Shown here: positions 1-64,000 of the stretch, piece after piece
How positions within the stretch are numbered: the stretch's first letter is position 1
Layout: every line of letters starts with the position of its first letter
Assembly (NCBI GenBank): GCA_051986275.1
Contig: JBPYDT010000017.1
Span: 21,621 to 85,620 of the forward strand
Length of the DNA stretch: 64,000 nt
Reading direction: 5' to 3'
Source: Acidimicrobiia bacterium
GTDB lineage: Bacteria; Actinomycetota; Acidimicrobiia; IMCC26256; PALSA-555
Translations under genes and position numbers: made by a program
Notes under the pieces: generated by a model
What the model saw: only the letters and a program-made list of their open reading frames with translations
Told to the model about the DNA's origin: nothing
Database searches by the model: none

Positions 1-649
1 GCCGCACCATCCACGCCTCGGCGTGCTCGTCGCCGAACATCCGTCCCTCGGTCATCTCGCTCCGGAACCACCCGGGTGCCAGCGCGTTCACCCGTACACC
101 GCGTCGCGCCCACTGGGCCGCGAGCTCGCGGGTGAGGCTGACGAGCCCGCCCTTCGACGCGGCGTAGCCCGCGTCCGGGATCTGGCCGACGCCCACGAGC
201 CCCCAGATCGACACGATGTTCACGATCGAGCCCTGCCCGTCGGCGTCGACGATCGCGCGCGCCGTCAGGCGAGCAAGCTCGAAGGGCGCCACGAGGTTCA
301 CGTTGAGCTCCCGCTGGAACGCGCCGTCGGGCTGCTCGAGCGCCGCCTCGGTGTGATCGACCCCGGCGTTGTTCACCAGGACGTCGATGCGGCCGTGGTC
401 GTGCAGCGTCGTCGCGACGAGCTCGGCCGGCGCGTCGGGCGCGGCGAGATCACAGCGCACCGGGTGCCCGTCTCGGAGCTCGCGTGCCAGCGTCTCCAGC
501 CGGTCAGTGCGCCGGGCGGCGAGCACCACCGTGGCGCCGGCCGCGTCCAGCACCCGCGCGAACCGGCGACCCAGACCCGAGCTCGCTCCCGTGACGATCG
601 CCACGCGGCCGTCGAGGCGGAACGCCGCCTGGGGGTCGACGACGCTCAC
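1..649 (-). CDS. short-chain dehydrogenase/reductase (SDR), C-terminus cut by window edge
   Basis: Own reverse-strand translation from GTG at 649 gives VSVVDPQAAFRLDGRVAIVTGASSGLGRRFA...VLVNNAGV...GYAASKGGLVSLTRELA. It has the TGxxxGxG, NNAG and YxxxK SDR motifs. It is open-ended, so it is absent from the ORF track. The + strand ORF 23..859 is its antisense shadow. Confidence 0.85.
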   Translation of the reverse strand, partial: MSVVDPQAAFRLDGRVAIVTGASSGLGRRFARVLDAAGATVVLAARRTDRLETLARELRDGHPVRCDLAAPDAPAELVATTLHDHGRIDVLVNNAGVDHTEAALEQPDGAFQRELNVNLVAPFELARLTARAIVDADGQGSIVNIVSIWGLVGVGQIPDAGYAASKGGLVSLTRELAAQWARRGVRVNALAPGWFRSEMTEGRMFGDEHAEAWMVR

Positions 650-686
650 CGTGCGTCCTGCTGGGGGTCGGGCACGCCCGGCGAGG

Positions 687-1931
687 CTATGCGCGCTCGT
701 CCCGCGCGGTCCGCGGGACCGCCCGACGACGGGCCGCGACGACGAGGCCCCACACCAGGACCAGCACCCCGTACAGCGCGAGCGGCGCGCTGGCCGCCAC
801 GCCGAAGGCAGCGACGGCGATCCCCGCCGCGATGGCGAAGTCTCGCATCGACGTGCTGAGCAGCACCGCCGTCGCGACGGGCGGCGCCGCCCGCCACCCC
901 AGCAGGCCGCCGACCGCGGCACTGCCCGCGAGGAACAGCACAAGCGCGGCCGTCACCCCGAAGTAAGCGCTCGAGAGTCGCACCTGCGACGCCACGAGCC
1001 ACACGAGCACGGTGACGAGCGCCAGCGAGACGCGTGTGAGCCGTTCTTCAGCGCGGGCGACGGCGTCGACGCGGGCTCGCAGGATCAGTCCGATCAGGAG
1101 CGGTGCGCCCACGATGAGCGCCAGGTGGCCGAGGAGGCCTGCGGCGTCGAGGTGAGCCGTCCCACTCAGCGCGCGCAGCGCGATCCCCGCGCCGCCGATG
1201 GTCACCAGCGTGCTCGCGACCAGCAGGGCGGCGGCGGCGCCTGCCTCCCCGCCCGCCAAGGAGGTCGCCGCGACGGAGGCGATCTCGGCCGGTGCCACGC
1301 CGACCACGGTGACGCCTCGCCGGAGGCTCGTCGCGGTCACCAGACGGGCGACGGCCCAGGACAGCGCGGGCAGCACCACCGTGCTCGTGGCGAGGGCGGC
1401 GAGCAGCCGTCGCGAGCGCTGACGCAGCGCAACCACCCGGGACACGGGGATCGTGAGCGCGGTGACGAGCACCAGCGCGGCCAGGCAGGCGTCGAGTCCT
1501 CGGTGGTCGAGCACGACGCGGGCCGGCTCGGGTACCGCCAGGCTGAAGGCCGCGACGACCACGACGAGCACGACCTCTTCGGCGGCGCGGGCCGCACGAG
1601 TGGCGACGACACCGATGGCCAGCGCGACCACGCCGAGCAGCACCGTCGCGACGACGTCGTTGCCGTTGGCGATGGTCAGCGAGTGGTACGGGCGGGTGTG
1701 GAAGTAGTCGTACGCAAGCGCAGCCGAGCCCGAGGCGACAACGACGCCCCCGACCCGGCCACCGAGCGCGATCACGAGCACGGCCGCCATGAGCAGCAGG
1801 GCCACGTCGCCGTTCGAAGCCGAACCCCGCGCGAGCTCGAGGAGCGCGGCAGCGCTGGCCGGCAGCGCGGCCGCCACCACGAGCCACGCAACGCGCCGCA
1901 CATCCCACCCGCTGCGCCAGGACGTGATCAC
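687..1931 (-). CDS. polytopic membrane protein: N-terminal DUF4118 module fused to a BASS/ACR3-like transporter body
   Basis: 414-aa ORF with a GTG start. The N-terminal ~115 aa (GGRVGGVVVASGSAALAYDYFHTRPYHSLTIANGNDVVATVLLGVVALAIGVV) matches the KdpD-type DUF4118 membrane module by eye. The rest is multi-TM with bile-acid/Na+ symporter-like segments (ALVLVTALTIPVSR..., STSMRDFAIAAGIA). Confidence 0.7.
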   Translation of the reverse strand: MITSWRSGWDVRRVAWLVVAAALPASAAALLELARGSASNGDVALLLMAAVLVIALGGRVGGVVVASGSAALAYDYFHTRPYHSLTIANGNDVVATVLLGVVALAIGVVATRAARAAEEVVLVVVVAAFSLAVPEPARVVLDHRGLDACLAALVLVTALTIPVSRVVALRQRSRRLLAALATSTVVLPALSWAVARLVTATSLRRGVTVVGVAPAEIASVAATSLAGGEAGAAAALLVASTLVTIGGAGIALRALSGTAHLDAAGLLGHLALIVGAPLLIGLILRARVDAVARAEERLTRVSLALVTVLVWLVASQVRLSSAYFGVTAALVLFLAGSAAVGGLLGWRAAPPVATAVLLSTSMRDFAIAAGIAVAAFGVAASAPLALYGVLVLVWGLVVAARRRAVPRTARDERA

Positions 1932-2232
1932 GCGACCGATTCGAGGCGTCCGGCGTGGTTCGGCATCAGAGGTCGTCCCTGGATCAGCTGACGCGTCGCA
2001 TCACTGCGTCGTACGCGGAGCCGGGCGGGCCCGGTTGCCCTATCTCGACATGGTCCACGCGCATCGCGCCCGTCAGCTGCAGGACGTTTTCGCTCCGGAT
2101 CGGGACGACCCGGCTGGTCCCGCGGATGTTGTGAGCGACTCCGTGCTCATGGTCATCCTCCAAATCGATGTCCACAAATCTCGCGCTTCGCGGCGGGTCG
2201 CCGCGCTGGACGATGGCTACCCTGGCGCTGCC

Positions 2233-2306
2233 GCCCCCGTAGCTCAGCCGGATAGAGCAAGTCACTTCTAATGACGAGGTCGCAGGTTCGAATCCTGCCG
2301 GGGGCG
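2233..2306 (+). tRNA. tRNA-Arg (anticodon TCT)
   Basis: Hand-folded cloverleaf. Acceptor GCCCCCG/CGGGGGC, D arm GCTC..GAGC, anticodon loop CTTCTAA, T arm GCAGG TTCGAAT CCTGC. No encoded CCA. Confidence 0.9.
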
Positions 2307-2484
2307 CGAAGGAATGCCCTGATCGAATCTCGGGCGATCGACGTGACCTCGCGCTCCCCGATGAGACGGTGGCGGTTCCCCGGCGGCTGCGCCCGGTCGT
2401 CGTTGGCCGGACCGCGGAACTCGAGACGCTTCAGCAGGCTGGCGGGTCAGCCAACCTGACTCTCACCGCCGCCCAGCGTTGAGG

Positions 2485-2964
2485 TCAGCAGGCCCCGTAG
2501 GGGTCGAGAGGTCCGGGTTGCTTGCCGTACAGGATCCAGCTGTTCGCCGCTTCGTTCATGTAGGCGGCGGGGCAAGGGTCTGCGATCGCGATCACCATCT
2601 GGCCAGGACAGAAGCCCGCGCGATAGGCGCAGGTCATGGCTTCGTGACCGAACGCGTTCCCAGGACACTCAAGCGTGAACGCGGGGTTGGCGTGCACCCG
2701 CAAATAGGTGAGCGCGGCGTCGCACCCCGATTGCGGTTGAGGCGGCGGTGGTGGCGGTGGAGGTGCGGTGGTCGTTGTCGTCGGCGGCGCGGTCGTCGCC
2801 GTCGTGGCCACGGTGTGCGCTGCTGGCCCGGTGGCAGGCCGATCGTTCCTCGCCAGCGCGAGCGGTTCTCGAGTCAGGAGCATGCCTGATCCGGCTGCGC
2901 TCATGAGCGCCACGCCGAGGACCACGGTCGCTGCGATCGCCGAAAGCCGTAAGAACGTGAGCAC
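2485..2964 (-). CDS. secreted/anchored hypothetical protein with Pro/Thr linker and 6-Cys C-terminal domain
   Basis: 159-aa ORF. It has an N-terminal hydrophobic signal/anchor (LSAIAATVVLGVALMSAAG) and a TTATTAPPTTTTTAPPPPPPPPQPQ linker. The ~80-aa C-terminal domain has six Cys. I recognise no family. Confidence 0.55.
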   Translation of the reverse strand: MLTFLRLSAIAATVVLGVALMSAAGSGMLLTREPLALARNDRPATGPAAHTVATTATTAPPTTTTTAPPPPPPPPQPQSGCDAALTYLRVHANPAFTLECPGNAFGHEAMTCAYRAGFCPGQMVIAIADPCPAAYMNEAANSWILYGKQPGPLDPYGAC

Positions 2965-3081
2965 GCACCGAGGGATCGGCGGCTGCGTGCGACGCCTTGA
3001 GGCCTACGGCGCGCGCGTTTGGTGCTGTCCTCTCTTCGAGACATCTTTCGGCCTCCGCACGAGCGCCTATGGCCCTGGCGG

Positions 3082-3918
3082 TTATTCGTGAAGCGCCGAC
3101 GAAGTCCGTCGTTCGTCCGTAGGACGTCGCCCGACGGCCGTGAACAGGGGGATGAACAGGGTTGGCCGGTCGGGCCGTGCGTCAGTGCGTTCGAACGCGG
3201 CGCCCCAGCGGGTGACGTCGTCTTCGCTCGCGACCCCAGCCCGCACCATTGCGTCGCGCGCGGCCCACGACGGTGGGCGTACCCCGGGCGGGCTTGCGAG
3301 GATCTGCCACTGAGCACGGAACTGGACGACCTCAAGACCGGCTCGCGACAACAGCTGGGCAAGGCGGAGACCGACTGACGGGTCATTGCCCATCCCTCGA
3401 TGGAAGCGAACGTACCGTTCGGGCAGATCTATGAGCTCAGGATCCACATCCAGGCCCCGGACCGCCGTCAGGTCGGTGTCGACCAAGAACACGCAACCTT
3501 GTGGGCGGACGAGGGTCGCGAGATGGTCGACGATCGCCTGCTCAGCACCGCCGTTGTGCGCCAACACTTGGCGCAGCATGGCGGCATCAACGCTTGAGCT
3601 CTCGAGGCCGGTGCTGGCAGCGTCGCCCGAGCGCAGCAGCACGTTGCGTACGCCAGCCTGCTCCACCATTTGGCGCGCTTGCCTGAGGGCCTGCGCTTGT
3701 TTCTCGACCGCGAGGACACGCCCGCTGGGTCCGACGACTTCAGCCAACTCGACCGAGATGGCCGCGGGGCCGCAGCCGATGTCAGCGACGGTCGCCCCCT
3801 CCACGATCCCGGCCAGCGTCCAATCAGCCGCTTCGAGCTCCCGGGCCCGCTTGGCCATCAGGCGGTACCGATTGACCTCGCCATCGCTCAGAGCCAGCAC
3901 GTACTCAGGCAACGTCAC
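3082..3918 (-). CDS. class I SAM-dependent methyltransferase
   Basis: 278-aa ORF with motif I VADIGCGPAAISVELA followed by RVLAVE (acidic loop). GTG start. Confidence 0.8.
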   Translation of the reverse strand: MTLPEYVLALSDGEVNRYRLMAKRARELEAADWTLAGIVEGATVADIGCGPAAISVELAEVVGPSGRVLAVEKQAQALRQARQMVEQAGVRNVLLRSGDAASTGLESSSVDAAMLRQVLAHNGGAEQAIVDHLATLVRPQGCVFLVDTDLTAVRGLDVDPELIDLPERYVRFHRGMGNDPSVGLRLAQLLSRAGLEVVQFRAQWQILASPPGVRPPSWAARDAMVRAGVASEDDVTRWGAAFERTDARPDRPTLFIPLFTAVGRRPTDERRTSSALHE

Positions 3919-4056
3919 CTACACGATCGTTGGGCACACGCAATCCCCATCGCTTCCAAGCTCGGTCATCGCTGGCCCTCTGTCGAACCCTCCGACGGAG
4001 CTCCGGCTCCGTTCTACGGGCTCCTGCGAAGGGAGACAACAGGTCGCTCCCGATGA

Positions 4057-5688
4057 TCAGCCGCGTCTACTGATCAGGTCGTGTTCAAAGGCGAACGCGG
4101 TCGCAGCGGCTCGTGACGTGACGCCGATCTTGTTGAAGATGTTGGTCAGGTGCCGAGACACGGTCTTTGCACTGAGGTGCAGCGCGGCGGCGATCTCCTT
4201 GTTCGACTGGCCCCTGGCGATGAGACACAGGACCTGGACCTCGCGCTCGGTCAAGCCCACGGGCCGGCGAGCTCGCGCGGTTGGATCGATGTCGGCAGCG
4301 TCGAGGCGGGCGCCGACCTGTTCGAACAGCGCCCGAGCTCGTGCAAACGACTCCTTGGCCGCAGCGTCGTGGCCCGCGTCGCCTTGCGCTTGGCCGAGGA
4401 GCGTGAGGGCGGTGGCGACCTCGTAGGGCACCTGCAGCTCCTCCCACTGCCGGACGGCCCGGTGCAGGGTCGCGCTCGCGTTGTTCGGATCTCCCTCGGC
4501 GAGCTGCAGCCGACCCCGGGCGAGCGCAGCGAGCGCATAGAGCATGGGCGCGTCGAACCTGCTGGCGATCCCCTCCAGTTCGCGCACTCCGGTGTCGGCT
4601 GCCGCCAGATCCGGTGCCGCCACCGCGATCTGCACGAACGCGGGGAGCAGGCGCGCGCGGCTCAGCCGATTCGGTGGCTCCTCGGCCAAGCAGCTGGTGA
4701 TGATGCGCCGGGCCTCCTCGCGACGGCCTTGGGCCAGTCGGAGGAGGGCAGAGGCAGCACAGGGTCGGCCGGCCAGCTCCTCCGCCCGGACGAACGCCTC
4801 CTCGGCGCGCTCCATCTCTCCCAGCCGACGGCGGATGTCGCCGACCTCCGCGTAGGCCGCGACCGCGTTGGGGAGGTGGCTGTCCGCCAGCTCGGCGCAG
4901 GCGCGGACCGCCTCCCGCTCGGCGTCCTCGAGCGCACCCTGACGGTCGAGCACCACCGCACGGTGGACGCGGCAGATACCCGGGAAGATGGCGAACGGAT
5001 GCTGGGCCGCCCATTTCGCGGTCGCGTCGGTCCACTCCGCCGCGCGGCGCAGGTCACCGAGTTCCTCGCAGGCCCCGATCAGGCTGCAGTACACCTTGCC
5101 GGCCGAGTACGGGCCGAGCCGACCCTCGACCGCCAGCAACATGGCTTCGTCGAGATGGCCGAGGCCGGCCCTGGGCTCGCCCGCGTCGATCAGGACGCGC
5201 CCGAGGGTCTGGAGCGCCTCGGCTTCGAGGTCCGCGGATGCAAGCTCGCGGCCGAGGGCGCGGGCGCGCTCGGCCAGCTCCTCCGCCTGGTCGAGCTGCC
5301 CACCGCCGTGGGCGGCCTCCGCCTCGCGCAGCAGCAGCGCACCGTACTCGATGCAGCCGGTGTCACCCTCGAGGGCTCGACGGGCGCGCTGCAGCCAGCC
5401 AGACGCCGCAGCCGGACGGGCCCGAAGACAGTTGTCCTGGTACAGCCAGACCGCGCACATGCCGGCTCGGCGGTGATCGCCGAGCGCTTCGAAGGCCGCG
5501 TGCGCTGCTTGGCGAGCGTCGATGCTCTCCTCGACTCGGCCCAGCCACCACAACGCGTCAGCCAGCAGGCAGAGGCGCTCCGCCTCGGCCACCGGCTCGT
5601 CAACCGACAGCTCGCGCGCCCGGTCATAGCAGGCTTGCCATTCGTGGCGGGACCATGCGTCACGCGCGCCACTGAGCGCGTCGATCAC
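4057..5688 (-). CDS. LuxR-family transcriptional regulator with TPR-like repeats
   Basis: 543-aa ORF. The C-terminal HTH is LTEREVQVLCLIARGQSNKEIAAALHLSAKTVSRHLTNIFNKIGV. The preceding ~450 aa are helical-repeat rich. I see no N-terminal Walker ATPase. Confidence 0.85.
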   Translation of the reverse strand: MIDALSGARDAWSRHEWQACYDRARELSVDEPVAEAERLCLLADALWWLGRVEESIDARQAAHAAFEALGDHRRAGMCAVWLYQDNCLRARPAAASGWLQRARRALEGDTGCIEYGALLLREAEAAHGGGQLDQAEELAERARALGRELASADLEAEALQTLGRVLIDAGEPRAGLGHLDEAMLLAVEGRLGPYSAGKVYCSLIGACEELGDLRRAAEWTDATAKWAAQHPFAIFPGICRVHRAVVLDRQGALEDAEREAVRACAELADSHLPNAVAAYAEVGDIRRRLGEMERAEEAFVRAEELAGRPCAASALLRLAQGRREEARRIITSCLAEEPPNRLSRARLLPAFVQIAVAAPDLAAADTGVRELEGIASRFDAPMLYALAALARGRLQLAEGDPNNASATLHRAVRQWEELQVPYEVATALTLLGQAQGDAGHDAAAKESFARARALFEQVGARLDAADIDPTARARRPVGLTEREVQVLCLIARGQSNKEIAAALHLSAKTVSRHLTNIFNKIGVTSRAAATAFAFEHDLISRRG

Positions 5689-5770
5689 CGCGAGCTTCGA
5701 CTCCCGGTCCGACCGCCGCCCGTGGTCATGTCCGCGAGGCTACTGACGGGCGGACCGACCCGAGCCGGTC

Positions 5771-6001
5771 CTACGCGACGGCGGGCTCACCGCGCAGAAG
5801 CTCCCTCACGCCTTCGGTCGTCACGGCCTGTCCGCCCATCGTCCACTGGCCGCTCGTCACGTCTTGGATCACGACCCACGTCACTGCTCGTGCGGGCTCA
5901 CCCACCGCGTCGGCAAACACATCGGTCACGCCTTTGGCGATCGCTTGCTTCTGCTCGGTGGTGAGCACACCCTCCATGACCTTGACATCGATGAGCGGCA
6001 T
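5771..6001 (-). CDS. 4-oxalocrotonate tautomerase family protein
   Basis: Trimmed to the internal ATG, giving MPLIDVKVMEGVLTTEQKQAIAKGVTDVFADAVG. Pro1 follows Met, as this family requires. A GAGGGA Shine-Dalgarno sequence lies just upstream. The track ORF extends to 6097. Confidence 0.8.
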   Translation of the reverse strand: MPLIDVKVMEGVLTTEQKQAIAKGVTDVFADAVGEPARAVTWVVIQDVTSGQWTMGGQAVTTEGVRELLRGEPAVA

Positions 6002-6351
6002 CGTCCCTCGCGATCTTGTTGCCCAGGACCGTCCTGGCCGAATGCCATCGTCCGCGAGACGCGTCGGCGGCGCATCGGACAAAGACCACATCTGCATCGG
6101 GTGGCGGGGGCAGCGGATGGGGTATTCGCCTCACCCGCTGCGACGGGAGCTGGGGCGTGTGTCCGATGCCAGCAGGACGGGCCGTGGCCCACGATGGCGA
6201 CGTGCGCCGATCCGACCGGGCGACGACAACCTCGGGCCGAGTTGCACAGCTCATCGAGCTGGGCCGCGACCGGGAGGCTGCCGAGCTCGCCGTTGCCCAC
6301 GACCGTGTGATCGACGATCCTCAATCCTGGTCGCAGGGACAAGGAGGACCC

Positions 6352-6891
6352 ATGGAGGTGCTCGACCAGCTCGACCAGCTCGGCCCGCTCCTCGTCGCGG
6401 TCGTGGGCGGGATCCGTCCTCGCCAGCTCGATAGCCCAACGCCCTGTGCCAACTTCACGGTCCGCGGGGTGCTCGAGCACATGATCGGCGGGGCGACGGT
6501 GTTCGCCGCAGCCTTCCGAGGCGCTGAGCCCGGGCAACCCGATATGACCGACGTCCTCGTCACGTTCCGGCCAACGTTGACATGTCTCGCCGAGGCCATG
6601 CACAGCCCCGGGGCGCTCGACCGCACCATCCAGGCACCGTTCGGCGAGGTGCCCGGCGCGACGTTCGCCCGTTTCGTCGTCCTCGACGGCGTGGTCCACG
6701 GGTGGGACCTGGCGGTCGCTACGGGTCAGGCCTACGAGCCACCCGACGCCCTCGTCGGGGAGAGCGACGCCTTCGCGCGCCAGGTCGTCGAGCCGTTGCG
6801 CGACGGCGACACGTTCGCCCAGGCAGTGGAGCCGCTTCCAACGGCGACGCCGATCGAACGCCTCGTCGCGTTCACCGGCCGGCGCCCCTGA
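6352..6891 (+). CDS. DinB-fold / TIGR03086-like (mycothiol-dependent maleylpyruvate-isomerase-type N-domain) protein
   Basis: ATG at 6352 preceded by AAGGAGGA. The motif SPTPCANFTVRGVLEHMIGG is typical of this family. The track ORF starts further upstream at 6016. Confidence 0.75.
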   Translation: MEVLDQLDQLGPLLVAVVGGIRPRQLDSPTPCANFTVRGVLEHMIGGATVFAAAFRGAEPGQPDMTDVLVTFRPTLTCLAEAMHSPGALDRTIQAPFGEVPGATFARFVVLDGVVHGWDLAVATGQAYEPPDALVGESDAFARQVVEPLRDGDTFAQAVEPLPTATPIERLVAFTGRRP

Positions 6892-6951
6892 GTCCGTCGA
6901 CGCTCGTCAGACCAGAGGCCGTCGGACGATTGCCAGGCGTTTCGGTGGTTG

Positions 6952-7025
6952 TACGCCCCCGGGGACTCGAACCCCGAACCTAGTGATTAAGAGTCACTTG
7001 CTCTAACCAGTTGAGCTAGGGGCGC
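6952..7025 (-). tRNA. tRNA-Lys (anticodon CTT)
   Basis: The reverse complement folds as GCGCCCC TA GCTC AACTGGTTA GAGC A AGTGA CTCTTAA TCACT AGGTT CGGGG TTCGAGT CCCCG GGGGCGT A. No encoded CCA. Confidence 0.9.
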
Positions 7026-7092
7026 TTCATCGTCATCGTAATCATCGACGACGGTTCGAGCCTCGCCGATCCGGGGCGTACCGTGCTCGTCC

Positions 7093-7998
7093 GTGGAGGT
7101 TCTCGTTGCCGGCGCGAGCGGCTTCATCGGCACGGCGTTGACTGCGTCGTTGCGCGCCGCGGGTCACCGCCCGATCGCCGCGATCCGCGGGCGGTCTGTG
7201 CCGGCTGGCGTCGACGGGATCGCATGGGATCCGGTCGTCGGACAGATCGACACGCACGCGCTCGAGGGCATCGGCGCTGTGGTGAACCTCGCGGGCGCGG
7301 GGATCGGCGACCGGCGATGGACGACCGCGCGCCAGCAGCTGATCGTCGACAGCCGGACACAGCCCACCAGGCTGCTCGCCTCGACCGTCACCCAGCTGAA
7401 GTCGCCGCCCCGCGTGTTCGTCTCGGGCTCAGCCGTCGGGTTCTACGGCGACCGCGGCGATTCGGAGCTCACCGAGGGCGCGGGTCCGGGGGACGACTTC
7501 ACCGCACGGCTCTGCGTGCGATGGGAGGCGGCGGCGAAGCCGGCCGCCGACGCCGGGATCGCCGTCAGCACGATCCGCACCGGGATCGTGCTCGACGCCG
7601 GCGGAGGAATGCTCCGCCGCATCATCGGGCCGTTCCGGCTCGGGCTCGGCGGGCGTGTGGGTTCCGGGCGTCAGTACCTCAGCTGGATCTCGATGACCGA
7701 TGAGACGCGAGCCATCCTCTATCTCCTCGATCACCCCGAGATCGCTGGGCCGGTGAACCTCACTGCGCCGAACCCAGTCACGAACGCAGACTTCACCGCG
7801 GCGCTCGGGCACCGGCTGCACCGGCCGACGCGCCTCCCGACGCCGCTCGCGCCTCTGCGCGTCCTCTACGGCTCGGAGCTGGTGCGCACGCTGCTCCTCG
7901 CGAGCCAGCGCGCGGTGCCCCAGGTGCTGACGGACGCCGGTTTTCGGTTCCAGCACCCAACGCTTGAGGCCGCCCTGGCGGCGGCCCTCGCGAGCTAG
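7093..7998 (+). CDS. TIGR01777/YfcH-type NAD-dependent epimerase family protein (with DUF1731 C-terminus)
   Basis: 301-aa ORF. It has the N-terminal Rossmann motif VLVAGASGFIGTAL and the C-terminal segment GSGRQYLSWISMTD...NLTAPNPVTNADF. Confidence 0.85.
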   Translation: MEVLVAGASGFIGTALTASLRAAGHRPIAAIRGRSVPAGVDGIAWDPVVGQIDTHALEGIGAVVNLAGAGIGDRRWTTARQQLIVDSRTQPTRLLASTVTQLKSPPRVFVSGSAVGFYGDRGDSELTEGAGPGDDFTARLCVRWEAAAKPAADAGIAVSTIRTGIVLDAGGGMLRRIIGPFRLGLGGRVGSGRQYLSWISMTDETRAILYLLDHPEIAGPVNLTAPNPVTNADFTAALGHRLHRPTRLPTPLAPLRVLYGSELVRTLLLASQRAVPQVLTDAGFRFQHPTLEAALAAALAS

Positions 7999-8009
7999 CG
8001 GGGCGATGC

Positions 8010-8771
8010 GTGCGGCTGTGGATCGACACTGACGTCGGCGACGACCCCGACGACGCGATCGCGTTGCTCTGCGCCGCGGCCAGCCCGACGCTCGACGTCG
8101 TGGGTGTCAGCACGGTCGACGGCGATCACGACCGCCGACGGACGCTCGCTTACGCGCTGATCGACGCCCCCGTGATCACGGGCGACGATCCCGACCTCGG
8201 CTCGGCCGTGCGCGACGTGGCGCCCGAGGCGTTCCTGGCGATCGGCCCGCTGACCAACGTGGCCGCGCTCAGCGAGGACGGGATCGAGCTTCCGCCGCTG
8301 ACCGTGATGGGCGGAGTCCTCGGTGCCGTCCGCCACTGGGGTCACCGGCTGGACGTCGAGCACAACTTCGGGCGCGACCCGGCTGCCGCTCGGCAAAGCC
8401 TTCACGCGTGCTTCCAACCGCTCGTCGTGCCCCTGAACGTCACGCTCCAGGCGCGGCTGTCGTCGGAGGAGCTCCGCCGACTCGTCGAGGCCGCCCCCGT
8501 CATCGGGCCAAACGTGGATGGCTTCCTCGAGCTCCAGGGCCAGGTCGGCGTCCCGGCCCAGGAACGCGCCGTGTTCCTGCACGATCCGCTCGCGCTCCTC
8601 TCGCTCGTCGAGCCGACCCTCTTTGACGTCGGCGAGCGCTGTGTGGACGTCGAGCCCGACGGCCAGCTCATCGAAACGGCCGAGGGTGCCCCGGCGCGGG
8701 TCGCGGTCGGGGTCGACGCGCGACGCGCCATCGAGCACGTCCTGACGCTCGTCGGCGCGGACCTGGGGTGA
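8010..8771 (+). CDS. nucleoside hydrolase (IU-NH family)
   Basis: 253-aa ORF starting VRLWIDTDVGDDPDDAIALL, which carries the DxDxxxDD fingerprint. Its last 8 nt overlap the 3' end of the convergent tRNA-His. Confidence 0.85.
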   Translation: MRLWIDTDVGDDPDDAIALLCAAASPTLDVVGVSTVDGDHDRRRTLAYALIDAPVITGDDPDLGSAVRDVAPEAFLAIGPLTNVAALSEDGIELPPLTVMGGVLGAVRHWGHRLDVEHNFGRDPAAARQSLHACFQPLVVPLNVTLQARLSSEELRRLVEAAPVIGPNVDGFLELQGQVGVPAQERAVFLHDPLALLSLVEPTLFDVGERCVDVEPDGQLIETAEGAPARVAVGVDARRAIEHVLTLVGADLG

Positions 8772-8841
8772 CCGAGGGGTTTCGAACCCCCGACCTCCGG
8801 GACCACAACCCGGCGCTCTAGCCAACTGAGCTACGGCCACC
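8764..8841 (-). tRNA. tRNA-His (anticodon GTG) with G-1 and encoded CCA
   Basis: The reverse complement folds as G(-1) GTGGCCG TA GCTCAGTTGGCTAGAGC G CCGGG TTGTGGT CCCGG AGGTC GGGGG TTCGAAA CCCCT CGGTCAC C CCA. The extra 5' G opposite C73 is the His identity element. Confidence 0.9.
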
Positions 8842-9066
8842 ATGGCGGCACCCGCCGCGCGTCCGATGGCGACGTCGCACGGGCCCGAGCTTCCCCGCTG
8901 CGCCGTCACCGTTGGTGCTGCGCGACGTGGGCGCAACAGCGTATCTCGGCGCAGCTCCACGAGCGCTCGGCTTCCCGGCGCGGCGCGGCCGGACAGTTCG
9001 GGGGACGTCGATCCGAATCGACCCCACTACCCTCGCCGCGATGCGAGTGCGTACGGCGCCGCGGCC

Positions 9067-9684
9067 GTGACCCGCGGACGCCTCGAGGCGTTCAGCGACG
9101 GCGTGTTCGCCGTCGCGATCACCTTGCTCGCCCTCAACCTCACGGTCGCGGGGCCGGGCCACGGGAGCTTGACGCACCAGCTCGCCAACCGGTGGCCGTC
9201 GTTCGCGGCGTACGCGGTGAGCTTCTCGACGATCGGGATCATCTGGGTCAACCACCACGGCGTCTTCAAGACGTTCGCCTCGATCGACCGCGTGCTCGTG
9301 TTCTTGAACCTGCTCCTGCTGTTCTTCGTCGTGCTCATCCCGTTCGCGACGACGACGTTTGCGACCTACCTCCGTGGCGGCGGAAGCGACGCGCAGGTCG
9401 CGGCGGCGATCTACTCGTTGGTCTACGAGTGCCTGAGCCTCGCGTTCTTCCTCGTGTTCTGGTACCCGATCCGGCGCGGGCTCCTCGAGCAACCCATCCC
9501 GCCCGAGGCGGAGCGAGTGGCAGTCGTGCGCTTCTGCTTGGGCTCTGCTGGCTATCTCGTGGCCATCGGCGTCGCGTTCGTGAGCCCGACCGCCTCGCTC
9601 GCCGTCAATGGGCTCCTCGCCATCTATTACATGGTCGATCAGACGCCGGAGGGTTCGCGCCAACGTTCGGCCGTCCCCGACTGA
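9067..9684 (+). CDS. TMEM175/DUF1211 family potassium-channel-like membrane protein
   Basis: The signature RLEAFSDGVFAVAITLLAL sits at the N-terminus, followed by 6 TM segments. The start was trimmed to the in-frame GTG at 9067. The track ORF starts at 8842, abutting the tRNA, and the exact start is uncertain. Confidence 0.8.
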   Translation: MTRGRLEAFSDGVFAVAITLLALNLTVAGPGHGSLTHQLANRWPSFAAYAVSFSTIGIIWVNHHGVFKTFASIDRVLVFLNLLLLFFVVLIPFATTTFATYLRGGGSDAQVAAAIYSLVYECLSLAFFLVFWYPIRRGLLEQPIPPEAERVAVVRFCLGSAGYLVAIGVAFVSPTASLAVNGLLAIYYMVDQTPEGSRQRSAVPD

Positions 9685-9783
9685 CGGCGGGGAACGCCCG
9701 CCGCCACCGCGGGTGCGCCGCGGCCGTTGGTTTCTCGCCCTCCCCTGACAGACAGGTGGCGAGCCAGCGGTAGCGTCGCGCCG

Positions 9784-10101
9784 ATGAGCGACGAGCCGGA
9801 GACGGTGCTCGACGCACTGCGAGTTCTCACCGCCGACGGGTACGCCACCTCGTTCTCCCTGGTCGACGGGGGCGTTCGCTGCTCGGTGTGCTCGACCGCA
9901 CACCCGATGGAGCGGATCCGCGCCGTGCGCGTCTATCGGTTCGAGGGTCCGAGTGACCCTGACGAGGAAGCCGCGGTGTACGCGCTCGAGTGCTCGCGCT
10001 GCGGCGCGAAGGGCGCACTCGTGTCGACCTACGGGCCGGCGGCCGACCCCGCGCTGGCCGACCACCTCGACGTACCCCAGGCGCACGCCCGAGATCGGTG
10101 A
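9784..10101 (+). CDS. small hypothetical protein with two CxxC pairs (putative zinc ribbon)
   Basis: The start is the internal ATG (MSDEPETVLDALRVL...). It has CSVC and CSRC pairs about 35 aa apart. Its stop lies 2 nt before the next gene. I recognise no family. Confidence 0.5.
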   Translation: MSDEPETVLDALRVLTADGYATSFSLVDGGVRCSVCSTAHPMERIRAVRVYRFEGPSDPDEEAAVYALECSRCGAKGALVSTYGPAADPALADHLDVPQAHARDR

Positions 10102-10103
10102 CG

Positions 10104-10400
10104 ATGGCCGATACGTGCACCCACCTCGGCGACATCACCCTCGACGTCGCGCCAAGCGGCGACGGCTGCGTCGAGTGCCTGAAGATGGGGTCGACCTGGC
10201 TGCACCTGCGGCGCTGCGTCGAGTGTGGTCACGTCGGCTGCTGCGACAACTCACCGAACCGCCACGCCACGGCGCACTTCCACGAGGTCGGCCACCCCCT
10301 GATCCAGTCCTTCGAGCCCGGGGAGGAGTGGTTCTCGTGCTACGTCGACGACGTCATGTTTGAGGTGCCCGGGCGCCCGCCCAGTCCGGCGCATTCGTGA
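10104..10400 (+). CDS. UBP-type zinc-finger domain protein
   Basis: MADTCTHLGDI...GDGCVECLKMGSTWLHLRRCVECGHVGCCDNSPNRHATAHFHEVGHPL. The Cys/His pattern is that of zf-UBP. The track ORF starts upstream at 9990. Confidence 0.75.
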   Translation: MADTCTHLGDITLDVAPSGDGCVECLKMGSTWLHLRRCVECGHVGCCDNSPNRHATAHFHEVGHPLIQSFEPGEEWFSCYVDDVMFEVPGRPPSPAHS

Positions 10401-11872
10401 GTACCCCGCCGGACGTCTCCGGCCCCGCGCTGCGGCTGCACAGCGCGAGGGGCCGGTGGGTCCTCGCCGCGGCGGTGCTTGGCTCGGCCGTCGCGTTCAT
10501 CGACAGCACGGTCGTGAACGCGGCCCTGCCCGCGATCTCGCACGACCTGCACGCCGGCCTCGCCGACCTGCAGTGGGTCGTCACCGCCTATCTCCTCACG
10601 CTGGGTGCGCTTCTCGTCGTCGGCGGTTCGCTCGGCGACCTGTTCGGCCGCCGCCGAATCTTCGTGATCGGGCTCATCGGTTTCGGCGTGACGTCGACGC
10701 TGAGCGGCGCGGCCCCGACGATCGAGACGCTCATCGCGGCCCGCGCGCTCCAGGGGGTGGCGGCGGCGCTGCTCGTGCCGGGCAGCCTGGCGATCATCTC
10801 GGCGTCCTTTCGCCCCGAGGACCGGGGCGCGGCGATCGGTGCGTGGAGCGGACTGTCCGGCGTGTCGACGGCGATCGGGCCGTTCCTGGGCGGGTGGCTG
10901 ATTGACAGCTTCTCCTGGCGTCTCGTCTTCTTCATCAACCCGCCCATCGTCGTGATGACCGCGATCCTCGCGTACCGCCACATCCCCGAGACGCGTGACG
11001 AGACGGCGTCACGCCACGTCGATGTGCTCGGCGGCACCGTGCTCGCGCTGGGCCTCGCGGGCGTCGTGTACGCGCTGATCGAAGGGCCGGCACACGGCTG
11101 GGCCCTGCAGACTGTGGCGCTGGCGATCATCGGCGTCGCGGCGTTGATGATGTTCGTCGTCGTCGAGCGTCGATCTCCTGCCCCGATGGTGCCGCTCGAG
11201 ATCTTCCGCTCGCGGCAGTTCTCTGGTGCGAACGCCGTGACGTTCGTCGTCTACGGCGCCCTCGGTGCGGTCACGTTCCTGCTGGTCGTGCACCTCCAGA
11301 CGGATCTCGGGTACTCGGCGCTGAAAGCCGGCGCGTCGCTGATACCGCTGACCGTGCTCATGCTGGCGTTCTCGTCGCGGATGGGTGCGCTCTCCCAGCG
11401 CATCGGTCCCCGGCTGCCGATGACGGTCGGACCCATCATCGTGGGCATCGGCGTGGCGCTCCTCGCCCGGGTCCATCCCGGCACGACGTACTGGTCGACC
11501 GTGTTCCCGGCCGCGCTGGTGCTCGGCGCCGGCCTGACGATCACGGTGGCGCCGCTCACCGCGGCGGTCCTGGCGGCCGTCGAGGACCGCCACGCCGGGA
11601 TCGGGTCGGCCATCAACAACGCCGTGGCGCGCATCGCGGGGCTGCTCGCCGTCGCGGTGCTGCCCGCCCTCGCCGGCCTGGCCACCGCAGGCGGCAGCCT
11701 CGACCTCGTGCACGGGTTCGGGAAGGCGATGTACATCTGCGCCGTCCTCTCGGGGTTCGGCGGAGTACTCGCGTGGTTCACGATCCGCCGCAGCGTGCCC
11801 GTTCAGTCGGTGCCCAGCGCGACGCCGATCGCTTGCAACGACGCGGCGCTGCGTCGCGCCGCCGCGGCCTGA
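10397..11872 (+). CDS. MFS transporter, DHA2/EmrB-like (14-TMS type)
   Basis: 491-aa ORF with many TM segments and the motifs GSLGDLFGRRRIF and LQGVAAALLVPGSLAII. Its GTG start overlaps the upstream stop (GTGA). Confidence 0.85.
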   Translation: MSTPPDVSGPALRLHSARGRWVLAAAVLGSAVAFIDSTVVNAALPAISHDLHAGLADLQWVVTAYLLTLGALLVVGGSLGDLFGRRRIFVIGLIGFGVTSTLSGAAPTIETLIAARALQGVAAALLVPGSLAIISASFRPEDRGAAIGAWSGLSGVSTAIGPFLGGWLIDSFSWRLVFFINPPIVVMTAILAYRHIPETRDETASRHVDVLGGTVLALGLAGVVYALIEGPAHGWALQTVALAIIGVAALMMFVVVERRSPAPMVPLEIFRSRQFSGANAVTFVVYGALGAVTFLLVVHLQTDLGYSALKAGASLIPLTVLMLAFSSRMGALSQRIGPRLPMTVGPIIVGIGVALLARVHPGTTYWSTVFPAALVLGAGLTITVAPLTAAVLAAVEDRHAGIGSAINNAVARIAGLLAVAVLPALAGLATAGGSLDLVHGFGKAMYICAVLSGFGGVLAWFTIRRSVPVQSVPSATPIACNDAALRRAAAA

Positions 11873-11886
11873 CGGCACGATCCGCC

Positions 11887-12453
11887 GTGCCGGCGACCGG
11901 GGACACCTGCGCCCACCGCACCGCGTTGACCGCGTTCACTTCGGTCGCGCGGCAGGTCCCCGAGGGCGCGTGGCGCGTCCCGACGCCGTGCCGCGAGTGG
12001 GACGCGGCGGCGCTGGTCGAGCACGTCATCGGCTTCCACCAGTACCTCCTCCTCGCGCCGCTCGGTGTCCGCGCCCACCGGCCCCGGGTCGGGTCGCTCG
12101 CGCGGTGGCTCGCCACCGAGCGGGCCGTCGAGTCCGTCCTCGACGATCCCGATGCTCTCGAGCGGCCCGCGTCCTACTTCGACGGTGCCACCCGCCGGCC
12201 GGTCGAGCTGCTGCGCTCGCTCGCCGACGACACCCTGGTGCACACCTGGGACCTGGCCCGGGCCGCCGGCCTCCCGGACCGCCTCGACCCCGACGCGTGC
12301 GCCGGTGCCTACGCCCGCGCGCGGCGTCAGGTCGACGGGCAGGCCGCGTCGGGGCTGTACGCCGCGCCGGTCGCCGTCCCTGAGGACGCGTCGGTCGAGG
12401 ACCGACTCCTCGGGCTCCTCGGCCGCGACCCAAGGTGGCGCGCCCCAGGGTGA
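11887..12453 (+). CDS. DinB-fold / TIGR03086-like protein (second copy)
   Basis: It has VPTPCREWDAAALVEHVIGF and LVHTWDLARAAG motifs parallel to the 6352..6891 protein. The start was set to the in-frame GTG at 11887 and is uncertain. Confidence 0.7.
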   Translation: MPATGDTCAHRTALTAFTSVARQVPEGAWRVPTPCREWDAAALVEHVIGFHQYLLLAPLGVRAHRPRVGSLARWLATERAVESVLDDPDALERPASYFDGATRRPVELLRSLADDTLVHTWDLARAAGLPDRLDPDACAGAYARARRQVDGQAASGLYAAPVAVPEDASVEDRLLGLLGRDPRWRAPG

Positions 12454-12491
12454 GCGCCGCCGCACGGGGCGCGCGGCTGACGCGACGATCG

Positions 12492-12562
12492 AGCGGCGGA
12501 CGGGAATCGAACCCGCGTCATCGCCTTGGAAGGGCGAGGCTCTGCCGTTGAGCTACCGCCGC
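12492..12562 (-). tRNA. tRNA-Gly (anticodon TCC)
   Basis: The reverse complement folds as GCGGCGG TA GCTCAACGGCAGAGC C TCGCC CTTCCAA GGCGA TGAC GCGGG TTCGATT CCCGT CCGCCGC T. No encoded CCA. Confidence 0.9.
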
Positions 12563-12583
12563 GCACGCGCGGTGTCCACGCGC

Positions 12584-12660
12584 TGGTCGGGGAGGGGGGA
12601 TTTGAACCCCCGACCGCCTGCCCCCAAAGCAGGTGCGCTACCGGGCTGCGCTACTCCCCG
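12584..12660 (-). tRNA. tRNA-Pro (anticodon TGG) with encoded CCA
   Basis: The reverse complement folds as CGGGGAG TA GCGCAGCCCGGTAGCGC A CCTGC TTTGGGG GCAGG CGGTC GGGGG TTCAAAT CCCCC CTCCCCG A CCA. Confidence 0.9.
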
Positions 12661-12868
12661 TTGTGTTCGACGCCATCGCGACCACGGCCTGGTCGCCGTC
12701 GAGCAGAGGGCTCACGGAGCACCTGCCGTTCACACCCACCCCGGCGTCTCTCGGCGGTTGTGAAGGGCGACCCGAGGACAGCGTAGGCGAGCGCTCGACG
12801 CTCACCGAGAGCTTCTGACGCAGTGTGCTTGCGGGACCGCAACTCACCACCGCCACACGGTCGCGCTC

Positions 12869-12898
12869 TTATGCCTCTCTTAATGGTCCTTCTATATG
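12869..12898 (+). promoter_or_regulatory. candidate sigma-70-type promoter in the most AT-rich patch of the window
   Basis: TTATGC (12869-12874), an 18-nt spacer, then TATATG (12893-12898). It lies upstream of the ABC operon in an otherwise GC-saturated intergenic region. The match to consensus is weak. Confidence 0.25.
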
Positions 12899-13024
12899 TT
12901 CGCTCGCGCGGTGTGCCCGCACGGGAACCCTCCGTCGGCGCGGGGCGTTCCTGAGGGCGGTTACGCGGTCCCCGAAGGTTCAAAGGAAACAGCTCCCTCA
13001 TTGGGGACTCGGGAGGATGCTCCG

Positions 13025-14566
13025 ATGTCGGTGGCGAAGGGCCGGAAGCCGGAAGGAGGGGAGCCGGTCGCGGTCGCAATGGAGCCCGACGTCGCCGATC
13101 TCGGCCCGGCAGTCGCGGCACCGTCGCAGGACGGCCACGGCGGCCGCATGGCACGGCTGCGTCGTGGCCTCGGTCAGCCCCCGGTGTGGGCGGTCGTCGA
13201 GGTGGTGGTGGTCGTCGTCGCGTTGGTGGTCGCGCTGGCGACTCGCTCCGGCGACCTGGTGCCCGCGACGACCACGTCCTCGCAGCAGCTGGTGACCGTG
13301 ACCCGAGGCACCCTCAGCAACACGGTGTCGGCCCAGGGGACCGTTTCCGCGGCGAACACGGCCAACCTGAACTTCACCGCGGCGGGGACGGTCACCGCTG
13401 TCAACGTCCAGGCCGGGGACATGGTGACCGCGGGCCAAGTGCTCGCCACCGCCGACTCGGCCCAGTTGCAGGCTGCGGTGGCGTCGGCGCAGGCGAGCCT
13501 GGCGACGGCGCAGGCGAAGGTGTCCGACGACGAGTCGTCCTCGGCCTCGGCGGCGCAGCTCGCCGCCGATCAGGCGAGCTTGACCTCGGACTACGCCGCG
13601 GTCGGCGAGGCACAGCAGGCGCTCGCGGGCGCGTCCTTGGTCGCGCCGTTCGCGGGCGAGGTCGCGCAGGTGAACGTCACGCCGGGTGAGCAGCTGTCGT
13701 CGAACGGGACGGGCGGAACCTCGCTGAGCGGGTCACAGAGCGGATCAGGGCGATCGTCCTCGGCGATCGGCTCGAGCAGCAGCTCGAGCGGCAGCGCGGG
13801 TGGTGGCACCGGCGGTGGGCTGGGCGGCGCCGGCGGCGGTGGGGCAGGTGCCGGTTCGTCTTCGTCTTCCTCGTCGTCTTCGTCTTCATCGTCTTCGTCC
13901 ACGCCGGCCATCGAGGTCATCACCCCCGGCGCCTACACGGCGAGCCTGCCGATCTCCAGCGCGGACATCGCGAGCGTCGCCGTGGGTCAGAGCGCGACCG
14001 TGACCGTGACGACGGCCGTGAACTCGGGCGGCCTCGGCGGCTTCCTCGGCGGGTTGGCCAGCCGCTTCGGCCTCGGAGGCGCGGGTTCGTCGAGCTCGTC
14101 GAGCCGGTCCGCGACCGGCGCGGCGGCGACCGGGACGGTGACGGCGGTCTCGAAGGTCGCGTCCGCGAGCTCGGGCGTCGCGCAGTACCCCGTGACGGTG
14201 TCGTTCAACGCACCGGCGACGGGCTTCTATGTCGGTGCGAGCGTGATCGGCGCGATCTCGACGAACGCGATCCCGAACGTCATCCTGGTCCCGGTCGGCG
14301 CGGTGACGACCAGCAACGCGACGTCGACGGTCGTCGTCGCCACGAACGGGACGCTGTCGGGTCCAACGCGAACTCAGGTCGTGAAGACGGGCGCCAGCGC
14401 GAACGGCTTCGTCGAGATCACCTCGGGCCTGAAGGAGGGCGAGCAGCTCGTCGTGACGACCACGACGGTGACCTCCTCGGGCTCCACCTCCTCGGGCACG
14501 GGGTCCGGCAGCGGTGCTTCATCCTCGGCCGGGACGGGCGGGGTCAAGGTCGGCTCGGGCGGCTGA
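13025..14566 (+). CDS. HlyD/MacA-type membrane-fusion (periplasmic adaptor) protein 1, short hairpin
   Basis: N-terminal TM (VWAVVEVVVVVVALVVALA). The lipoyl halves NFTAAGTVTAVNVQAGDMVTAGQVLA and LVAPFAGEVAQVNVTPGEQL are separated by a ~60-aa coiled coil. The C-terminal beta-barrel/MP domain includes VEITSGLKEGEQLVV. ATG 13025 follows GGGAGGA. The track start is 12896. Confidence 0.8.
   Translation: MSVAKGRKPEGGEPVAVAMEPDVADLGPAVAAPSQDGHGGRMARLRRGLGQPPVWAVVEVVVVVVALVVALATRSGDLVPATTTSSQQLVTVTRGTLSNTVSAQGTVSAANTANLNFTAAGTVTAVNVQAGDMVTAGQVLATADSAQLQAAVASAQASLATAQAKVSDDESSSASAAQLAADQASLTSDYAAVGEAQQALAGASLVAPFAGEVAQVNVTPGEQLSSNGTGGTSLSGSQSGSGRSSSAIGSSSSSSGSAGGGTGGGLGGAGGGGAGAGSSSSSSSSSSSSSSSTPAIEVITPGAYTASLPISSADIASVAVGQSATVTVTTAVNSGGLGGFLGGLASRFGLGGAGSSSSSSRSATGAAATGTVTAVSKVASASSGVAQYPVTVSFNAPATGFYVGASVIGAISTNAIPNVILVPVGAVTTSNATSTVVVATNGTLSGPTRTQVVKTGASANGFVEITSGLKEGEQLVVTTTTVTSSGSTSSGTGSGSGASSSAGTGGVKVGSGG
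13856..13900 (+). repeat. 15 consecutive Ser codons, (TCGTCT)n-like coding microsatellite
   Basis: The run reads tcg tct tcg tct tcc tcg tcg tct tcg tct tca tcg tct tcg tcc, inside adaptor 1. It uses T/A-ending codons that are otherwise rare here. Confidence 0.9.
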
Positions 14567-14570
14567 CGGG

Positions 14571-15308
14571 ATGTCGACGAGCGACGACGCGTCGCCTCCC
14601 GTCGTGGAGCTGATCGACGTCGAGAAGGTCTACCGAACCGGCGAGCTCGAGGTCGCCGCCTTGCGGGGTGTCTCACTCCGGGTCGACGAGAGCGAGTACC
14701 TGGCGATCGTCGGCCCCTCGGGCTCCGGCAAGTCCACGTTGATGCACATCCTCGGGTGCCTCGACGTCGCCACCAGCGGGATCTTCCGCATCATCGGACA
14801 CGACGCCCAGTCGCTGGACGAGGACCTGCTCGCCCGCATCCGCAACGCGTTCATCGGGTTCGTGTTCCAGCAGTTCAACCTGTTGGCCCACATGACGGCG
14901 CTGCAGAACGTGGAGCTGCCACTGGTCTACGCCGGCGTGGACCCCGCGGAGCGACGCGCGCGGGCGATCGCCGCGCTCGACAAGGTCAGTCTCGTGGACC
15001 GGTCGGAGCACCGGCCCGGCGAGCTCTCTGGCGGGCAGCAGCAACGCGTCGCGGTGGCGCGGGCGCTGATCACCGAACCGGCCGTGATCCTCGCCGACGA
15101 GCCGACCGGCAACCTCGACTCGGCAGCGGCAGCCGACGTGCTCGCGCTGCTCGAGGAGCTGAACGCCGACGGACGCACGCTGGTGGTCATCACGCACGAG
15201 CGCGACGTCGCCGCTCGGGCGAAGCGCACGATCGAGATCCGCGACGGCCAGGTGTGGGATCCGGAGGCGCACGGCGTCGGCGCGGGCGACACGGGGTCGC
15301 TCCGATGA
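14571..15308 (+). CDS. ABC transporter ATP-binding protein, MacB/LolD type
   Basis: Walker A is GPSGSGKST, the signature is [15 protein letters not shown], and Walker B is [11 protein letters not shown]. The start is the ATG ([21 protein letters not shown]) 4 nt after the adaptor 1 stop. Confidence 0.9.
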
Positions 15309-16543
15309 CCTGGCGCGACACGTTCTGGACAGCCATGGACGCCGTGCGGTCCCACCGCCTGCGTTCCTCGCTCACGATGCTCGGGATCCTCATCGGGATC
15401 ACGGCCGTGGTCCTCACCGTGGGGATCGGGCAGGGCGCCCAGGCCACGGTGCAGGACCAGATCAACGAGCTGGGCACGAACCTGCTCGTGGTCTCGCCGG
15501 GAAGCTCGACGAACGCCACGGGCGTCCGGGGCGGCTTCGGCACGGTCACGACCCTGACGCAAGCCGACGCCGCGGCCCTCACGTCGAATGTCGCCGCGCC
15601 GGACGTCCAGGCCGTCAGCCCGGTGGCGACGTCGTCGGCCGAGCTGGTGAACCCGACGACGGGCCAGAACTGGACCACGACCCTGACCGGGACGACGCCG
15701 AGCTGGCAGACCACCCGGTCCAGAGGCGCCGTGCTGGGTCGCTTCATCTCGGCCGCCGACCAGCGGAACGCGACGTCGGTCGTCGTGCTCGGCCCGAACA
15801 CCGTCACGCAGCTGTTCGGGAGCAACGACCCGCTCGGCAGCTCCGTGACGTTCAACGGCGTCAAGCTCCAGGTGATCGGCGTGCTCCAGAGCTTGAGCTC
15901 CGCCGAGCAGGCGGCGAGCAACGACCTGGCGGTGGTGCCCTTGAGCACCTACGCGCAGCGGCTCGTCGGGGGCGCCAGCCGGAACTCGGTGAGCTCGATC
16001 TACGTCAAGGCCACGTCGGCGGGCACCCTCTCCGCGGCGTACCAAGAGACCAACGCCCTGTTGCTGAACACGCACCACGTCACGAACGCCAGCACCGCCG
16101 ACTTCTCGATCGCGACGCAGCAGTCGATCCTCGCCGCGTCCAACTCGGTCGACAACACGCTGACCGTGATGCTCGCCGGGATCGCCGTCATCTCTCTGCT
16201 CGTCGGCGGGATCGGGGTGATGAACATCATGCTCGTGTCCGTCACCGAGCGGATCCGAGAGATCGGCGTCCGCAAGGCGATCGGCGCGTCGCCCAGCATC
16301 ATCCGCCGCCAGTTCCTCGTCGAGGCGTCGGTGCTCGGCCTCGCCGGAGGGCTGCTCGGCGTGGCGGTCGGGATCCTCGGCGCATTCCTCGTGCCGCAGT
16401 TCAGCGACCAACGCGTGATCTTGTCGATCCCGGCCTCGATCGGCGCCATCGTGATCGCGGTCGGGATCGGCGTCGTCTTCGGCGTCTACCCCGCGTCGCG
16501 CGCGGCGCGGCTCGCCCCGATCGACGCGCTGCGAAGCGAGTGA
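15305..16543 (+). CDS. ABC transporter permease, MacB/FtsX type with large extracytoplasmic domain
   Basis: [36 protein letters not shown], then a ~250-aa external domain. The C-terminal FtsX region includes [24 protein letters not shown]. An ATGA overlap joins it to the ATPase gene. Confidence 0.9.
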
Positions 16544-16547
16544 CACG

Positions 16548-18269
16548 ATGACTGAGACCGCGACGTCATCGGCGATGGCCACCAAGCTCGCCACGGTGTT
16601 CCCTGAGCTGGACCCGGTCGCGACGGTGACGCCCGAGCCGTCGCGTCGACCGCGCGTCCGGGCCCTCGCCGCCGGCGCCATCGTCGTCGTCATCGCGATC
16701 GTCGCCACGCTGAGCGGGGTGTTCTCCTCGTCCAGTTCCGACTACCGCACGGCCGTCGCCTCGACCCAGAACGTCAACGCCGCACTCAGCGGCGTCGCCA
16801 CGATCGAGCCCCAGCTCGAGGCGACCGTCGCCTTCCCGGCGTCCGGGACCGTGACGTCGGTCAACGTGAAGGTCGGCGACACGGTCAGCGCGGGGCAGAC
16901 CTTGGCCCAGCTCGACACCCAGTCCCTCACCCAGACGCTCGACCAGCAGATGGCGACGCTCACCCAAGACCAGCTCACGCTGTCCAACGCGATGAACGGG
17001 CAGTCCACCCCCGGCGGCGGGCTGGGCGGTGCCGGCGGCTCCAGCGGGACGGGCACGGGGAGCGCCAGCTCGACGGCGGCCGGTCTGAGCGCGGCCGTCA
17101 CGTCGCCGGCCGCGCACCGCGGCGTGCTGCTCGCGGTGGAGATGGACGCGAGCGACCCGGCGATCGCGGCGGCGCAGCAGCGGGTGCTCGCGGCCCAGCA
17201 GCAGGTCGACGCCGCCCAGTCCGCGGCCGCGACCGCGATGAGCGCCGCGCTCGCGGCCTGCGTCCCCGCACCCGCGCCGGGGCCTGCCCTGTCGACGTGC
17301 CTGAGCGATCTGCAGGCCGTGTCGTCGGCCCAGAACGCGGTCACGAGCGCCCAGAAGTCGCTGGCCGCCGCCTCCACCGCCCTCGACCAGCTCCTCAACC
17401 AGGCCGCCTCCGCACCCGCCGCCAGCAAGCCGGCCACGAGCGGCTCCGGCGGCTCGGGCGGCGGGGGCCTCGCCCCGTCAGGGTCGGCTGGGCGCTCCTC
17501 GAGCGCGGCGGTGGCGCCCTCCGCCGCGGATCTCACGGCCGATCAGGCCGCGGTCGACGCCGCGCTCGCCAACGTCGCGGTCGCCCAGCAGGCCCTCGCC
17601 CAGGCCACGCTCACCAGCCCGATCAACGGCACGGTCGACGCGGTCAACCTCGTCGTGGGCGCCTCGGTGAGCGCCGGCTCCTCGACGGCCAACATCGTCG
17701 TGCAGGGCAGCGCCGGCTACCAGGTGTCCACCACGATCGGCGTCGACAACATCCCTCACGTCGCCGTCGGGCAGCCGGCCACCGTCGTCCCGGACGGCGC
17801 CCACAAGCCGCTCACCGGCAAGGTCGCGTCGATCTCGATCGCGCCCAACTCGACCAGTGCGCTGACGACCTCCTACCTCGTGGTGATCGGGTTGAAGCAC
17901 CCGAACCTCGCGCTCGGCAACGGCTCGACCGGCACGGTGACGATCACCACACAGCACGCCAAGTCGACGCTGGCCGTGCCGACCTCCGCCGTCAGGACCT
18001 CCGGGAACGCTCACACCGTCGAGGTGCTCGACGGCAACACGCCACGCCGGACGCCGGTCCGCGTCGGCGTCGTCGGCTACACGTGGACGCAGATCACGTC
18101 CGGCCTCAAGAAGGGGCAGCAGGTCGTGCTCGCCCAGGTGTCCCAGCCGCTGCCCGGCTCCGCCACCAACTCCACCACCTCCTCGAACGCCACGAACGCC
18201 CGGAACACGGTGAACGGCACCCCCATCTTCGTGGGCCGTGGCGGCGGCGGGCTGCGAGGCGGCGGCTGA
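16548..18269 (+). CDS. HlyD/MacA-type membrane-fusion adaptor protein 2, very long interrupted hairpin
   Basis: It has an N-terminal TM. The lipoyl halves [29 protein letters not shown] and [20 protein letters not shown] are ~230 aa apart. That interval holds Ala/Gln coiled-coil segments broken by Gly/Ser tracts. The C-terminus includes [16 protein letters not shown]. Confidence 0.8.
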
Positions 18270-18305
18270 CTTCGTCCGTTCCAAACCCCAACACGAGGTA
18301 CCACG

Positions 18306-19169
18306 ATGAACAACCAGCCCGCATCCGCTCCTCGAGCGCGGACAACCGCCCTCGCGCGAGCCGCGTGGGCCGCGCTCCCGATCACCGCGCTCGCGGTCGC
18401 GCTCGCCGCCGCACCGGCCGACGCGCAGACCTCGGGCACGACACTGCCGCCGTTCACCAGCGGGATGCTCTCCGCGCTCACCGGGTCGACGCTCAGCGTC
18501 CAGGCCCGCAACGGCCGATCGACCACCGTGGTCGTGACCGGCTCCACCGTCTACCAGCAGACCAAGTCGGCCACCGCGTCCGACGTCGCGTCCGGGGACT
18601 GCGTGCGCGTCGTCGGGACGGGCAGCGCCGCGAGCGGTATCCAAGCGACCACCGTGGTGATCACCAAGCCGACCTCGAAGGGCTGCGTCCCCGGGATCCG
18701 CGCCGCGGGCAACGGGAGCGGGTTCGCTGGCCGTCGATTCGGCAACGGGACCCCGGGCAGCACCCCGTTCACCCGGCCCAACGGCAGCGCGGGCACGGTG
18801 CCGACCAACGTCGCGGCCGCGTTCGGCACGGTCAGCAGCGTCTCGGGTGATCAGCTCACCGTGAAGCAGCAGGCCCCGGAGACGAACAGGAAGACCAAGG
18901 TGAAGGCGGGGAAGGTGTCGGTCACGCTCACCGGCACCACCACGTTCACCCAGACGGTCAAGGGGGCCGCGGCCGACCTCTCCGTCGGGTCGTGCGTGGC
19001 CGCCAACGGGACCGTCGACAGCCTCGGCACGATCACCGCCAAGAGCGTCACCATCTCCCAGCCGCAGAACGGCTCCTGCGGTGGCGGCCTCGGTGGCTTC
19101 GGCGGGTTCGGCGGCCGGTTCGGGCCCGGCGCCGCTCCCGGCGGCGCCACGCCGACGTCCACCGCCTGA
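18306..19169 (+). CDS. secreted protein with two DUF5666-like repeats and Gly-rich tail
   Basis: The signal peptide is ALPITALAVALAAAPADAQT. The two internal repeats are (G)STLSVQ..VVVTGSTVYQQT..SDVASGDCVRVVG..IQATTVVI and GDQLTVKQ..VSVTLTGTTTFTQTV..ADLSVGSCVAANG..ITAKSVTI. The tail is GGGLGGFGGFGGRFGPG. Confidence 0.65.
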   Translation: MNNQPASAPRARTTALARAAWAALPITALAVALAAAPADAQTSGTTLPPFTSGMLSALTGSTLSVQARNGRSTTVVVTGSTVYQQTKSATASDVASGDCVRVVGTGSAASGIQATTVVITKPTSKGCVPGIRAAGNGSGFAGRRFGNGTPGSTPFTRPNGSAGTVPTNVAAAFGTVSSVSGDQLTVKQQAPETNRKTKVKAGKVSVTLTGTTTFTQTVKGAAADLSVGSCVAANGTVDSLGTITAKSVTISQPQNGSCGGGLGGFGGFGGRFGPGAAPGGATPTSTA

Positions 19170-19176
19170 GGCGCGC

Positions 19177-19216
19177 CCCTGACCGAGCACGCCCGGCGAG
19201 GCGGGCTCGGTCAGGG
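19177..19216. terminator. GC-rich hairpin between convergent genes (candidate bidirectional terminator)
   Basis: The 12-bp stem pairs CCCTGACCGAGC (19177-19188) with GCTCGGTCAGGG (19205-19216), with a 16-nt loop. It starts 8 nt after the + strand stop and overlaps the - strand stop. It has no U tract. Confidence 0.45.
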
Positions 19217-20083
19217 TGCCGGGCGGTGGCGGGCCTGCTCGACGACGGCCGCGGTGGAGTCGAAGGCGCGCCGCGCCGCCTCGTCGACGGGGAGCGTCTG
19301 GTGCTCGAGGGACATGATCTCGACGGAGAACGGCGCGGTCACGCCGACGGCATCGAGCATTGAGACGAGGCTCGTCAGGTCGAACGATCCCTCGCCGGGC
19401 AGGCGGCGTCGCAGCATCGTGTCCTCCGCGAGGGGCCCGATCATCGTCGGGTCGGCGTCGTCGAGCTGCACCCCGGTGATCCGGTCGCCGGGGAGCGACC
19501 GCAGCAGCGCGGCATCCGGACGACCCCGGAAGTAGTGCCAGGCGTCGAGGAGCACGCCACCGTTGGGTCGAGCGGCGCGCCGGGCGATCTCCGAGGCGGT
19601 GGCGAGGTCGGGCACCGCGGTCCACGGCAGGAACTCGAACGCCACCTTCGTGCCGTGCTCGGCTGCCCGGTCGCACACGTCGCCGAAGCGCTCGGCGATG
19701 ACCTCGACCGACGGCGCGTCGCCGGCCCCGCTGAGCTCGCCCACGTTGAGGTGATCGGGCGCGAAGGCCGCCGACATCGCATCGAAGGTCGCCTCGCGCG
19801 CGCGGGCCTCGCGACCGCGCGCGCCGTCGAGCGCCCAGTCGAAGTGGAACTCGATCTCGAGGACGCGCATGCCGTGATCATCGAGGACACGGCGCAGCTC
19901 CGCGTCAGAGGTTCCGGCGCCGCGCATGGCCGCGTAGTCCGTCGACTCCAGGCCGATCCCGACGAAGCCGGCCGCGGCCGCGGCGCTGACGCGCTCCACG
20001 AACGAGAAGCGCGGCGCCTGCATGACCGGAGCTCCCGACAGGGTGTAGTGGCTAGCGATCAGCGACGGCGCGCCCGAGGTCAC
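19211..20083 (-). CDS. sugar phosphate isomerase/epimerase (xylose-isomerase-like TIM barrel)
   Basis: Trimmed to the GTG at 20083, which follows AGGAGGA. The sequence is VTSGAPSLIASHYTLSG...GTKVAFEFLPWTAVPD...GVLLDAWHYFRG. The 538-aa track ORF has a low-complexity, non-coding-looking N-terminal half. Confidence 0.8.
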   Translation of the reverse strand: MTSGAPSLIASHYTLSGAPVMQAPRFSFVERVSAAAAAGFVGIGLESTDYAAMRGAGTSDAELRRVLDDHGMRVLEIEFHFDWALDGARGREARAREATFDAMSAAFAPDHLNVGELSGAGDAPSVEVIAERFGDVCDRAAEHGTKVAFEFLPWTAVPDLATASEIARRAARPNGGVLLDAWHYFRGRPDAALLRSLPGDRITGVQLDDADPTMIGPLAEDTMLRRRLPGEGSFDLTSLVSMLDAVGVTAPFSVEIMSLEHQTLPVDEAARRAFDSTAAVVEQARHRPAP

Positions 20084-20273
20084 GGCGTCCTCCTGGCTCC
20101 CGCGCAACCTAGCAACGTGCCGCCGAACGCGCCGCCGCGCGTGCCAACGCACGACCCGGACGGTGGTCTCGCTCCAGCCTGCCGTCGCTGACGACGCAAT
20201 TCGGCGCGCCGCTCTTAGCATCGTCTCAGGTTCGATCTGGGACGATCGGGGCGAACCCGAAAAGGAAGAGTAG

Positions 20274-20909
20274 ATGAGCGACGACACGCCGGAGCAGACC
20301 GAGCCCGAGGCGCCGGTCGACAGACCCGAGCAGACCGAGCCAGGGGCGCCGGTCGACACGACCACCGCGGAGCAGCCGACGGAGGCCAAGAAGTCTCCCG
20401 ACGTCATCCACGTCCCCAAGTGGGTCGTGTTCGTCGTCGGTGCGGTCGTCCTCTTCGGAGCCGGTTTCGGGATCGGCTGGGCTGCCGCGCCGGGCGGCAA
20501 CAACTCCCTGTTCCCCGGAGCCCGGATCGGGCGGCCGTTCGCTCCGAACGGCGGTGGCTTCTTTGGGCCCGGTGGGGACGGCGGCCGGTTCCAGGTGCCC
20601 GCCCCCGCGTCGGGTGGCGCGTACCTCGGCGTCGAGACCAGTGCGGCGAGCGGCACGCAGGGCGCGTCGGTCGCCAACGTCGTCAGCGGCGGGCCCGCCG
20701 ACCAGGCTGGGCTCAAGGCGGGCGACGTCATCACCGCGGTGAACGGCACGACGGTCTCGAGCCCGGCCGAGCTGGCGCAGCAGATCGAGTCCCACCAGCC
20801 CGGCGACCAGGTCACGATCACGTACACGCGGAGCGGAGCGTCCGCTCAGGTCTCGGTGAAGCTCGGCACCCGCCCGAACACGACGACGCCGACGGCTCCG
20901 CCGAGCTAA
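20274..20909 (+). CDS. membrane-anchored PDZ domain protein
   Basis: It has an acidic N-terminus, a TM (WVVFVVGAVVLFGAGFGIGWAA), a Gly-rich linker, and a PDZ domain (GAYLGVE...GGPADQAGLKAGDVITAVNGTTVSS...GDQVTITYTR). Confidence 0.75.
   Translation: MSDDTPEQTEPEAPVDRPEQTEPGAPVDTTTAEQPTEAKKSPDVIHVPKWVVFVVGAVVLFGAGFGIGWAAAPGGNNSLFPGARIGRPFAPNGGGFFGPGGDGGRFQVPAPASGGAYLGVETSAASGTQGASVANVVSGGPADQAGLKAGDVITAVNGTTVSSPAELAQQIESHQPGDQVTITYTRSGASAQVSVKLGTRPNTTTPTAPPS
20289..20360 (+). repeat. 2 x 36-bp tandem duplication (PEQTEPEAPVDR / PEQTEPGAPVDT)
   Basis: The units 20289-20324 and 20325-20360 match at 31 of 36 positions by my count. They are in frame within the PDZ gene N-terminus. Confidence 0.85.
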
Positions 20910-21014
20910 CGCGCGTCCGGGCGGTCGCGCCCCGCAATCGACGGACCGGCCCGATACGGTCTCGCATCTGTGGCGGTGCCCGCCACGGAAGCGAGGTCTC
21001 TGGTGAGCTGGTCG

Positions 21015-22265
21015 ATGGCGCCGCGCCGCACCCGTCGGTGGGGACGCGGGGCGCGCGCGCACTCGGCTCGCCTCGGCGCGGTCCTGGCGTCGGCCACGCT
21101 GCTCGTCCTGGCGGCGTGCGGCGGCGGGTCGGGGAGCCTCAGCCAGTCGTCGTCGACCACGACGTCGACGACCACGGCCCGGCCGGCGGTGCAGACCGTG
21201 CCCGGGATGCCGCCGGTCGTCGACCCCTCGAACCTGTACAGCCAGGCCGGGGCCAACATGTTCAGCCCGGCCACCGCGGGCGACCTGTCCCGCGTGTACG
21301 TACCGAACCTGACGTCGAACACGGTCACGGTCATCGATCCCGCCACGGAGCAGGTCGTCGACACGTACCCGGTCGGGTCCAACCCCCAGCACGTCGTCCC
21401 GTCCTATGACCTCCAGACGCTCTGGGTAACGAACAACGCCGAGGGCCAGCCGACGGGCAGCCTGACGCCGATCGATCCGCGCACGGGCAAGCCGGGGGCG
21501 GCCGTCGACGTGCCCGACCCGTACAACATGTACTTCACGCCGGACGGCAAGTCGGCGATCGTCGTCGCCGAGGCGCTGAAGCGGCTCGACTTCCGCGACC
21601 CGCACACGATGGCGCTGCAGGTGTCGATCCCCGTGCCGGACTGCTCCGGGGTGAACCACGCCGACTTCACGATCGACGGCCGCTACATGATCGCCAGCTG
21701 CGAGTACCAGGGCAGCCTGGTGAAGATCGACCTGGTGAACCACGTCGTCGTCGGGTACCTCAACCTCGTCGCGAACGGCATGCCCCAGGACATCCGGGTC
21801 TCGCCCGACGGCAAGACGTTCTACGTCGCCGAGATGACGACCGGCCGCGTGTACCTGATCGACCCCGACACGTTCACGATCAAGGGCTCGATCCCGACCG
21901 GCACCGGCGCGCACGGCCTGTACTTCAGCCGGGACGACACGGAGCTCTACGTCTCGAACCGCGGCTTCCCGAGCCTCGAGGGCACCCACCCGAACGGCCC
22001 CGGCAGCGTGAGCGTCATCAACGTGAAGACGAACCAGGTCGTCGCGAACTGGCCGGTCCCCGGGGGCGGCAGCCCCGATATGGGCAACGTCACCGCGGAC
22101 GGCAAAGAGCTCTGGTTGAGCGGCCGGTACGACAACGTCGTCTACGTGTTCGACACGACGACCGGCGCGGTCACGAAGATCCCGGTCGGGATCCAGCCGC
22201 ACGGGCTCTGCGTGTGGCCGCAACCCGGCCGGTACTCGGTCGGGCACACCGGCATCTTGCGCTGA
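21015..22265 (+). CDS. YVTN/YncE-like beta-propeller lipoprotein
   Basis: Lipobox ATLLVLAACGGG. Repeated propeller blades include NTVTVIDPATEQVVDTYPVGSNPQHVV and LWVTNN...LTPIDPRTGK. The start was set to ATG 21015. The track start is 20970 and the true start is uncertain. Confidence 0.75.
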   Translation: MAPRRTRRWGRGARAHSARLGAVLASATLLVLAACGGGSGSLSQSSSTTTSTTTARPAVQTVPGMPPVVDPSNLYSQAGANMFSPATAGDLSRVYVPNLTSNTVTVIDPATEQVVDTYPVGSNPQHVVPSYDLQTLWVTNNAEGQPTGSLTPIDPRTGKPGAAVDVPDPYNMYFTPDGKSAIVVAEALKRLDFRDPHTMALQVSIPVPDCSGVNHADFTIDGRYMIASCEYQGSLVKIDLVNHVVVGYLNLVANGMPQDIRVSPDGKTFYVAEMTTGRVYLIDPDTFTIKGSIPTGTGAHGLYFSRDDTELYVSNRGFPSLEGTHPNGPGSVSVINVKTNQVVANWPVPGGGSPDMGNVTADGKELWLSGRYDNVVYVFDTTTGAVTKIPVGIQPHGLCVWPQPGRYSVGHTGILR

Positions 22266-22328
22266 CCTCCGTGATGAGCGCGCCCGAGGTCCCCGGTCGC
22301 GGCGCCCGGCGCGGCGAGACTGTCCGCC

Positions 22329-22814
22329 GTGGCGAGCAGCTCCGAGTCACGCCCGATCCGCCGACCGCTCCCCGACTGGCTGCTCGCCGGCCTCACGACG
22401 CTCGAGGACCTGGTCTACCTCGGTGTCGCGCTCGTGCTCCTCGGGATCGCGATCGCCGGGCTCTACAACGTGATCGACCACCTGATCAACAGCGAGGGGC
22501 AGGCGTTCGGCACCGTCGCGACGAACGCCGTGAACGGCGTGCTGTTCGTCGTCATCGTGCTCGAGATCTTCCGCACCCTCGTCGACCACCTCGAGGGCGG
22601 CGGGTTCCAGCTCCGGCCGTTCCTCATCATCGGCATCATCTCGGCCGTGCGGCAGATCCTGCTTGTGGGCGCCCTGTCGATATCGAACCAAAACACCGCC
22701 TTCAACCACACCGTGATCGAGCTCGCGGTCAACGCCGGGGTTGCGCTCGTCCTCGTGATCGCGCTCGTGCTGCTCCACCGCACGGGTGCGACGAGTGACA
22801 TCGACGACGGCTGA
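22329..22814 (+). CDS. psiE: PsiE-family (phosphate-starvation-inducible protein E-like) membrane protein
   Basis: 161-aa, 4-TM protein. The segments LVYLGVALVLLGIAIAGLY...VLFVVIVLEIFRTLV...RPFLIIGIISAVRQIL match the PsiE family pattern by eye. Confidence 0.65.
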   Translation: MASSSESRPIRRPLPDWLLAGLTTLEDLVYLGVALVLLGIAIAGLYNVIDHLINSEGQAFGTVATNAVNGVLFVVIVLEIFRTLVDHLEGGGFQLRPFLIIGIISAVRQILLVGALSISNQNTAFNHTVIELAVNAGVALVLVIALVLLHRTGATSDIDDG

Positions 22815-23892
22815 CGCAGCGCGCCGGCGCCCCCCTTCGGGTCGATGGGCCCGCCGGGCGGCGGTCTCGGGCGTCGCGCTCGTCCTCGCCGCTTGCGGCT
22901 CGGGGGCCGCGCACCGGGCCAGCCCGCCCCAGGCCACGACGACGTCGACGCTGCCGCCGACGACCACGACGACCGTCCCGTCGGCGCTGCCGGTCGGCAC
23001 CCTCGCCGTCGGCACCGGCACCACGACGTACGTCGACGCCACGCGGCCGACGCCGCCCAACGGCGGCGCACCGGGGGCGCCGACCCGCTCGATGCCGACG
23101 ACCATCTGGTACCCGGCCACCGGCCCCGCCGGCGCCGCGCCCGTCGCGGGCGCCCCACCCGATCTGGCCCACGGGCCGTACCCGCTCGTCGTGTTCGCCC
23201 ACGGCTTCAACGTGGTCCCCTCGACGCACGCCGCGATGCTGGCGCGGTGGGCTTCGGCGGGGTACGTCGTCGTGGCGCCGGCGATCCCGCTGCTGAACGG
23301 CGATGCCCCGGGCGGCGCGAGCCACGCCGACTACGCGCAGAACAACGTCACCGACCTCGACTTCGTCCTGGGCCAGGCCCTCCAGCACGCCGCGACGCCC
23401 GGTGACCCGCTCGCCGGGGTCATCGACGCGTCGCGCGTCGCGGTGACGGGCCACTCCGACGGGGAGGTGCTGGCCTACGACCTCGGCTTCGAGCCGTGCT
23501 GCCACGATCCGCGGGTGAAAGCGGTCATCGCCATGGCCGGGAACCTCGGCAACGCCGCAGTTCTGCCCGCGGCGACCGGCGTGCCGATCCTGCACGTGAT
23601 GGAAGACCACGACGAGTACGACCCGTACTCGGCGTCGATCGCGTGGGACCGGACGAACCTCCCGGCGCCGAAGGAGCTGCTCACGCTCGTGTCGGCCGTC
23701 CACCTCCCGCCGTACACCGACCCGACCGACCCACATTTCAACGTCGTCGTCGCGGCGACCGTCGACTTCCTCGACGCCACGTTGAAGGGCCGCGCCGACG
23801 GCCTCGCCGCGCTGCAGGCGCTCGTCGCGGGCGCGCCGAGCCTGGCGATGCTCGAAGGCGCGGCGGCGGCCACCCCGAGCAGCAGCCCCTGA
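22786..23892 (+). CDS. exported alpha/beta hydrolase lipoprotein (PAF-acetylhydrolase/chlorophyllase-like)
   Basis: Lipobox VALVLAACGSG. The core is YPLVVFAHGFN with nucleophile elbow VTGHSDGE. The start overlaps the psiE end by ~29 nt and is uncertain. Confidence 0.75.
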   Translation: MRRVTSTTADAARRRPPSGRWARRAAVSGVALVLAACGSGAAHRASPPQATTTSTLPPTTTTTVPSALPVGTLAVGTGTTTYVDATRPTPPNGGAPGAPTRSMPTTIWYPATGPAGAAPVAGAPPDLAHGPYPLVVFAHGFNVVPSTHAAMLARWASAGYVVVAPAIPLLNGDAPGGASHADYAQNNVTDLDFVLGQALQHAATPGDPLAGVIDASRVAVTGHSDGEVLAYDLGFEPCCHDPRVKAVIAMAGNLGNAAVLPAATGVPILHVMEDHDEYDPYSASIAWDRTNLPAPKELLTLVSAVHLPPYTDPTDPHFNVVVAATVDFLDATLKGRADGLAALQALVAGAPSLAMLEGAAAATPSSSP

Positions 23893-23954
23893 CGCCGCGC
23901 GCGGCGCGGCCGCGCGGTGGCGCGGGGGTGCGCGGGCGGTAGCGTGCCGGCTCG

Positions 23955-25295
23955 GTGGCGCCGGACAAGTGGGGGCCGCGTCGGTACACACGTCGCGGCG
24001 TGCTCCCGGTCGCCGCGGGCGCGAGCCTCGTCCTGGCCGCCGGGCGTCTGCCCCGGCTCGCTGCGGCGCCGGCCCCGGGCGTCGGCGTCGGCGTGCGCCC
24101 GAACCCCCGCCTGCCCGAGGGCGTCGACACGATCCCCCAGATCGAGCACGTCGTAGTGCTCATGATGGAGAACCACTCCTACGACAACTACCTCGGTCTC
24201 CTCGGCCGGGGCGACGGGCTGAAGGTGGACGCGAAGGGCCGGCCCACCGCGACGAACCTCGACGCGTCGGGTCGCCCGATCCGCGCCTTCCACATGCCGA
24301 GCACCTGCCAGCTGAAGGGCGAGCCCAACAACTCGTGGACGCCCACGCACGTCTCCATGAACGGCACGCGCAACGACGGCTTCGTGCGCGGTTCCGGTCC
24401 CGTCGCGATGGGGTACTACACACCCGAGGACCTCCCCTTCTACGCCGGGCTGGCCCGGACGTTCGTCCTGGCGGACCGCTGGTTCGCGTCGGTCCCCGCC
24501 AAGACGTTCCCGAACCGCTACTGCCTCCTCGCCGGCACGCCGAACGGGCTGGTCGTCAACACGCTCCCCGCCCAGGACCCGGTGAACGGCTCGATCATGG
24601 AGGTGCTCGACGCCCACGGCATCAGCTGGCTCGACTACTACTCGAGCGTGCCGTCCACGGACCTCTTCAAGAGCGTCATCCGCTCCGACCAGAGCAAGCA
24701 GGTGCCGATCGCGCAGCTCTTCACCGACGCCGCCGCCGGCACGCTGCCCTTCTTCAGCCTCGTCGAGCCGGACTTCGACAAGTCCTCCGAGGAGGACCCC
24801 CAGGACATCCGCGTCGGCGAGCAGTTCGCGGCGAAGGTCATCAACGCGGTCATGCACGGGCCCGGCTGGGCCAAGACGATGCTCGTCTGGATGTACGACG
24901 AGAGCGGTGGCTACTACGACCACGTGTCGCCCCCCGCGGCGCCCGTTCCGGATTCCGTCCCGCCCAACATCCAGGTGCCACCCGACGCGCCGGGCGGTTA
25001 TGACCGGTACGGGTTCCGGGTCCCGGCCGCCGTCGTGTCACCCTTCGCTCGGAAGGGTCACGTCTCGAGCGTCGTGTACGACCACACGTCGGTGCTGCGC
25101 TTCATCGAGACGAAGTGGAACCTGCCCGCGTTGTCGAACCGTGACGGGCACGCCGCCAACCTGCTCGACTGTCTCGACCTGCACGGCCACCCGGCGTTCC
25201 TCACGCCGCCCAAGCTGCCCACGCCGTCGCTCACCATGAGCTCGGCGCCCTGCGCGCCGATCAGCCCGAGCTCGATCCCGCCCGCGACGTCATGA
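23955..25295 (+). CDS. phosphoesterase family protein (non-haemolytic phospholipase C / acid phosphatase, PF04185-type) with Tat-like signal
   Basis: Twin-arginine N-region YTRRGVLPVAAGASLVLAAG. The family hallmark is IEHVVVLMMENHSYDNYLG, followed by PNRYCLLAG and FGFRVPAAVVSPF. Confidence 0.85.
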   Translation: MAPDKWGPRRYTRRGVLPVAAGASLVLAAGRLPRLAAAPAPGVGVGVRPNPRLPEGVDTIPQIEHVVVLMMENHSYDNYLGLLGRGDGLKVDAKGRPTATNLDASGRPIRAFHMPSTCQLKGEPNNSWTPTHVSMNGTRNDGFVRGSGPVAMGYYTPEDLPFYAGLARTFVLADRWFASVPAKTFPNRYCLLAGTPNGLVVNTLPAQDPVNGSIMEVLDAHGISWLDYYSSVPSTDLFKSVIRSDQSKQVPIAQLFTDAAAGTLPFFSLVEPDFDKSSEEDPQDIRVGEQFAAKVINAVMHGPGWAKTMLVWMYDESGGYYDHVSPPAAPVPDSVPPNIQVPPDAPGGYDRYGFRVPAAVVSPFARKGHVSSVVYDHTSVLRFIETKWNLPALSNRDGHAANLLDCLDLHGHPAFLTPPKLPTPSLTMSSAPCAPISPSSIPPATS

Positions 25296-25339
25296 GCGCC
25301 TCGGCACGCCGCGCGGACCCGCGTCGGCCCCGGACGTAG

Positions 25340-26689
25340 ATGCGCGCCGGCGTGACTGGCGGGCGGGCCGGTGCGCTCGCCGCGGCGGCCGCGCTCGTCG
25401 GCACGCTGCTCGTCGGCTGCGGCGGCGGTGGCGGGCTCGACGTGGCCGCCGTGCAGCGCGCCATCACCCGCAAGGCCACCCTGGCGTACCCGATGCTCGG
25501 CGTCGCGAGCACCCGCTGCCCCAACGCCACCGCGGGCCGCTTCCGCTGCACGGTCCGCACCGCGAGCGTGCCGTTCCACGTCACGGTGCGGACCACCCGC
25601 ACCGGCCGTCTCGGCCTGACGGCCCTCGACGCCGTTATCCCGAACGCCGCGGCGGCGTACCTGGTCCACGCGAACGCGTCGATCCCCGCGCTCGTCGGGT
25701 GCGGGCCGAGCGGGGTGACGGTCGCCGCGCCCGGCGCGACCCTGCCCTGCAGCGTCGGGTTCGTCGACGGCACGAACGAGACGGTGCAGGTCCGCATCCT
25801 CGACGCGGCCGGCGACGCGCAAGTCGAGACCCCGGCCCAGGCGGCGCTCCCACCGGCCGCGACGCCGGGGGGCAGCGTCGCGTGGTCGCCGCTCGGGCGC
25901 ACCGCGCTCGGCCGCCCCGTCACCTTCGGCGGCCAGGTCGACGGGGTCGGGCTCGCCTGGATGGACCCGGAGCTGTTGCACCCCGTCCTCGTCGCGGGCA
26001 CGAGCGACCCGCCGAACGGGCCCGGCCCGTGGGGCGGCCAGGTTCCCGACCCGCAGCGGGGCGCGCTCGCCGCGGCGTTCAACTCGGGCTTCAAGATGGG
26101 TGACATCCGCGGCGGCTGGGTCGGATGGGGCGCCACGTGGCGGCCGCCGGAGGCCGGTGACGCGTCGCTCGTGGTCAGCAGCGCCGGGCAGGCCAGCCTC
26201 GGCGAGTGGGGCCGTGACGTCCCGGGCTCCTCCGACGCGGCGTTCGTCCGCCAGAACCTCACGCTGCTCGTCGACGGGGGCGCGCCCGTGGCGTCCGCCT
26301 CGAGCCCCGGCGCATGGGGCGCGAGCGTCAGCGGCGTCGACACGTGGCGCTCCGCGCTCGGCATCGACGCGCACGGCGCGCTGGTGTACGCGGCTGGGGG
26401 TGGCGTCACGCCCGCCGCGCTCGCGCAGGCGCTCGTCGCGGCCGGCGTCCAGCGCGCCATGGAGCTCGACATCAACCCCAGCTGGGTCAGCTACAACACC
26501 TACCAGCCGGCGCTCGACGGGACCGTCCACGGCACGAAGGTGTACGGGCTCCACGCCGACGACCGATACCTGAGCCCCGACTCCCGTGACTTCATCGCCA
26601 TGCTCGTCCGCGGCGTCGTCGCGTCGGGCGCAACCGGACGAATCGGCGCGCCGGCGCTGCACTCGACCATCGCGATGCCCACGACCTGA
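25340..26689 (+). CDS. phosphodiester glycosidase (DUF2233/NAGPA-like) lipoprotein
   Basis: Lipobox GTLLVGCGGG. The C-terminal domain includes AAFNSGFKM...RSALGIDAHGALVYAAGGGVTPAALAQALVAAGVQRAMELDINPSWV. Confidence 0.75.
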   Translation: MRAGVTGGRAGALAAAAALVGTLLVGCGGGGGLDVAAVQRAITRKATLAYPMLGVASTRCPNATAGRFRCTVRTASVPFHVTVRTTRTGRLGLTALDAVIPNAAAAYLVHANASIPALVGCGPSGVTVAAPGATLPCSVGFVDGTNETVQVRILDAAGDAQVETPAQAALPPAATPGGSVAWSPLGRTALGRPVTFGGQVDGVGLAWMDPELLHPVLVAGTSDPPNGPGPWGGQVPDPQRGALAAAFNSGFKMGDIRGGWVGWGATWRPPEAGDASLVVSSAGQASLGEWGRDVPGSSDAAFVRQNLTLLVDGGAPVASASSPGAWGASVSGVDTWRSALGIDAHGALVYAAGGGVTPAALAQALVAAGVQRAMELDINPSWVSYNTYQPALDGTVHGTKVYGLHADDRYLSPDSRDFIAMLVRGVVASGATGRIGAPALHSTIAMPTT

Positions 26690-26754
26690 GTCACCGCAAC
26701 CCAAATCCGGTGCGAAGGGGCGCCGAAGGCCACGGGTATCCTGCCCTTCTCTCT

Positions 26755-28134
26755 ATGTCCCCCCTCACGACGTCGGTCGAGCCGCTCGAGGGCAACAAGG
26801 TCCGACTGCGGGTGGAGGTGCCGGCCGCCGACTTCGAGCGGGCCATCGACGCCGCCTTCCGCAAGCTCGCCCGTGAGGTGAAGATCCCCGGGTTCCGGCC
26901 GGGCAAGGCGCCGCGGGCCCTGCTTGAGGCGCGGCTCGGCAGCGAGGTGGCTCGGGAGCAGGCGCTGCGCGACGCCCTGCCCGAGTACTACGCCCAAGCC
27001 GTGCAAGCCGAGGACATCGACGTCATCGCGGCACCCGAGATCGACATCACCCAAGGCGAGGACAGCGGCGACGTCGCCTTCGACGCGGTCGTCGAGATCC
27101 GGCCCGAGGCGCGGCTCGACGGCTACGACGGCGTGAGCGTCGAGATCCCGAACCCGGCCGTCACCGACGAGGAGGTCGACACCCAGATCGACGCGCTGCG
27201 CGACCGCTTCGCCGACCTCGAGGACAAGAACGCGCCGCTCGTTGACGGCGACTACGCCCAGATCGACATCAAGGCGTACGTCCACGAGGAGGTGATCGAC
27301 GCGCTGAGCGCCACCGACTACCTCTACGAGATCGGCTCCGGGGGCGTCGTGCCCAAGCTCGACGAGGAGCTGCGAGGCAAGCGGGTCGGCGACATCCTGC
27401 GCTTCAACGACACCCTCCCCGAGCGGTTCGGCGACCGCGCCGGCCACGAGGTCGCGTTCCAGGTGCTCGTCAAGGAGACGAAGCGCAAGGTGCTGCCTGA
27501 GCCGAGCGACGAGTGGGCGTCCGAGGTGAGCGAGTTCGACACACTCGACGCCCTCCGCGCCGACGCCCGTCAGCGGCTCGGCGTCGTCGCCACCGTGCGC
27601 GCCCAGATGCTCGTGCGCGACAAGGTGCTCGAGGCGGTCGCCGAGCGCGTCGACGTCCCCATCCCCGAGGCGCTCGTCGACCAGGAGGCGGAGCGGCGCC
27701 TCCATGACCTCGCGCACCGGCTGGAGCACCAAGGCGTCACGATCCCCGAGTACCTCGCCGCGACGGGCCAAGAAGAGAAGGCGTTCGTCGCCGAGCTGAA
27801 GGAGCACGCCACCGACGCGGTGCGCGCTGATCTCGCGCTGCGCTCCGTCGTCGATCAGGAGCAGATCGAGGCGACCGACGAGGAGCTGCAGCGAGAGATC
27901 GACCGCGTCGCCGAGCGAGTGGGGGAGAAGCCCGCCAAGGTGCGGCGCGATCTTGATCGGCGCGGCGTGATCGAGGCGGTACGCTCGGACATCGCTCGCG
28001 GCAAGGCACTCCAGTTCCTCGTCGACCACGCCCAGGTCGTCGACGAATCCGGCGACCCCGTCGAGCTCACGCTGCCCGACGGCGCCCCCGCCGACCATCC
28101 CCCGACAACCGCCGAAGCTGAGGAGTCCGAGTGA
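26755..28134 (+). CDS. tig: trigger factor
   Basis: [58 protein letters not shown] is a classic Tig N-terminus. The track start 26710 was trimmed. Confidence 0.9.
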
Positions 28135-28784
28135 GTCAGCCCACCCGCAGCCTGGTCCCCGCCTACGACTACCTGGTGCCCACCGTCGTCGAGCAGACGA
28201 GCCGCGGCGAGCGCGCGTTCGACCTCTACTCGCGGCTGCTGAAGGAGCGGATCATCTTCCTCGGCACGCCGATCGACGACGCGATCGCCAACCTGCTCAT
28301 GGCACAGCTCATCCATCTCGAGAGCGAGGACCCCGACAAGGACATCTCGCTGTACATCAACTCGCCGGGTGGAGAGATCACGGCGCTGATGGCGATCTAC
28401 GACACGATGCAGTACATCAAGCCCGACGTGCAGACGATCTGCATCGGGCAGGCGGCGTCGGCCGCCGCGGTGCTGCTCGCCGCCGGGACGCGCGGCAAGC
28501 GCTACGCGCTGCCGCACGCCCGCATCCTCATCCACCAGCCGCACGGCGGCGCGTCCGGTCAGGCCGTGGACATCGAGATCCAGGCGAAGGAGATCACGCG
28601 GATGCGCGAGCTCCTCGACGAGATCCTGGCGTACCACACCGGCCAGCCCGTCGAGAAGGTCGGCGCCGACACCGACCGCGACTTCATCATGGGCGCGACC
28701 GAGGCGAAGGAGTACGGGATCGTCGACGAGATCCTGACCAACCGAGACTTGGCTTCGGTGGCGCCCGCCGCCGGGGTCAGCTGA
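28131..28784 (+). CDS. clpP: ATP-dependent Clp protease proteolytic subunit
   Basis: [47 protein letters not shown]...[11 protein letters not shown]...ILIHQP. A GTGA overlap joins it to tig. Confidence 0.95.
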
Positions 28785-28809
28785 TCCGCCCAGCGAGGGG
28801 GAGCGCGTC

Positions 28810-30063
28810 GTGGCGAAGTTCGGTGACGGTGGCGACCTGCTGAAGTGCTCGTTCTGCGGGAAGAGCCAGAAGCAGGTCAAGAAGCTCATCGCTGGCCCCG
28901 GCGTCTACATCTGCGACGAGTGCATCGATCTCTGCAACGAGATCATCGAGGAGGAGCTCTCCCAGAGCTCCGAGGTGCGCTTCGACGAGCTCCCCAAGCC
29001 GCGTGAGATCTACGAGTACCTGAACGACTACGTCATCGGCCAGGAGCAGGCCAAGAAGATCCTGTCCGTCGCCGTCTACAACCACTACAAGCGGGTGCAG
29101 GCCGGCGCGTACGGGGACCCCGACGTCGAGCTTCAGAAGTCGAACATCCTCCTCATCGGGCCGACGGGGTGCGGCAAGACCCTGCTCGCCCAGACGCTCG
29201 CCCGCCTGCTGAAGGTCCCGTTCGCGATCGCCGACGCCACCGCGCTCACCGAGGCGGGCTACGTCGGCGAGGACGTCGAGAACATCCTCCTCAAGCTCAT
29301 CCAGGCGGCCGACTACGACGTCAAGAAGGCCGAGACCGGCATCATCTACATCGACGAGATCGACAAGATCGCCCGCAAGGCGGAGAACCCGTCGATCACG
29401 CGCGACGTCTCCGGCGAGGGCGTGCAGCAGGCGCTGCTGAAGATCCTCGAGGGCACGACCGCCTCGGTGCCGCCGCAAGGGGGGCGCAAGCACCCCCACC
29501 AGGAGTTCATCCAGATCGACACGACGAACATCCTGTTCCTGTGCGGTGGCGCGTTCGCCGGGATCGACAAGATCATCGAGAGCCGCATCGGCAACCGCGG
29601 CGTCGGCTTCGGCGCCGACGTGCGCCGCCCCGACCAGAAGGACCTCGGCGCGCTGCTCGCCGGCGTGCTGCCCGAGGACCTGCTGAAGTTCGGGCTGATC
29701 CCCGAGTTCGTCGGCCGCCTCCCCGTCGTCGGGGCGGTGCACAGCCTCGACCAGGAGGCGCTGATGCGCATCCTCGTCGAGCCGAAGAACGCCCTGCTGA
29801 AGCAGTACCAGAAGTTCTTCCAGTTCGACGACGTCGACCTCGTGCTCACCGACGACGCGCTCGAAGCCGTGTCCGAGGAGGCGCTGAAGCGCGGCACCGG
29901 CGCCCGCGGCCTGCGCGCCATCCTCGAAGAGGTGCTCCTCGACGTCATGTACGACCTGCCGAGCCGCTCCGACGTGGCGCGCTGCGTCATCGACCGGTCG
30001 GTCGTCCTCGAGCACATGACGCCGACGCTCATCACCAGCACGCCCGACCGCCGCTCCGCCTGA
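28810..30063 (+). CDS. clpX: ATP-dependent Clp protease ATP-binding subunit ClpX
   Basis: The zinc finger is [30 protein letters not shown], Walker A is GPTGCGKT, and Walker B is IIYIDEIDK. Confidence 0.95.
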
Positions 30064-30134
30064 GCCGCGCCGCGGCGGCGGCGTCCGCGGGTTCGGCCAG
30101 CCGTCGCGCGAAGCCGGTTCTCTACACTCGCTTC

Positions 30135-32693
30135 ATGACGGTCCCGGACAAGCCGAGCCTCGACGGGCTCGAGGACCTCTGGAGCGAGCGGTGGGAGGCC
30201 GACGGCACCTACCGCTTCGACCGCACGCAGCATCGGGGCGAGATCTTCTCGATCGACACGCCGCCGCCCACCGTCTCGGGCTCCCTGCACATGGGATCGG
30301 TGTTCGGGTACGTACAGACCGACACGATCGCCCGCTTCCAGCGCATGCGCGGCCGCGGCGTCTTCTACCCGATGGGCTGGGACGACAACGGGCTCCCCAC
30401 CGAGCGTCGGGTGCAGAACTACTTCGGGGTGCGCTGCGACCCCGGGCTGCCCTACGACCCGGCGTTCGAGCCGCCGAGCGAGCCGGCGGACCCGCCGGTC
30501 GCGATCGCCCGGAGGAACTTCGTCGAGCTCTGCGAGCACCTCGTCGTCGAGGACGAGGCGCGCTTCGAGGAGCTCTGGCGTCACCTCGGGCTCTCGGTCG
30601 ACTGGCGCCTCACGTACACGACGATCGGCAAGGCCAGCCAGCGCGGCTCGCAGCGCGCCTTCCTGCGCTCCATCGTCCGCGGCGAGGCCTACCAGGCCGA
30701 GGCGCCGACCCTCTGGGACGTCGACTTTCGCACCGCGGTCGCGCAGGCCGAGCTCGAGGACCGCGAGCTCGACGGCGCGTACCACGGCGTGCGCTTCCAC
30801 CGCGCCGACGACGACGGCGTCGTGATCGAGACGACCCGGCCCGAGCTCCTTGCGGCGTGCGTCGCGCTCGTGGCGCACCCCGACGACGACCGCTACACCG
30901 ACCTCTTCGGGACGCCGGCCCGGACCCCGCTCTTCGACGTCGAGGTGCCGATCGTCCCGCACCCGCTCGCCGACCCCGAGAAGGGCTCGGGGATCGCGAT
31001 GATCTGCACCTTCGGCGACCTGAGCGACGTCACCTGGTGGCGCGAGCTCGACCTGCCCGCCCGTCCGATCATCGACTGGGACGGGCGCCTGAAGGCCGAG
31101 CCGCCCGACGCGATCACCAGTCCGCGCGGCCGCGCCGCGTACGGCGAGCTGGCCGGGCTGACGATCCGCCAGGCCCAGCGCCGCATCGTGGAGCTGCTGC
31201 GCGACGCGGGCGAGCTCGTCGGCGAGCCCCAGCGCATCAAGCACGCGGTGAAGTTCTACGAGAGGGGCGAGCGGCCGCTCGAGATCCTCACCACCCGCCA
31301 GTGGTACCTGCGCAACGGCGGGCGCGACCCCGCGCTGCGCGCCGAGCTGCTGGCCAGCGGGCATGCGCTCGCCTGGCACCCCGAGCACATGCGCGCCCGC
31401 TACGACTCGTGGGTCGAGGGGCTGAACGGCGACTGGCTCGTCAGCCGGCAACGGTTCTTCGGCGTCCCGTTCCCGATCTGGTACCCGGTCGACGCCGACG
31501 GCGCGCCGAGCTGGGACAAGCCCATCATGGCGTCCGAGGCGAGCCTGCCCGTCGACCCGTCGAGCGACGCCCCCGACGGGTACGACGAGCCGCAGCGGGG
31601 CCAGCCCGGCGGCTTCGTCGGCGACCCCGACGTGATGGACACGTGGGCCACGTCGTCGCTCACGCCGCAGCTCGCGTGCGGCTGGGAGGACGACCCGGAC
31701 CTCTTCGCGCGCACGTTCCCGATGGACCTGCGGCCCCAGGGTCCCGAGATCATCCGGACGTGGCTCTTCGACACGGTCGTGCGCGCACACTTCGAGCACG
31801 GGGTCCTGCCGTGGGAGCACGTCACGATCAACGGCTGGGTGCTCGACCCCGACCGCAAGAAGATGTCGAAGTCGAAGGGCAACGTCACCACGCCGATGAA
31901 CCTGCTCGAGCAGTACGGAACGGACGCCGTGCGCTACTGGGCGGCGAGCGGGCACCCGGGCACCGATACCGCGCTCGACGAGGGCCAGATGAAGATCGGC
32001 CGGCGCCTGGCGATCAAGATCCTCAACGCGTCGAAGTTCGCGCTCGGGGTGGGCGGCGACGTCGACCCGGCCGCCACGGGCGAGGTGACGAACCCCCTCG
32101 ACCGCTCCCTGCTCGCGAGCCTCGCCGAGCTCACCGACGACGCCACGGCCGCGTTCGTCGACTTCGACTACGCCCGCGCCCTCGACCACACCGAACGGTT
32201 CTTCTGGGGGTTCTGCGACGACTACCTCGAGCTCGTGAAGCAGCGGGCGTACGGCGCCGAGGGCGCGCCCGGCGACCCGTCGGCCCGGGTGACGCTGCTC
32301 GCCGCGCTCGAGACCCTGCTGCGGCTCTTCGCGCCGCACCTCCCCTTCGTCACCGAGGAGGTGTGGTCCTGGTGGCGCCCGGGCTCGGTGCACCAGGCGA
32401 CCTGGCCCGACGGGGCCGCGGTCCGCGCCGCCGCGGCCGGCGGTGACCCGCTCGTCGTCGCGGTCGCCACCGAGGTCCTGGGCGCGGTGCGCAAGGCCAA
32501 GACGCAGGAACAGCGATCCCTCCGCGCCGAGGTGGCGCGCGTCAGGGTGCGCGACACCACGCCGCGCCTCGCCGCGCTCCGCCTGGCGGCGGAGGACGTG
32601 CGCGCCGCGGCCCGACTCACGGGCGAGGTCGAGCTCGTCGAGTCCGCCGAGCCCGCGGTCGAGGTCGAGCTCGCGCCCGACCCCCGGAGCTGA
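30135..32693 (+). CDS. valS: valine--tRNA ligase
   Basis: The start is the internal ATG ([26 protein letters not shown]). The HIGH-type motif is [13 protein letters not shown] and the KMSKS motif is KMSKSKGN. The track ORF 29169 start is an out-of-context extension through clpX. Confidence 0.95.
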
Positions 32694-32694
32694 T

Positions 32695-34035
32695 GTGAAC
32701 GACCGCCCTCGGGCGTGGCTCGACGACCACGTCAACCTCGAATCCCTCGGCGTCCCCGCCGGGAAGACCCGGCGCGCCACCCGGCCCACGCTCGAGCGCA
32801 TGGCGGCGCTCGCCCGGCTGCTCGGCTCGCCGCAGCTCGAGTACCCGGTCATCCACGTGACCGGCACGAACGGCAAGACCTCGGTGGCGCGGCTCGCGAC
32901 GGCCCTGCTCGTCGAGACGGGTCTCTCCGTCGGGTCCTACACGAGCCCGCACCTCGAGCGGGTGAACGAGCGCATCGCGTGGAACGGCCACGAGGTCGAC
33001 GACGGCACGCTCGACGAGCTCCTCGAGCTGCTCGCCACCGTCGAGCCCCACCTCCCCGAGATCCCCAGTTACTTCGAGCTCCTCACGGGCGCTGCCTTCC
33101 GGTGGTTCGCCGACGTCGCCGTCGACGCCGCGGTCGTCGAGGTCGGGCTCGGCGGCACCTGGGACGCGACGAACGTCGCCACCGGCCGGGTCGCGGTGAT
33201 CACCAACGTCAGCATCGACCACGTCGAGTACCTGGGCCCCACGCGCCTTGACATCGCCGGTGAGAAGGCCGGGATCTTGAAGCCGGGCGCCACGCTCGTG
33301 CTCGGCGAGGCCGACCCCGACGTGCGGGCCCCGTTCCTCGAGCGCGGCGCGGCGAACGTCCTGCTGCGGGGCGAGGACTTCGGGGTGCGCGCCAACCGCA
33401 TGGCGCACGGCGGACGTCTCGTCGACGTCTTCACCCCGGAGGCCCGCTACGACGACCTCTTCCTCTCCCTACACGGCGCGCACCAGGCGGACAACGCCGC
33501 GGTCGCGCTCACCGCCGTCGAGGCGCTCCTCGACCGGCCGCTCGCCCCCGAGCTGGTCGCGACCGTGTGCGGGCGCGTCGACGTCCCCGGCCGCCTCGAG
33601 GTGGTCGGCCACGCCCCGCTCGTGCTCCTCGACGGCGCGCACAACGTCGCCGGAGCGCACGCGCTCCGCGAGGCCCTCGCCGAGGAGTTCCCCGCCTCGG
33701 CGCGCACGCTCGTGGTCGGGCTCCTCGAGCCGAAGGACCCCGCCGAGATGCTGGAGGCCCTCGGTCTCGCCGACGCCGAGCGGCTCATCGTGTGCGAGGC
33801 GCCGAGCCCGCGCGCCCAGCCCGCCGACGCGGTGGCCGACGCCGCCCGGGCGCTGGGCCACCCGGCGGACCGGGTGGAGGCGATCCCCGACGTCGGGGCG
33901 GCCCTGGCCCGGGCCCGTGTCCTCACGCCGCCCGACGCGCAGGTCGTGGTCACGGGGTCGCTCTACGTGGCCGGCGCGGCGCGCGCCGCGGCCCACCCGG
34001 CGAGCGGCCGCCAGCCCGTGAGCCCGCCCCGGTAG
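32695..34035 (+). CDS. folC: bifunctional folylpolyglutamate synthase/dihydrofolate synthase
   Basis: A GTG lies 1 nt after the valS stop. The P-loop is [12 protein letters not shown], with Mur-ligase-type middle and C domains. Confidence 0.9.
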
Positions 34036-34046
34036 GGTCCGCCGCC

Positions 34047-34460
34047 GTGAGCACCCGCACCCTCTTTCTCTGCAAGCCCGACGCGGTGGAGCGCGGCCTC
34101 GTGGGCGAGATCATCGGGCGCGTCGAGCGCAAAGGGCTGCGCATCGTGGCGCTCGACCAGCGCCGGATCGACCGCGTCCTCGCCGAGCAGCACTACGCCG
34201 AGCACCGGGGCAAGCCCTTCTTCGAGGAGCTCGTGGTGTTCATCACCCGCGGACCGCTCGTGGCGATGGTCCTCGACGGCGGCCCCGACACGTGGGCGGT
34301 CGTCCGCCGGCTGATGGGGTCGACCGACCCGCGCCAAGCCGATCCCGGGACGATCCGCGGCGACCTCGCGCTCGAGACGGGCGAGAACCTCGTGCACGGC
34401 TCCGACGGGCCCGAGTCGGCGGCCCGCGAGATCGCCCTCTTCTTCCCCGACCTCGCCTGA
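34047..34460 (+). CDS. ndk: nucleoside-diphosphate kinase
   Basis: [36 protein letters not shown]...[20 protein letters not shown], with the active-site His in NLVHGSD. Confidence 0.95.
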
Positions 34461-34611
34461 GAGGGTACGCGGACTTCGCGCGGCCGCCTGGTTCAATGGC
34501 CGGGTGGCATCACGGGGCGCGCCGCCCCCGCCCACGAGGACGGCTGGACCGACCTGGGAGCAGGCCCTAGCCTGGCCGAGTCCCGGACCCCGTCGGATTG
34601 CTGGACGGTCT

Positions 34612-35652
34612 GTGAACGCCCCCTGGTACACCAACGTCATCGGTCGCGACATGGCCGTCGACCTCGGCACGGCGAACACAGTCGTCTACGCGCGGGGCCA
34701 GGGGATCGTCCTCAACGAGCCGTCGATCGTCACCATCGACCTGCGCGACGGCTCGCTGCTCGCCGTCGGCACGAAGGCGAAGCGGATGCTGGGCCGCACC
34801 CCGTCCCACATCGAGGCCATCCGGCCGCTGAAGGACGGCGTCATCGCCGACTTCGACATCTGCGAACAGATGCTGCGCTACTTCATCCAGAAGGTCCACC
34901 AGCGCAACCGCTGGGCGAAGCCCCGCATGGTCATCTGCATCCCCTCGGGGATCACGGGCGTCGAGCGGCGGGCCGTGCAGGAGGCCGCCGAGTTCGCCGG
35001 CGCCCGCAGCCCGGTCATGGTCGTCGAGGAGCCGATGGCGGCCGCCATCGGCTCGGGCCTGCCGATCCACGAGCCGACCGGCAACATGATCGTCGACATC
35101 GGGGGCGGCACCACCGAGGTGGCGGTCATCTCGATGGGCGGGATCGTGGCCAGCGAGGCGAGCCAGATCGCGGGCGACGAGTTCGACGAGTCGATCATCT
35201 CGTTCATGAAGCGCGAGTACTCGCTGGCGCTCGGGGAGCGCACCGCCGAGGACATCAAGCACCAGCTGGCGAGCGCCTATCCCCTCCAGGACGAGTTCTA
35301 CGCCGAGGTGCGGGGCCGGGACCTCGTGACCGGCCTGCCCCGCACCGTCACCGTCTCGACGCAGGAGATGCGCGAGGCGATCGAGGAGAACGTCGCCGCG
35401 GTCATTGACACCATCAAGGTCACGCTCGACAAGACCCCGCCCGAGCTCGCCGCGGACGTCATGGAGCGCGGCATCACCCTCGCCGGAGGCGGCGCGCTGC
35501 TGCTCGGCCTCGACGCGGCGATCCAAGCCGAGACCGGCATGCCCGTCCGCAAGGCCAAGAACCCGCTCTTCTCGGTGGTCGTCGGCTCGGGGCGCTGCCT
35601 CGAGCAGTTCGACGCGCTGCGACAGGTGCTCATCAGCGGCCCCGAAGACTGA
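34612..35652 (+). CDS. mreB: rod shape-determining protein MreB
   Basis: DMAVDLGTANTVVYARGQGIVLNEPSIV...IVDIGGGTTEVAVISMGGIV...ITLAGGGALLLGLD. The start was set to GTG 34612 and ATG 34651 is also possible. Confidence 0.9.
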   Translation: MNAPWYTNVIGRDMAVDLGTANTVVYARGQGIVLNEPSIVTIDLRDGSLLAVGTKAKRMLGRTPSHIEAIRPLKDGVIADFDICEQMLRYFIQKVHQRNRWAKPRMVICIPSGITGVERRAVQEAAEFAGARSPVMVVEEPMAAAIGSGLPIHEPTGNMIVDIGGGTTEVAVISMGGIVASEASQIAGDEFDESIISFMKREYSLALGERTAEDIKHQLASAYPLQDEFYAEVRGRDLVTGLPRTVTVSTQEMREAIEENVAAVIDTIKVTLDKTPPELAADVMERGITLAGGGALLLGLDAAIQAETGMPVRKAKNPLFSVVVGSGRCLEQFDALRQVLISGPED

Positions 35653-35682
35653 TCCGAGCCCTCCGGCTCCAGGGAGGCGCTC

Positions 35683-36537
35683 ATGGCCGTCTATCGCCGA
35701 GACACGCGGGGGCGGTTCCTGCTCACGGCGGTCATCGTGTCGTCGCTGCTGCTCATCACGATCGACTCCGGGAACGGCAGCGGCGCCGTCGCCTCGCTGC
35801 GCTCCACCGCGCACAACATCATCTCGCCCCTCCAGTCCGTGGTGAACGACGCGTTCCAGCCGCTGCGCGACGTCGCGGGCGGGATCACCACCTACGGGTC
35901 CCTGAAGAACCAGAACGACGAGCTGCGCCGCCAGATCTCCGACCTGCGCGGCCAGCTGCGCCAGACCCGGGGGGTCGGCAACGAGCTGCCCGAACTCGAG
36001 AAGCTGCTCGACCTGCCGACGGTGGCCGACGCGACCGGCATCGTGGCCCGCGTCACCGCCGGCGCGCCGGGCAACTTCGAGCGCACCGTCGTCCTCGACA
36101 AGGGGTCGAGCGAGGGCCTGCGGGTTGGCTACCCGGTGGTGACGGGCGACGGCCTCGTGGGCACGATCACCCAGGTCGCGGGGCAGTCGGCCACCGTGAC
36201 CCTGCTCGACAGCCCGACGCTCGGCGTCGGCGTGCGCCTCACGACGAGCAACACCGAGGGCATCACGGTCGCGAAGGCGGGGGAGCGCGATCTGACGATC
36301 GGGTTCCTCTCCGACTCGAACGTGAAGGCGCAGAAGGGCGAGCTGGTGCTCACGTCAGCGTCCGCGAACGAGGCGTTCCCGCCGGACATCGTCGTGGGCA
36401 CGGTGGTGTCGTACTCCAAGCCCCTCCAGGACCTCGCGCCGACGATCACCGTCGCGCCAACCGTGAACCTCGACGACCTCGACTTCGTGAAGGTCCTGCG
36501 GTTCCCCGATCCCACTGCTGCGCCGCGAGGCGGGTGA
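35683..36537 (+). CDS. mreC: rod shape-determining protein MreC
   Basis: It has an N-terminal TM and a coiled coil (LKNQNDELRRQISDLRGQLRQ). The beta domains include GYPVVTGDGLVGTITQV. Its position after mreB supports the call. Confidence 0.85.
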   Translation: MAVYRRDTRGRFLLTAVIVSSLLLITIDSGNGSGAVASLRSTAHNIISPLQSVVNDAFQPLRDVAGGITTYGSLKNQNDELRRQISDLRGQLRQTRGVGNELPELEKLLDLPTVADATGIVARVTAGAPGNFERTVVLDKGSSEGLRVGYPVVTGDGLVGTITQVAGQSATVTLLDSPTLGVGVRLTTSNTEGITVAKAGERDLTIGFLSDSNVKAQKGELVLTSASANEAFPPDIVVGTVVSYSKPLQDLAPTITVAPTVNLDDLDFVKVLRFPDPTAAPRGG

Positions 36538-36547
36538 CCATCGGCTC

Positions 36548-37057
36548 GTGGGTCTGCGCCGCATCCGACTCATCCTCGTCGTCATCACCCTGGTCGTGCT
36601 CCAGACGACGGTGGTCACGCACCTGCGCGTCCTCGACGCGGTGCCGAACCTGCTGCTCGTCGGCGCGGTCGCGATGGCGTACGACTCCGGTCCGCTCCCC
36701 GGGGCCCTGTTCGGGTTCGCCGGCGGCCTGGGCATCGACCTGTTCCTCACCACACCGCTCGGTCTCTCGGCGCTCAGCTACGCGCTGACCGCGTACGGCG
36801 TCGGCGTCTTCCAGGGCGGCCTCATCCGCGAGACGCGCACCATCGCGCCGGTGCTCGGCTTCGTCGGGGGCATCGTGGGGAACATCCTTTTCATCGTGAT
36901 CGGCGGGATCGCCGGGCGCGGTGAGCTCTTCGCGCTGCACAACATCCAGGTGATCGTCGTCTCGTCGGTGTACGACGCGGTGGTGGCCTACGCCGTGTTC
37001 CCATTCGTGCGCTGGGCGGCCAAGACCGACGTGGGACGGGCCTGGCCCGGTCGCTAG
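36548..37057 (+). CDS. mreD: rod shape-determining protein MreD
   Basis: 169-aa, 5-TM protein between mreC and PBP2. It shows the typical MreD hydrophobic pattern. Confidence 0.75.
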   Translation: MGLRRIRLILVVITLVVLQTTVVTHLRVLDAVPNLLLVGAVAMAYDSGPLPGALFGFAGGLGIDLFLTTPLGLSALSYALTAYGVGVFQGGLIRETRTIAPVLGFVGGIVGNILFIVIGGIAGRGELFALHNIQVIVVSSVYDAVVAYAVFPFVRWAAKTDVGRAWPGR

Positions 37058-37167
37058 GCTGGCGTCACCGTGACCCCGCGAGCCGGCCGGCGCTCGTCCA
37101 CGCCGCCCGGGGGCGGCCGGCGGCGTGCAGCCGACCGACCGGGGGACCCGACCACGATCGCCGCGGG

Positions 37168-39210
37168 GTGCACGTGACCGAGGGCATCAGCCGTTTTCGA
37201 CTGACCGTCATCGGGGTCATCGTCGCCCTCCTGTTCGTCGGGCTGCTCGGTCGCCTCTGGTTCCTCCAGATCGCGCAGTCGAACACCTACGTCGGCACGA
37301 CCACCGCGAACCGGATCCGGATCGTGACCCAGCCGTCGGTCCGCGGGGCGATCCTCGACAACCTCGGCCGCGTCGTCGTCGAGAACCAGCTCGTGCTGTC
37401 CATCCAGATCGCCCGCGGGCTCTCGTCCAGCGAGCAGAAGAAGACCGTGAAGAACCTGGCGGCGCTCCTGAACGTCCCGCAGAGCGCGATCCTCAAGCAG
37501 ATCCACAACCCCGACCTGACGCCGTACGAGCCGATCCCCGTGGACGCGCCCAACATCACCTACGACACGCTCGTCGCGATCAAGGAGCGCCCCGAGCTGT
37601 ACCCGGGTGTCACGGCGACGCAGCGCACGGCGCGGGTCTACCCGTACGGGGCGCTCGCCGCGAACCTGCTCGGCTACCTCGGCTCGGTGAACGCCCAGGA
37701 CCTGAAGACCCACCCGGACCAGCACTACACGGCCGAGGACGTGATTGGGAAGGACGGTGTCGAGCAGGTCTTCGAGAACGAGCTGCGCGGCGAGCCGAAC
37801 ATGCGCCGCCTCGAGGTCGACAGCCGGGGCCAGGTCGTCCAGACGCTGCTCAACCAGCCGGCCCAGGCGGGCAACGACGTCAAGCTCACGATGAACATCG
37901 ACGTCCAGGCCGAGACGGACAACGCGCTCACGCAGGGCATCGCCGACGTGCGTGGCACCCAGGACACGACGATCACGAGCCACAACCAGAACTTCGTCGC
38001 GCCCGGCGGCTCGGCCGTCGTGCTCGACGCCCGCACGGGCTCGGTCGTGGCGATGTCCTCGTTCCCGTCGTACCCGGTCGACCAGTTCACGAACGGGATC
38101 CCGCCCGCGCTCTTCAGGCCGTGCACGTCGTCCATGACGACCACCTCGACGACGAGCCCGTCGGCGAGCCAGGGGCCGCCGACGTGTTCGCTGCTGAACC
38201 GGGCGACGCAGGGCCAGTACCCGCCGGGTTCGACGTTCAAGCTGATGACCGCCATCGCGGCGCTCGAGTACAACCAGGTGCAGCCGGGCAACGCCGACTA
38301 CTCCCTCGACGACAACGGCTGCATCAAGTACGGCGCCCCGGGCAACTACCAGCAGTTCTGCAACGCCGGCAAGGAGGCGAACGGCATCGTCGACCTGACG
38401 AGGGCGCTCACGGTGTCGAGCGACGTCTACTTCATGAGTCTCGGCTTCAAGTTCTACAACACGTGGGACTGCGGCACCCCGACGTGCAGCTTCGGCTCCG
38501 GCCACCCGAACCACGACGCGGGCTACGGGATCCAGAACGTCGCCCGCGAGTTCGGGTTCGGCCGCCCGACGGGCAGCGGCCTGCCGGAGGAGGGCGAGGG
38601 CCGCGTCCCCGACCAGCAGTTCAAGATCGCGCTGAACCAGTCGAGTGCCGACCCGTACTCCCGCGACTGGCTGCCCGGCGACAGCGCGAACGTCGCGATC
38701 GGGCAAGGCGACGTGCTCGTTACACCGCTCCAGCTCGCGGACGCCTACGCGGCGTTCATCAACGGCGGGACGCTCTTCACCCCGCGGCTGGCGAGCGAGA
38801 TCCTGCGCCCCGACGGCCAGACGCCCGTCCGCCAGCTCCCGACCGAGGTCGTGCACCACATCACGGTCCCCGACTCGATTCGGGCGCAGATCCTGCCCGG
38901 CCTCGCCGGGGTCGTGAGCTCCGGTGACGGCACCGGCGCCGCGGCGTTCAAGGGCTACAGCGGTCTGCCGATCGCCGGGAAGACGGGCACGGCGCAGCAG
39001 CCGCCGCCGCAGGAGGACACCGCCTGGTTCGTCGGGCTCGTGAACCCCAACAACGACCCGACGCTGCCGCAGTACGTCGTCGTCGTGAACGTCGAGCAGG
39101 CCGGGTTCGGCGGGACCGTCGCCGCGCCCATCGCCCGCCGAATCATCGAGACGCTGAGCGGCAACGCGAACCCCGGGCCCGTCGAGCTCGTCCGACCCCA
39201 AGCCGACTGA
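37168..39210 (+). CDS. mrdA: penicillin-binding protein 2 (elongasome transpeptidase)
   Basis: It has an N-terminal TM. The active-site motifs are PPGSTFKLMT (SxxK) and GKTGTAQ (KTG). It is paired with rodA. Confidence 0.9.
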   Translation: MHVTEGISRFRLTVIGVIVALLFVGLLGRLWFLQIAQSNTYVGTTTANRIRIVTQPSVRGAILDNLGRVVVENQLVLSIQIARGLSSSEQKKTVKNLAALLNVPQSAILKQIHNPDLTPYEPIPVDAPNITYDTLVAIKERPELYPGVTATQRTARVYPYGALAANLLGYLGSVNAQDLKTHPDQHYTAEDVIGKDGVEQVFENELRGEPNMRRLEVDSRGQVVQTLLNQPAQAGNDVKLTMNIDVQAETDNALTQGIADVRGTQDTTITSHNQNFVAPGGSAVVLDARTGSVVAMSSFPSYPVDQFTNGIPPALFRPCTSSMTTTSTTSPSASQGPPTCSLLNRATQGQYPPGSTFKLMTAIAALEYNQVQPGNADYSLDDNGCIKYGAPGNYQQFCNAGKEANGIVDLTRALTVSSDVYFMSLGFKFYNTWDCGTPTCSFGSGHPNHDAGYGIQNVAREFGFGRPTGSGLPEEGEGRVPDQQFKIALNQSSADPYSRDWLPGDSANVAIGQGDVLVTPLQLADAYAAFINGGTLFTPRLASEILRPDGQTPVRQLPTEVVHHITVPDSIRAQILPGLAGVVSSGDGTGAAAFKGYSGLPIAGKTGTAQQPPPQEDTAWFVGLVNPNNDPTLPQYVVVVNVEQAGFGGTVAAPIARRIIETLSGNANPGPVELVRPQAD

Positions 39211-40403
39211 TGGCTGTCTCCGTCCGCACCCGCTCCCGCAACCGGTCGCCGTACGCCGCGGTGTACGGGCCGCCCAAGAAGCGCAGCTTCGTCCTGCTCG
39301 ACCGCGAGCTCGTGGAGCGGCTCGACTGGGTGCTCATCGCGGCGTGCGCCGCGATCGCGATCTTCGGGATCGTGATGATCTACTCGTCGTCCCGGACCCT
39401 CGTGCCCGGCGACCCGACCTACTACGTGAAGCGCCAGGTGCTCGCGCTGGTGCTCGGGGTCGTCCTCGGGATCGTCATCCTGCGCTTCGACTACCGCAAA
39501 TGGCGCGACTTCTCGCTCATCGCGTACATCGGCGTCGTCATCCTCCTCTTCCTGGTGATCTCGCCGTTCGGCTCGAGCGTGAAGGGCCACCAGGCCTGGT
39601 TCCAGCTGCCGTTCGGCTTCCAGCTCCAGCCGTCCGAGCTCGCCAAGTTCGGGCTCATCGTCGCGCTGGCCGGCTACGTGAACGAGTACCGCCACGACAT
39701 CGACCCGTGGCGGCTCGTCGTCATCGTCGGCCTCTCGCTCATCCCGATCGCGCTCGTCCAGCTGCAAGGCGACCTCGGGACCAACATCGTGCTGATCTTT
39801 GCCGTCATCGGGCTGCTCGCCGTCGCCGGTGTGCCCGGCCGGTACCTGGCGATCCTGACCGGGCTCGGTCTCACGCTCATCTTCGCCGTGATCAGTCTCG
39901 GGATCTTGCAGCAGTATCAGGTCGACCGATTGACCACCGTGTTCTCGAGCAGCAACGGCAAGCACCAGACCGCGACGGCGTACAACCAGAACCAGTCGGT
40001 GGCGACGATCTCGACCGGCGGGTTCAACGGCCTCGGCCTCTTCAACGGCCCCCAGACCAGGCTCGGGTTCGTCCCCGAGCAGCAGACCGACTTCATCTTC
40101 ACCGCGGTGGGGGAGGAGCTCGGCTTCGTCGGCGGCGCGCTGCTCCTCGCCCTGTTCGGCCTCGTGATCTGGCGCACCTGGCGAACCGCCCGGATCGCCT
40201 CCGACTTCTACGGGACGATGGTCTGCGCCGGCGTGCTGGCGCTCTTCGCCTTCCAGATCTTCGAGAACATCGGCATGACCATGGGGATCATGCCGGTGAC
40301 GGGGATCCCGCTCCCGTTCATGAGCTACGGCGGCTCGTCGCTGCTGGCCAGCTGCGCCTGCGTCGCGCTCGTGTGCAACGTCCACGCCCGGCGGTTCACC
40401 TGA
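39210..40403 (+). CDS. rodA: FtsW/RodA/SpoVE family peptidoglycan glycosyltransferase RodA
   Basis: A 10-TM SEDS protein with QPSELAKFGLIVALA and IPLPFMSYGGSSLL. Its ATG overlaps the mrdA stop by 1 nt. Confidence 0.9.
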   Translation: MAVSVRTRSRNRSPYAAVYGPPKKRSFVLLDRELVERLDWVLIAACAAIAIFGIVMIYSSSRTLVPGDPTYYVKRQVLALVLGVVLGIVILRFDYRKWRDFSLIAYIGVVILLFLVISPFGSSVKGHQAWFQLPFGFQLQPSELAKFGLIVALAGYVNEYRHDIDPWRLVVIVGLSLIPIALVQLQGDLGTNIVLIFAVIGLLAVAGVPGRYLAILTGLGLTLIFAVISLGILQQYQVDRLTTVFSSSNGKHQTATAYNQNQSVATISTGGFNGLGLFNGPQTRLGFVPEQQTDFIFTAVGEELGFVGGALLLALFGLVIWRTWRTARIASDFYGTMVCAGVLALFAFQIFENIGMTMGIMPVTGIPLPFMSYGGSSLLASCACVALVCNVHARRFT

Positions 40404-40427
40404 TCGGCCGTCGCCGGGCCCGGTAAT

Positions 40428-42368
40428 ATGGGTGCAGACATGACCACCCTGTGGCCCCGGATCGAGCCGCTGCTCGGCCGGGTCGAGAAGCCCGCCCGAT
40501 ACATCGGGCTGGAGTCAGGGAGCGTGCAGCCCGACCATCGGGCTGGTCAGGTCGCCTGGCTGCTCGTCTACCCCGACACCTACGAAATCGGCCTGCCGAA
40601 CCAGGGCCTCCAGATCCTCTACGAGATCCTCAACGAACGCACCGACGCGGTCGCCGAGCGGGCGTACGCGCCCTGGGTCGACCTCGAGGCGATGCTGCGC
40701 GAGCGGCGCCTGCCCCTGTTCTCGCTCGAGACGCACCGCCCGGCCCGGGCCTTCGACGTGCTCGCGTTCAACGTGTCGGCCGAGCTCGTCTACACCAACC
40801 TGCTGAACTGCGTGGACCTCGCCGGGGTCGCCGTGCGGGCCGAGGACCGCCGCGACGAGGACCCGCTCGTCATCGCCGGGGGCCACTGCACCTACAACCC
40901 GGAGCCGCTCGCCGACTTCGTCGACGCGTTCGTGCTCGGCGACGGCGAGGAGGTCGCCGGCGAGATCACGGCCGTGCTCGCCGCCCAGGCTCGCCCCCGG
41001 CGGCGGGCCGACGTCCTGCGGGCCCTCGCGCAGGTGCGGGGCGTGTACGTCCCGTCGCTCTACGACGTGCAGTACGACGGCCCGGCGCTCGCGGGGATCA
41101 CGCCCAAGTTCCCCGACGTGCCCGCGGTGGTCGAGAAGCGCACCGTCGCCGACCTCGCGGACTGGCCGTACCCGAAGCACCAGCTCGTGCCGCTCGTCGA
41201 GGTGGTCCACGACCGCCTGAACGTCGAAGTGTTCCGGGGGTGCACCCGCGGGTGCCGGTTCTGCCAGGCGGGGATGATCACCCGGCCGGTGCGCGAGCGA
41301 CCGGCCGACCAGGTGCGGACGATGGTGACGGACGGGCTGCGGCGCACCGGCTACGACGAGGTGGCGCTCACGTCCCTGTCCAGCGCCGACTTCTCGGGCA
41401 TCGAGTCCGTCGTAGGCGACGTCGTCGGGGACGGGTCGGGCTGCGTGAGCCTGTCGCTGCCGTCGCTGCGCGTCGACGCGTTCACGGTCGGGCTGGCGAG
41501 CCAGATCCAGCGCGTGCGGCGCACCGGCCTCACGTTCGCGCCCGAGGCGGGGAGCTGGCGCCTGCGGCAGGTGATCAACAAGCTCATCACCGAGGACGAC
41601 CTCTACGCGTCGGTCGACGCCGCCTACTCGCAGGGGTGGCGGCGCGTGAAGCTCTACTTCATGGTCGGCCTGCCGACCGAGGCCGACGAGGACACGCTCG
41701 GCATCGCCGACCTGGCGCGCCACGTCGTCGCGCTCGGCCGGCGCCACACCCGGGGCGCGAGCGCGACGGTGTCGGTCGGCGGGTTCGTCCCGAAGCCGCA
41801 CACCCCGTTCCAGTGGTTCGGCCAGAACGGCATCCCCGAGCTGCAGCGCAAGGTGGGCCTGCTGCGCGACGCGCTGCGCCGCTCCGGCGCGCAGGTGCGC
41901 TGGCACGACCCCGCCGCGACGTTCGTCGAGGGGATCGCCAGCCGCGGGGACCGGCGGATCGGCCGGGTCATCGAGCGGGTGTGGCGAGCCGGGGGGACGT
42001 TCCAGGAGTGGAGCGAGCGCTTCGACCTCGCACCGTGGCTCGACGCGATGGCGGCCGAGGGGCTCGACCCCGCCTGGTACGTGACGCGGCACCGCACGCG
42101 CGAGGAGCACCTCCCGTGGGCGCACGTGTCGGCTGGGCTGCACGAGGACTTCCTGTGGGACGACTGGCAGCAAGCCCTTGCGGCCCATGGGCTCCCCGAC
42201 TGCCGGTGGACGCCCTGCTACGACTGCGGGGTGTGCACCGACCACGCGCTCGAGCACGTCGTCGGGTCGGCGACGCCTCCGGCGGGCGGCAGCCAGGGCA
42301 CCGGGCAGGACCTCTCGGGGGGCGGGGCGATCCCCGTCCGGTTCTTGGAGGTGACCCGTGCGCGGTGA
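40428..42368 (+). CDS. B12-binding-domain radical SAM protein (TIGR03960-like, function unknown)
   Basis: LLGRVEKPARYIGLESGS at the N-terminus. The radical-SAM cluster motif is CTRGCRFCQAGMITRPVRER. 646 aa. Confidence 0.85.
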   Translation: MGADMTTLWPRIEPLLGRVEKPARYIGLESGSVQPDHRAGQVAWLLVYPDTYEIGLPNQGLQILYEILNERTDAVAERAYAPWVDLEAMLRERRLPLFSLETHRPARAFDVLAFNVSAELVYTNLLNCVDLAGVAVRAEDRRDEDPLVIAGGHCTYNPEPLADFVDAFVLGDGEEVAGEITAVLAAQARPRRRADVLRALAQVRGVYVPSLYDVQYDGPALAGITPKFPDVPAVVEKRTVADLADWPYPKHQLVPLVEVVHDRLNVEVFRGCTRGCRFCQAGMITRPVRERPADQVRTMVTDGLRRTGYDEVALTSLSSADFSGIESVVGDVVGDGSGCVSLSLPSLRVDAFTVGLASQIQRVRRTGLTFAPEAGSWRLRQVINKLITEDDLYASVDAAYSQGWRRVKLYFMVGLPTEADEDTLGIADLARHVVALGRRHTRGASATVSVGGFVPKPHTPFQWFGQNGIPELQRKVGLLRDALRRSGAQVRWHDPAATFVEGIASRGDRRIGRVIERVWRAGGTFQEWSERFDLAPWLDAMAAEGLDPAWYVTRHRTREEHLPWAHVSAGLHEDFLWDDWQQALAAHGLPDCRWTPCYDCGVCTDHALEHVVGSATPPAGGSQGTGQDLSGGGAIPVRFLEVTRAR

Positions 42369-43110
42369 CGCGGGATTCCCGGTCCGCCTCCGGTTCTCGA
42401 AGCGGGGCAAGATCCGCTTCGTCTCCCACCGCGACGTCGCGCGGGCGTTCGAGCGGTCGCTCCGCATCGCCGGTCTGCCCGTCGCGCACACCGCGGGCTT
42501 CTCGCCGCGCCCGAAGGTCAGCTTCGGCCTGGCGCTCGGTGTCGGCTACGAGAGCGACGCCGAGTACCTCGACGTCGAGCTGCGCGAGCCGACCGACGTC
42601 GGCCAGCTGCCCGACGCCCTGGGGGCCGGCCTGCCGCCCGGCCTGGACGTGCTGGACGCCGCGCCGCTCGCGCCACGCGCGCCCGCGCTTCAGGAATCGG
42701 TGACCACCGTGGCCTACGAGCTCACGCCGTCCGGCCTGGCGCCCGACGCGCTCACCGCGGCGACCGCCGCGCTCCAGGCCGCGACCACCCTGCCCGTCGC
42801 CACGACCCGCAAGGCCCAGCCGGTCGTGGTCGACGTGCGTCCCAGCCTGCGCGACCTGGCCGTCACACCCGACGGCCATCGCCTCGCCGTCGAGGTCTCG
42901 ACGCAGCCGCGCCCGGCGCGGCCGCCCGAGGTCTTCACGGCGTTGCGGACCCTCGCCGGCGTCGACGCCGACGACGGCGAGGACCGGGTGCTGCGCACCC
43001 ATCAATGGATCGAGCGTGACGGCGCGCGGTACGAGCCGCTGGCAGCCGATCGCGCACCGTCCGCCCCCGCGGGGGCGGTCACGCGAGCACCGGCGGTGCT
43101 CACGTCATGA
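42358..43110 (+). CDS. radical SAM-associated DUF2344 protein (TIGR03936-like)
   Basis: VRLRFSKRGKIRFVSHRDVARAFERSLRIAGLPVAHTAGFSPRPKVSFGLALGVGYESDAEYLDVEL. An 11-nt overlap joins it to the radical SAM gene. Confidence 0.8.
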   Translation: MRGDAGFPVRLRFSKRGKIRFVSHRDVARAFERSLRIAGLPVAHTAGFSPRPKVSFGLALGVGYESDAEYLDVELREPTDVGQLPDALGAGLPPGLDVLDAAPLAPRAPALQESVTTVAYELTPSGLAPDALTAATAALQAATTLPVATTRKAQPVVVDVRPSLRDLAVTPDGHRLAVEVSTQPRPARPPEVFTALRTLAGVDADDGEDRVLRTHQWIERDGARYEPLAADRAPSAPAGAVTRAPAVLTS

Positions 43111-43125
43111 ACAAAGGATCGACTA

Positions 43126-44874
43126 ATGCCCAACGAAACTCCGGAGGCAACGACCTCCGTCACCCCCGGCGCGCCGGACGCGCCGGAGACCCGCAGCGAG
43201 GCGCCTGTCGCTGACTCGGGCGCGCCCCGCCCCGACGGCGACGGCACAGCGTCGGGTGCCCCACGCCGGCGGCGCCGCCGCGGCTCGCGCGGCGGCCGGA
43301 ACCGCAACAAGAGCAGCGCGGCGCGCGCGAACAACGGCGACCAGGACGCGGCCTCCGCACCTGAAGCCGCGTCCGCGAAGCCCAAGATCGGCGACAGCCG
43401 ACCGGCGCCGGCGGCCCAGAAGTCGAGCACCTCGCGGCGGCGCCGCCGCGGCGGCCGCAACCGAGCCGGCGGCTCGACGACCACCTCGACCAACGACGTC
43501 ATCCAGGCCGACCTGGGCGTCGGGAGCGGCGTCGACCTCGACGACCTCGACGACGAGCAGCGCGAGCGGCGACGCGGCCGGACCCGGAAGGGGCGCCCCG
43601 CGGGCCGCTACCAGCTGCTCATCCACACGAGACCGAACGGGCACACGCACCTCGCGCTGCTCGAGGGCCGGGTGCTCGTCGAGCACTCGGTGAGCACGCC
43701 GTCCGACGCTGACAGCATCGACGGGAACATCTACCTCGGCCGGGTGCAGAACGTGCTTCCCGGCATGGAGGCGGCGTTCGTCGACTTCGGGACGCCGAAG
43801 AACGGCGTGCTGTACCGGGGCGACGTCGCGTTCGACGCCGACGAGGTCGAGGAGAAGCAGCCGAGGATCGAGCGGCTCCTCAAGGCCGGGCAGAGCGTCG
43901 TCGTGCAGGTCACCAAGAACCCCATCGGGGCGAAGGGCGCCCGACTGACCCAGGAGGTCAGCCTCGCCGGGCGGTTCGTCGTGATGGTGCCGGGCCAGCC
44001 CCAGACCTACGGCATCTCGAAGCGCCTCCCGGACGACGAGCGGCGCCGGCTGCGTCGCGTGCTCGAGGGGCTGCGCCCGCCCGACGTGGGGCTCATCGTG
44101 CGCACCGCCGCCGAGGGGGCCGCGCCCGAGGAGCTCGAGCGTGACGTGGCTCGGCTGCGCGACCAGTGGGAGCAGATCTCGGCGCTCGCCGCCCGCTCGA
44201 AGCCCGCGCGGCTGCTCTACCAGGAGCCGCCCCTGCCGCTGCGTGTCGTGCGCGAGGAGTTCACGAAGGAGTACCGGGCGGTGCTCGTCGACGACCGTGA
44301 GCTCTACGAGCAGGTGCGGGCGTACATCGAGGCGGTCACGCCCGAGCTCGCCGAGCGGGTCGAGTACTACGACGCGGAGGCCGAGGGGCTGCCGCTCTTC
44401 GAGCGCCACCACGTGAACGAGCAGCTGCTCAAGGCCCTCGACCGCAAGGTCTGGCTGCCCTCGGGCGGATCGCTCATCATCGAGCGCACCGAGGCGTTCA
44501 CGGTCATCGACGTGAACACGGGCAAGAACGTCGGGACCTCGAGCCTCGAGGAGACCGTGTACCGCAACAACCTCGAGGCGGCCGACGAGATCGCCCGGCA
44601 GCTGCGGCTCCGCGACATCGGCGGGATCATCGTCATCGACTTCATCGACATGGAGATCAAGGCGAACCGGGAGGCGGTGATCGCCGCGTTCCGCCGGGCG
44701 CTCGCACGCGACAAGACGCGGACCCAGGCGTTCGAGATCTCCGAGCTCGGGCTCGTCGAGATGACCCGCAAGCGCGTCTCCGAGGGCCTCGTCGAATCGA
44801 TGAGCGAGACCTGCCCGACGTGCCAGGGCCGCGGCTACCTCCTCGAGGAGAGTCTCCTCGAGGAGCTGCAGTAA
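43126..44874 (+). CDS. rne: Rne/Rng family ribonuclease (RNase E/G)
   Basis: It has an Arg/Ser-rich disordered N-terminus. The S1 domain is NIYLGRVQNVLPGMEAAFVDFG, followed by the catalytic core including TVIDVNTGK and IIVIDFIDM. Confidence 0.9.
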   Translation: MPNETPEATTSVTPGAPDAPETRSEAPVADSGAPRPDGDGTASGAPRRRRRRGSRGGRNRNKSSAARANNGDQDAASAPEAASAKPKIGDSRPAPAAQKSSTSRRRRRGGRNRAGGSTTTSTNDVIQADLGVGSGVDLDDLDDEQRERRRGRTRKGRPAGRYQLLIHTRPNGHTHLALLEGRVLVEHSVSTPSDADSIDGNIYLGRVQNVLPGMEAAFVDFGTPKNGVLYRGDVAFDADEVEEKQPRIERLLKAGQSVVVQVTKNPIGAKGARLTQEVSLAGRFVVMVPGQPQTYGISKRLPDDERRRLRRVLEGLRPPDVGLIVRTAAEGAAPEELERDVARLRDQWEQISALAARSKPARLLYQEPPLPLRVVREEFTKEYRAVLVDDRELYEQVRAYIEAVTPELAERVEYYDAEAEGLPLFERHHVNEQLLKALDRKVWLPSGGSLIIERTEAFTVIDVNTGKNVGTSSLEETVYRNNLEAADEIARQLRLRDIGGIIVIDFIDMEIKANREAVIAAFRRALARDKTRTQAFEISELGLVEMTRKRVSEGLVESMSETCPTCQGRGYLLEESLLEELQ

Positions 44875-44901
44875 CATCGCGGCTTCGTCTTGGAGGTCAC
44901 G

Positions 44902-45213
44902 ATGTACGCGGTGGTGCGCACCGGCGGCAAGCAGTACCGGGTGGAGCAGGGTCAGCGGCTCCACGTCGAGCGGCTCGGCGTCGACGCGGGCGGCGAGGTG
45001 GACCTCGCGCCGGTGCTGCTGGTCGACGGCCAGAAGGTGCTCGCCACGCCCGGTCAGCTCGGCGGGGCGCGGGTGCGCGCCCGGGTCGTCGAGGAGACGA
45101 AGGGCCCGAAGATCCACGCCGCCACGTACCAGGCCAAGACGAACCGGCGCCGCCGCTGGGGTCACCGGCAGCGGGCGTCGGTCGTCGAGATCACCGAGAT
45201 CGTCGCGGGGTAA
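44902..45213 (+). CDS. rplU: 50S ribosomal protein L21
   Basis: MYAVVRTGGKQYRVEQGQ..., with ATG preceded by GGAGG. Confidence 0.95.
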   Translation: MYAVVRTGGKQYRVEQGQRLHVERLGVDAGGEVDLAPVLLVDGQKVLATPGQLGGARVRARVVEETKGPKIHAATYQAKTNRRRRWGHRQRASVVEITEIVAG

Positions 45214-45216
45214 GGC

Positions 45217-45468
45217 ATGTCGAAGAAGAAGGGGGCGGCCTCGTCCCGCAACGGTCGCGACTCGGCGGCGCAGCGCCTCGGCGTGAAGGTCGGCGCCGGC
45301 GCGCCCGTGCGGGCCGGCGCCATCCTCGTGCGCCAGCGCGGCACCCGCTTCCATCCGGGCGAGAACGTCGGACGCGGCGGCGACGACACGCTCTTCGCCA
45401 CGTCCGACGGCGTCGTGCGCTTCGTGTCACGCCGGGGTCGCAAGCTCGTCGACGTCGTCGCGGGCTGA
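45217..45468 (+). CDS. rpmA: 50S ribosomal protein L27
   Basis: [61 protein letters not shown]. Confidence 0.95.
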
Positions 45469-45523
45469 GGCGCCCCCGGGGATCTTCCCCGGCGCTGCAC
45501 GACCTCGTCCCTATCCTGCGGTC

Positions 45524-46771
45524 ATGGCCCAGTCCGCCTTCGTCGACGAGGTGCAGGCCAACCTGCGCGGCGGCGACGGCGGTGCGGGCGCCGTGTCGTT
45601 CCGCCGGGAGGCGCACGTTCCCCGCGGCGGACCCGACGGTGGGGACGGCGGGGCCGGCGGCGACGTGATCCTGGCCGCCGACCGCAACGTCGCCTCGCTG
45701 CTGGCCTTCCGTGACCACCCGCACCGCCGCGCCGAGTCGGGCCGCCACGGCGCGGGCCGTCGCCGGCACGGCGCCCGGGGCGCCGACCTCACCGTGGCCG
45801 TGCCCGAGGGGACGCTCGTGCGCGCCCGCGACGGTGCGCTGCTCGCCGACCTCGTCGCGACCGGGGACCGCTACGTCGCGGCGCGCGGCGGGCGGGGCGG
45901 CCGCGGCAACGCCCGCTTCCTGTCGAACCGGCGGCGCGCGCCGGCGTTCGCCGAGCAGGGCGAGTACGGCGAGGAGCGCTGGCTGCGCCTCGAGGTGTCG
46001 CTCGTCGCCGACGCCGCGCTGGTCGGGCTCCCCAACGCCGGGAAGTCGACGCTCATCGCCGCGGTGAGCGCGGCCCGCCCCAAGATCGCCGACTACCCGT
46101 TCACCACCCTCGAGCCCCACCTCGGGGTCGTCCGCCAGGGCGACGTCGAGTTCGTGCTCGCCGACATCCCGGGCCTCATCGACGGCGCGGCCGACGGCCG
46201 GGGCCTCGGCCACCGCTTCCTCCGCCACGTCGAGCGCGCGCGGGTGCTGGTGCTGCTGCTCGACCTGGCGAACGTCGAGGGGCGCAGCCCGCAAGACCAG
46301 GAGCACACGCTGCTCGCCGAGCTGGAGCGGTACCAGCCCGAGCTGTGCGCCCGGCCCCGCCTCGTCGTCGGCACGAAGGCCGACGTCGCCACCGAGTCCT
46401 TCGACGGCCTCGCCATCTCGGCCGTCACCCACGACGGGCTCGATCGGTTCGTGCGCAGCCTCGGCGGGCTCGTCGAGCAGGCGCGGGCCGCGACGCCGCC
46501 CCCCGCGGCGCCCGTCGTGCTGCGCCCCCAGGACGACGGCTTCGCCGTCGTCCGCGACGCCGACGGCGCCTGGCGCGTCGCGGGACGCGACGCCGAGCGG
46601 GTCGTCGCCGTCACCGACCTCACGGACGCCGACGCGCTCGCCTACGTCCGCGACCGTTTCCGGCGCCTCGGTGTCGACCGGGCGCTGCTCCGCGCCGGGG
46701 CGCGCGACGGCGACGTGATCCGGATCGGCGCGGTCGAGCTCGAGTACCTCGAGGAGCCGGCCGAGCCGTGA
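45524..46771 (+). CDS. obg: GTPase Obg/CgtA
   Basis: The Obg fold is FVDEVQANLRGGDGGAGAVSFRRE..GGPDGGDGGAGGDV. The G domain includes GLPNAGKST and DIPGLI. An OCT-like C-terminus follows. Confidence 0.95.
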   Translation: MAQSAFVDEVQANLRGGDGGAGAVSFRREAHVPRGGPDGGDGGAGGDVILAADRNVASLLAFRDHPHRRAESGRHGAGRRRHGARGADLTVAVPEGTLVRARDGALLADLVATGDRYVAARGGRGGRGNARFLSNRRRAPAFAEQGEYGEERWLRLEVSLVADAALVGLPNAGKSTLIAAVSAARPKIADYPFTTLEPHLGVVRQGDVEFVLADIPGLIDGAADGRGLGHRFLRHVERARVLVLLLDLANVEGRSPQDQEHTLLAELERYQPELCARPRLVVGTKADVATESFDGLAISAVTHDGLDRFVRSLGGLVEQARAATPPPAAPVVLRPQDDGFAVVRDADGAWRVAGRDAERVVAVTDLTDADALAYVRDRFRRLGVDRALLRAGARDGDVIRIGAVELEYLEEPAEP

Positions 46772-47853
46772 GAGCCGTCGTGAAGGTCGGGACGTCGTCA
46801 GTCACCCGCGAGACCGGCGAGCTCGACGACGGCGCCCTCGCCAAGCTGGCCGGCGAGGTCGCGGACGCGCACGCCGCCGGCCACTCGATCGTGCTGGTCT
46901 CGTCCGGCGCGATCGCGGCGGGGCTGCCCGCCCTCGGGCTCGGCCGCCGCCCGAGCGACATCGGCACCCTCCAAGCGATCGCCGCGGTCGGCCAGCCGCG
47001 CCTGATGGCGCGCCTTGCCGACGAGTTCCGCGGCCGCGGCCTCGTCACCGGGCAGGTCCTGCTGACGCCCCACGACTTCGGGCAGCGCGCGCAGTACCTG
47101 CACGCCCGCCAGACCCTGGGCCGTCTCCTCGACCTCGACGTCGTGCCCGTCGTGAACGAGAACGACACGGTCGCCGACGACGAGATCCGCTACGGCGACA
47201 ACGACCGGCTCGCCGCGCTGGTCTCCCACCTCGTGCACGCCGACGTCCTCGTCCTGCTCACCGACACGCACGGGCTCTTCACCGCCGACCCGCGCCTCGA
47301 CACCGAGGCGTCGCTCATCGAGGAGATCCTCGAGGTCGACGCCGCCCTCGAGGCGGTCGCCGGCAGCGCCGGGAGCGACCGGGGCAGCGGCGGGATGGCC
47401 AGCAAGCTCGCGGCGGCGAAGATCGCCGCCTGGTCCGGGGTGCGCTCGGTCATCGCGTCGGCCGACACGCCGGGCGTGCTGCGCCGCGCCATCGAGGCCG
47501 AGCCGGTTGGCACCGTCGTCGTGCCTCGCCCGGCGCGCCTGCCGAGCCGCAAGCTCTGGATCGCGTTCGCCCGCGGGGCCGCCGGGCGGGTCGTGGTGGA
47601 CGCCGGCGCCCGGCGGGCACTCACCGCGGACCACCGCTCCCTGCTCCCGGCCGGGGTGCGGGCCGTCGAGGGCCGCTTCGACGCCGACGACGCCGTCGAG
47701 GTCGTCGCCGACGACGGCGTCGCCTTCGCGAAGGGCCTCGTCCGCTACGGCAGCGACGCCCTCCGCCAGGTCGCCGGCCGGCGCACCACCGACCTACCGG
47801 ACGGTGCCCCCCACGAGGTCATCCACCGCGACGACCTGGTCGTGCTCACCTGA
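46768..47853 (+). CDS. proB: glutamate 5-kinase (with PUA domain)
   Basis: The GTG overlaps the obg stop (GTGA). The sequence is VVKVGTSSVTRETGELD...IVLVSSGAIAAG...VNENDTV. The track ORF 46345 start was trimmed. Confidence 0.95.
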   Translation: MRAVVKVGTSSVTRETGELDDGALAKLAGEVADAHAAGHSIVLVSSGAIAAGLPALGLGRRPSDIGTLQAIAAVGQPRLMARLADEFRGRGLVTGQVLLTPHDFGQRAQYLHARQTLGRLLDLDVVPVVNENDTVADDEIRYGDNDRLAALVSHLVHADVLVLLTDTHGLFTADPRLDTEASLIEEILEVDAALEAVAGSAGSDRGSGGMASKLAAAKIAAWSGVRSVIASADTPGVLRRAIEAEPVGTVVVPRPARLPSRKLWIAFARGAAGRVVVDAGARRALTADHRSLLPAGVRAVEGRFDADDAVEVVADDGVAFAKGLVRYGSDALRQVAGRRTTDLPDGAPHEVIHRDDLVVLT

Positions 47854-47983
47854 GAGAAAAACCCGGGGGGGTGCTCTTGCGCCCGGCCGTGACGTCGGAC
47901 ACACTTCCTCCACTCGTCGTCGGCCGACGGGGGGAGGACCACCGATCGGGGGTCCACACGGCCGGCGCGTGGCGGGAGTGTGG

Positions 47984-48028
47984 CGCGAGGCCCGCGCCGG
48001 CGGACCACCGCAACGGCGCGGCCTCGCG
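47984..48028 (+). other. long near-perfect GC hairpin in the proB-proA spacer
   Basis: CGCGAGGCC(C)GCGCCGGCGG ACCA CCGCAACGGCGCGGCCTCGCG. About 20 bp are paired, with one bulge and a small internal mismatch around an ACCA loop. No U tract follows. Confidence 0.4.
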
Positions 48029-48099
48029 GCCCTCCCGCAGCCGCGCCGCCCCCGCCAAAGCCCCGGAGCCTCCGGCGAGGCCGCCAGTACACTCCGGTC

Positions 48100-49341
48100 G
48101 TGCCCGCCGTCGCCGAGCTGGGTCGCCGCGCCAGGGCGGCGGCCCGCCGTCTCGCCACCGCCGGGTCCGCGGCACGAGACGCCGCGCTGGGCGCGGCCGC
48201 CGACCTCCTCCTCGACCGGACCCCCGAGCTCCTCGACGCCAACGCGGCCGACGTCACCGACGCCGAGGCGGCCGGGCTCGACCCCACGCCCCTCGACCGG
48301 CTCCGGCTGACCGACGCCCGCCTCCAGGCGATGGCCGACGGCCTCCGCCAGGTCGCCGCCCTCCCCGACCCGCTCGGCGAGGTCCTCGCCGGGTGGCGAC
48401 GCCCGAACGGGCTCGAGCTGCGCCAAATCCGCGTCCCCCTCGGGGTCGTCGCCGTCATCTACGAGAACCGGCCCAACGTCACGAGCGACGCCGCGGCGAT
48501 CGCCATGAAGGCCGGCAACGCGGTGCTGCTCCGGGGGTCGGCGAGCGCCCACCGCACCAACCGGGTGATCGCCGACACGGTCCGCGACGGGCTCACGAAG
48601 GCCGGCCTCCCCGCGGACGCGACCCAGCTCCTCGACGACCCGTCGCACGAGGCCGCGGTGGAGCTCATGCGCCTCCGGGACGTCGACTGCCTCATCCCCC
48701 GGGGCGGGTACGCGCTGATCGCCAGCGTCCGGGAGCACGCGACCGTGCCGGTCATCATCGACGGGGACGGCAACTGCCACGTGTACGTCGACGCGGCCGC
48801 CGACCTCGACGAGGCGCTCGCCATCGTCGTGAACAGCAAGACGAACCGGCCCGGCGTCTGCAACGCGGCCGAGACGCTGCTCGTCCACGCCGACGTCGCC
48901 GACCGCTTCGTGCCCCGGGTCGCCGCGGTGCTCGGCGAGTACGGAGTGGAGCTGCTCGGCGACGACGCGGCGTGCCGGCTCGCGCCGATGCGCGCCGCGA
49001 CCGAGGACGACTTCGCGCGCGAGTTCCTCGACCTGCGGCTGAGCGTCGCCGTCACGCCCACCCTCGACGCCGCGCTCGACCACATCCACCGCTTCGGGAC
49101 CGGCCACACCGAGGCGATCGTGACCCGGGACCTCGACGCGGCCCGGCGCTTCACCCACGAGGTCGACGCCGGGGTCGTCATCGTCAACGCGTCGACCCGC
49201 TTCACCGACGGGGAGCGCTTCGGGTTCGGCGCCGAGATCGGCATCTCGACGCAGAAGCTCCACGCTCGCGGGCCGATGGGCCTCCAGGCGCTCACCACCT
49301 ACCGCTACGAGGTGTGGGGCGACGGCCAGGTGGTCGAGTAG
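48100..49341 (+). CDS. proA: glutamate-5-semialdehyde dehydrogenase
   Basis: Trimmed to the GTG at 48100 ([19 protein letters not shown]...), which aligns with typical ProA N-termini. It has the catalytic-Cys region [15 protein letters not shown]. The track start is 47980. Confidence 0.9.
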
Positions 49342-50216
49342 TGGCCGACCGCTTCACCTCGGTCGCCGACGTCACCGACCGGCTGCGCGGCGTCGACTAC
49401 CTCGCCGACTCGACGATCGCGGGCGTCGTCTACCTCGCCGACCGCCTCGAGAAGCCAGTGCTCGTCGAGGGGCCAGCCGGCGTCGGCAAGACCGAGCTCG
49501 CGAAGGCCCTCAGCCGCTCGATGGGCGCGCGCCTCATCCGGCTCCAGTGCTACGAGGGCCTCGACGAGGCGAAGGCGCTCTACGAGTGGAACTACAAGAA
49601 GCAGCTGCTGCGCATCCAGGCCGACCGCGAGCACGAGACGTCGTGGGCCGACACCGAGGCCGACATCTTCTCGGAGCCGTTCCTGCTCACCCGCCCCCTC
49701 CTCCAGGCCATCCGCGCGGAGGAGCCGGTCGTGCTCCTCATCGACGAGGTCGACCGGGTCGAGATCGAGACCGAGGCGCTGCTCCTCGAGGTGCTCTCCG
49801 ACTTCCAGGTGTCGATCCCCGAGCTCGGCACGATCGTCGGCCACCAGCGGCCGCCCGTGATCCTCACCTCGAACAACACGCGGGAGCTCTCGGAGGCGCT
49901 GAAGCGCCGCTGCCTCTACCTCCACATCGACTACCCGGACGTGGAGCGCGAGAAGGACATCGTGCGCGTCCGCGTCCCCGAGATCGACGACGAGCTCGCC
50001 GACCAGGTCGCCCGCGTCGTGCGCTCGATCCGGGACCTCGAGCTGAAGAAGGCCCCCTCGATCTCGGAGACGATCGACTGGGCGCGGACGCTCCTCTATC
50101 TCGGGACGTCCGAGATCTCGCCCGAGGTCATCGGCGAAACCCTCCACGTGCTCCTGAAGTACCAGTCCGACATCGCGAAGGCCCGCAAGGAGCTCGTGCC
50201 CACCGCGGACGCGTGA
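49341..50216 (+). CDS. MoxR-like AAA+ ATPase (AAA_5 type)
   Basis: The GTG overlaps the proA TAG by 1 nt. Walker A is VEGPAGVGKTELAKAL and Walker B is VLLIDEVDR. The track ORF 47871 start is an artefactual extension. Confidence 0.85.
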   Translation: MADRFTSVADVTDRLRGVDYLADSTIAGVVYLADRLEKPVLVEGPAGVGKTELAKALSRSMGARLIRLQCYEGLDEAKALYEWNYKKQLLRIQADREHETSWADTEADIFSEPFLLTRPLLQAIRAEEPVVLLIDEVDRVEIETEALLLEVLSDFQVSIPELGTIVGHQRPPVILTSNNTRELSEALKRRCLYLHIDYPDVEREKDIVRVRVPEIDDELADQVARVVRSIRDLELKKAPSISETIDWARTLLYLGTSEISPEVIGETLHVLLKYQSDIAKARKELVPTADA

Positions 50217-51637
50217 TGCTCGACGTCCTCCAGGGCTTCATCCACGAGCTGCGTAGCGCCGGGCTCCCGGTGTCGATGACCGAGAACCTCGACGCGATGC
50301 GCGCCGTCGAGCACATCGACATCGCCGACCGCGACGAGTTCCGGACCGCGCTCGGGGCCACGCTCGTCAAGCACCACCGCCACTGGCAGGCGTTCGAGAC
50401 CGTCTTCGACGTCTACTTCTCGCTCTACTCGCACGGCGTCGAGGCGGACGACCCCAACGCCGACGAGTGGGCCGAGCTCGCCGGTCAGGAGGGCCAGGCG
50501 GCCGGCGGCGGGCCCGGTGGGGAGCTGAGTCGCGAGGAGCTCGCGCAGATGCTCCTCGACGCGCTCATGAGCATGGACCGCGACCAGCTGCGGCGACTCG
50601 CGGCCGCGGCCGTGCAGGCCTTCGCCGGCATGGAGCCCGGACGGCCCGTGGGCGGCACGTATTACCTGTACCGGACGCTGCGCCAGCTCGACCTCGACGA
50701 CCTCGCGGCCCGTCTCGTCGGGCGGGCGCGCGACGAAGGCGACGTGCCCGACGACCCGCTCGCGGCGCGCCTGCAGGAGGAGGAGTTCCAGCGACGGCTC
50801 AGGGTGCTGCGCCAGCTCGTCGAGTCCGAGATCCGGCGCCGGCTCGTCGCCGACCGGGGCATCGAGGCGATGGCCCGGACGCTGCGCAAACCGCTGCCCG
50901 AGGACGTCGACTTCATGCACGCGTCCCGCGAGGAGATGCTCGCCCTCCAGCGCGCCATCTATCCGCTCACCCGAGCTCTCGCCGCCCGGCTGGCGCAGCG
51001 CCAGCGGCGCCGCCACCGCGGGAACCTCGACTTCCGCAAGACGGTCCGAGCCTCGCTGTCCTACGGCGGCGTGCCCGCCGAGCCCAAGTTCCGCCATCCG
51101 CACCCGTCGCGCCCCGAGATCATGGTCGTGGCCGACATCTCGGGATCGGTGGCGAGCTTCGCCCGCTTCACGCTCCAGTTCGTGTACGCGATGGCGAGCC
51201 AGTTCTCGAAGGTCCGCTCCTGGGTGTTCATCGACGGGATCGACGAGGTGACGCGCTTCTTCAACGAGGCGGACGACGTCACCGAGGCGGTGCACCGCGT
51301 GAACACCGAGGCCGACGTCGTGTGGGTCGACGGTCACTCCGACTACGGGCACGCCTTCGAGATCTTCCACGACCGCCACGAGACCGAGGTCACCCACAAG
51401 ACGTCGCTCATCTTCCTCGGCGACGCCCGCAACAACTACCACGCCTCGCAGGCCTGGGTGCTCGGCGCGCTCGGCGAGCGGGCCCGGCACGTCTACTGGC
51501 TGAACCCGGAGCCGCGCGGCTACTGGGACACGGGCGACTCGATCATGGCCGACTACACCCCGTACTGCGACGGCGTGTACGAGTGCCGCAACCTGCGCCA
51601 GCTCGAGCGGTTCGTCACGACCGTCGCCGAGGGCTAG
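50216..51637 (+). CDS. VWA domain protein, CoxE-like
   Basis: The ATG overlaps the MoxR TGA by 1 nt. The N-terminus is MLDVLQGFIHELRSAGLPVS. The MIDAS-type motif is IMVVADISGSVASF, within a C-terminal VWA fold. Confidence 0.8.
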   Translation: MLDVLQGFIHELRSAGLPVSMTENLDAMRAVEHIDIADRDEFRTALGATLVKHHRHWQAFETVFDVYFSLYSHGVEADDPNADEWAELAGQEGQAAGGGPGGELSREELAQMLLDALMSMDRDQLRRLAAAAVQAFAGMEPGRPVGGTYYLYRTLRQLDLDDLAARLVGRARDEGDVPDDPLAARLQEEEFQRRLRVLRQLVESEIRRRLVADRGIEAMARTLRKPLPEDVDFMHASREEMLALQRAIYPLTRALAARLAQRQRRRHRGNLDFRKTVRASLSYGGVPAEPKFRHPHPSRPEIMVVADISGSVASFARFTLQFVYAMASQFSKVRSWVFIDGIDEVTRFFNEADDVTEAVHRVNTEADVVWVDGHSDYGHAFEIFHDRHETEVTHKTSLIFLGDARNNYHASQAWVLGALGERARHVYWLNPEPRGYWDTGDSIMADYTPYCDGVYECRNLRQLERFVTTVAEG

Positions 51638-52290
51638 CCCGCGAGCAGGGTCCAGGCGCGGTCGGCGACCCGCGCCAGCGCGCGCAACTGCGCCCGCTCC
51701 CTCCGGCGGAAGCCGCGTCCCTCGCGGCCCACGAGCAGCGTCGCGTCGTGGACGTCGAGGCGCGCCACCGCCAGGTCGTCCGGACCGGTGCTCCCGTCCG
51801 CGACCCGGGGGGACGCCGCGGTGCCGGCGGCGAGGGCCGCCATCAGGTCCCCGCTCGGGTAGCCGATGCCGTCCACCGTCGTGACCTGGCCCGGGGCGAG
51901 GAGCGCCGCCCAGTCGGCGAGGAACTCGCGGCGCAGCAGCTCGACGAGCAACCGGTGCAGGTCCTCGGGCGACGCGGCCTCGCACAGCGCCTCGGCGGAC
52001 TCCAGCGCGTCGAGTCGGGGATCGGGGAACGACCCGACGACGCGGACCTCCTCGACCGACGTGCCGTCGACCTCCTCGATCTCGCGCACGAGCAGCTCGA
52101 CGAGGTCGAGGCCGGCCAGCTCGACCGCGAACTCGTCGACCGCGACGCGGTCGCCTCGCTCGAGGACGTCGATGCCGACGATGTCGCCGCCAACCGCGCC
52201 GACACGCGACGCCACGAGACCGAGCGCCCCGGGACGGTCGGGTAGCCACACCCGCACGAGCACGTGCGCCGGACCGGCCGACGTGTCCAC
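51634..52290 (-). CDS. ACT domain-containing protein with uncharacterised C-terminal domain
   Basis: The N-terminal VLVRVWLPDRPGALGLVASRVGAVGGDIVGIDVLE is ACT-like. The remaining ~140 aa are unassigned. Its stop shares a CTAG with the convergent VWA gene. Confidence 0.6.
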   Translation of the reverse strand: MDTSAGPAHVLVRVWLPDRPGALGLVASRVGAVGGDIVGIDVLERGDRVAVDEFAVELAGLDLVELLVREIEEVDGTSVEEVRVVGSFPDPRLDALESAEALCEAASPEDLHRLLVELLRREFLADWAALLAPGQVTTVDGIGYPSGDLMAALAAGTAASPRVADGSTGPDDLAVARLDVHDATLLVGREGRGFRRRERAQLRALARVADRAWTLLAG

Positions 52291-52336
52291 GACGCGTCAC
52301 CTTATTTCCCGACTGTGACGGGCGGATTGCCGAGGA

Positions 52337-52951
52337 GTGACATCACGAGCCGCCCCTACACTCCGGGTGGTGGGGGAGCGCATCGGCGTGCTCGGCGGCA
52401 CGTTCGATCCGGTGCACGTCGGGCACCTCGTCGCCGCCGGCGACGCCCGCTGGGCGCTGCACCTCGACCGCGTGCTGCTCGTCGTCGCCGGTGACCCGTG
52501 GCAGAAGCGCGGGCAGGTCGTCGCGTCGGCCCGCGACCGACTCGCGCTCGCCGAGGCGGCGGCCGCGGACGTCGACGGGATCGAAGCGAGCGCGGTCGAG
52601 GTCGACCGAACCGGCCCGTCGGTCACCGCGGACACGCTCGAGGAGCTGGCCGCGCCGGGCCGGGAGTTCTTCCTGCTCCTCGGCGCCGACGCCGTCGCGA
52701 ACATGCCGACCTGGCGGCGCCTCGACGAGACGCGCGACCTCGCGACGATCGTCGTCATCGAGCGCGCCGGTGACGCGCACGCCGAGCCGCCCGGGGGAGG
52801 GTGGCGCTACGAGCGGCTCTCCATCCCTCGCCTCGACGTGTCGTCGAGCGAGCTCCGGCGCCGGCTCGCCGCGGGCCGACCGGTCGACGGGCTGCTCCCC
52901 GTCCCCGTCATCCGGGAGATCCGGGCACGGGGCCTCTACACTGCGACGTGA
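52337..52951 (+). CDS. nadD: nicotinate-nucleotide adenylyltransferase
   Basis: RIGVLGGTFDPVHVGHL is the (H/T)xGH motif, and SSSELRRRL is ISSTxxR-like. The true start may be GTG 52367 or 52370. Confidence 0.9.
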   Translation: MTSRAAPTLRVVGERIGVLGGTFDPVHVGHLVAAGDARWALHLDRVLLVVAGDPWQKRGQVVASARDRLALAEAAAADVDGIEASAVEVDRTGPSVTADTLEELAAPGREFFLLLGADAVANMPTWRRLDETRDLATIVVIERAGDAHAEPPGGGWRYERLSIPRLDVSSSELRRRLAAGRPVDGLLPVPVIREIRARGLYTAT

Positions 52952-52994
52952 TGCCCCCGGCGTCCCGTCCGCTGCACCAGCTCGGGATCGCCTG

Positions 52995-53390
52995 TTGAGG
53001 AGCCCGGACCCGAGCTCGCGGCGCCGAGCAGCCGCGGCAGCCCGGGCCGCCGCCGACAAGAAGGGCGCCGACATCCTCGTCCTCGGCGTCGGCGAGATCA
53101 TCTCGATCATCGACTGCTTCGTGCTCGTCAGCGCGTCGAACACCCGTCAGGTGCGCACGATCGTGGACGAGGTCGACGCGGCGGTCGGCGCGCTCGACGG
53201 CGGTCGGCCGATCGGCGTCGAGGGTCGCGACCACGCGACCTGGGTGCTGCTCGACTACGGCGACGTCGTCGTGCATGTCTTCCTCGACGAGACCCGGGCG
53301 TTCTACGACCTCGACCGGCTGTGGGCCGACGCGCCACGGCTCGACTGGGAGCGTGATCTCGCCACCCCGGTGGCGGCCGACGGCTCCTAG
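52995..53390 (+). CDS. rsfS: ribosome silencing factor RsfS
   Basis: ADKKGADILVLGVGEIISIIDCFVLVSASNTRQVRTIVDEV...WVLLDYGDVVVHVF. A TTG start is inferred and uncertain. Confidence 0.85.
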   Translation: MRSPDPSSRRRAAAAARAAADKKGADILVLGVGEIISIIDCFVLVSASNTRQVRTIVDEVDAAVGALDGGRPIGVEGRDHATWVLLDYGDVVVHVFLDETRAFYDLDRLWADAPRLDWERDLATPVAADGS

Positions 53391-54181
53391 CCGTCCAGGT
53401 ACGGGCGCATCGGCACGCCCGCCGCGGTCAGCCCCCGCTTCAGCTCCGCGACGCCGACGTTCGCCACGCGCGGCGAGTACAGGATCGAGCTGATGATCGC
53501 CGCCTGCGCCCCGCCCTCCGTGAGCCCGGCCCGGATGTGCTCGACGTCGCCCGCGCCGCCCGACGCGATCACGGGGACGTTGACGGCGTGGGCGACGGCG
53601 CGGGTGATGTCGAGGTCGTAGCCGCTCGCCGTGCCGTCCCGGTCGATGCTGTTCACGACGATCTCGCCCGCGCCGAGCGATGCGCCCTCCCGAACCCACT
53701 CGACCGCGTCGCGGCCCGTCGCCTGGCGGGCCCCGTCGACGAAGACCTCGTAGCCGCTGCGGATCCCGTGGCGACGCCCCACCCGCTTGACCTGCGTGCT
53801 CAGCACCATGCACTGCCGGCCGAACGCCTCGGCGCCCGCCCGGATGATCGACGGGTCACGCACGGCCATCGAGTCGACGCTGATCTTCTCGGCGCCCGCC
53901 TTCAGCACCTCGTACATGTCGTCGACCGAGCGGATCCCGCCCCCCACCGTGAACGGGACGAAGACGTGGCGCGCCACGCGCCGCACCGTCTCGAGGTCGA
54001 TCTTGCGCCGCTCGGCGCTCGCCGTGATGTCGTAGAAGACGATCTCGTCGATCTGGTCGTCGTAGAGACGCGCCGCGAGCGCCTCGGCCGGCGCGACGTC
54101 GACGTTGTCCTGGAACTGCTGCGCCTTCGTGACCCGCCCCGCGATGACGTCGAAGCAGGCGATCAGCCTCTTCGTCAGCAC
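53387..54181 (-). CDS. HisF-like (beta/alpha)8 cyclase-subunit paralogue of imidazole glycerol phosphate synthase
   Basis: The GTG start is embedded in GTGCTGA, overlapping the hisH-like stop. The sequence is LTKRLIACFDVIAGRV...IDEIVFYDITAS...FTVGGGIRS...GAGEIVVNSIDRDGT...VIASGGAG. It lacks the usual GDP motif, and Gln sits where the second catalytic Asp aligns by eye. Confidence 0.85.
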   Translation of the reverse strand: MLTKRLIACFDVIAGRVTKAQQFQDNVDVAPAEALAARLYDDQIDEIVFYDITASAERRKIDLETVRRVARHVFVPFTVGGGIRSVDDMYEVLKAGAEKISVDSMAVRDPSIIRAGAEAFGRQCMVLSTQVKRVGRRHGIRSGYEVFVDGARQATGRDAVEWVREGASLGAGEIVVNSIDRDGTASGYDLDITRAVAHAVNVPVIASGGAGDVEHIRAGLTEGGAQAAIISSILYSPRVANVGVAELKRGLTAAGVPMRPYLDG

Positions 54182-54786
54182 CGGTGCTCCCAGCGCGAGA
54201 ACCGTTCGAGCAGGCCGAGCCCGACCGGCCCGCTCTTCTCCGCGTGGAACTGCGTGGCGACGATGTTGTCGCGCGCCGCGATCGAGCAGAACGGCGCCGC
54301 GTACTCCGTGACGCCCAGCACGGCGTCGGGGTCGGCGGGCTCGCAGAAATACGAGTTGACGAAGTAGCAGTAGGCGGGGGAGGGCAGCCCGTCGGTCACC
54401 GGGTGCTCCCGCGTCGTCGTGACCTCGTTCCAGCCGATCTGGGGCACGCGCACGGTGTCGGGGAACCGACGCACGACGCCGGGGAGCCAGCCGAGCGTGT
54501 CGACGTCGCCCTCCTCGGAGTGCTCGAAGAGCACCTGCAGGCCGATGCAGATGCCGAGGAACGGCACGCCGTCCCGGAGCACGCGCTCGGTGAGCACGTC
54601 GACGAGGTCGGCCGCGTACAGCGAGTCGAGGGTCGCAAGCGCCGCCCCGACGCCCGGCAGCACCAGCCGGTCGGCACGACGCACGGCGGCCGCGTCGCGG
54701 ACGAGGCGGTGCTCCACCCCGAGGTGCGCAAGCGCGTACCCGACACTCGGCGCGTTCCCCGCCTGGTAGTCGATGACCCCGATCAC
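54175..54786 (-). CDS. HisH-like class I glutamine amidotransferase subunit
   Basis: VIGVIDYQAGNAPSV...PGVGA...FLGICIGLQVLF has the catalytic Cys, and TQFHAEKSG has the His/Glu. Confidence 0.85.
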   Translation of the reverse strand: MIGVIDYQAGNAPSVGYALAHLGVEHRLVRDAAAVRRADRLVLPGVGAALATLDSLYAADLVDVLTERVLRDGVPFLGICIGLQVLFEHSEEGDVDTLGWLPGVVRRFPDTVRVPQIGWNEVTTTREHPVTDGLPSPAYCYFVNSYFCEPADPDAVLGVTEYAAPFCSIAARDNIVATQFHAEKSGPVGLGLLERFSRWEHRC

Positions 54787-54836
54787 GCGGCGAGTCTACG
54801 AAGCGCCGTCGCGACGACCACCGACGGATTCGCGCG

Positions 54837-54852
54837 CTGAGAGGTCTCTCAG
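54837..54852. promoter_or_regulatory. perfect 16-bp palindrome in divergent promoter region (candidate operator)
   Basis: CTGAGAGGTCTCTCAG is a 7-bp inverted repeat with a 2-bp centre. It lies between the hisH-like start (54786) and the ABC ATPase start (54897). Confidence 0.3.
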
Positions 54853-54896
54853 AGGCGGTGCGGGCCACGGACCGACCCCCGGGTAGCCTCGCCGGC

Positions 54897-55820
54897 ATGG
54901 CCGACGCGCCGCCGGTCGGTCCGGCGATCGAGATCCTGCACCTCACGAAGCTGTTCGGTGCGGTGAAGGCGGTCGACGACCTGACGTTCCACGTCGACCA
55001 CGGCGAGGTGTGCGGGCTGCTCGGTCCCAACGGCGCCGGGAAGACCACGACACTGCGCGTCCTCGTCGGGCTGCTGCGACCGACGCAGGGGTCGACGCGG
55101 CTGCTCGGCGTGCCGATGACGCCGAGCAACCCGGTGCTCGAGCGCGTGGGCACGATGATCGAGCACGCCGACTTCGTTCCGTTCCTCTCCGGGCTGCGCA
55201 ACCTCGAGGTGCACTGGAAGGAGGCGGGCGGCGACTTCGCCACCGCCAACGTCGACGAGGCGCTCGCCATCGCGGGGCTCGGCGACGCGGTGCACCGCAA
55301 GGTGAAGACCTACTCGCAGGGCATGCGCCAGCGGCTCGGGGTCGCCCGCGCGCTGCTCGGCCGTCCGGAGCTGCTCGTGCTCGACGAGCCGACGAACGGG
55401 CTCGACCCGGGCGAGATGCGCGAGATCCGCGAGCTCATCAGCCGCCTCGCCGACCGGGGCGTCACCGTGCTGCTCTCGAGCCACCTTCTCGCCGAGGTCG
55501 AGCAGGTCTGCAGCCACGTGGTCGTCATGGACCGGGGGCGTCTCGTGGCGTCCGGCACCATCGCCGACCTCACCGCCGCGACCTCGTCGGTGTACTTCGG
55601 CGTCGACGACGTCGACCAGGCCCGGCAGGTCCTCGCCGGCCAGGCGGGCGTGAAGGCCGTGAAGCCTCAGCCACCGGGCCTGCTCGTCGAGCTCGACGGC
55701 GTGGCCCGCTCGGCACTCGTCGCCGCGCTCGTGCACGCCGGCGTCGGCGTCGACACCGTCGAATCCACGCACCGCCTCGAGGACGCCTTCCTCGGACTGC
55801 TCGCCCAGGAGGGCCGCTGA
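54897..55820 (+). CDS. ABC transporter ATP-binding protein (ABC-2/DrrA-like)
   Basis: Walker A is GPNGAGKTT, the signature is YSQGMRQRLGVARAL, and Walker B is LLVLDEPTNGLD. ATG is at 54897. Confidence 0.9.
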   Translation: MADAPPVGPAIEILHLTKLFGAVKAVDDLTFHVDHGEVCGLLGPNGAGKTTTLRVLVGLLRPTQGSTRLLGVPMTPSNPVLERVGTMIEHADFVPFLSGLRNLEVHWKEAGGDFATANVDEALAIAGLGDAVHRKVKTYSQGMRQRLGVARALLGRPELLVLDEPTNGLDPGEMREIRELISRLADRGVTVLLSSHLLAEVEQVCSHVVVMDRGRLVASGTIADLTAATSSVYFGVDDVDQARQVLAGQAGVKAVKPQPPGLLVELDGVARSALVAALVHAGVGVDTVESTHRLEDAFLGLLAQEGR

Positions 55821-56665
55821 TGGGGGCGCTGTTCGGCACCGAGATGACCAAGCAGTGGCGTCGGACGCGCACCTACGCAGCGATCGCCATCGTGATCCTG
55901 ATCCCCGTCATCTTCGCCATCGCGATCAAGGCCAACCCGCCGTCGCCGGGAGGCGGCGACGACGCGTTCACCTACCTCGCCACCCACACGGGCCTTTTCC
56001 TCCCCGTGGCGGCGCTCCGGTTCATGAGCCGATTCCTGCTCGTGTTCCTCGTTGCGCTCTTCGCCGGCGACGCCGTCGCGTCCGAGGCCAGCTGGGGGAA
56101 CCTGCGCGCCATGCTCACCCGGCCCGTGAGCCGGAACCGCTTCCTCGTGGCGAAGGTCGAGTCGGCGACCCTGCTTGCCCTGATCGTCACGTTCGTGACG
56201 GTGATCGCCGCGCTCATCGCCGGCGGGATCGCGTTCGGCTGGGGTGGGCTGAACATCGGCGGCGCGGCGGGTCGCCTCGCGGCGAGCGTCGGCCTGCCGA
56301 GCTTCCACATGTCGGCCGGGCGGATCATCGGGAACCTGGCGATCTCCACGGGCTACGTCTTCTGGGGGCTCGCCAGCGTGGGCGCGGTCGCGTTCATGGT
56401 CTCGACGATGACGGACTCGCCGGCGGCGGCGGTGTTCGCCGGCTTCGGGCTCTACGCCATCTCGCAGATCCTCGACGCGATCACGTCGCTTGGCTCAGTG
56501 CGCTACGGCTTCCCGACCCACTACTACGACGCGTGGACGAGCCTCTTCACCGGGCCGGGGCCGACGGGCGACATGCTGCGCGGCACCCTGCTGCAGATCC
56601 CGTACGTGCTCGTCTTCGGCGGCATCGGGTGGTGGTACTTCCGCCGCAAGGACGTCTTGTCGTAG
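55820..56665 (+). CDS. ABC-2 type transporter permease
   Basis: The ATG overlaps the ATPase TGA. It is a 6-TM hydrophobic protein, MGALFGTEMTKQWRRTRTYAAIAIVILIPVIFAI... Confidence 0.8.
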   Translation: MGALFGTEMTKQWRRTRTYAAIAIVILIPVIFAIAIKANPPSPGGGDDAFTYLATHTGLFLPVAALRFMSRFLLVFLVALFAGDAVASEASWGNLRAMLTRPVSRNRFLVAKVESATLLALIVTFVTVIAALIAGGIAFGWGGLNIGGAAGRLAASVGLPSFHMSAGRIIGNLAISTGYVFWGLASVGAVAFMVSTMTDSPAAAVFAGFGLYAISQILDAITSLGSVRYGFPTHYYDAWTSLFTGPGPTGDMLRGTLLQIPYVLVFGGIGWWYFRRKDVLS

Positions 56666-56692
56666 CGCCGCGCGCGTGACGCGCGGCGCTAC
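56662..56692 (+). terminator. perfect 13-bp GC hairpin spanning the stop codon of the ABC-2 permease
   Basis: GTAGCGCCGCGCG cgtga CGCGCGGCGCTAC. It has no U tract. Three more palindromes/hairpins follow (56697-56706, 56718-56734, 56741-56775). Confidence 0.45.
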
Positions 56693-56986
56693 CGGCGCAC
56701 CGGTGCGACGCGGGCCGGCCGAGGTCTCCTCGGCCTGGGGGGCGTGGCCGGGAGCGCCCCCCGGCCGGCCACGCCACGATTGTGGCAGGCGCCGCCGCCG
56801 CATGGCGAGGCCGACGAATCGGTGCTCGACGCCCAGCGGCGGCGCGGGACGCCCGTCCGAAACGCGCGTGTTCGCGCCGAGGATCAGCCGCCTGGTGGCC
56901 GGCCGGGCGGGCCGCCCCATTGTCCGCCGGCGCGACCGCCGCCGCGGGTCCAGCGCGGCGGGCCGCGCCTCGGGGGCGTCCGGACG

Positions 56987-57218
56987 CACCGGCGTGCCGC
57001 GGAAGCACCCGATCCGGGACGGGTGCGCCGCGGTCAGCCCGTAGCGGTACATCTTCACCTTCTTCCCGTTCCACACGATCGTGTCGCGGCGGCCGTGGCA
57101 CGCGTCGACGTCGGCGTCGGTGAGGAGCTGCCCCTTTGTCACCGCGCGCGCCGTAGATCCCGAAGCCGTCCATCGCGTACCCGAGCAGCTGGTGCCCGAG
57201 CGTGACGCGGTGGGCGCG
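56987..57218 (-). pseudogene. 5'-truncated, frameshifted remnant of a YHYH-family protein gene
   Basis: Two reverse-strand frames together read ...HRVTLGHQLLGYAMDGFGIYGARGDKG / QLLTDADVDACHGRRDTIVWNGKKVKMYRYGLTAAHPSRIGCFRGTPV. This resembles the LGYA-DGFPIYG ... LDxCxGH ... YHYH ... GCFxG pattern. The frames switch at a C4/G4 run (57131-57134). There is no N-terminal half, and the remnant begins right after the DUF1697 stop. Confidence 0.4.
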
Positions 57219-57752
57219 CTACGTGGTCGTCAGTTCGGTGAGCGTGACGACCGTGCGCCAGTTCCGCGTGGTCGCCCGCGTGCGCAGCCGCTGCTCGAAC
57301 CACCCGTTCGTGAGCTTGGTGCGCCCGTACCCGTTCGGGCACCACAGGTACACCTCCCGGCCGCGCACGGTGAGCTCGTCCGCCCCGATGCCCCTCGGCA
57401 GCTCGCCCCGGGCGGCGGCCGAGGGGCGGGCGGCGAGGAACGTGACGTGCAGCGTGGCCGGATCGCGGCGCCGCGCGAGGTACGGGTTCTCCTTCTCTAT
57501 ACGCACCAGCTGCCCGGCCGTCCGCACGAGCACGCTGACCTCGAGGTCGAAGGTGCGCCCGATCGTGCGCTCGAGCGTCCGCACGATCGACGCCTCAGGC
57601 TGGGACCCGGCACGGAACACCACGTTGCCGCTCTGGACATACGTGGTCACGTCGTCGAAGCCGAGCCCCTCGACCGCACTGCGCAGTGCCGCCATCGGGA
57701 CCTTCGTCTTCCCGCCGACGTTCACCCCACGGAGCAGCGCGGCGTACTTCAC
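57219..57752 (-). CDS. DUF1697 domain-containing protein
   Basis: Trimmed to the GTG, giving VKYAALLRGVNVGGKTKVPMAALRSAVEGLGFDDVTTYVQSGNVVF, the typical DUF1697 N-terminus. The track ORF extends to 58031. Confidence 0.8.
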   Translation of the reverse strand: MKYAALLRGVNVGGKTKVPMAALRSAVEGLGFDDVTTYVQSGNVVFRAGSQPEASIVRTLERTIGRTFDLEVSVLVRTAGQLVRIEKENPYLARRRDPATLHVTFLAARPSAAARGELPRGIGADELTVRGREVYLWCPNGYGRTKLTNGWFEQRLRTRATTRNWRTVVTLTELTTT

Positions 57753-58132
57753 GGGGCCGAGTCCGGCGTCGACGGGCGACCAGTCAGGCGGGCTGGCCGC
57801 CGTCGGGGTCGGTGCGTTCTGCCCACCGAGCGATTCTGACCAGGTCCGGGAACGACGTTCGCCGTCCCCAGCCCGGCCAGCGCGCTCGGCGATCACCCGG
57901 CCGACGAGCTGATCGCCTGGCCCACCGCCGTCGACTGAGCCCTCACGGGCCCTCCGGCGGGGTGGTGCGTTGGCGGGAGGTCCGGCGGGCCGGTCTGCCT
58001 GTGACCCGCCGTTCCTCCCTGCCCATAGCAAAGGAGGAAATCCGGCGATTCCGCCTCAGCCGGGGCGATCCTTCCCACCGGCGGACGGCGACCAAACCTG
58101 TGATGCCGGGCACGACCACAGCGCTGGGTCCG

Positions 58133-58651
58133 TCACCACCCCACCTGTCCGTCGATCAGCTCGCGGAGCAGGTCGGCGTGCCCGTTGTGGCGCGCGTACT
58201 CCTCGATCATATGGACGTAGATCCACCGCAGCGAGCACGGCTTGCCGTCACGGACCCCCGTGTCGTCGAGGTCGCGGCCGGCGGCTGCGTGCCGGCTGGC
58301 TTCGCACTCCGCCGCCCACGCGTCCCGGTCGGTGTCCCAGTCCGCCGCGTCGAGCGGGACCAGCTCACTGTCCTCGACGTCGTCGTCGATCCAGAGCCAC
58401 GGCGCGGCGTGGTCGCGGAGGAGCGTGCGACGGAACCAGTTCCGCTCCACCTCCGCCACGTGGCGGATGAGCCCGTGCAGCGACAGCTTCGACGACGGGA
58501 TCGGTCGACGTTTCCTCGCGCCGTCGTCGAGGCCCTCGCACTTGAGCAGCAGCGTCGCGCGGTGGAACTCGAGCCACGCCTCGAGCATCGCCCGCTCGTC
58601 GAGAACGTAGGGCGGCTCCTCGCGGCGAGGATCGCGGAGGTCCTCGATCAC
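58133..58651 (-). CDS. DinB family protein (DUF664 / mycothiol-transferase-like)
   Basis: LEFHRATLLLKCEGLDD...LHGLIRHVAEVERNWF...HMIEEYARHNGHADLLRELIDG. It has the His triad pattern of the DinB_2 fold. Confidence 0.8.
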   Translation of the reverse strand: MIEDLRDPRREEPPYVLDERAMLEAWLEFHRATLLLKCEGLDDGARKRRPIPSSKLSLHGLIRHVAEVERNWFRRTLLRDHAAPWLWIDDDVEDSELVPLDAADWDTDRDAWAAECEASRHAAAGRDLDDTGVRDGKPCSLRWIYVHMIEEYARHNGHADLLRELIDGQVGW

Positions 58652-58741
58652 GACGGCACTCGCTCGCCGTCCCGCGCCAGAAGCTGACGCCTCGCTCGGT
58701 GAGGACCTCGGGCCAGCGAGTGTGGGGGTCGGATCACGGCG

Positions 58742-59512
58742 TCATGTTGGCACTGGACCGGTCGGCTTCTGGGCCTCGATGAGGAAGCGCTGCGCGTGCG
58801 CGACGAAGCTGCCGTCGGTCTGGATCGACGCGTGGAGCACGGCGAGCCGGTGGAGATAACGCTCGACCGTGAAGTCCGGCACGATCCACGGGACCTTGCG
58901 CAAGAAGTGGGTCACCGCGGCGACGTCGCAGAAGACGGTGCGCAAGGAGGCCTCGCGGACGTCGACGACGACGAGCCCGGCGCGCTTGGCGGCGGCTACG
59001 GCGCGCGACACGCTCCGAGCCTCGCTGACCGGCTGCGGGCCCATCATGAAGTCCGTGAGCTCCCGGACCGACCCGACGCCGACCTGCTGCGAGAGGTAGG
59101 CACCGCCCGGCCGCAGCACGCGAGCGATCTCGGCCCAGACGGTCACGGTCGGGTGGCGGCTCACCACGAGATCGAAGCTGGCCGTTCGGAACGGCAGCCC
59201 GGCGTCGTCGCCCGCGGCCACCACCCAGGTGCCGAGGGGGCCCAGCGTGCGGTGCGCAGTCGCCACGTTCGGTGCGAAGGACTCGGTGGCGACGAGCAGC
59301 GGCGGACGCCGGGGGCTCTCGGCCAGGACCTCGCCGCCCCCGGTCTGGATGTCGAGCGCCGCCCGCGCCGTACCCAGTCGCCCCGCCAAGAGTTGCGCGT
59401 AGCCCCACGGCGGCCGTTCCTCGGTGGCTCGGCCCTCGAACCACGAGAAGTCCCAGCCGCCGAGGGGCACCGCCGCACCCTCGGCGACGAGCGATTCGAA
59501 GTCCGCGGGCAT
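58742..59512 (-). CDS. class I SAM-dependent methyltransferase
   Basis: The start is the internal ATG (MPADFESLVAEGAAV...). Motif I-like is ALDIQTGGGEVL, followed by FDLVVSRH and LRPGGAYLSQQVG. The track ORF extends to 59836. Confidence 0.75.
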   Translation of the reverse strand: MPADFESLVAEGAAVPLGGWDFSWFEGRATEERPPWGYAQLLAGRLGTARAALDIQTGGGEVLAESPRRPPLLVATESFAPNVATAHRTLGPLGTWVVAAGDDAGLPFRTASFDLVVSRHPTVTVWAEIARVLRPGGAYLSQQVGVGSVRELTDFMMGPQPVSEARSVSRAVAAAKRAGLVVVDVREASLRTVFCDVAAVTHFLRKVPWIVPDFTVERYLHRLAVLHASIQTDGSFVAHAQRFLIEAQKPTGPVPT

Positions 59513-59538
59513 GACGCTCACTCTCGCGCCCGCTCGCG

Positions 59539-60339
59539 TCAGGGCCGACGAGCGATGGTGATGATCTCGCGGCTCCCGTCCCGCACCGGGCCGCGGTCCC
59601 AGTCGCCGAACTGCTCGTCGACCTCGAGGCCAATCTCTCCGAGCCGCGCCGTGACCGCGGTCCGGTCGAGGAAGCGCAGCGTGGACGTGCTGCGCCGCGG
59701 CGCTGGCCATCGTGCGCTCGTGAACGTCTGGGTGAACCGGACCAGATCGTCGTCCACCTCGTCGATCGCCGTGCGACGACCCACGACCGTCCCGTCGTCG
59801 GTCACGAACTCGTCGCACGCCGCCCACGACTCCCACTCGCGAGCCGCCGGGTTGCGGGTCTCGAACACGAACCGGCCGTCGTCCCCCAGCGCCCGGCGGA
59901 TCGCCGCGAGCGCGCCCGAGAGCACGTCATCGGTGAGGAGCACCTGGAACGCGTGACCCGTCATGACGACCAGCGAGAACTCGCGATCCCAGGAAGCCGA
60001 CCCGAGGTCCCCGATCACCCACTCGACGTCCGTGCGGAGGCGCGCCCGGTCGAGCATCGCGGGGGCGGGGTCGAGTCCGCAGAGGCGACCCGGGTGCCCT
60101 GCGGCACGCGCCTGGTGGAGCAGCTGGCCGGTTCCGCAGCCGACGTCGAGCACCGCCTCGGCCGACGCGACGAGTGGCAGGTAGAAGGCGAGGTCGGGTC
60201 GCCCGCGACACATGTCGTCATAGAGCGCCGTGAGCTCCCGATCGGCGAAGAGCCGGTCGACCGGTGCGCTCCCTCCGTTTGCCGTCGGCTCGCCTCCTGC
60301 TCCACCCGCTCTCATCGGGCGGTCGGCAGATGGTCGCAC
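59539..60339 (-). CDS. class I SAM-dependent methyltransferase
   Basis: Motif I is VLDVGCGTGQLL, followed by LCGLDPAPAML, FSLVVMTGHAFQ and LGDDGRFVFETRNP. The start is uncertain (60339 or 60315). Confidence 0.8.
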   Translation of the reverse strand: MRPSADRPMRAGGAGGEPTANGGSAPVDRLFADRELTALYDDMCRGRPDLAFYLPLVASAEAVLDVGCGTGQLLHQARAAGHPGRLCGLDPAPAMLDRARLRTDVEWVIGDLGSASWDREFSLVVMTGHAFQVLLTDDVLSGALAAIRRALGDDGRFVFETRNPAAREWESWAACDEFVTDDGTVVGRRTAIDEVDDDLVRFTQTFTSARWPAPRRSTSTLRFLDRTAVTARLGEIGLEVDEQFGDWDRGPVRDGSREIITIARRP

Positions 60340-60427
60340 TGCCGCCGCCCGCCCCTCCGTCCCATTCGGCCCGCGACGATCCGGGCGGCCCGAGGCTGGG
60401 GCCTCGAGAGGGCCGGCGATCAGCCCC

Positions 60428-60457
60428 TTGACATGCAGCCGTCCGCCTGCCTATGTT
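60428..60457 (+). promoter_or_regulatory. candidate housekeeping-sigma promoter for the ArsR-SRPBCC gene
   Basis: A consensus -35 TTGACA (60428-60433), an 18-nt spacer, then TATGTT (60452-60457). It lies in a local GC dip about 30 nt upstream of ATG 60486. Confidence 0.4.
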
Positions 60458-60485
60458 GTTCCCCAAAAGGCAGCTAAGAGGGTGC

Positions 60486-61325
60486 ATGTCAGAGATGGCG
60501 CGAGAGATGGATCCGGTGTTCCGGGCGCTGGCTGATCCCAGCCGACGCCGGCTGCTCGACAGCCTGAACGCCCGGAACGGGCAGACCCTGCGCGAGCTCT
60601 GTGCCGGCCTCGACATGGCTCGCCAGTCCGTGAGCAAGCACCTCGCGGTTCTCGAGGCGGCCGGCGTCGTGACGACGGTGCGCCGAGGCCGGGAAAAGCT
60701 CCACTACCTCAATGCGGCGCCCATCAACGACATCGCCGAGCGCTGGATCAACCGCTACGAACGATCACGGGTCGAGGCCCTGGCCGACCTGAAACGAGCA
60801 CTGGAGGGAACCCCGATGGACAAGCCCGAGTTCGTCTACACGACGTACATCCACACGACGCCCGAGCGCCTCTGGCAAGCGCTCACCGAGCCGGCGTTCA
60901 CCGAGCGCTACTGGGGCATGGCGTTCGAGACGGACTGGAAGACCGGCTCCACCATGATCCTGCACCAGCAGGGTGTGACCGTCGTCGATCCCGACCAAGT
61001 CGTGCTCGAAGCCGACCCGTACCGGCGCCTCTCCTACACCTGGCACACGTTCACTCCCGAGTGGGCCGAAGCGTGCGGTGTCAGCGAGGAGGAGCGCGCC
61101 CGGATCGCCGCCGAGCCTCGGTCCAGGGTGACCTTCCAGATCGAGGAGGACGGCGACCTCGTTCGCCTGACCGTCGTGCACGACGGCTTCGAGCCCGGGA
61201 GCCGGGTCGTCGAGATGATCAGCGGCGGGTGGCCGCGCGTGCTGTCCGCGCTGAAGACGTTCCTGGAGACGGGTGACGTGTCGCAGCCCGCCTCGAGGGC
61301 GCGGCGGGCACAGGCCGCGTCTTGA
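60486..61325 (+). CDS. ArsR/SmtB-family HTH regulator fused to an SRPBCC (AHSA1/START-like) domain
   Basis: The N-terminus FRALADPSRRRLLDSLNARNGQTLRELCAGLDMARQSVSKHLAVLEAAGVV is an ArsR winged HTH. The C-terminus EFVYTTYIHTTPERLWQALTEPAFTERYW...VVHDGF is SRPBCC. No stop separates the two. Confidence 0.8.
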   Translation: MSEMAREMDPVFRALADPSRRRLLDSLNARNGQTLRELCAGLDMARQSVSKHLAVLEAAGVVTTVRRGREKLHYLNAAPINDIAERWINRYERSRVEALADLKRALEGTPMDKPEFVYTTYIHTTPERLWQALTEPAFTERYWGMAFETDWKTGSTMILHQQGVTVVDPDQVVLEADPYRRLSYTWHTFTPEWAEACGVSEEERARIAAEPRSRVTFQIEEDGDLVRLTVVHDGFEPGSRVVEMISGGWPRVLSALKTFLETGDVSQPASRARRAQAAS

Positions 61326-61367
61326 GGGCGCGGACATCGGGTACCCGAGACTGAAGGAGGCGATGTG

Positions 61368-62117
61368 ATGACGAACCACCGGACCGGGACGCGGGAGCAG
61401 TGGGACGCCGAGCGTGCGGAGCTGCTCGCGATGGAGAAGGAGCTCACCCGCCGCAACGACGAGCTCGCGGAGAGGCGGCGGGCACTGCCGTGGGTGCCGA
61501 TCGAGAAGCGGTACACGTTCGCCACCGACGACGGGCCCAAGACCCTGGCGCAGCTCTTCGCCGGGCGCGCGCAGCTCCTCGTGTACCACTTCATGTTCGG
61601 CCCGAAGTACGAGGCGGGCTGCGCGACCTGCTCGTCGATCGCCGACAGCATCGACGGTCTCATCGCCCATCTCAACGCCCGCGGGGTGACGATGGTGTGC
61701 GCCTCGCCGGCGTCGCTCGAGAAGCTCCAGGCCTACAAGCGCCGGATGGGGTGGCGCTTCGACTGGGTGTCGACGCACGACAACGACTTCAGCCGGGACT
61801 TCGGCTTCTCCTTCAGCGACGAGCAGGTCCGCTCGCGGCTCGCGGGGCGGGTCGCGCCGGTGATCGAGCAGGCGTCCGCCATGTGCGGCACCGACCCGGC
61901 CGGCTACCTCGCCGTCGGACCGGGTCTCCTGGCGTTCGCCCTGTCCGACGGCGTCGTGCACCTCACCTACGCCGCCACCGCTCGCGGGCTCGAGCCCGTC
62001 ATGGGCTACTACGGGCTGCTCGACCGGGCGCCGCTCGGACGGGACGAGGGCGACCCGCCGGAGTACTGGTTCCGACGGCACGACGAGTACGAGCGCGTCC
62101 CGTCCGGCAGCAGCTGA
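61368..62117 (+). CDS. DUF899 domain-containing (thioredoxin-like) protein
   Basis: GAAGGAGG lies 7 nt upstream of the ATG. The sequence is TREQWDAERAELLAMEKELTRRNDELAERRRALPWV...LLVYHFMFGP...GCATCSSIAD. Confidence 0.8.
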   Translation: MTNHRTGTREQWDAERAELLAMEKELTRRNDELAERRRALPWVPIEKRYTFATDDGPKTLAQLFAGRAQLLVYHFMFGPKYEAGCATCSSIADSIDGLIAHLNARGVTMVCASPASLEKLQAYKRRMGWRFDWVSTHDNDFSRDFGFSFSDEQVRSRLAGRVAPVIEQASAMCGTDPAGYLAVGPGLLAFALSDGVVHLTYAATARGLEPVMGYYGLLDRAPLGRDEGDPPEYWFRRHDEYERVPSGSS

Positions 62118-62932
62118 TGACGATGCTCCGCCACGACGCGCTCGCCCGTCCACGGTCGACAGCACCGACAACGGTCGCGACCGGCGCGGTGCTGGTCGTC
62201 ACCGTCGGGATCGCCTGGTCCTTGATGGTCGGCCAAGCCCGCACCATGTCGTCGATGGTGCAAGGGCTGGCCCAGGTCGGCCGCGCGATGACGTTCGACA
62301 TGAGCACCGCGGCGTTCATCGGCATGTGGGCCACGATGATGGCGGCGATGATGCTGCCCGTCGTCGCGCCGCTCGTCCTCGACTACGCGCGCTGGCGCGC
62401 TCCGGTCGCCGGCATGACGGCGCGAGTCGTCTTCGCCGCCGGCTACCTGGTCGTCTGGGTCGCCACGGGCGTCCTCGCCCTGGTGGCCCTCCGAACGATG
62501 AGCGGCGCTCACGCGAGCGCGTCGCTCGATCGGTTGGGCGGTGCGGTGCTCGTCGTCGCCGGCGCGTACCAGTTCGCCCCGTCCAAGCAGCGCGCGATCG
62601 CGGCCTACCGACGCCTGCTCGGGGCTCCCGCGACCCTCTCGCCGACCGGCGGTCCGATGAGCGCCGCACGCGAGGGGGTGCACCAGGGGGTGTGCTGCCT
62701 GGCATGCTGCGGCGCGCTCATGGCCGTCTTGGTTGCCGTGGGTGTGATGAGCCTCGCGTGGATGGCGGCGCTGACGACCGTCTGCTTCGCGGAGAAGAAC
62801 TGGCGCCACGGCGGGGCGGTCACGAACGTGACCGGGTTCGTCCTCCTGAGTCTCGGGCTGGCCGTGCTGCTCCACCCGCACTTCCTCACCGCGTTGGCAC
62901 CCAGCCCCGCGATGGGCCCGATGATGCACTGA
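62117..62932 (+). CDS. DUF2182 domain-containing (predicted metal-binding) integral membrane protein
   Basis: The ATG overlaps the DUF899 TGA. The motifs are FIGMWATMMAAMMLPVVAP and GVCCLACCGALMAVL...FAEKN. Confidence 0.75.
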   Translation: MTMLRHDALARPRSTAPTTVATGAVLVVTVGIAWSLMVGQARTMSSMVQGLAQVGRAMTFDMSTAAFIGMWATMMAAMMLPVVAPLVLDYARWRAPVAGMTARVVFAAGYLVVWVATGVLALVALRTMSGAHASASLDRLGGAVLVVAGAYQFAPSKQRAIAAYRRLLGAPATLSPTGGPMSAAREGVHQGVCCLACCGALMAVLVAVGVMSLAWMAALTTVCFAEKNWRHGGAVTNVTGFVLLSLGLAVLLHPHFLTALAPSPAMGPMMH

Positions 62933-63033
62933 GTGCTGGCACTCCCGGCAGCGGCTGCCCCGGTGCGGCGTGCGAGCGGACGCGCCAGAATTGCGGCGCT
63001 CGACGGACCGCAGCCCGCATGCCGGGGGGAGCC

Positions 63034-63873
63034 ATGCCGACGACGCAGGCCATCCAGATACCCGGTCAGGTGCTCGACTACCTCCGGGTGCACCACATCA
63101 TCACGGTCGGGACTGCGTCGTTCACCGGGATGCCGCACGCCGCGACGATCGCGTACGCCGCCGATGCCAACGGCGTCTACTTCTCCATGCTGCCTGACGA
63201 GCTGACGTTGCGGAACATCGGAGCGAACCATTGGGCGTCGTTCACGATCGACGACTACACGCCCGACTTCCGGAAGGTGCGGGAGCTTCGGGGTGTCGGC
63301 CGCGTGACGCCGATCGCCGACGCAACGCAGTGGCGGGCCATCGCCGCCCTCTTTGCGCAGAAGCTTCCGAACCTGCCCCCCGAGTCGCTGAACAACCTTC
63401 AGTGGATCGCCCCGCTGGAGTTGCACTTCGTCGACTTTCAGTACACGGCCGGCGTGACCGTCCCACGCGAATCGAGCATCGTGTACCAGGCCGACGCGGC
63501 CACGGCCGCCACGTCACCGGTAGCGCTGAGCGCGCAGCTCGAGCACCTGGCGTTCGAGCCCGGCCAGGTGATCGTCCATCAAGGCGAGAGGTCCGACCGG
63601 TTCTTCATCGTCATCGAGGGCGAAATCGAGACTAGACGTGAAGGCCACGGCCAAGACGTCGTCGTCACGAGGCACAGCGCAGGCCAGATGTTCGGCGAGG
63701 TCGGAGCGCTCACCGGGGCCCCGCAGGCTGCGACGTTTACCGCTGTGACGAGGGCAGTGGTCCTTGCCGTCGACCGCGGCTCCTTCCAAAGCTTCGTGAC
63801 ACAGTCCGCGGCTGCCGACTTCGGCCAACGCGTGCGCGCCACGATGAGTGAGCTGCAGCGAAGCCAGTCCTGA
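63034..63873 (+). CDS. pyridoxamine 5'-phosphate oxidase-family domain fused to a cyclic-nucleotide-binding (CAP_ED-like) domain
   Basis: The N-terminus VLDYLRVHHIITVGTASFTGMPHAATIAYAADANGVYFSMLPDELTLRNI is a PNPOx-like split barrel. The C-terminus FEPGQVIVHQGERSDRFFIVIEGEIE...MFGEVGALTGAPQAATFTAVT is a cNMP-binding fold. The track start 62326 was trimmed. Confidence 0.8.
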   Translation: MPTTQAIQIPGQVLDYLRVHHIITVGTASFTGMPHAATIAYAADANGVYFSMLPDELTLRNIGANHWASFTIDDYTPDFRKVRELRGVGRVTPIADATQWRAIAALFAQKLPNLPPESLNNLQWIAPLELHFVDFQYTAGVTVPRESSIVYQADAATAATSPVALSAQLEHLAFEPGQVIVHQGERSDRFFIVIEGEIETRREGHGQDVVVTRHSAGQMFGEVGALTGAPQAATFTAVTRAVVLAVDRGSFQSFVTQSAAADFGQRVRATMSELQRSQS

Positions 63874-64000
63874 CGACGACGAGCCCGGCCGAGGCGAGAT
63901 TCGGGGCGGCGCGCCTCGCACAGCCTTTAGCAGGACGAGGCCGACGCTCGGTGCGCCCAACAAAGGGCGAAGCTGTCCTCGGGGCCCCTGCGAGACTCGT

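Follow-up and report, generated by a model that had tools for sequence, protein, structure and literature searches.

The reading favoured here, with a probability of about 0.5, is that a soil actinobacterium with a single membrane possesses, encoded in five adjoining genes, one obligate envelope machine in which a MacB-type ABC transporter would carry a mixed adaptor ring similar to that of TriA and TriB together with a tethered accessory protein of the DUF5666 family. The analysis shows the gene structure, the domain content, the modelled fold of the second adaptor, the strict co-occurrence of the genes and the differing anchors of the fifth protein; the mixed ring and its geometry are inferred, and so are the substrate and the direction in which it would be moved.

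The operon and its upstream region

The window, by which the whole analysed stretch of 64,000 nucleotides is meant, contains at 13025–19169 on the forward strand five co-directional genes encoding a first adaptor (A1), an ATPase, a permease, a second adaptor (A2) and a DUF5666 protein. The features are as follows.

12866..13024, + strand: conserved upstream region or putative leader, from sequence alignment with relatives
13025..14566, + strand: A1 adaptor, 513 aa (Biotin_lipoyl_2, HlyD_3, HlyD_D23; TIGR01730)
14571..15308, + strand: ABC ATPase of MacB/LolD type, 245 aa (ABC_tran 104 bits)
15305..16543, + strand: MacB-type (type VII ABC) permease, 412 aa (MacB_PCD 140 bits, FtsX 67.6 bits)
16548..18269, + strand: A2 adaptor, 573 aa (Biotin_lipoyl_2, HlyD_3; TIGR01730 128.6 bits)
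16995..17522, + strand: insert specific to A2, carried on the tip of its base hairpin, residues 150–325 (AF2 secondary structure, pLDDT)
18306..19169, + strand: DUF5666x2 protein, 287 aa (PF18914 39.5 bits, two stretches)

Gene order and gap sizes of the original prediction, 4, −4, 4 and 36 nt, agreed with the open reading frame coordinates in each detail checked. The ATPase gene starts 4 nt past the A1 stop, the permease start overlaps the ATPase stop in ATGA, A2 begins 4 nt past the permease stop, and the DUF5666 gene follows A2 after 36 nt with GAGG before its ATG. This spacing supports the claim of a single transcript insofar as the genes form one tightly coupled unit, and similarly short gaps or overlaps separate the genes in relatives. 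The domains named beforehand (HlyD-type, MacB_PCD, FtsX and DUF5666) were all detected by HMM searches.

The region 12866–13024 can be aligned to the upstream regions of three relatives (L004, L005, L017) despite diverged A1 proteins. It includes an AT-rich motif, TCTTATGCCTCTCTTAATGG, at 12868–12887, with two copies of TCTTA 11 nt apart, and a ribosome-binding site, GGGAGGA, 7 nt before the ATG of A1. One-nucleotide indels argue against a coding sequence. The region gave no match in Rfam, an RNA fold z-score of −0.47 and no covariation, and may be a promoter or operator. The chromosomal neighbours of the operon, tig-clpPX and mreBCD-pbp2-rodA, mark a housekeeping region.

The nearest homologues belong to named Acidimicrobiia, in support of the actinobacterial host proposed earlier. 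Acidimicrobiia are regarded as monoderm. No OEP/TolC-type domain was found among the approximately 30 open reading frames of the window that were scanned, and the operon contains neither an RND transporter gene nor an outer-membrane factor gene.

The ABC core

The ATPase has its best NCBIfam matches to the MacB nucleotide binding domain region (271.6 bits), LolD (233.8 bits) and DarD (225.2 bits). As these scores remain below the equivalog cut-offs it belongs to the family but is orthologous to none of the named systems. The permease exceeds the cut-offs for both PF12704 (MacB_PCD) and PF02687 (FtsX) and consists of a large extracytoplasmic MacB_PCD domain and a C-terminal FtsX transmembrane module. 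A MacB_PCD (Porter/Sabre) domain between the first and the second transmembrane helix is the hallmark of MacB-type permeases. A sequence search of the PDB returned MacB (5gko, 181 bits) and Spr0695 (5xu1, 139 bits), and the matches to solved MacB proteins, with 151–181 bits, cover the full length. By the family tests for both proteins the core is thus classified as a MacB-type (type VII) ABC transporter. Identity with FtsX or with LolC/E was rejected: FtsX-specific NCBIfam models gave 28–34 bits against cut-offs of 225–255 and the LolCE model 38 bits against 362, compared to 196 bits for MacB.

With a median identity of 69% across loci the permease is the most conserved component, far above the adaptors with 42–44%, which could mean that the system serves envelope housekeeping instead of drug efflux. 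It is also mostly single-copy. Both observations, like the housekeeping genes nearby, would fit a mechanotransducer resembling FtsEX, in which ATP moves the coiled coil of A2, and possibly the DUF5666 protein, to regulate wall remodelling or envelope assembly and nothing is exported. Mechanotransmission is the way in which proteins of the MacB family work, one member of the family, FtsEX, transports nothing, and the unusual tethered helical hairpin of A2 described below would suit such a task. This explanation is nevertheless considered distinctly unlikely: the domain search detected no hydrolase or other enzyme domain in the operon or adjoining it, the permease scores as MacB and far below the cut-offs of the FtsX models, both of its partners are canonical pump adaptors, and the module is duplicated in three genomes, as is seen more typically with pumps.

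Two dissimilar adaptors

Both adaptors pass the TIGR01730 cut-off of 94.9 bits, A1 with 111 bits and A2 with 128.6 bits. The architecture of A1 was read from HMM coverage and sequence, while a structural model was used for A2. A1 reads as an adaptor whose split lipoyl domain holds a hairpin between its halves and precedes the beta-barrel and membrane-proximal domains. Its transmembrane anchor (residues 54–72) is followed by the lipoyl N-half (117–144), a hairpin of 59 aa (145–203) and the lipoyl C-half (204–224); then come a Gly/Ser-rich insert at about 225–295, the beta-barrel and membrane-proximal domains and a Ser/Gly tail. The hairpin has the same length of 59 aa in 45 of 49 orthologues, and A1 contains no cysteine.

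A2 starts with a moderately conserved LAxLFP-like stretch and an arginine run, followed by a transmembrane helix (39–55), the lipoyl N-half (93–123) and, 230 aa further on, the lipoyl C-half from residue 354. The intervening residues 124–353 comprise Ala/Gln helices split by Gly/Ser tracts. Two of these helices (124–149 and 326–351, 26 aa each) make up a base hairpin which matches the hairpin of A1 in size; the insert at its tip runs from a disordered Gly/Ser linker through helix 204–238, a turn and helix 246–288 to a second disordered linker. Beta-barrel and membrane-proximal domains and a Gly-rich tail complete the protein. The AF2 model has a pLDDT of 70.7 overall, more than 85 in the folded domains and less than 50 in the insert linkers, which are predicted to be disordered; lipoyl, barrel and membrane-proximal domains and four helices are confident. 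Foldseek placed MacA from MacAB-TolC first (E 7e-18), followed by AcrA, MexA and EmrA (E up to 1e-13), and MacA is also the nearest solved protein by sequence. A2 is thus modelled as a full MacA-like adaptor with a second helical hairpin on disordered linkers, and a lack of lipoyl and beta-barrel architecture, which would have spoken against the original prediction, was not seen in the model.

The only two cysteines of A2, C238 (17259–17261) and C251 (17298–17300), flank the turn of the insert. They are kept in 56–57 of 59 orthologues and may form a disulfide. Among orthologues the insert helices align without gaps and the linkers vary in length; the region between the lipoyl halves ranges from 183 to 372 aa.

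Aligned with each other by BLASTP, A1 and A2 share only segments of 52 aa with 44% and 141 aa with 28% identity. Judged by sequence they are genuine membrane-fusion proteins and not recent duplicates, as had been claimed, and the lipoyl spacings of about 60 and about 230 aa put forward at the same time were confirmed. Precomputed Pfam matches include the YknX_C family in A2; in Aquihabitans orthologues A2 likewise has YknX_C and A1 has RND-MFP_C/CzcB_C.

As both adaptors have a transmembrane anchor and complete beta-barrel and membrane-proximal docking domains, each of them could in principle bind the permease alone. They might then build separate homo-oligomeric rings on the same core, yielding interchangeable assemblies for different substrates or wall states, and the characterised adaptors MacA, YknX and Spr0693 are indeed homo-hexamers. 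This is judged rather unlikely in view of the matched lengths of the base hairpins, the fixed order in which A1 and A2 flank the pump, and the survey below, where neither adaptor was lost in any of the informative loci from two classes. Redundant alternatives are usually lost sporadically.

Conservation across actinobacterial genomes

The survey comprised 70 genome loci from Acidimicrobiia and Pseudonocardiaceae found with A2 as a seed. The order A1-ATPase-permease-A2 occurs in all 64 loci for which upstream DNA was available, and a DUF5666x2 protein adjoins the module in 57 of the 70, at variable positions. The single-adaptor homologues that would have weakened the original prediction were thus not encountered among the informative loci, a result which, owing to the choice of seed, shows that A2 implies A1 and not the reverse. 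An ordinary MacB operon with one adaptor is present at locus L075. Frequent decay of the second adaptor to a pseudogene would also have counted against the prediction. Broken reading frames do occur; they cluster in MFD assemblies and affect ATPase and permease genes too, and may therefore reflect assembly errors.

The module recurs in dozens of actinobacterial species, with Amycolatopsis taiwanensis, Kutzneria viridogrisea and Aquihabitans as cultured carriers, and its presence in every informative locus of other species is more than chance would produce. That an A1-ATPase-permease pump just happens to lie beside A2 and the DUF5666 gene, with no functional tie to them, could be argued from one-adaptor MacB operons being the common form. 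The survey leaves this explanation close to refuted: besides the invariant order and the coupling by 4 nt or by overlap, the linkage persists in Pseudonocardiaceae and Nonomuraea, where the genes are reordered, and the same module is recovered when DUF5666 proteins serve as the search seed. Three independent seeds of this kind, with 30–34% identity, all lie in MacB-DUF5666 modules. Two of these loci (L078, L079) contain intact modules of a short membrane-fusion protein, ABC ATPase, MacB, DUF5666 and a long membrane-fusion protein; at the third (L077) the upstream gene has no Pfam match and the downstream adaptor is fragmented. In Nonomuraea a homologue of the permease is accompanied by two adaptors, one long and one short, and by a DUF5666-like reading frame with a sub-threshold score of 21 bits.

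The DUF5666 protein

The product of the fifth gene passes the gathering cut-off of PF18914 (39.5 against 27 bits). It has a signal peptide at about residues 1–40 (APADA|QT), a first beta-barrel domain at residues 50–127 with Cys99 and Cys127, a Gly-rich linker, a second beta-barrel domain at residues 169–258 with Cys230 and Cys258, and a Gly-rich tail, GGGLGGFGGFGGRFG. Four cysteines are invariant. The AF2 model consists of two six-stranded beta domains with a pLDDT above 90. A fold search of the PDB gave weak OB-fold matches, none of them significant, and a PDB sequence search no significant match, so any role assigned to the protein is a guess. Homology to CusF was rejected (hhalign probability 0.7%; Pfam CusF_Ec E 0.1–0.4).

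In relatives both the position of the gene and the anchor of the protein vary. Of the 57 adjoining genes 26 follow A2, 18 precede A1, 10 lie between permease and A2, and three are on the opposite strand; six loci with complete flanks have no detectable DUF5666 partner. The partner proteins of L007, L046, L039 and L073 pass the PF18914 cut-off and those of L035 and L022 were detected with a custom profile only. Homologues carry a signal peptide, a lipobox (8 loci, the Pseudonocardiaceae version being a lipoprotein) or, in many others, an N-terminal transmembrane helix, which in about half of the loci is preceded by a Pro-rich cytoplasmic segment.

One explanation is dedicated secretion, with the DUF5666 protein as a cargo that is exported by Sec and then extracted or pushed through the wall by the pump. 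The protein encoded in the window starts with a signal peptide that looks cleavable, and its gene directly follows A2; pumps of the MacB family handle Sec-exported peptides and small proteins, LolCDE extracts lipoproteins, and the lipoprotein version in Pseudonocardiaceae would suit such a substrate. Against this, the transmembrane helix behind a cytoplasmic segment is hard to square with release, the gene occurs even inside the operon, six complete loci manage without it, and the permease falls far short of the LolCE cut-off. We regard this explanation as very unlikely. The cargo role that the original prediction had considered is weakened accordingly by the transmembrane or lipobox anchors of most relatives and the shifting gene position, to which a tethered component is better suited. 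Variable position and variable anchor together argue for a tethered accessory rather than a released cargo.

Comparison with known systems

MacAB-TolC likewise combines a permease of MacB_PCD and FtsX domains with a MacB/LolD-like ATPase, and its adaptor follows the same plan as A1 and A2, from a transmembrane anchor through a split lipoyl domain with its hairpin to the beta-barrel and membrane-proximal domains. Among solved proteins MacA is the best match for A2 and MacB for the permease. Here, however, the ATPase and the permease are made as separate polypeptides, two unlike adaptor genes take the place of a single one, the hairpin of A1 is much shorter than that of MacA, and a DUF5666 partner is added. 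An outer-membrane channel is not expected in a monoderm host and did not turn up among the reading frames of the window that were scanned. Closer in this respect are YknWXYZ of Bacillus and Spr0693-0694-0695 of S. pneumoniae, which share the monoderm host, the split ATPase and permease and a membrane-anchored adaptor. The adaptor of these systems is believed to build a funnel within the wall zone. YknX_C in A2 and the Spr0695 match of the permease underline this likeness, but both systems have one adaptor and lack a DUF5666 partner as well as the tethered second hairpin with its cysteine pair, and the four-transmembrane, Yip1-like YknW has no counterpart among the five products.

Two dissimilar adaptor genes in one operon, both retained, are otherwise found in TriABC-OpmH of P. 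aeruginosa. That pump needs TriA as well as TriB, each with a role of its own, and so sets a precedent for a mixed 3+3 ring, and A1 and A2 each weakly match the solved TriA-TriB fusion 6vej in the PDB sequence search. As in TriABC, two dissimilar adaptor genes are conserved with one transporter, here in all informative loci. TriABC differs in that an RND trimer is driven by the proton-motive force, where the present core would be an ABC dimer of MacB type; it needs an outer-membrane channel, for which the operon has no gene; triA and triB are adjacent, whereas the adaptor genes here flank the pump; and the Tri adaptors have no second hairpin.

A predicted fusion of two adaptors, DSY0927 of Desulfitobacterium hafniense, which is found beside an ABC transporter, is known from bioinformatic work (Zgurskaya et al., in PMC4338810). 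As far as its description goes it shares the Gram-positive host and two adaptor types with one ABC-type pump, but it is a single fused polypeptide from a firmicute, uncharacterised, and a DUF5666 partner is not reported in that description. The literature searched contained no characterised ABC pump with two adaptors, in agreement with the original prediction, which had left TriABC-OpmH and the Desulfitobacterium protein unmentioned as partial precedents. The DUF5666 protein resembles fourth pump components such as CusF, YbjP, AcrZ and YknW in being a small extra protein encoded with or bound to a pump. CusF is also a small OB-like beta-barrel; no homology to such fourth components was detectable, hhalign having been done against CusF.

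The proposed machine

In the favoured reading two ATPase and two permease subunits would form the core, and ATP hydrolysis would, by analogy with MacB, move the large extracytoplasmic domain without opening a transmembrane channel, so that it would act on a substrate which is already located on the outer surface of the membrane. If YknXYZ, Spr0693-5 and MacAB are taken as a guide, the default substrate would be a peptide, a lipid-linked or an amphiphilic compound expelled from the outer leaflet. The two membrane-anchored adaptors would dock on this core in one mixed ring and, like TriA and TriB on their RND pump, would differ in role. Their matched base hairpins would make up a lower tier, beyond which the hairpins specific to A2 would extend into the wall zone or across it. 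The result might be a hetero-adaptor conduit or a two-tier wall-spanning assembly, as originally suggested. An alternating 3+3 ring is not easily reconciled with the two-fold symmetry of a MacB dimer, and the predicted disorder of the linkers leaves a rigid upper tier unsupported by the model. The fifth protein, with two OB-like DUF5666 barrels tethered at the membrane surface, may present substrate, act in gating or contact the wall, and would not itself be the exported product.

A more far-reaching version, possible but to be taken as doubtful, is that the module represents a new class of envelope machine of monoderm Actinomycetota, with a MacB motor, an obligate hetero-adaptor ring, A2 hairpins, possibly stapled by disulfides, as a second wall tier, and DUF5666 proteins as pump accessories of a new, membrane-tethered family. 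If true, it would answer in concrete terms what purpose membrane-fusion proteins serve in bacteria that lack an outer membrane.

Organization of the operon

The five genes on the plus strand at positions 13025–19169 of the window form a tightly coupled unit, and the intergenic distances of 4, -4, 4, and 36 nt given in the original prediction proved exact. The features of the region are as follows.

12491–12660, minus strand: tRNA-Gly(TCC) and tRNA-Pro(TGG), directly 5' of the operon
13025–14566, plus strand: short-hairpin adaptor (A1), ATG start, GGGAGGA 7 nt 5'
ATG at 14571, plus strand: ATPase, gap of 4 nt from the A1 stop
ATG at 15305, plus strand: permease, ATGA overlap with the ATPase stop (-4 nt)
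ATG at 16548, plus strand: long adaptor (A2), gap of 4 nt from the permease stop
18306–19169, plus strand: protein with two DUF5666 domains (fifth protein), gap of 36 nt from A2 with GAGG inside the gap
26590–30060: trigger factor (tig)-clpP-clpX cluster, downstream of the operon
34315–40400: mreB-mreC-mreD-PBP2-rodA cluster, downstream of the operon

As the tRNA genes lie on the opposite strand on the 5' side and a convergent xylose-isomerase-like gene follows on the 3' side, the five-gene unit is self-contained, and the housekeeping clusters on its 3' side locate it in the core chromosome. A horizontal transfer island beside the tRNAs was rejected on the basis of the G+C content, which is 72% throughout the window (range 0.71–0.73), and of the housekeeping nature of the flanking genes. 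The tRNA region itself displays neither a composition shift nor another trace of an integrated island. Very long antisense reading frames overlap the operon, for example one of 732 amino acids at 17478–19676 on the minus strand; their translations are rich in arginine, glycine, and proline, and they are typical artefacts of high-G+C DNA and not genes.

The approximately 160 nt 5' of A1 (12866–13024) are conserved in the window and in loci L004, L005, and L017 from other genomes. This region opens with an AT-rich block (motif 12868–12887, TCTTATGCCTCTCTTA(A/G)TGG) in which two copies of TCTTA occur 11 nt apart amid DNA of 72% G+C, and which could be a promoter or an operator. At this G+C content a scan for promoters and terminators was uninformative. 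A regulatory RNA is not claimed for the 5' region, as an Rfam scan matched the two tRNAs only and nothing in this region, the z-score for folding of -0.47 was not significant, and covariation was absent from the four-sequence alignment.

Transporter core and adaptors

The transporter core is of the MacB type. The ATPase matches ABC_tran, with MacB, LolD, and DarD as the best family models in Pfam and NCBIfam, and the permease yields 140 bits for MacB_PCD and 67.6 bits for FtsX in Pfam, while it scores far below the cut-offs of the NCBIfam models specific for FtsX and LolCE. The solved structures nearest to the permease by sequence are MacB and Spr0695. The domains proposed in the original prediction (adaptors, MacB_PCD, FtsX, and DUF5666) were all confirmed by searches with hidden Markov models.

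A1 (513 amino acids) and A2 (573 amino acids) are bona fide, non-equivalent adaptors, with TIGR01730 scores of 111 and 128.6 bits, respectively, at a cut-off of 94.9. A BLASTP comparison of the two aligned only the N-terminal lipoyl half (44% identity over 52 amino acids) and part of the C-terminus (28% over 141 amino acids), and in precomputed Pfam annotations of Aquihabitans orthologues A1 carries RND-MFP_C and CzcB_C and A2 carries YknX_C. A recent duplication was therefore rejected, and the earlier claim that the adaptors are not duplicates is borne out by the same data. The segment between the lipoyl halves of A1, predicted to be about 60 amino acids long, measures 59 residues (145–203); a Gly/Ser-rich insert follows its lipoyl domain, and A1 is devoid of cysteine.

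The AlphaFold model of A2 has a mean pLDDT of 70.7, with 85–97 in the folded domains, and consists of a transmembrane helix (39–55), confident lipoyl, beta-barrel, and membrane-proximal domains, four helices (124–149, 204–238, 246–288, and 326–351), and disordered linkers at 156–201 and 293–319. Foldseek matched this model best to MacA in MacAB-TolC (E 7e-18), followed by AcrA, MexA, EmrA, and Spr0693, and MacA is also the nearest solved structure by sequence. The lipoyl and beta-barrel architecture assumed for A2 in the original prediction is thus present, and the assignment stands. Without residues 150–325, what is left of the helical part of A2 comes to 26 + 26 residues, close in size to the A1 hairpin. 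A2 can thus be read as a short-hairpin adaptor whose tip carries a second, tethered hairpin. It has two cysteines in all, 238 and 251, one on either side of the turn of this second hairpin.

In the N-terminus of A2 before the transmembrane helix (residues 1–38, window 16548–16660), a LAxLFP-like stretch of moderate conservation precedes a run of arginines, with proline 19 kept in 43 of 59 orthologues; the N-terminus of A1 is not conserved among orthologues. These sequence features at most hint that A2 may be the partner which talks to the cytoplasmic side. Gly-rich C-terminal tails are found on A2 (18150–18266) and on the fifth protein (19080–19166), reading FPGGGxGGxGFPGGG in A2 homologues and GGGLGGFGGFGGRFG in the fifth protein of the window; the tail of A1 is composed of serine and glycine. 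These tails could either share a signal for association with the wall or result from the drift of low-complexity sequence in high-G+C DNA.

Conservation of the two-adaptor module

The main survey was conditional on A2: one genome per GTDB species was searched with a 24-sequence A2 alignment, and the 70 loci obtained were annotated by phmmer with the five window proteins. They come mostly from MAGs and isolates (Aquihabitans) of the Acidimicrobiia, and also from Pseudonocardiaceae (Amycolatopsis taiwanensis, Kutzneria viridogrisea). The order A1-ATPase-permease-A2 occurs in all 64 loci which have DNA 5' of the ATPase, the other six ending at contig ends; both adaptors are therefore kept in every informative A2-seeded locus. 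Median identity to the window proteins is highest for the permease (69%) and the ATPase (67%) and falls to 44% in A1, 42% in A2, and 33% in the fifth protein. In 45 of 49 orthologues the A1 hairpin measures 59 amino acids, and the inter-lipoyl region of A2 ranges from 183 to 372 amino acids (median 245), with gap-free helices, variable linkers, and the cysteine pair present in 56-57 of 59 sequences. The long-adaptor family comprises 2,320 clusters at 50% identity (E <= 1e-30) and is common in environmental data.

Decay of one adaptor had been named as evidence against the two-adaptor reading. Broken frames do occur and cluster in the MFD assemblies, where many genes are split into two or three frames, in eight loci (L006, L015, L020, L023, L057, L059, L064, and L072). 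As ATPase and permease are hit too, these broken frames are probably assembly indel errors and not adaptor-specific pseudogenisation.

Three MAGs each contain two separate copies of the whole module (L007/L011, L018/L021, and L032/L064), with L007 and L011 on one contig. Loci L044 and L071 are labelled 'Candidatus Melainabacteria' and have the gene order of the Pseudonocardiaceae type, the A2 segment of L044 being almost identical to that of L037, and the A1-ATPase-permease-A2 module is also present in L041, a MAG labelled 'Bifidobacterium'; the labels of these three are likely wrong, due to misbinning or mislabelling.

Independent seeds were three proteins with two DUF5666 domains, 30–34% identical to the window protein, and a distant permease match from Nonomuraea gerenzanensis (37% identity). 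Loci L078 and L079 are intact modules of an adaptor of about 400 amino acids, ABC protein, MacB permease, DUF5666 protein, and an adaptor of 569–639 amino acids, with overlaps of 4–8 nt; L077 has fused or fragmented genes, and a 475-amino-acid protein without Pfam match lies upstream. The Nonomuraea locus (L076, NZ_LT559118, 4773216–4786475) is a rearranged version of the theme, in which a divergently transcribed long adaptor (613 amino acids, about 290 between the lipoyl halves) accompanies a unit of short adaptor, ATPase, MacB permease, and a single DUF5666-like reading frame (21 bits, under the Pfam threshold). The record NZ_LT559118 is an 11.85-Mb chromosome filed without annotation as 'plasmid' in PLSDB. 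A plasmid labelled Arthrobacter citreus carries the ordinary one-adaptor form. Together with the independent seeds this means that the theme extends beyond the A2-seeded set and is not universal to MacB operons. In the plasmid collection, the A2 query found one truncated adaptor fragment (Cnuibacter) and nothing else, and distant matches of the permease query led to the Nonomuraea locus and the one-adaptor baseline. The matches listed in the search for permease homologues all had at least 71% identity and give no boundary for the two-adaptor form.

The DUF5666 protein

DUF5666 matches the fifth protein in two stretches (39.5 bits, Pfam cut-off 27). Its homologues share the two repeats with an invariant cysteine pair in each, and in the AlphaFold model two six-stranded beta domains (pLDDT > 90) are connected through a Gly-rich, disordered linker. 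Among solved structures, a profile search of the PDB found nothing and Foldseek against the PDB only weak, insignificant OB-fold matches (E >= 0.5). Homology to CusF was rejected (hhalign probability 0.7%), and no functional literature on DUF5666 was found.

A profile built from homologues of the fifth protein and run on the 70 A2-seeded loci detected, in 57 of them, a relative with two domains adjacent to the pump: after A2 in 26, directly before A1 in 18, on the opposite strand in 3, and between permease and A2 in 10, which are all the loci of the Pseudonocardiaceae type. A relative is missing from 13 loci, seven of which are truncated; in the six complete ones a search for an alternative partner gave nothing convincing. 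That the linkage survives gene reshuffling is strong evidence for a shared function of fifth protein and pump.

The original prediction had left open whether this protein is cargo or a distal component. In the window clade the protein has four cysteines and what looks like a cleavable signal peptide, the relatives of eight Pseudonocardiaceae-type loci have a lipobox, and in about half of the loci the relative has a Pro-rich N-terminus followed by one transmembrane helix and lacks cysteine; several of these differently anchored versions exceed the Pfam threshold for DUF5666. The frequent membrane tethering speaks against cargo and favours a part of the machine over a product that is released.

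Comparison with known systems and possible mechanism

In Gram-positive bacteria, adaptors are believed to make up funnels within the wall zone. By analogy to TriA and TriB, the two adaptors of the RND pump TriABC-OpmH, A1 and A2 may co-assemble into one ring with divided roles, in which the matched base hairpins would make up one tier and the A2-specific hairpins, on linkers predicted to be disordered, would reach beyond it. From what is established for MacB-family transporters (PMC5985334), the core most likely works by mechanotransmission on substrates that are present on the external side of the membrane. A role in envelope biogenesis rather than in drug efflux is conceivable, given how strongly the permease is conserved and that tig-clpP-clpX and mreBCD-pbp2-rodA lie nearby. 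The two module copies in three genomes would fit diversified pumps.

The comparison with the literature places the window system among the MacB/adaptor pumps. The Gram-positive MacAB-like pumps YknXYZ, Spr0693-5, and AS-48EFGH have one adaptor each (PMC5985334), whereas the window operon encodes two. The two-adaptor system named in reviews up to June 2026 is TriABC-OpmH, in which the adaptors serve an RND pump and not, as here, an ABC pump of the MacB type. For Desulfitobacterium, PMC4338810 cites the bioinformatic observation of two adaptors fused into one protein next to an ABC transporter. No report of a two-adaptor MacB system in Actinomycetota emerged from literature searches with targeted phrases, in line with the original prediction, which named no characterised example; TriABC-OpmH and the Desulfitobacterium fusion are the nearest cases. 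The composition of two adaptor classes and a DUF5666 partner is conserved and undescribed, and the module is apparently the first conserved case of two adaptors on an ABC rather than an RND pump; if so, it would test the generality of the division of labour between TriA and TriB.

The literature (PMC4338810, PMC5985334) acknowledges that the role of adaptors is still open for bacteria without an outer membrane. The module is a natural experiment on this function, with two non-equivalent adaptors kept together in all informative loci, one with a hairpin of fixed length and the other with an extra tethered hairpin, and with a usually membrane-tethered fifth partner near the pump (57/70 loci). 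It is experimentally tractable because it is present in cultured strains, namely Amycolatopsis taiwanensis DSM 45107, Kutzneria viridogrisea DSM 43850, Aquihabitans spp., and probably Nonomuraea gerenzanensis, and it would supply the first functional context for DUF5666.
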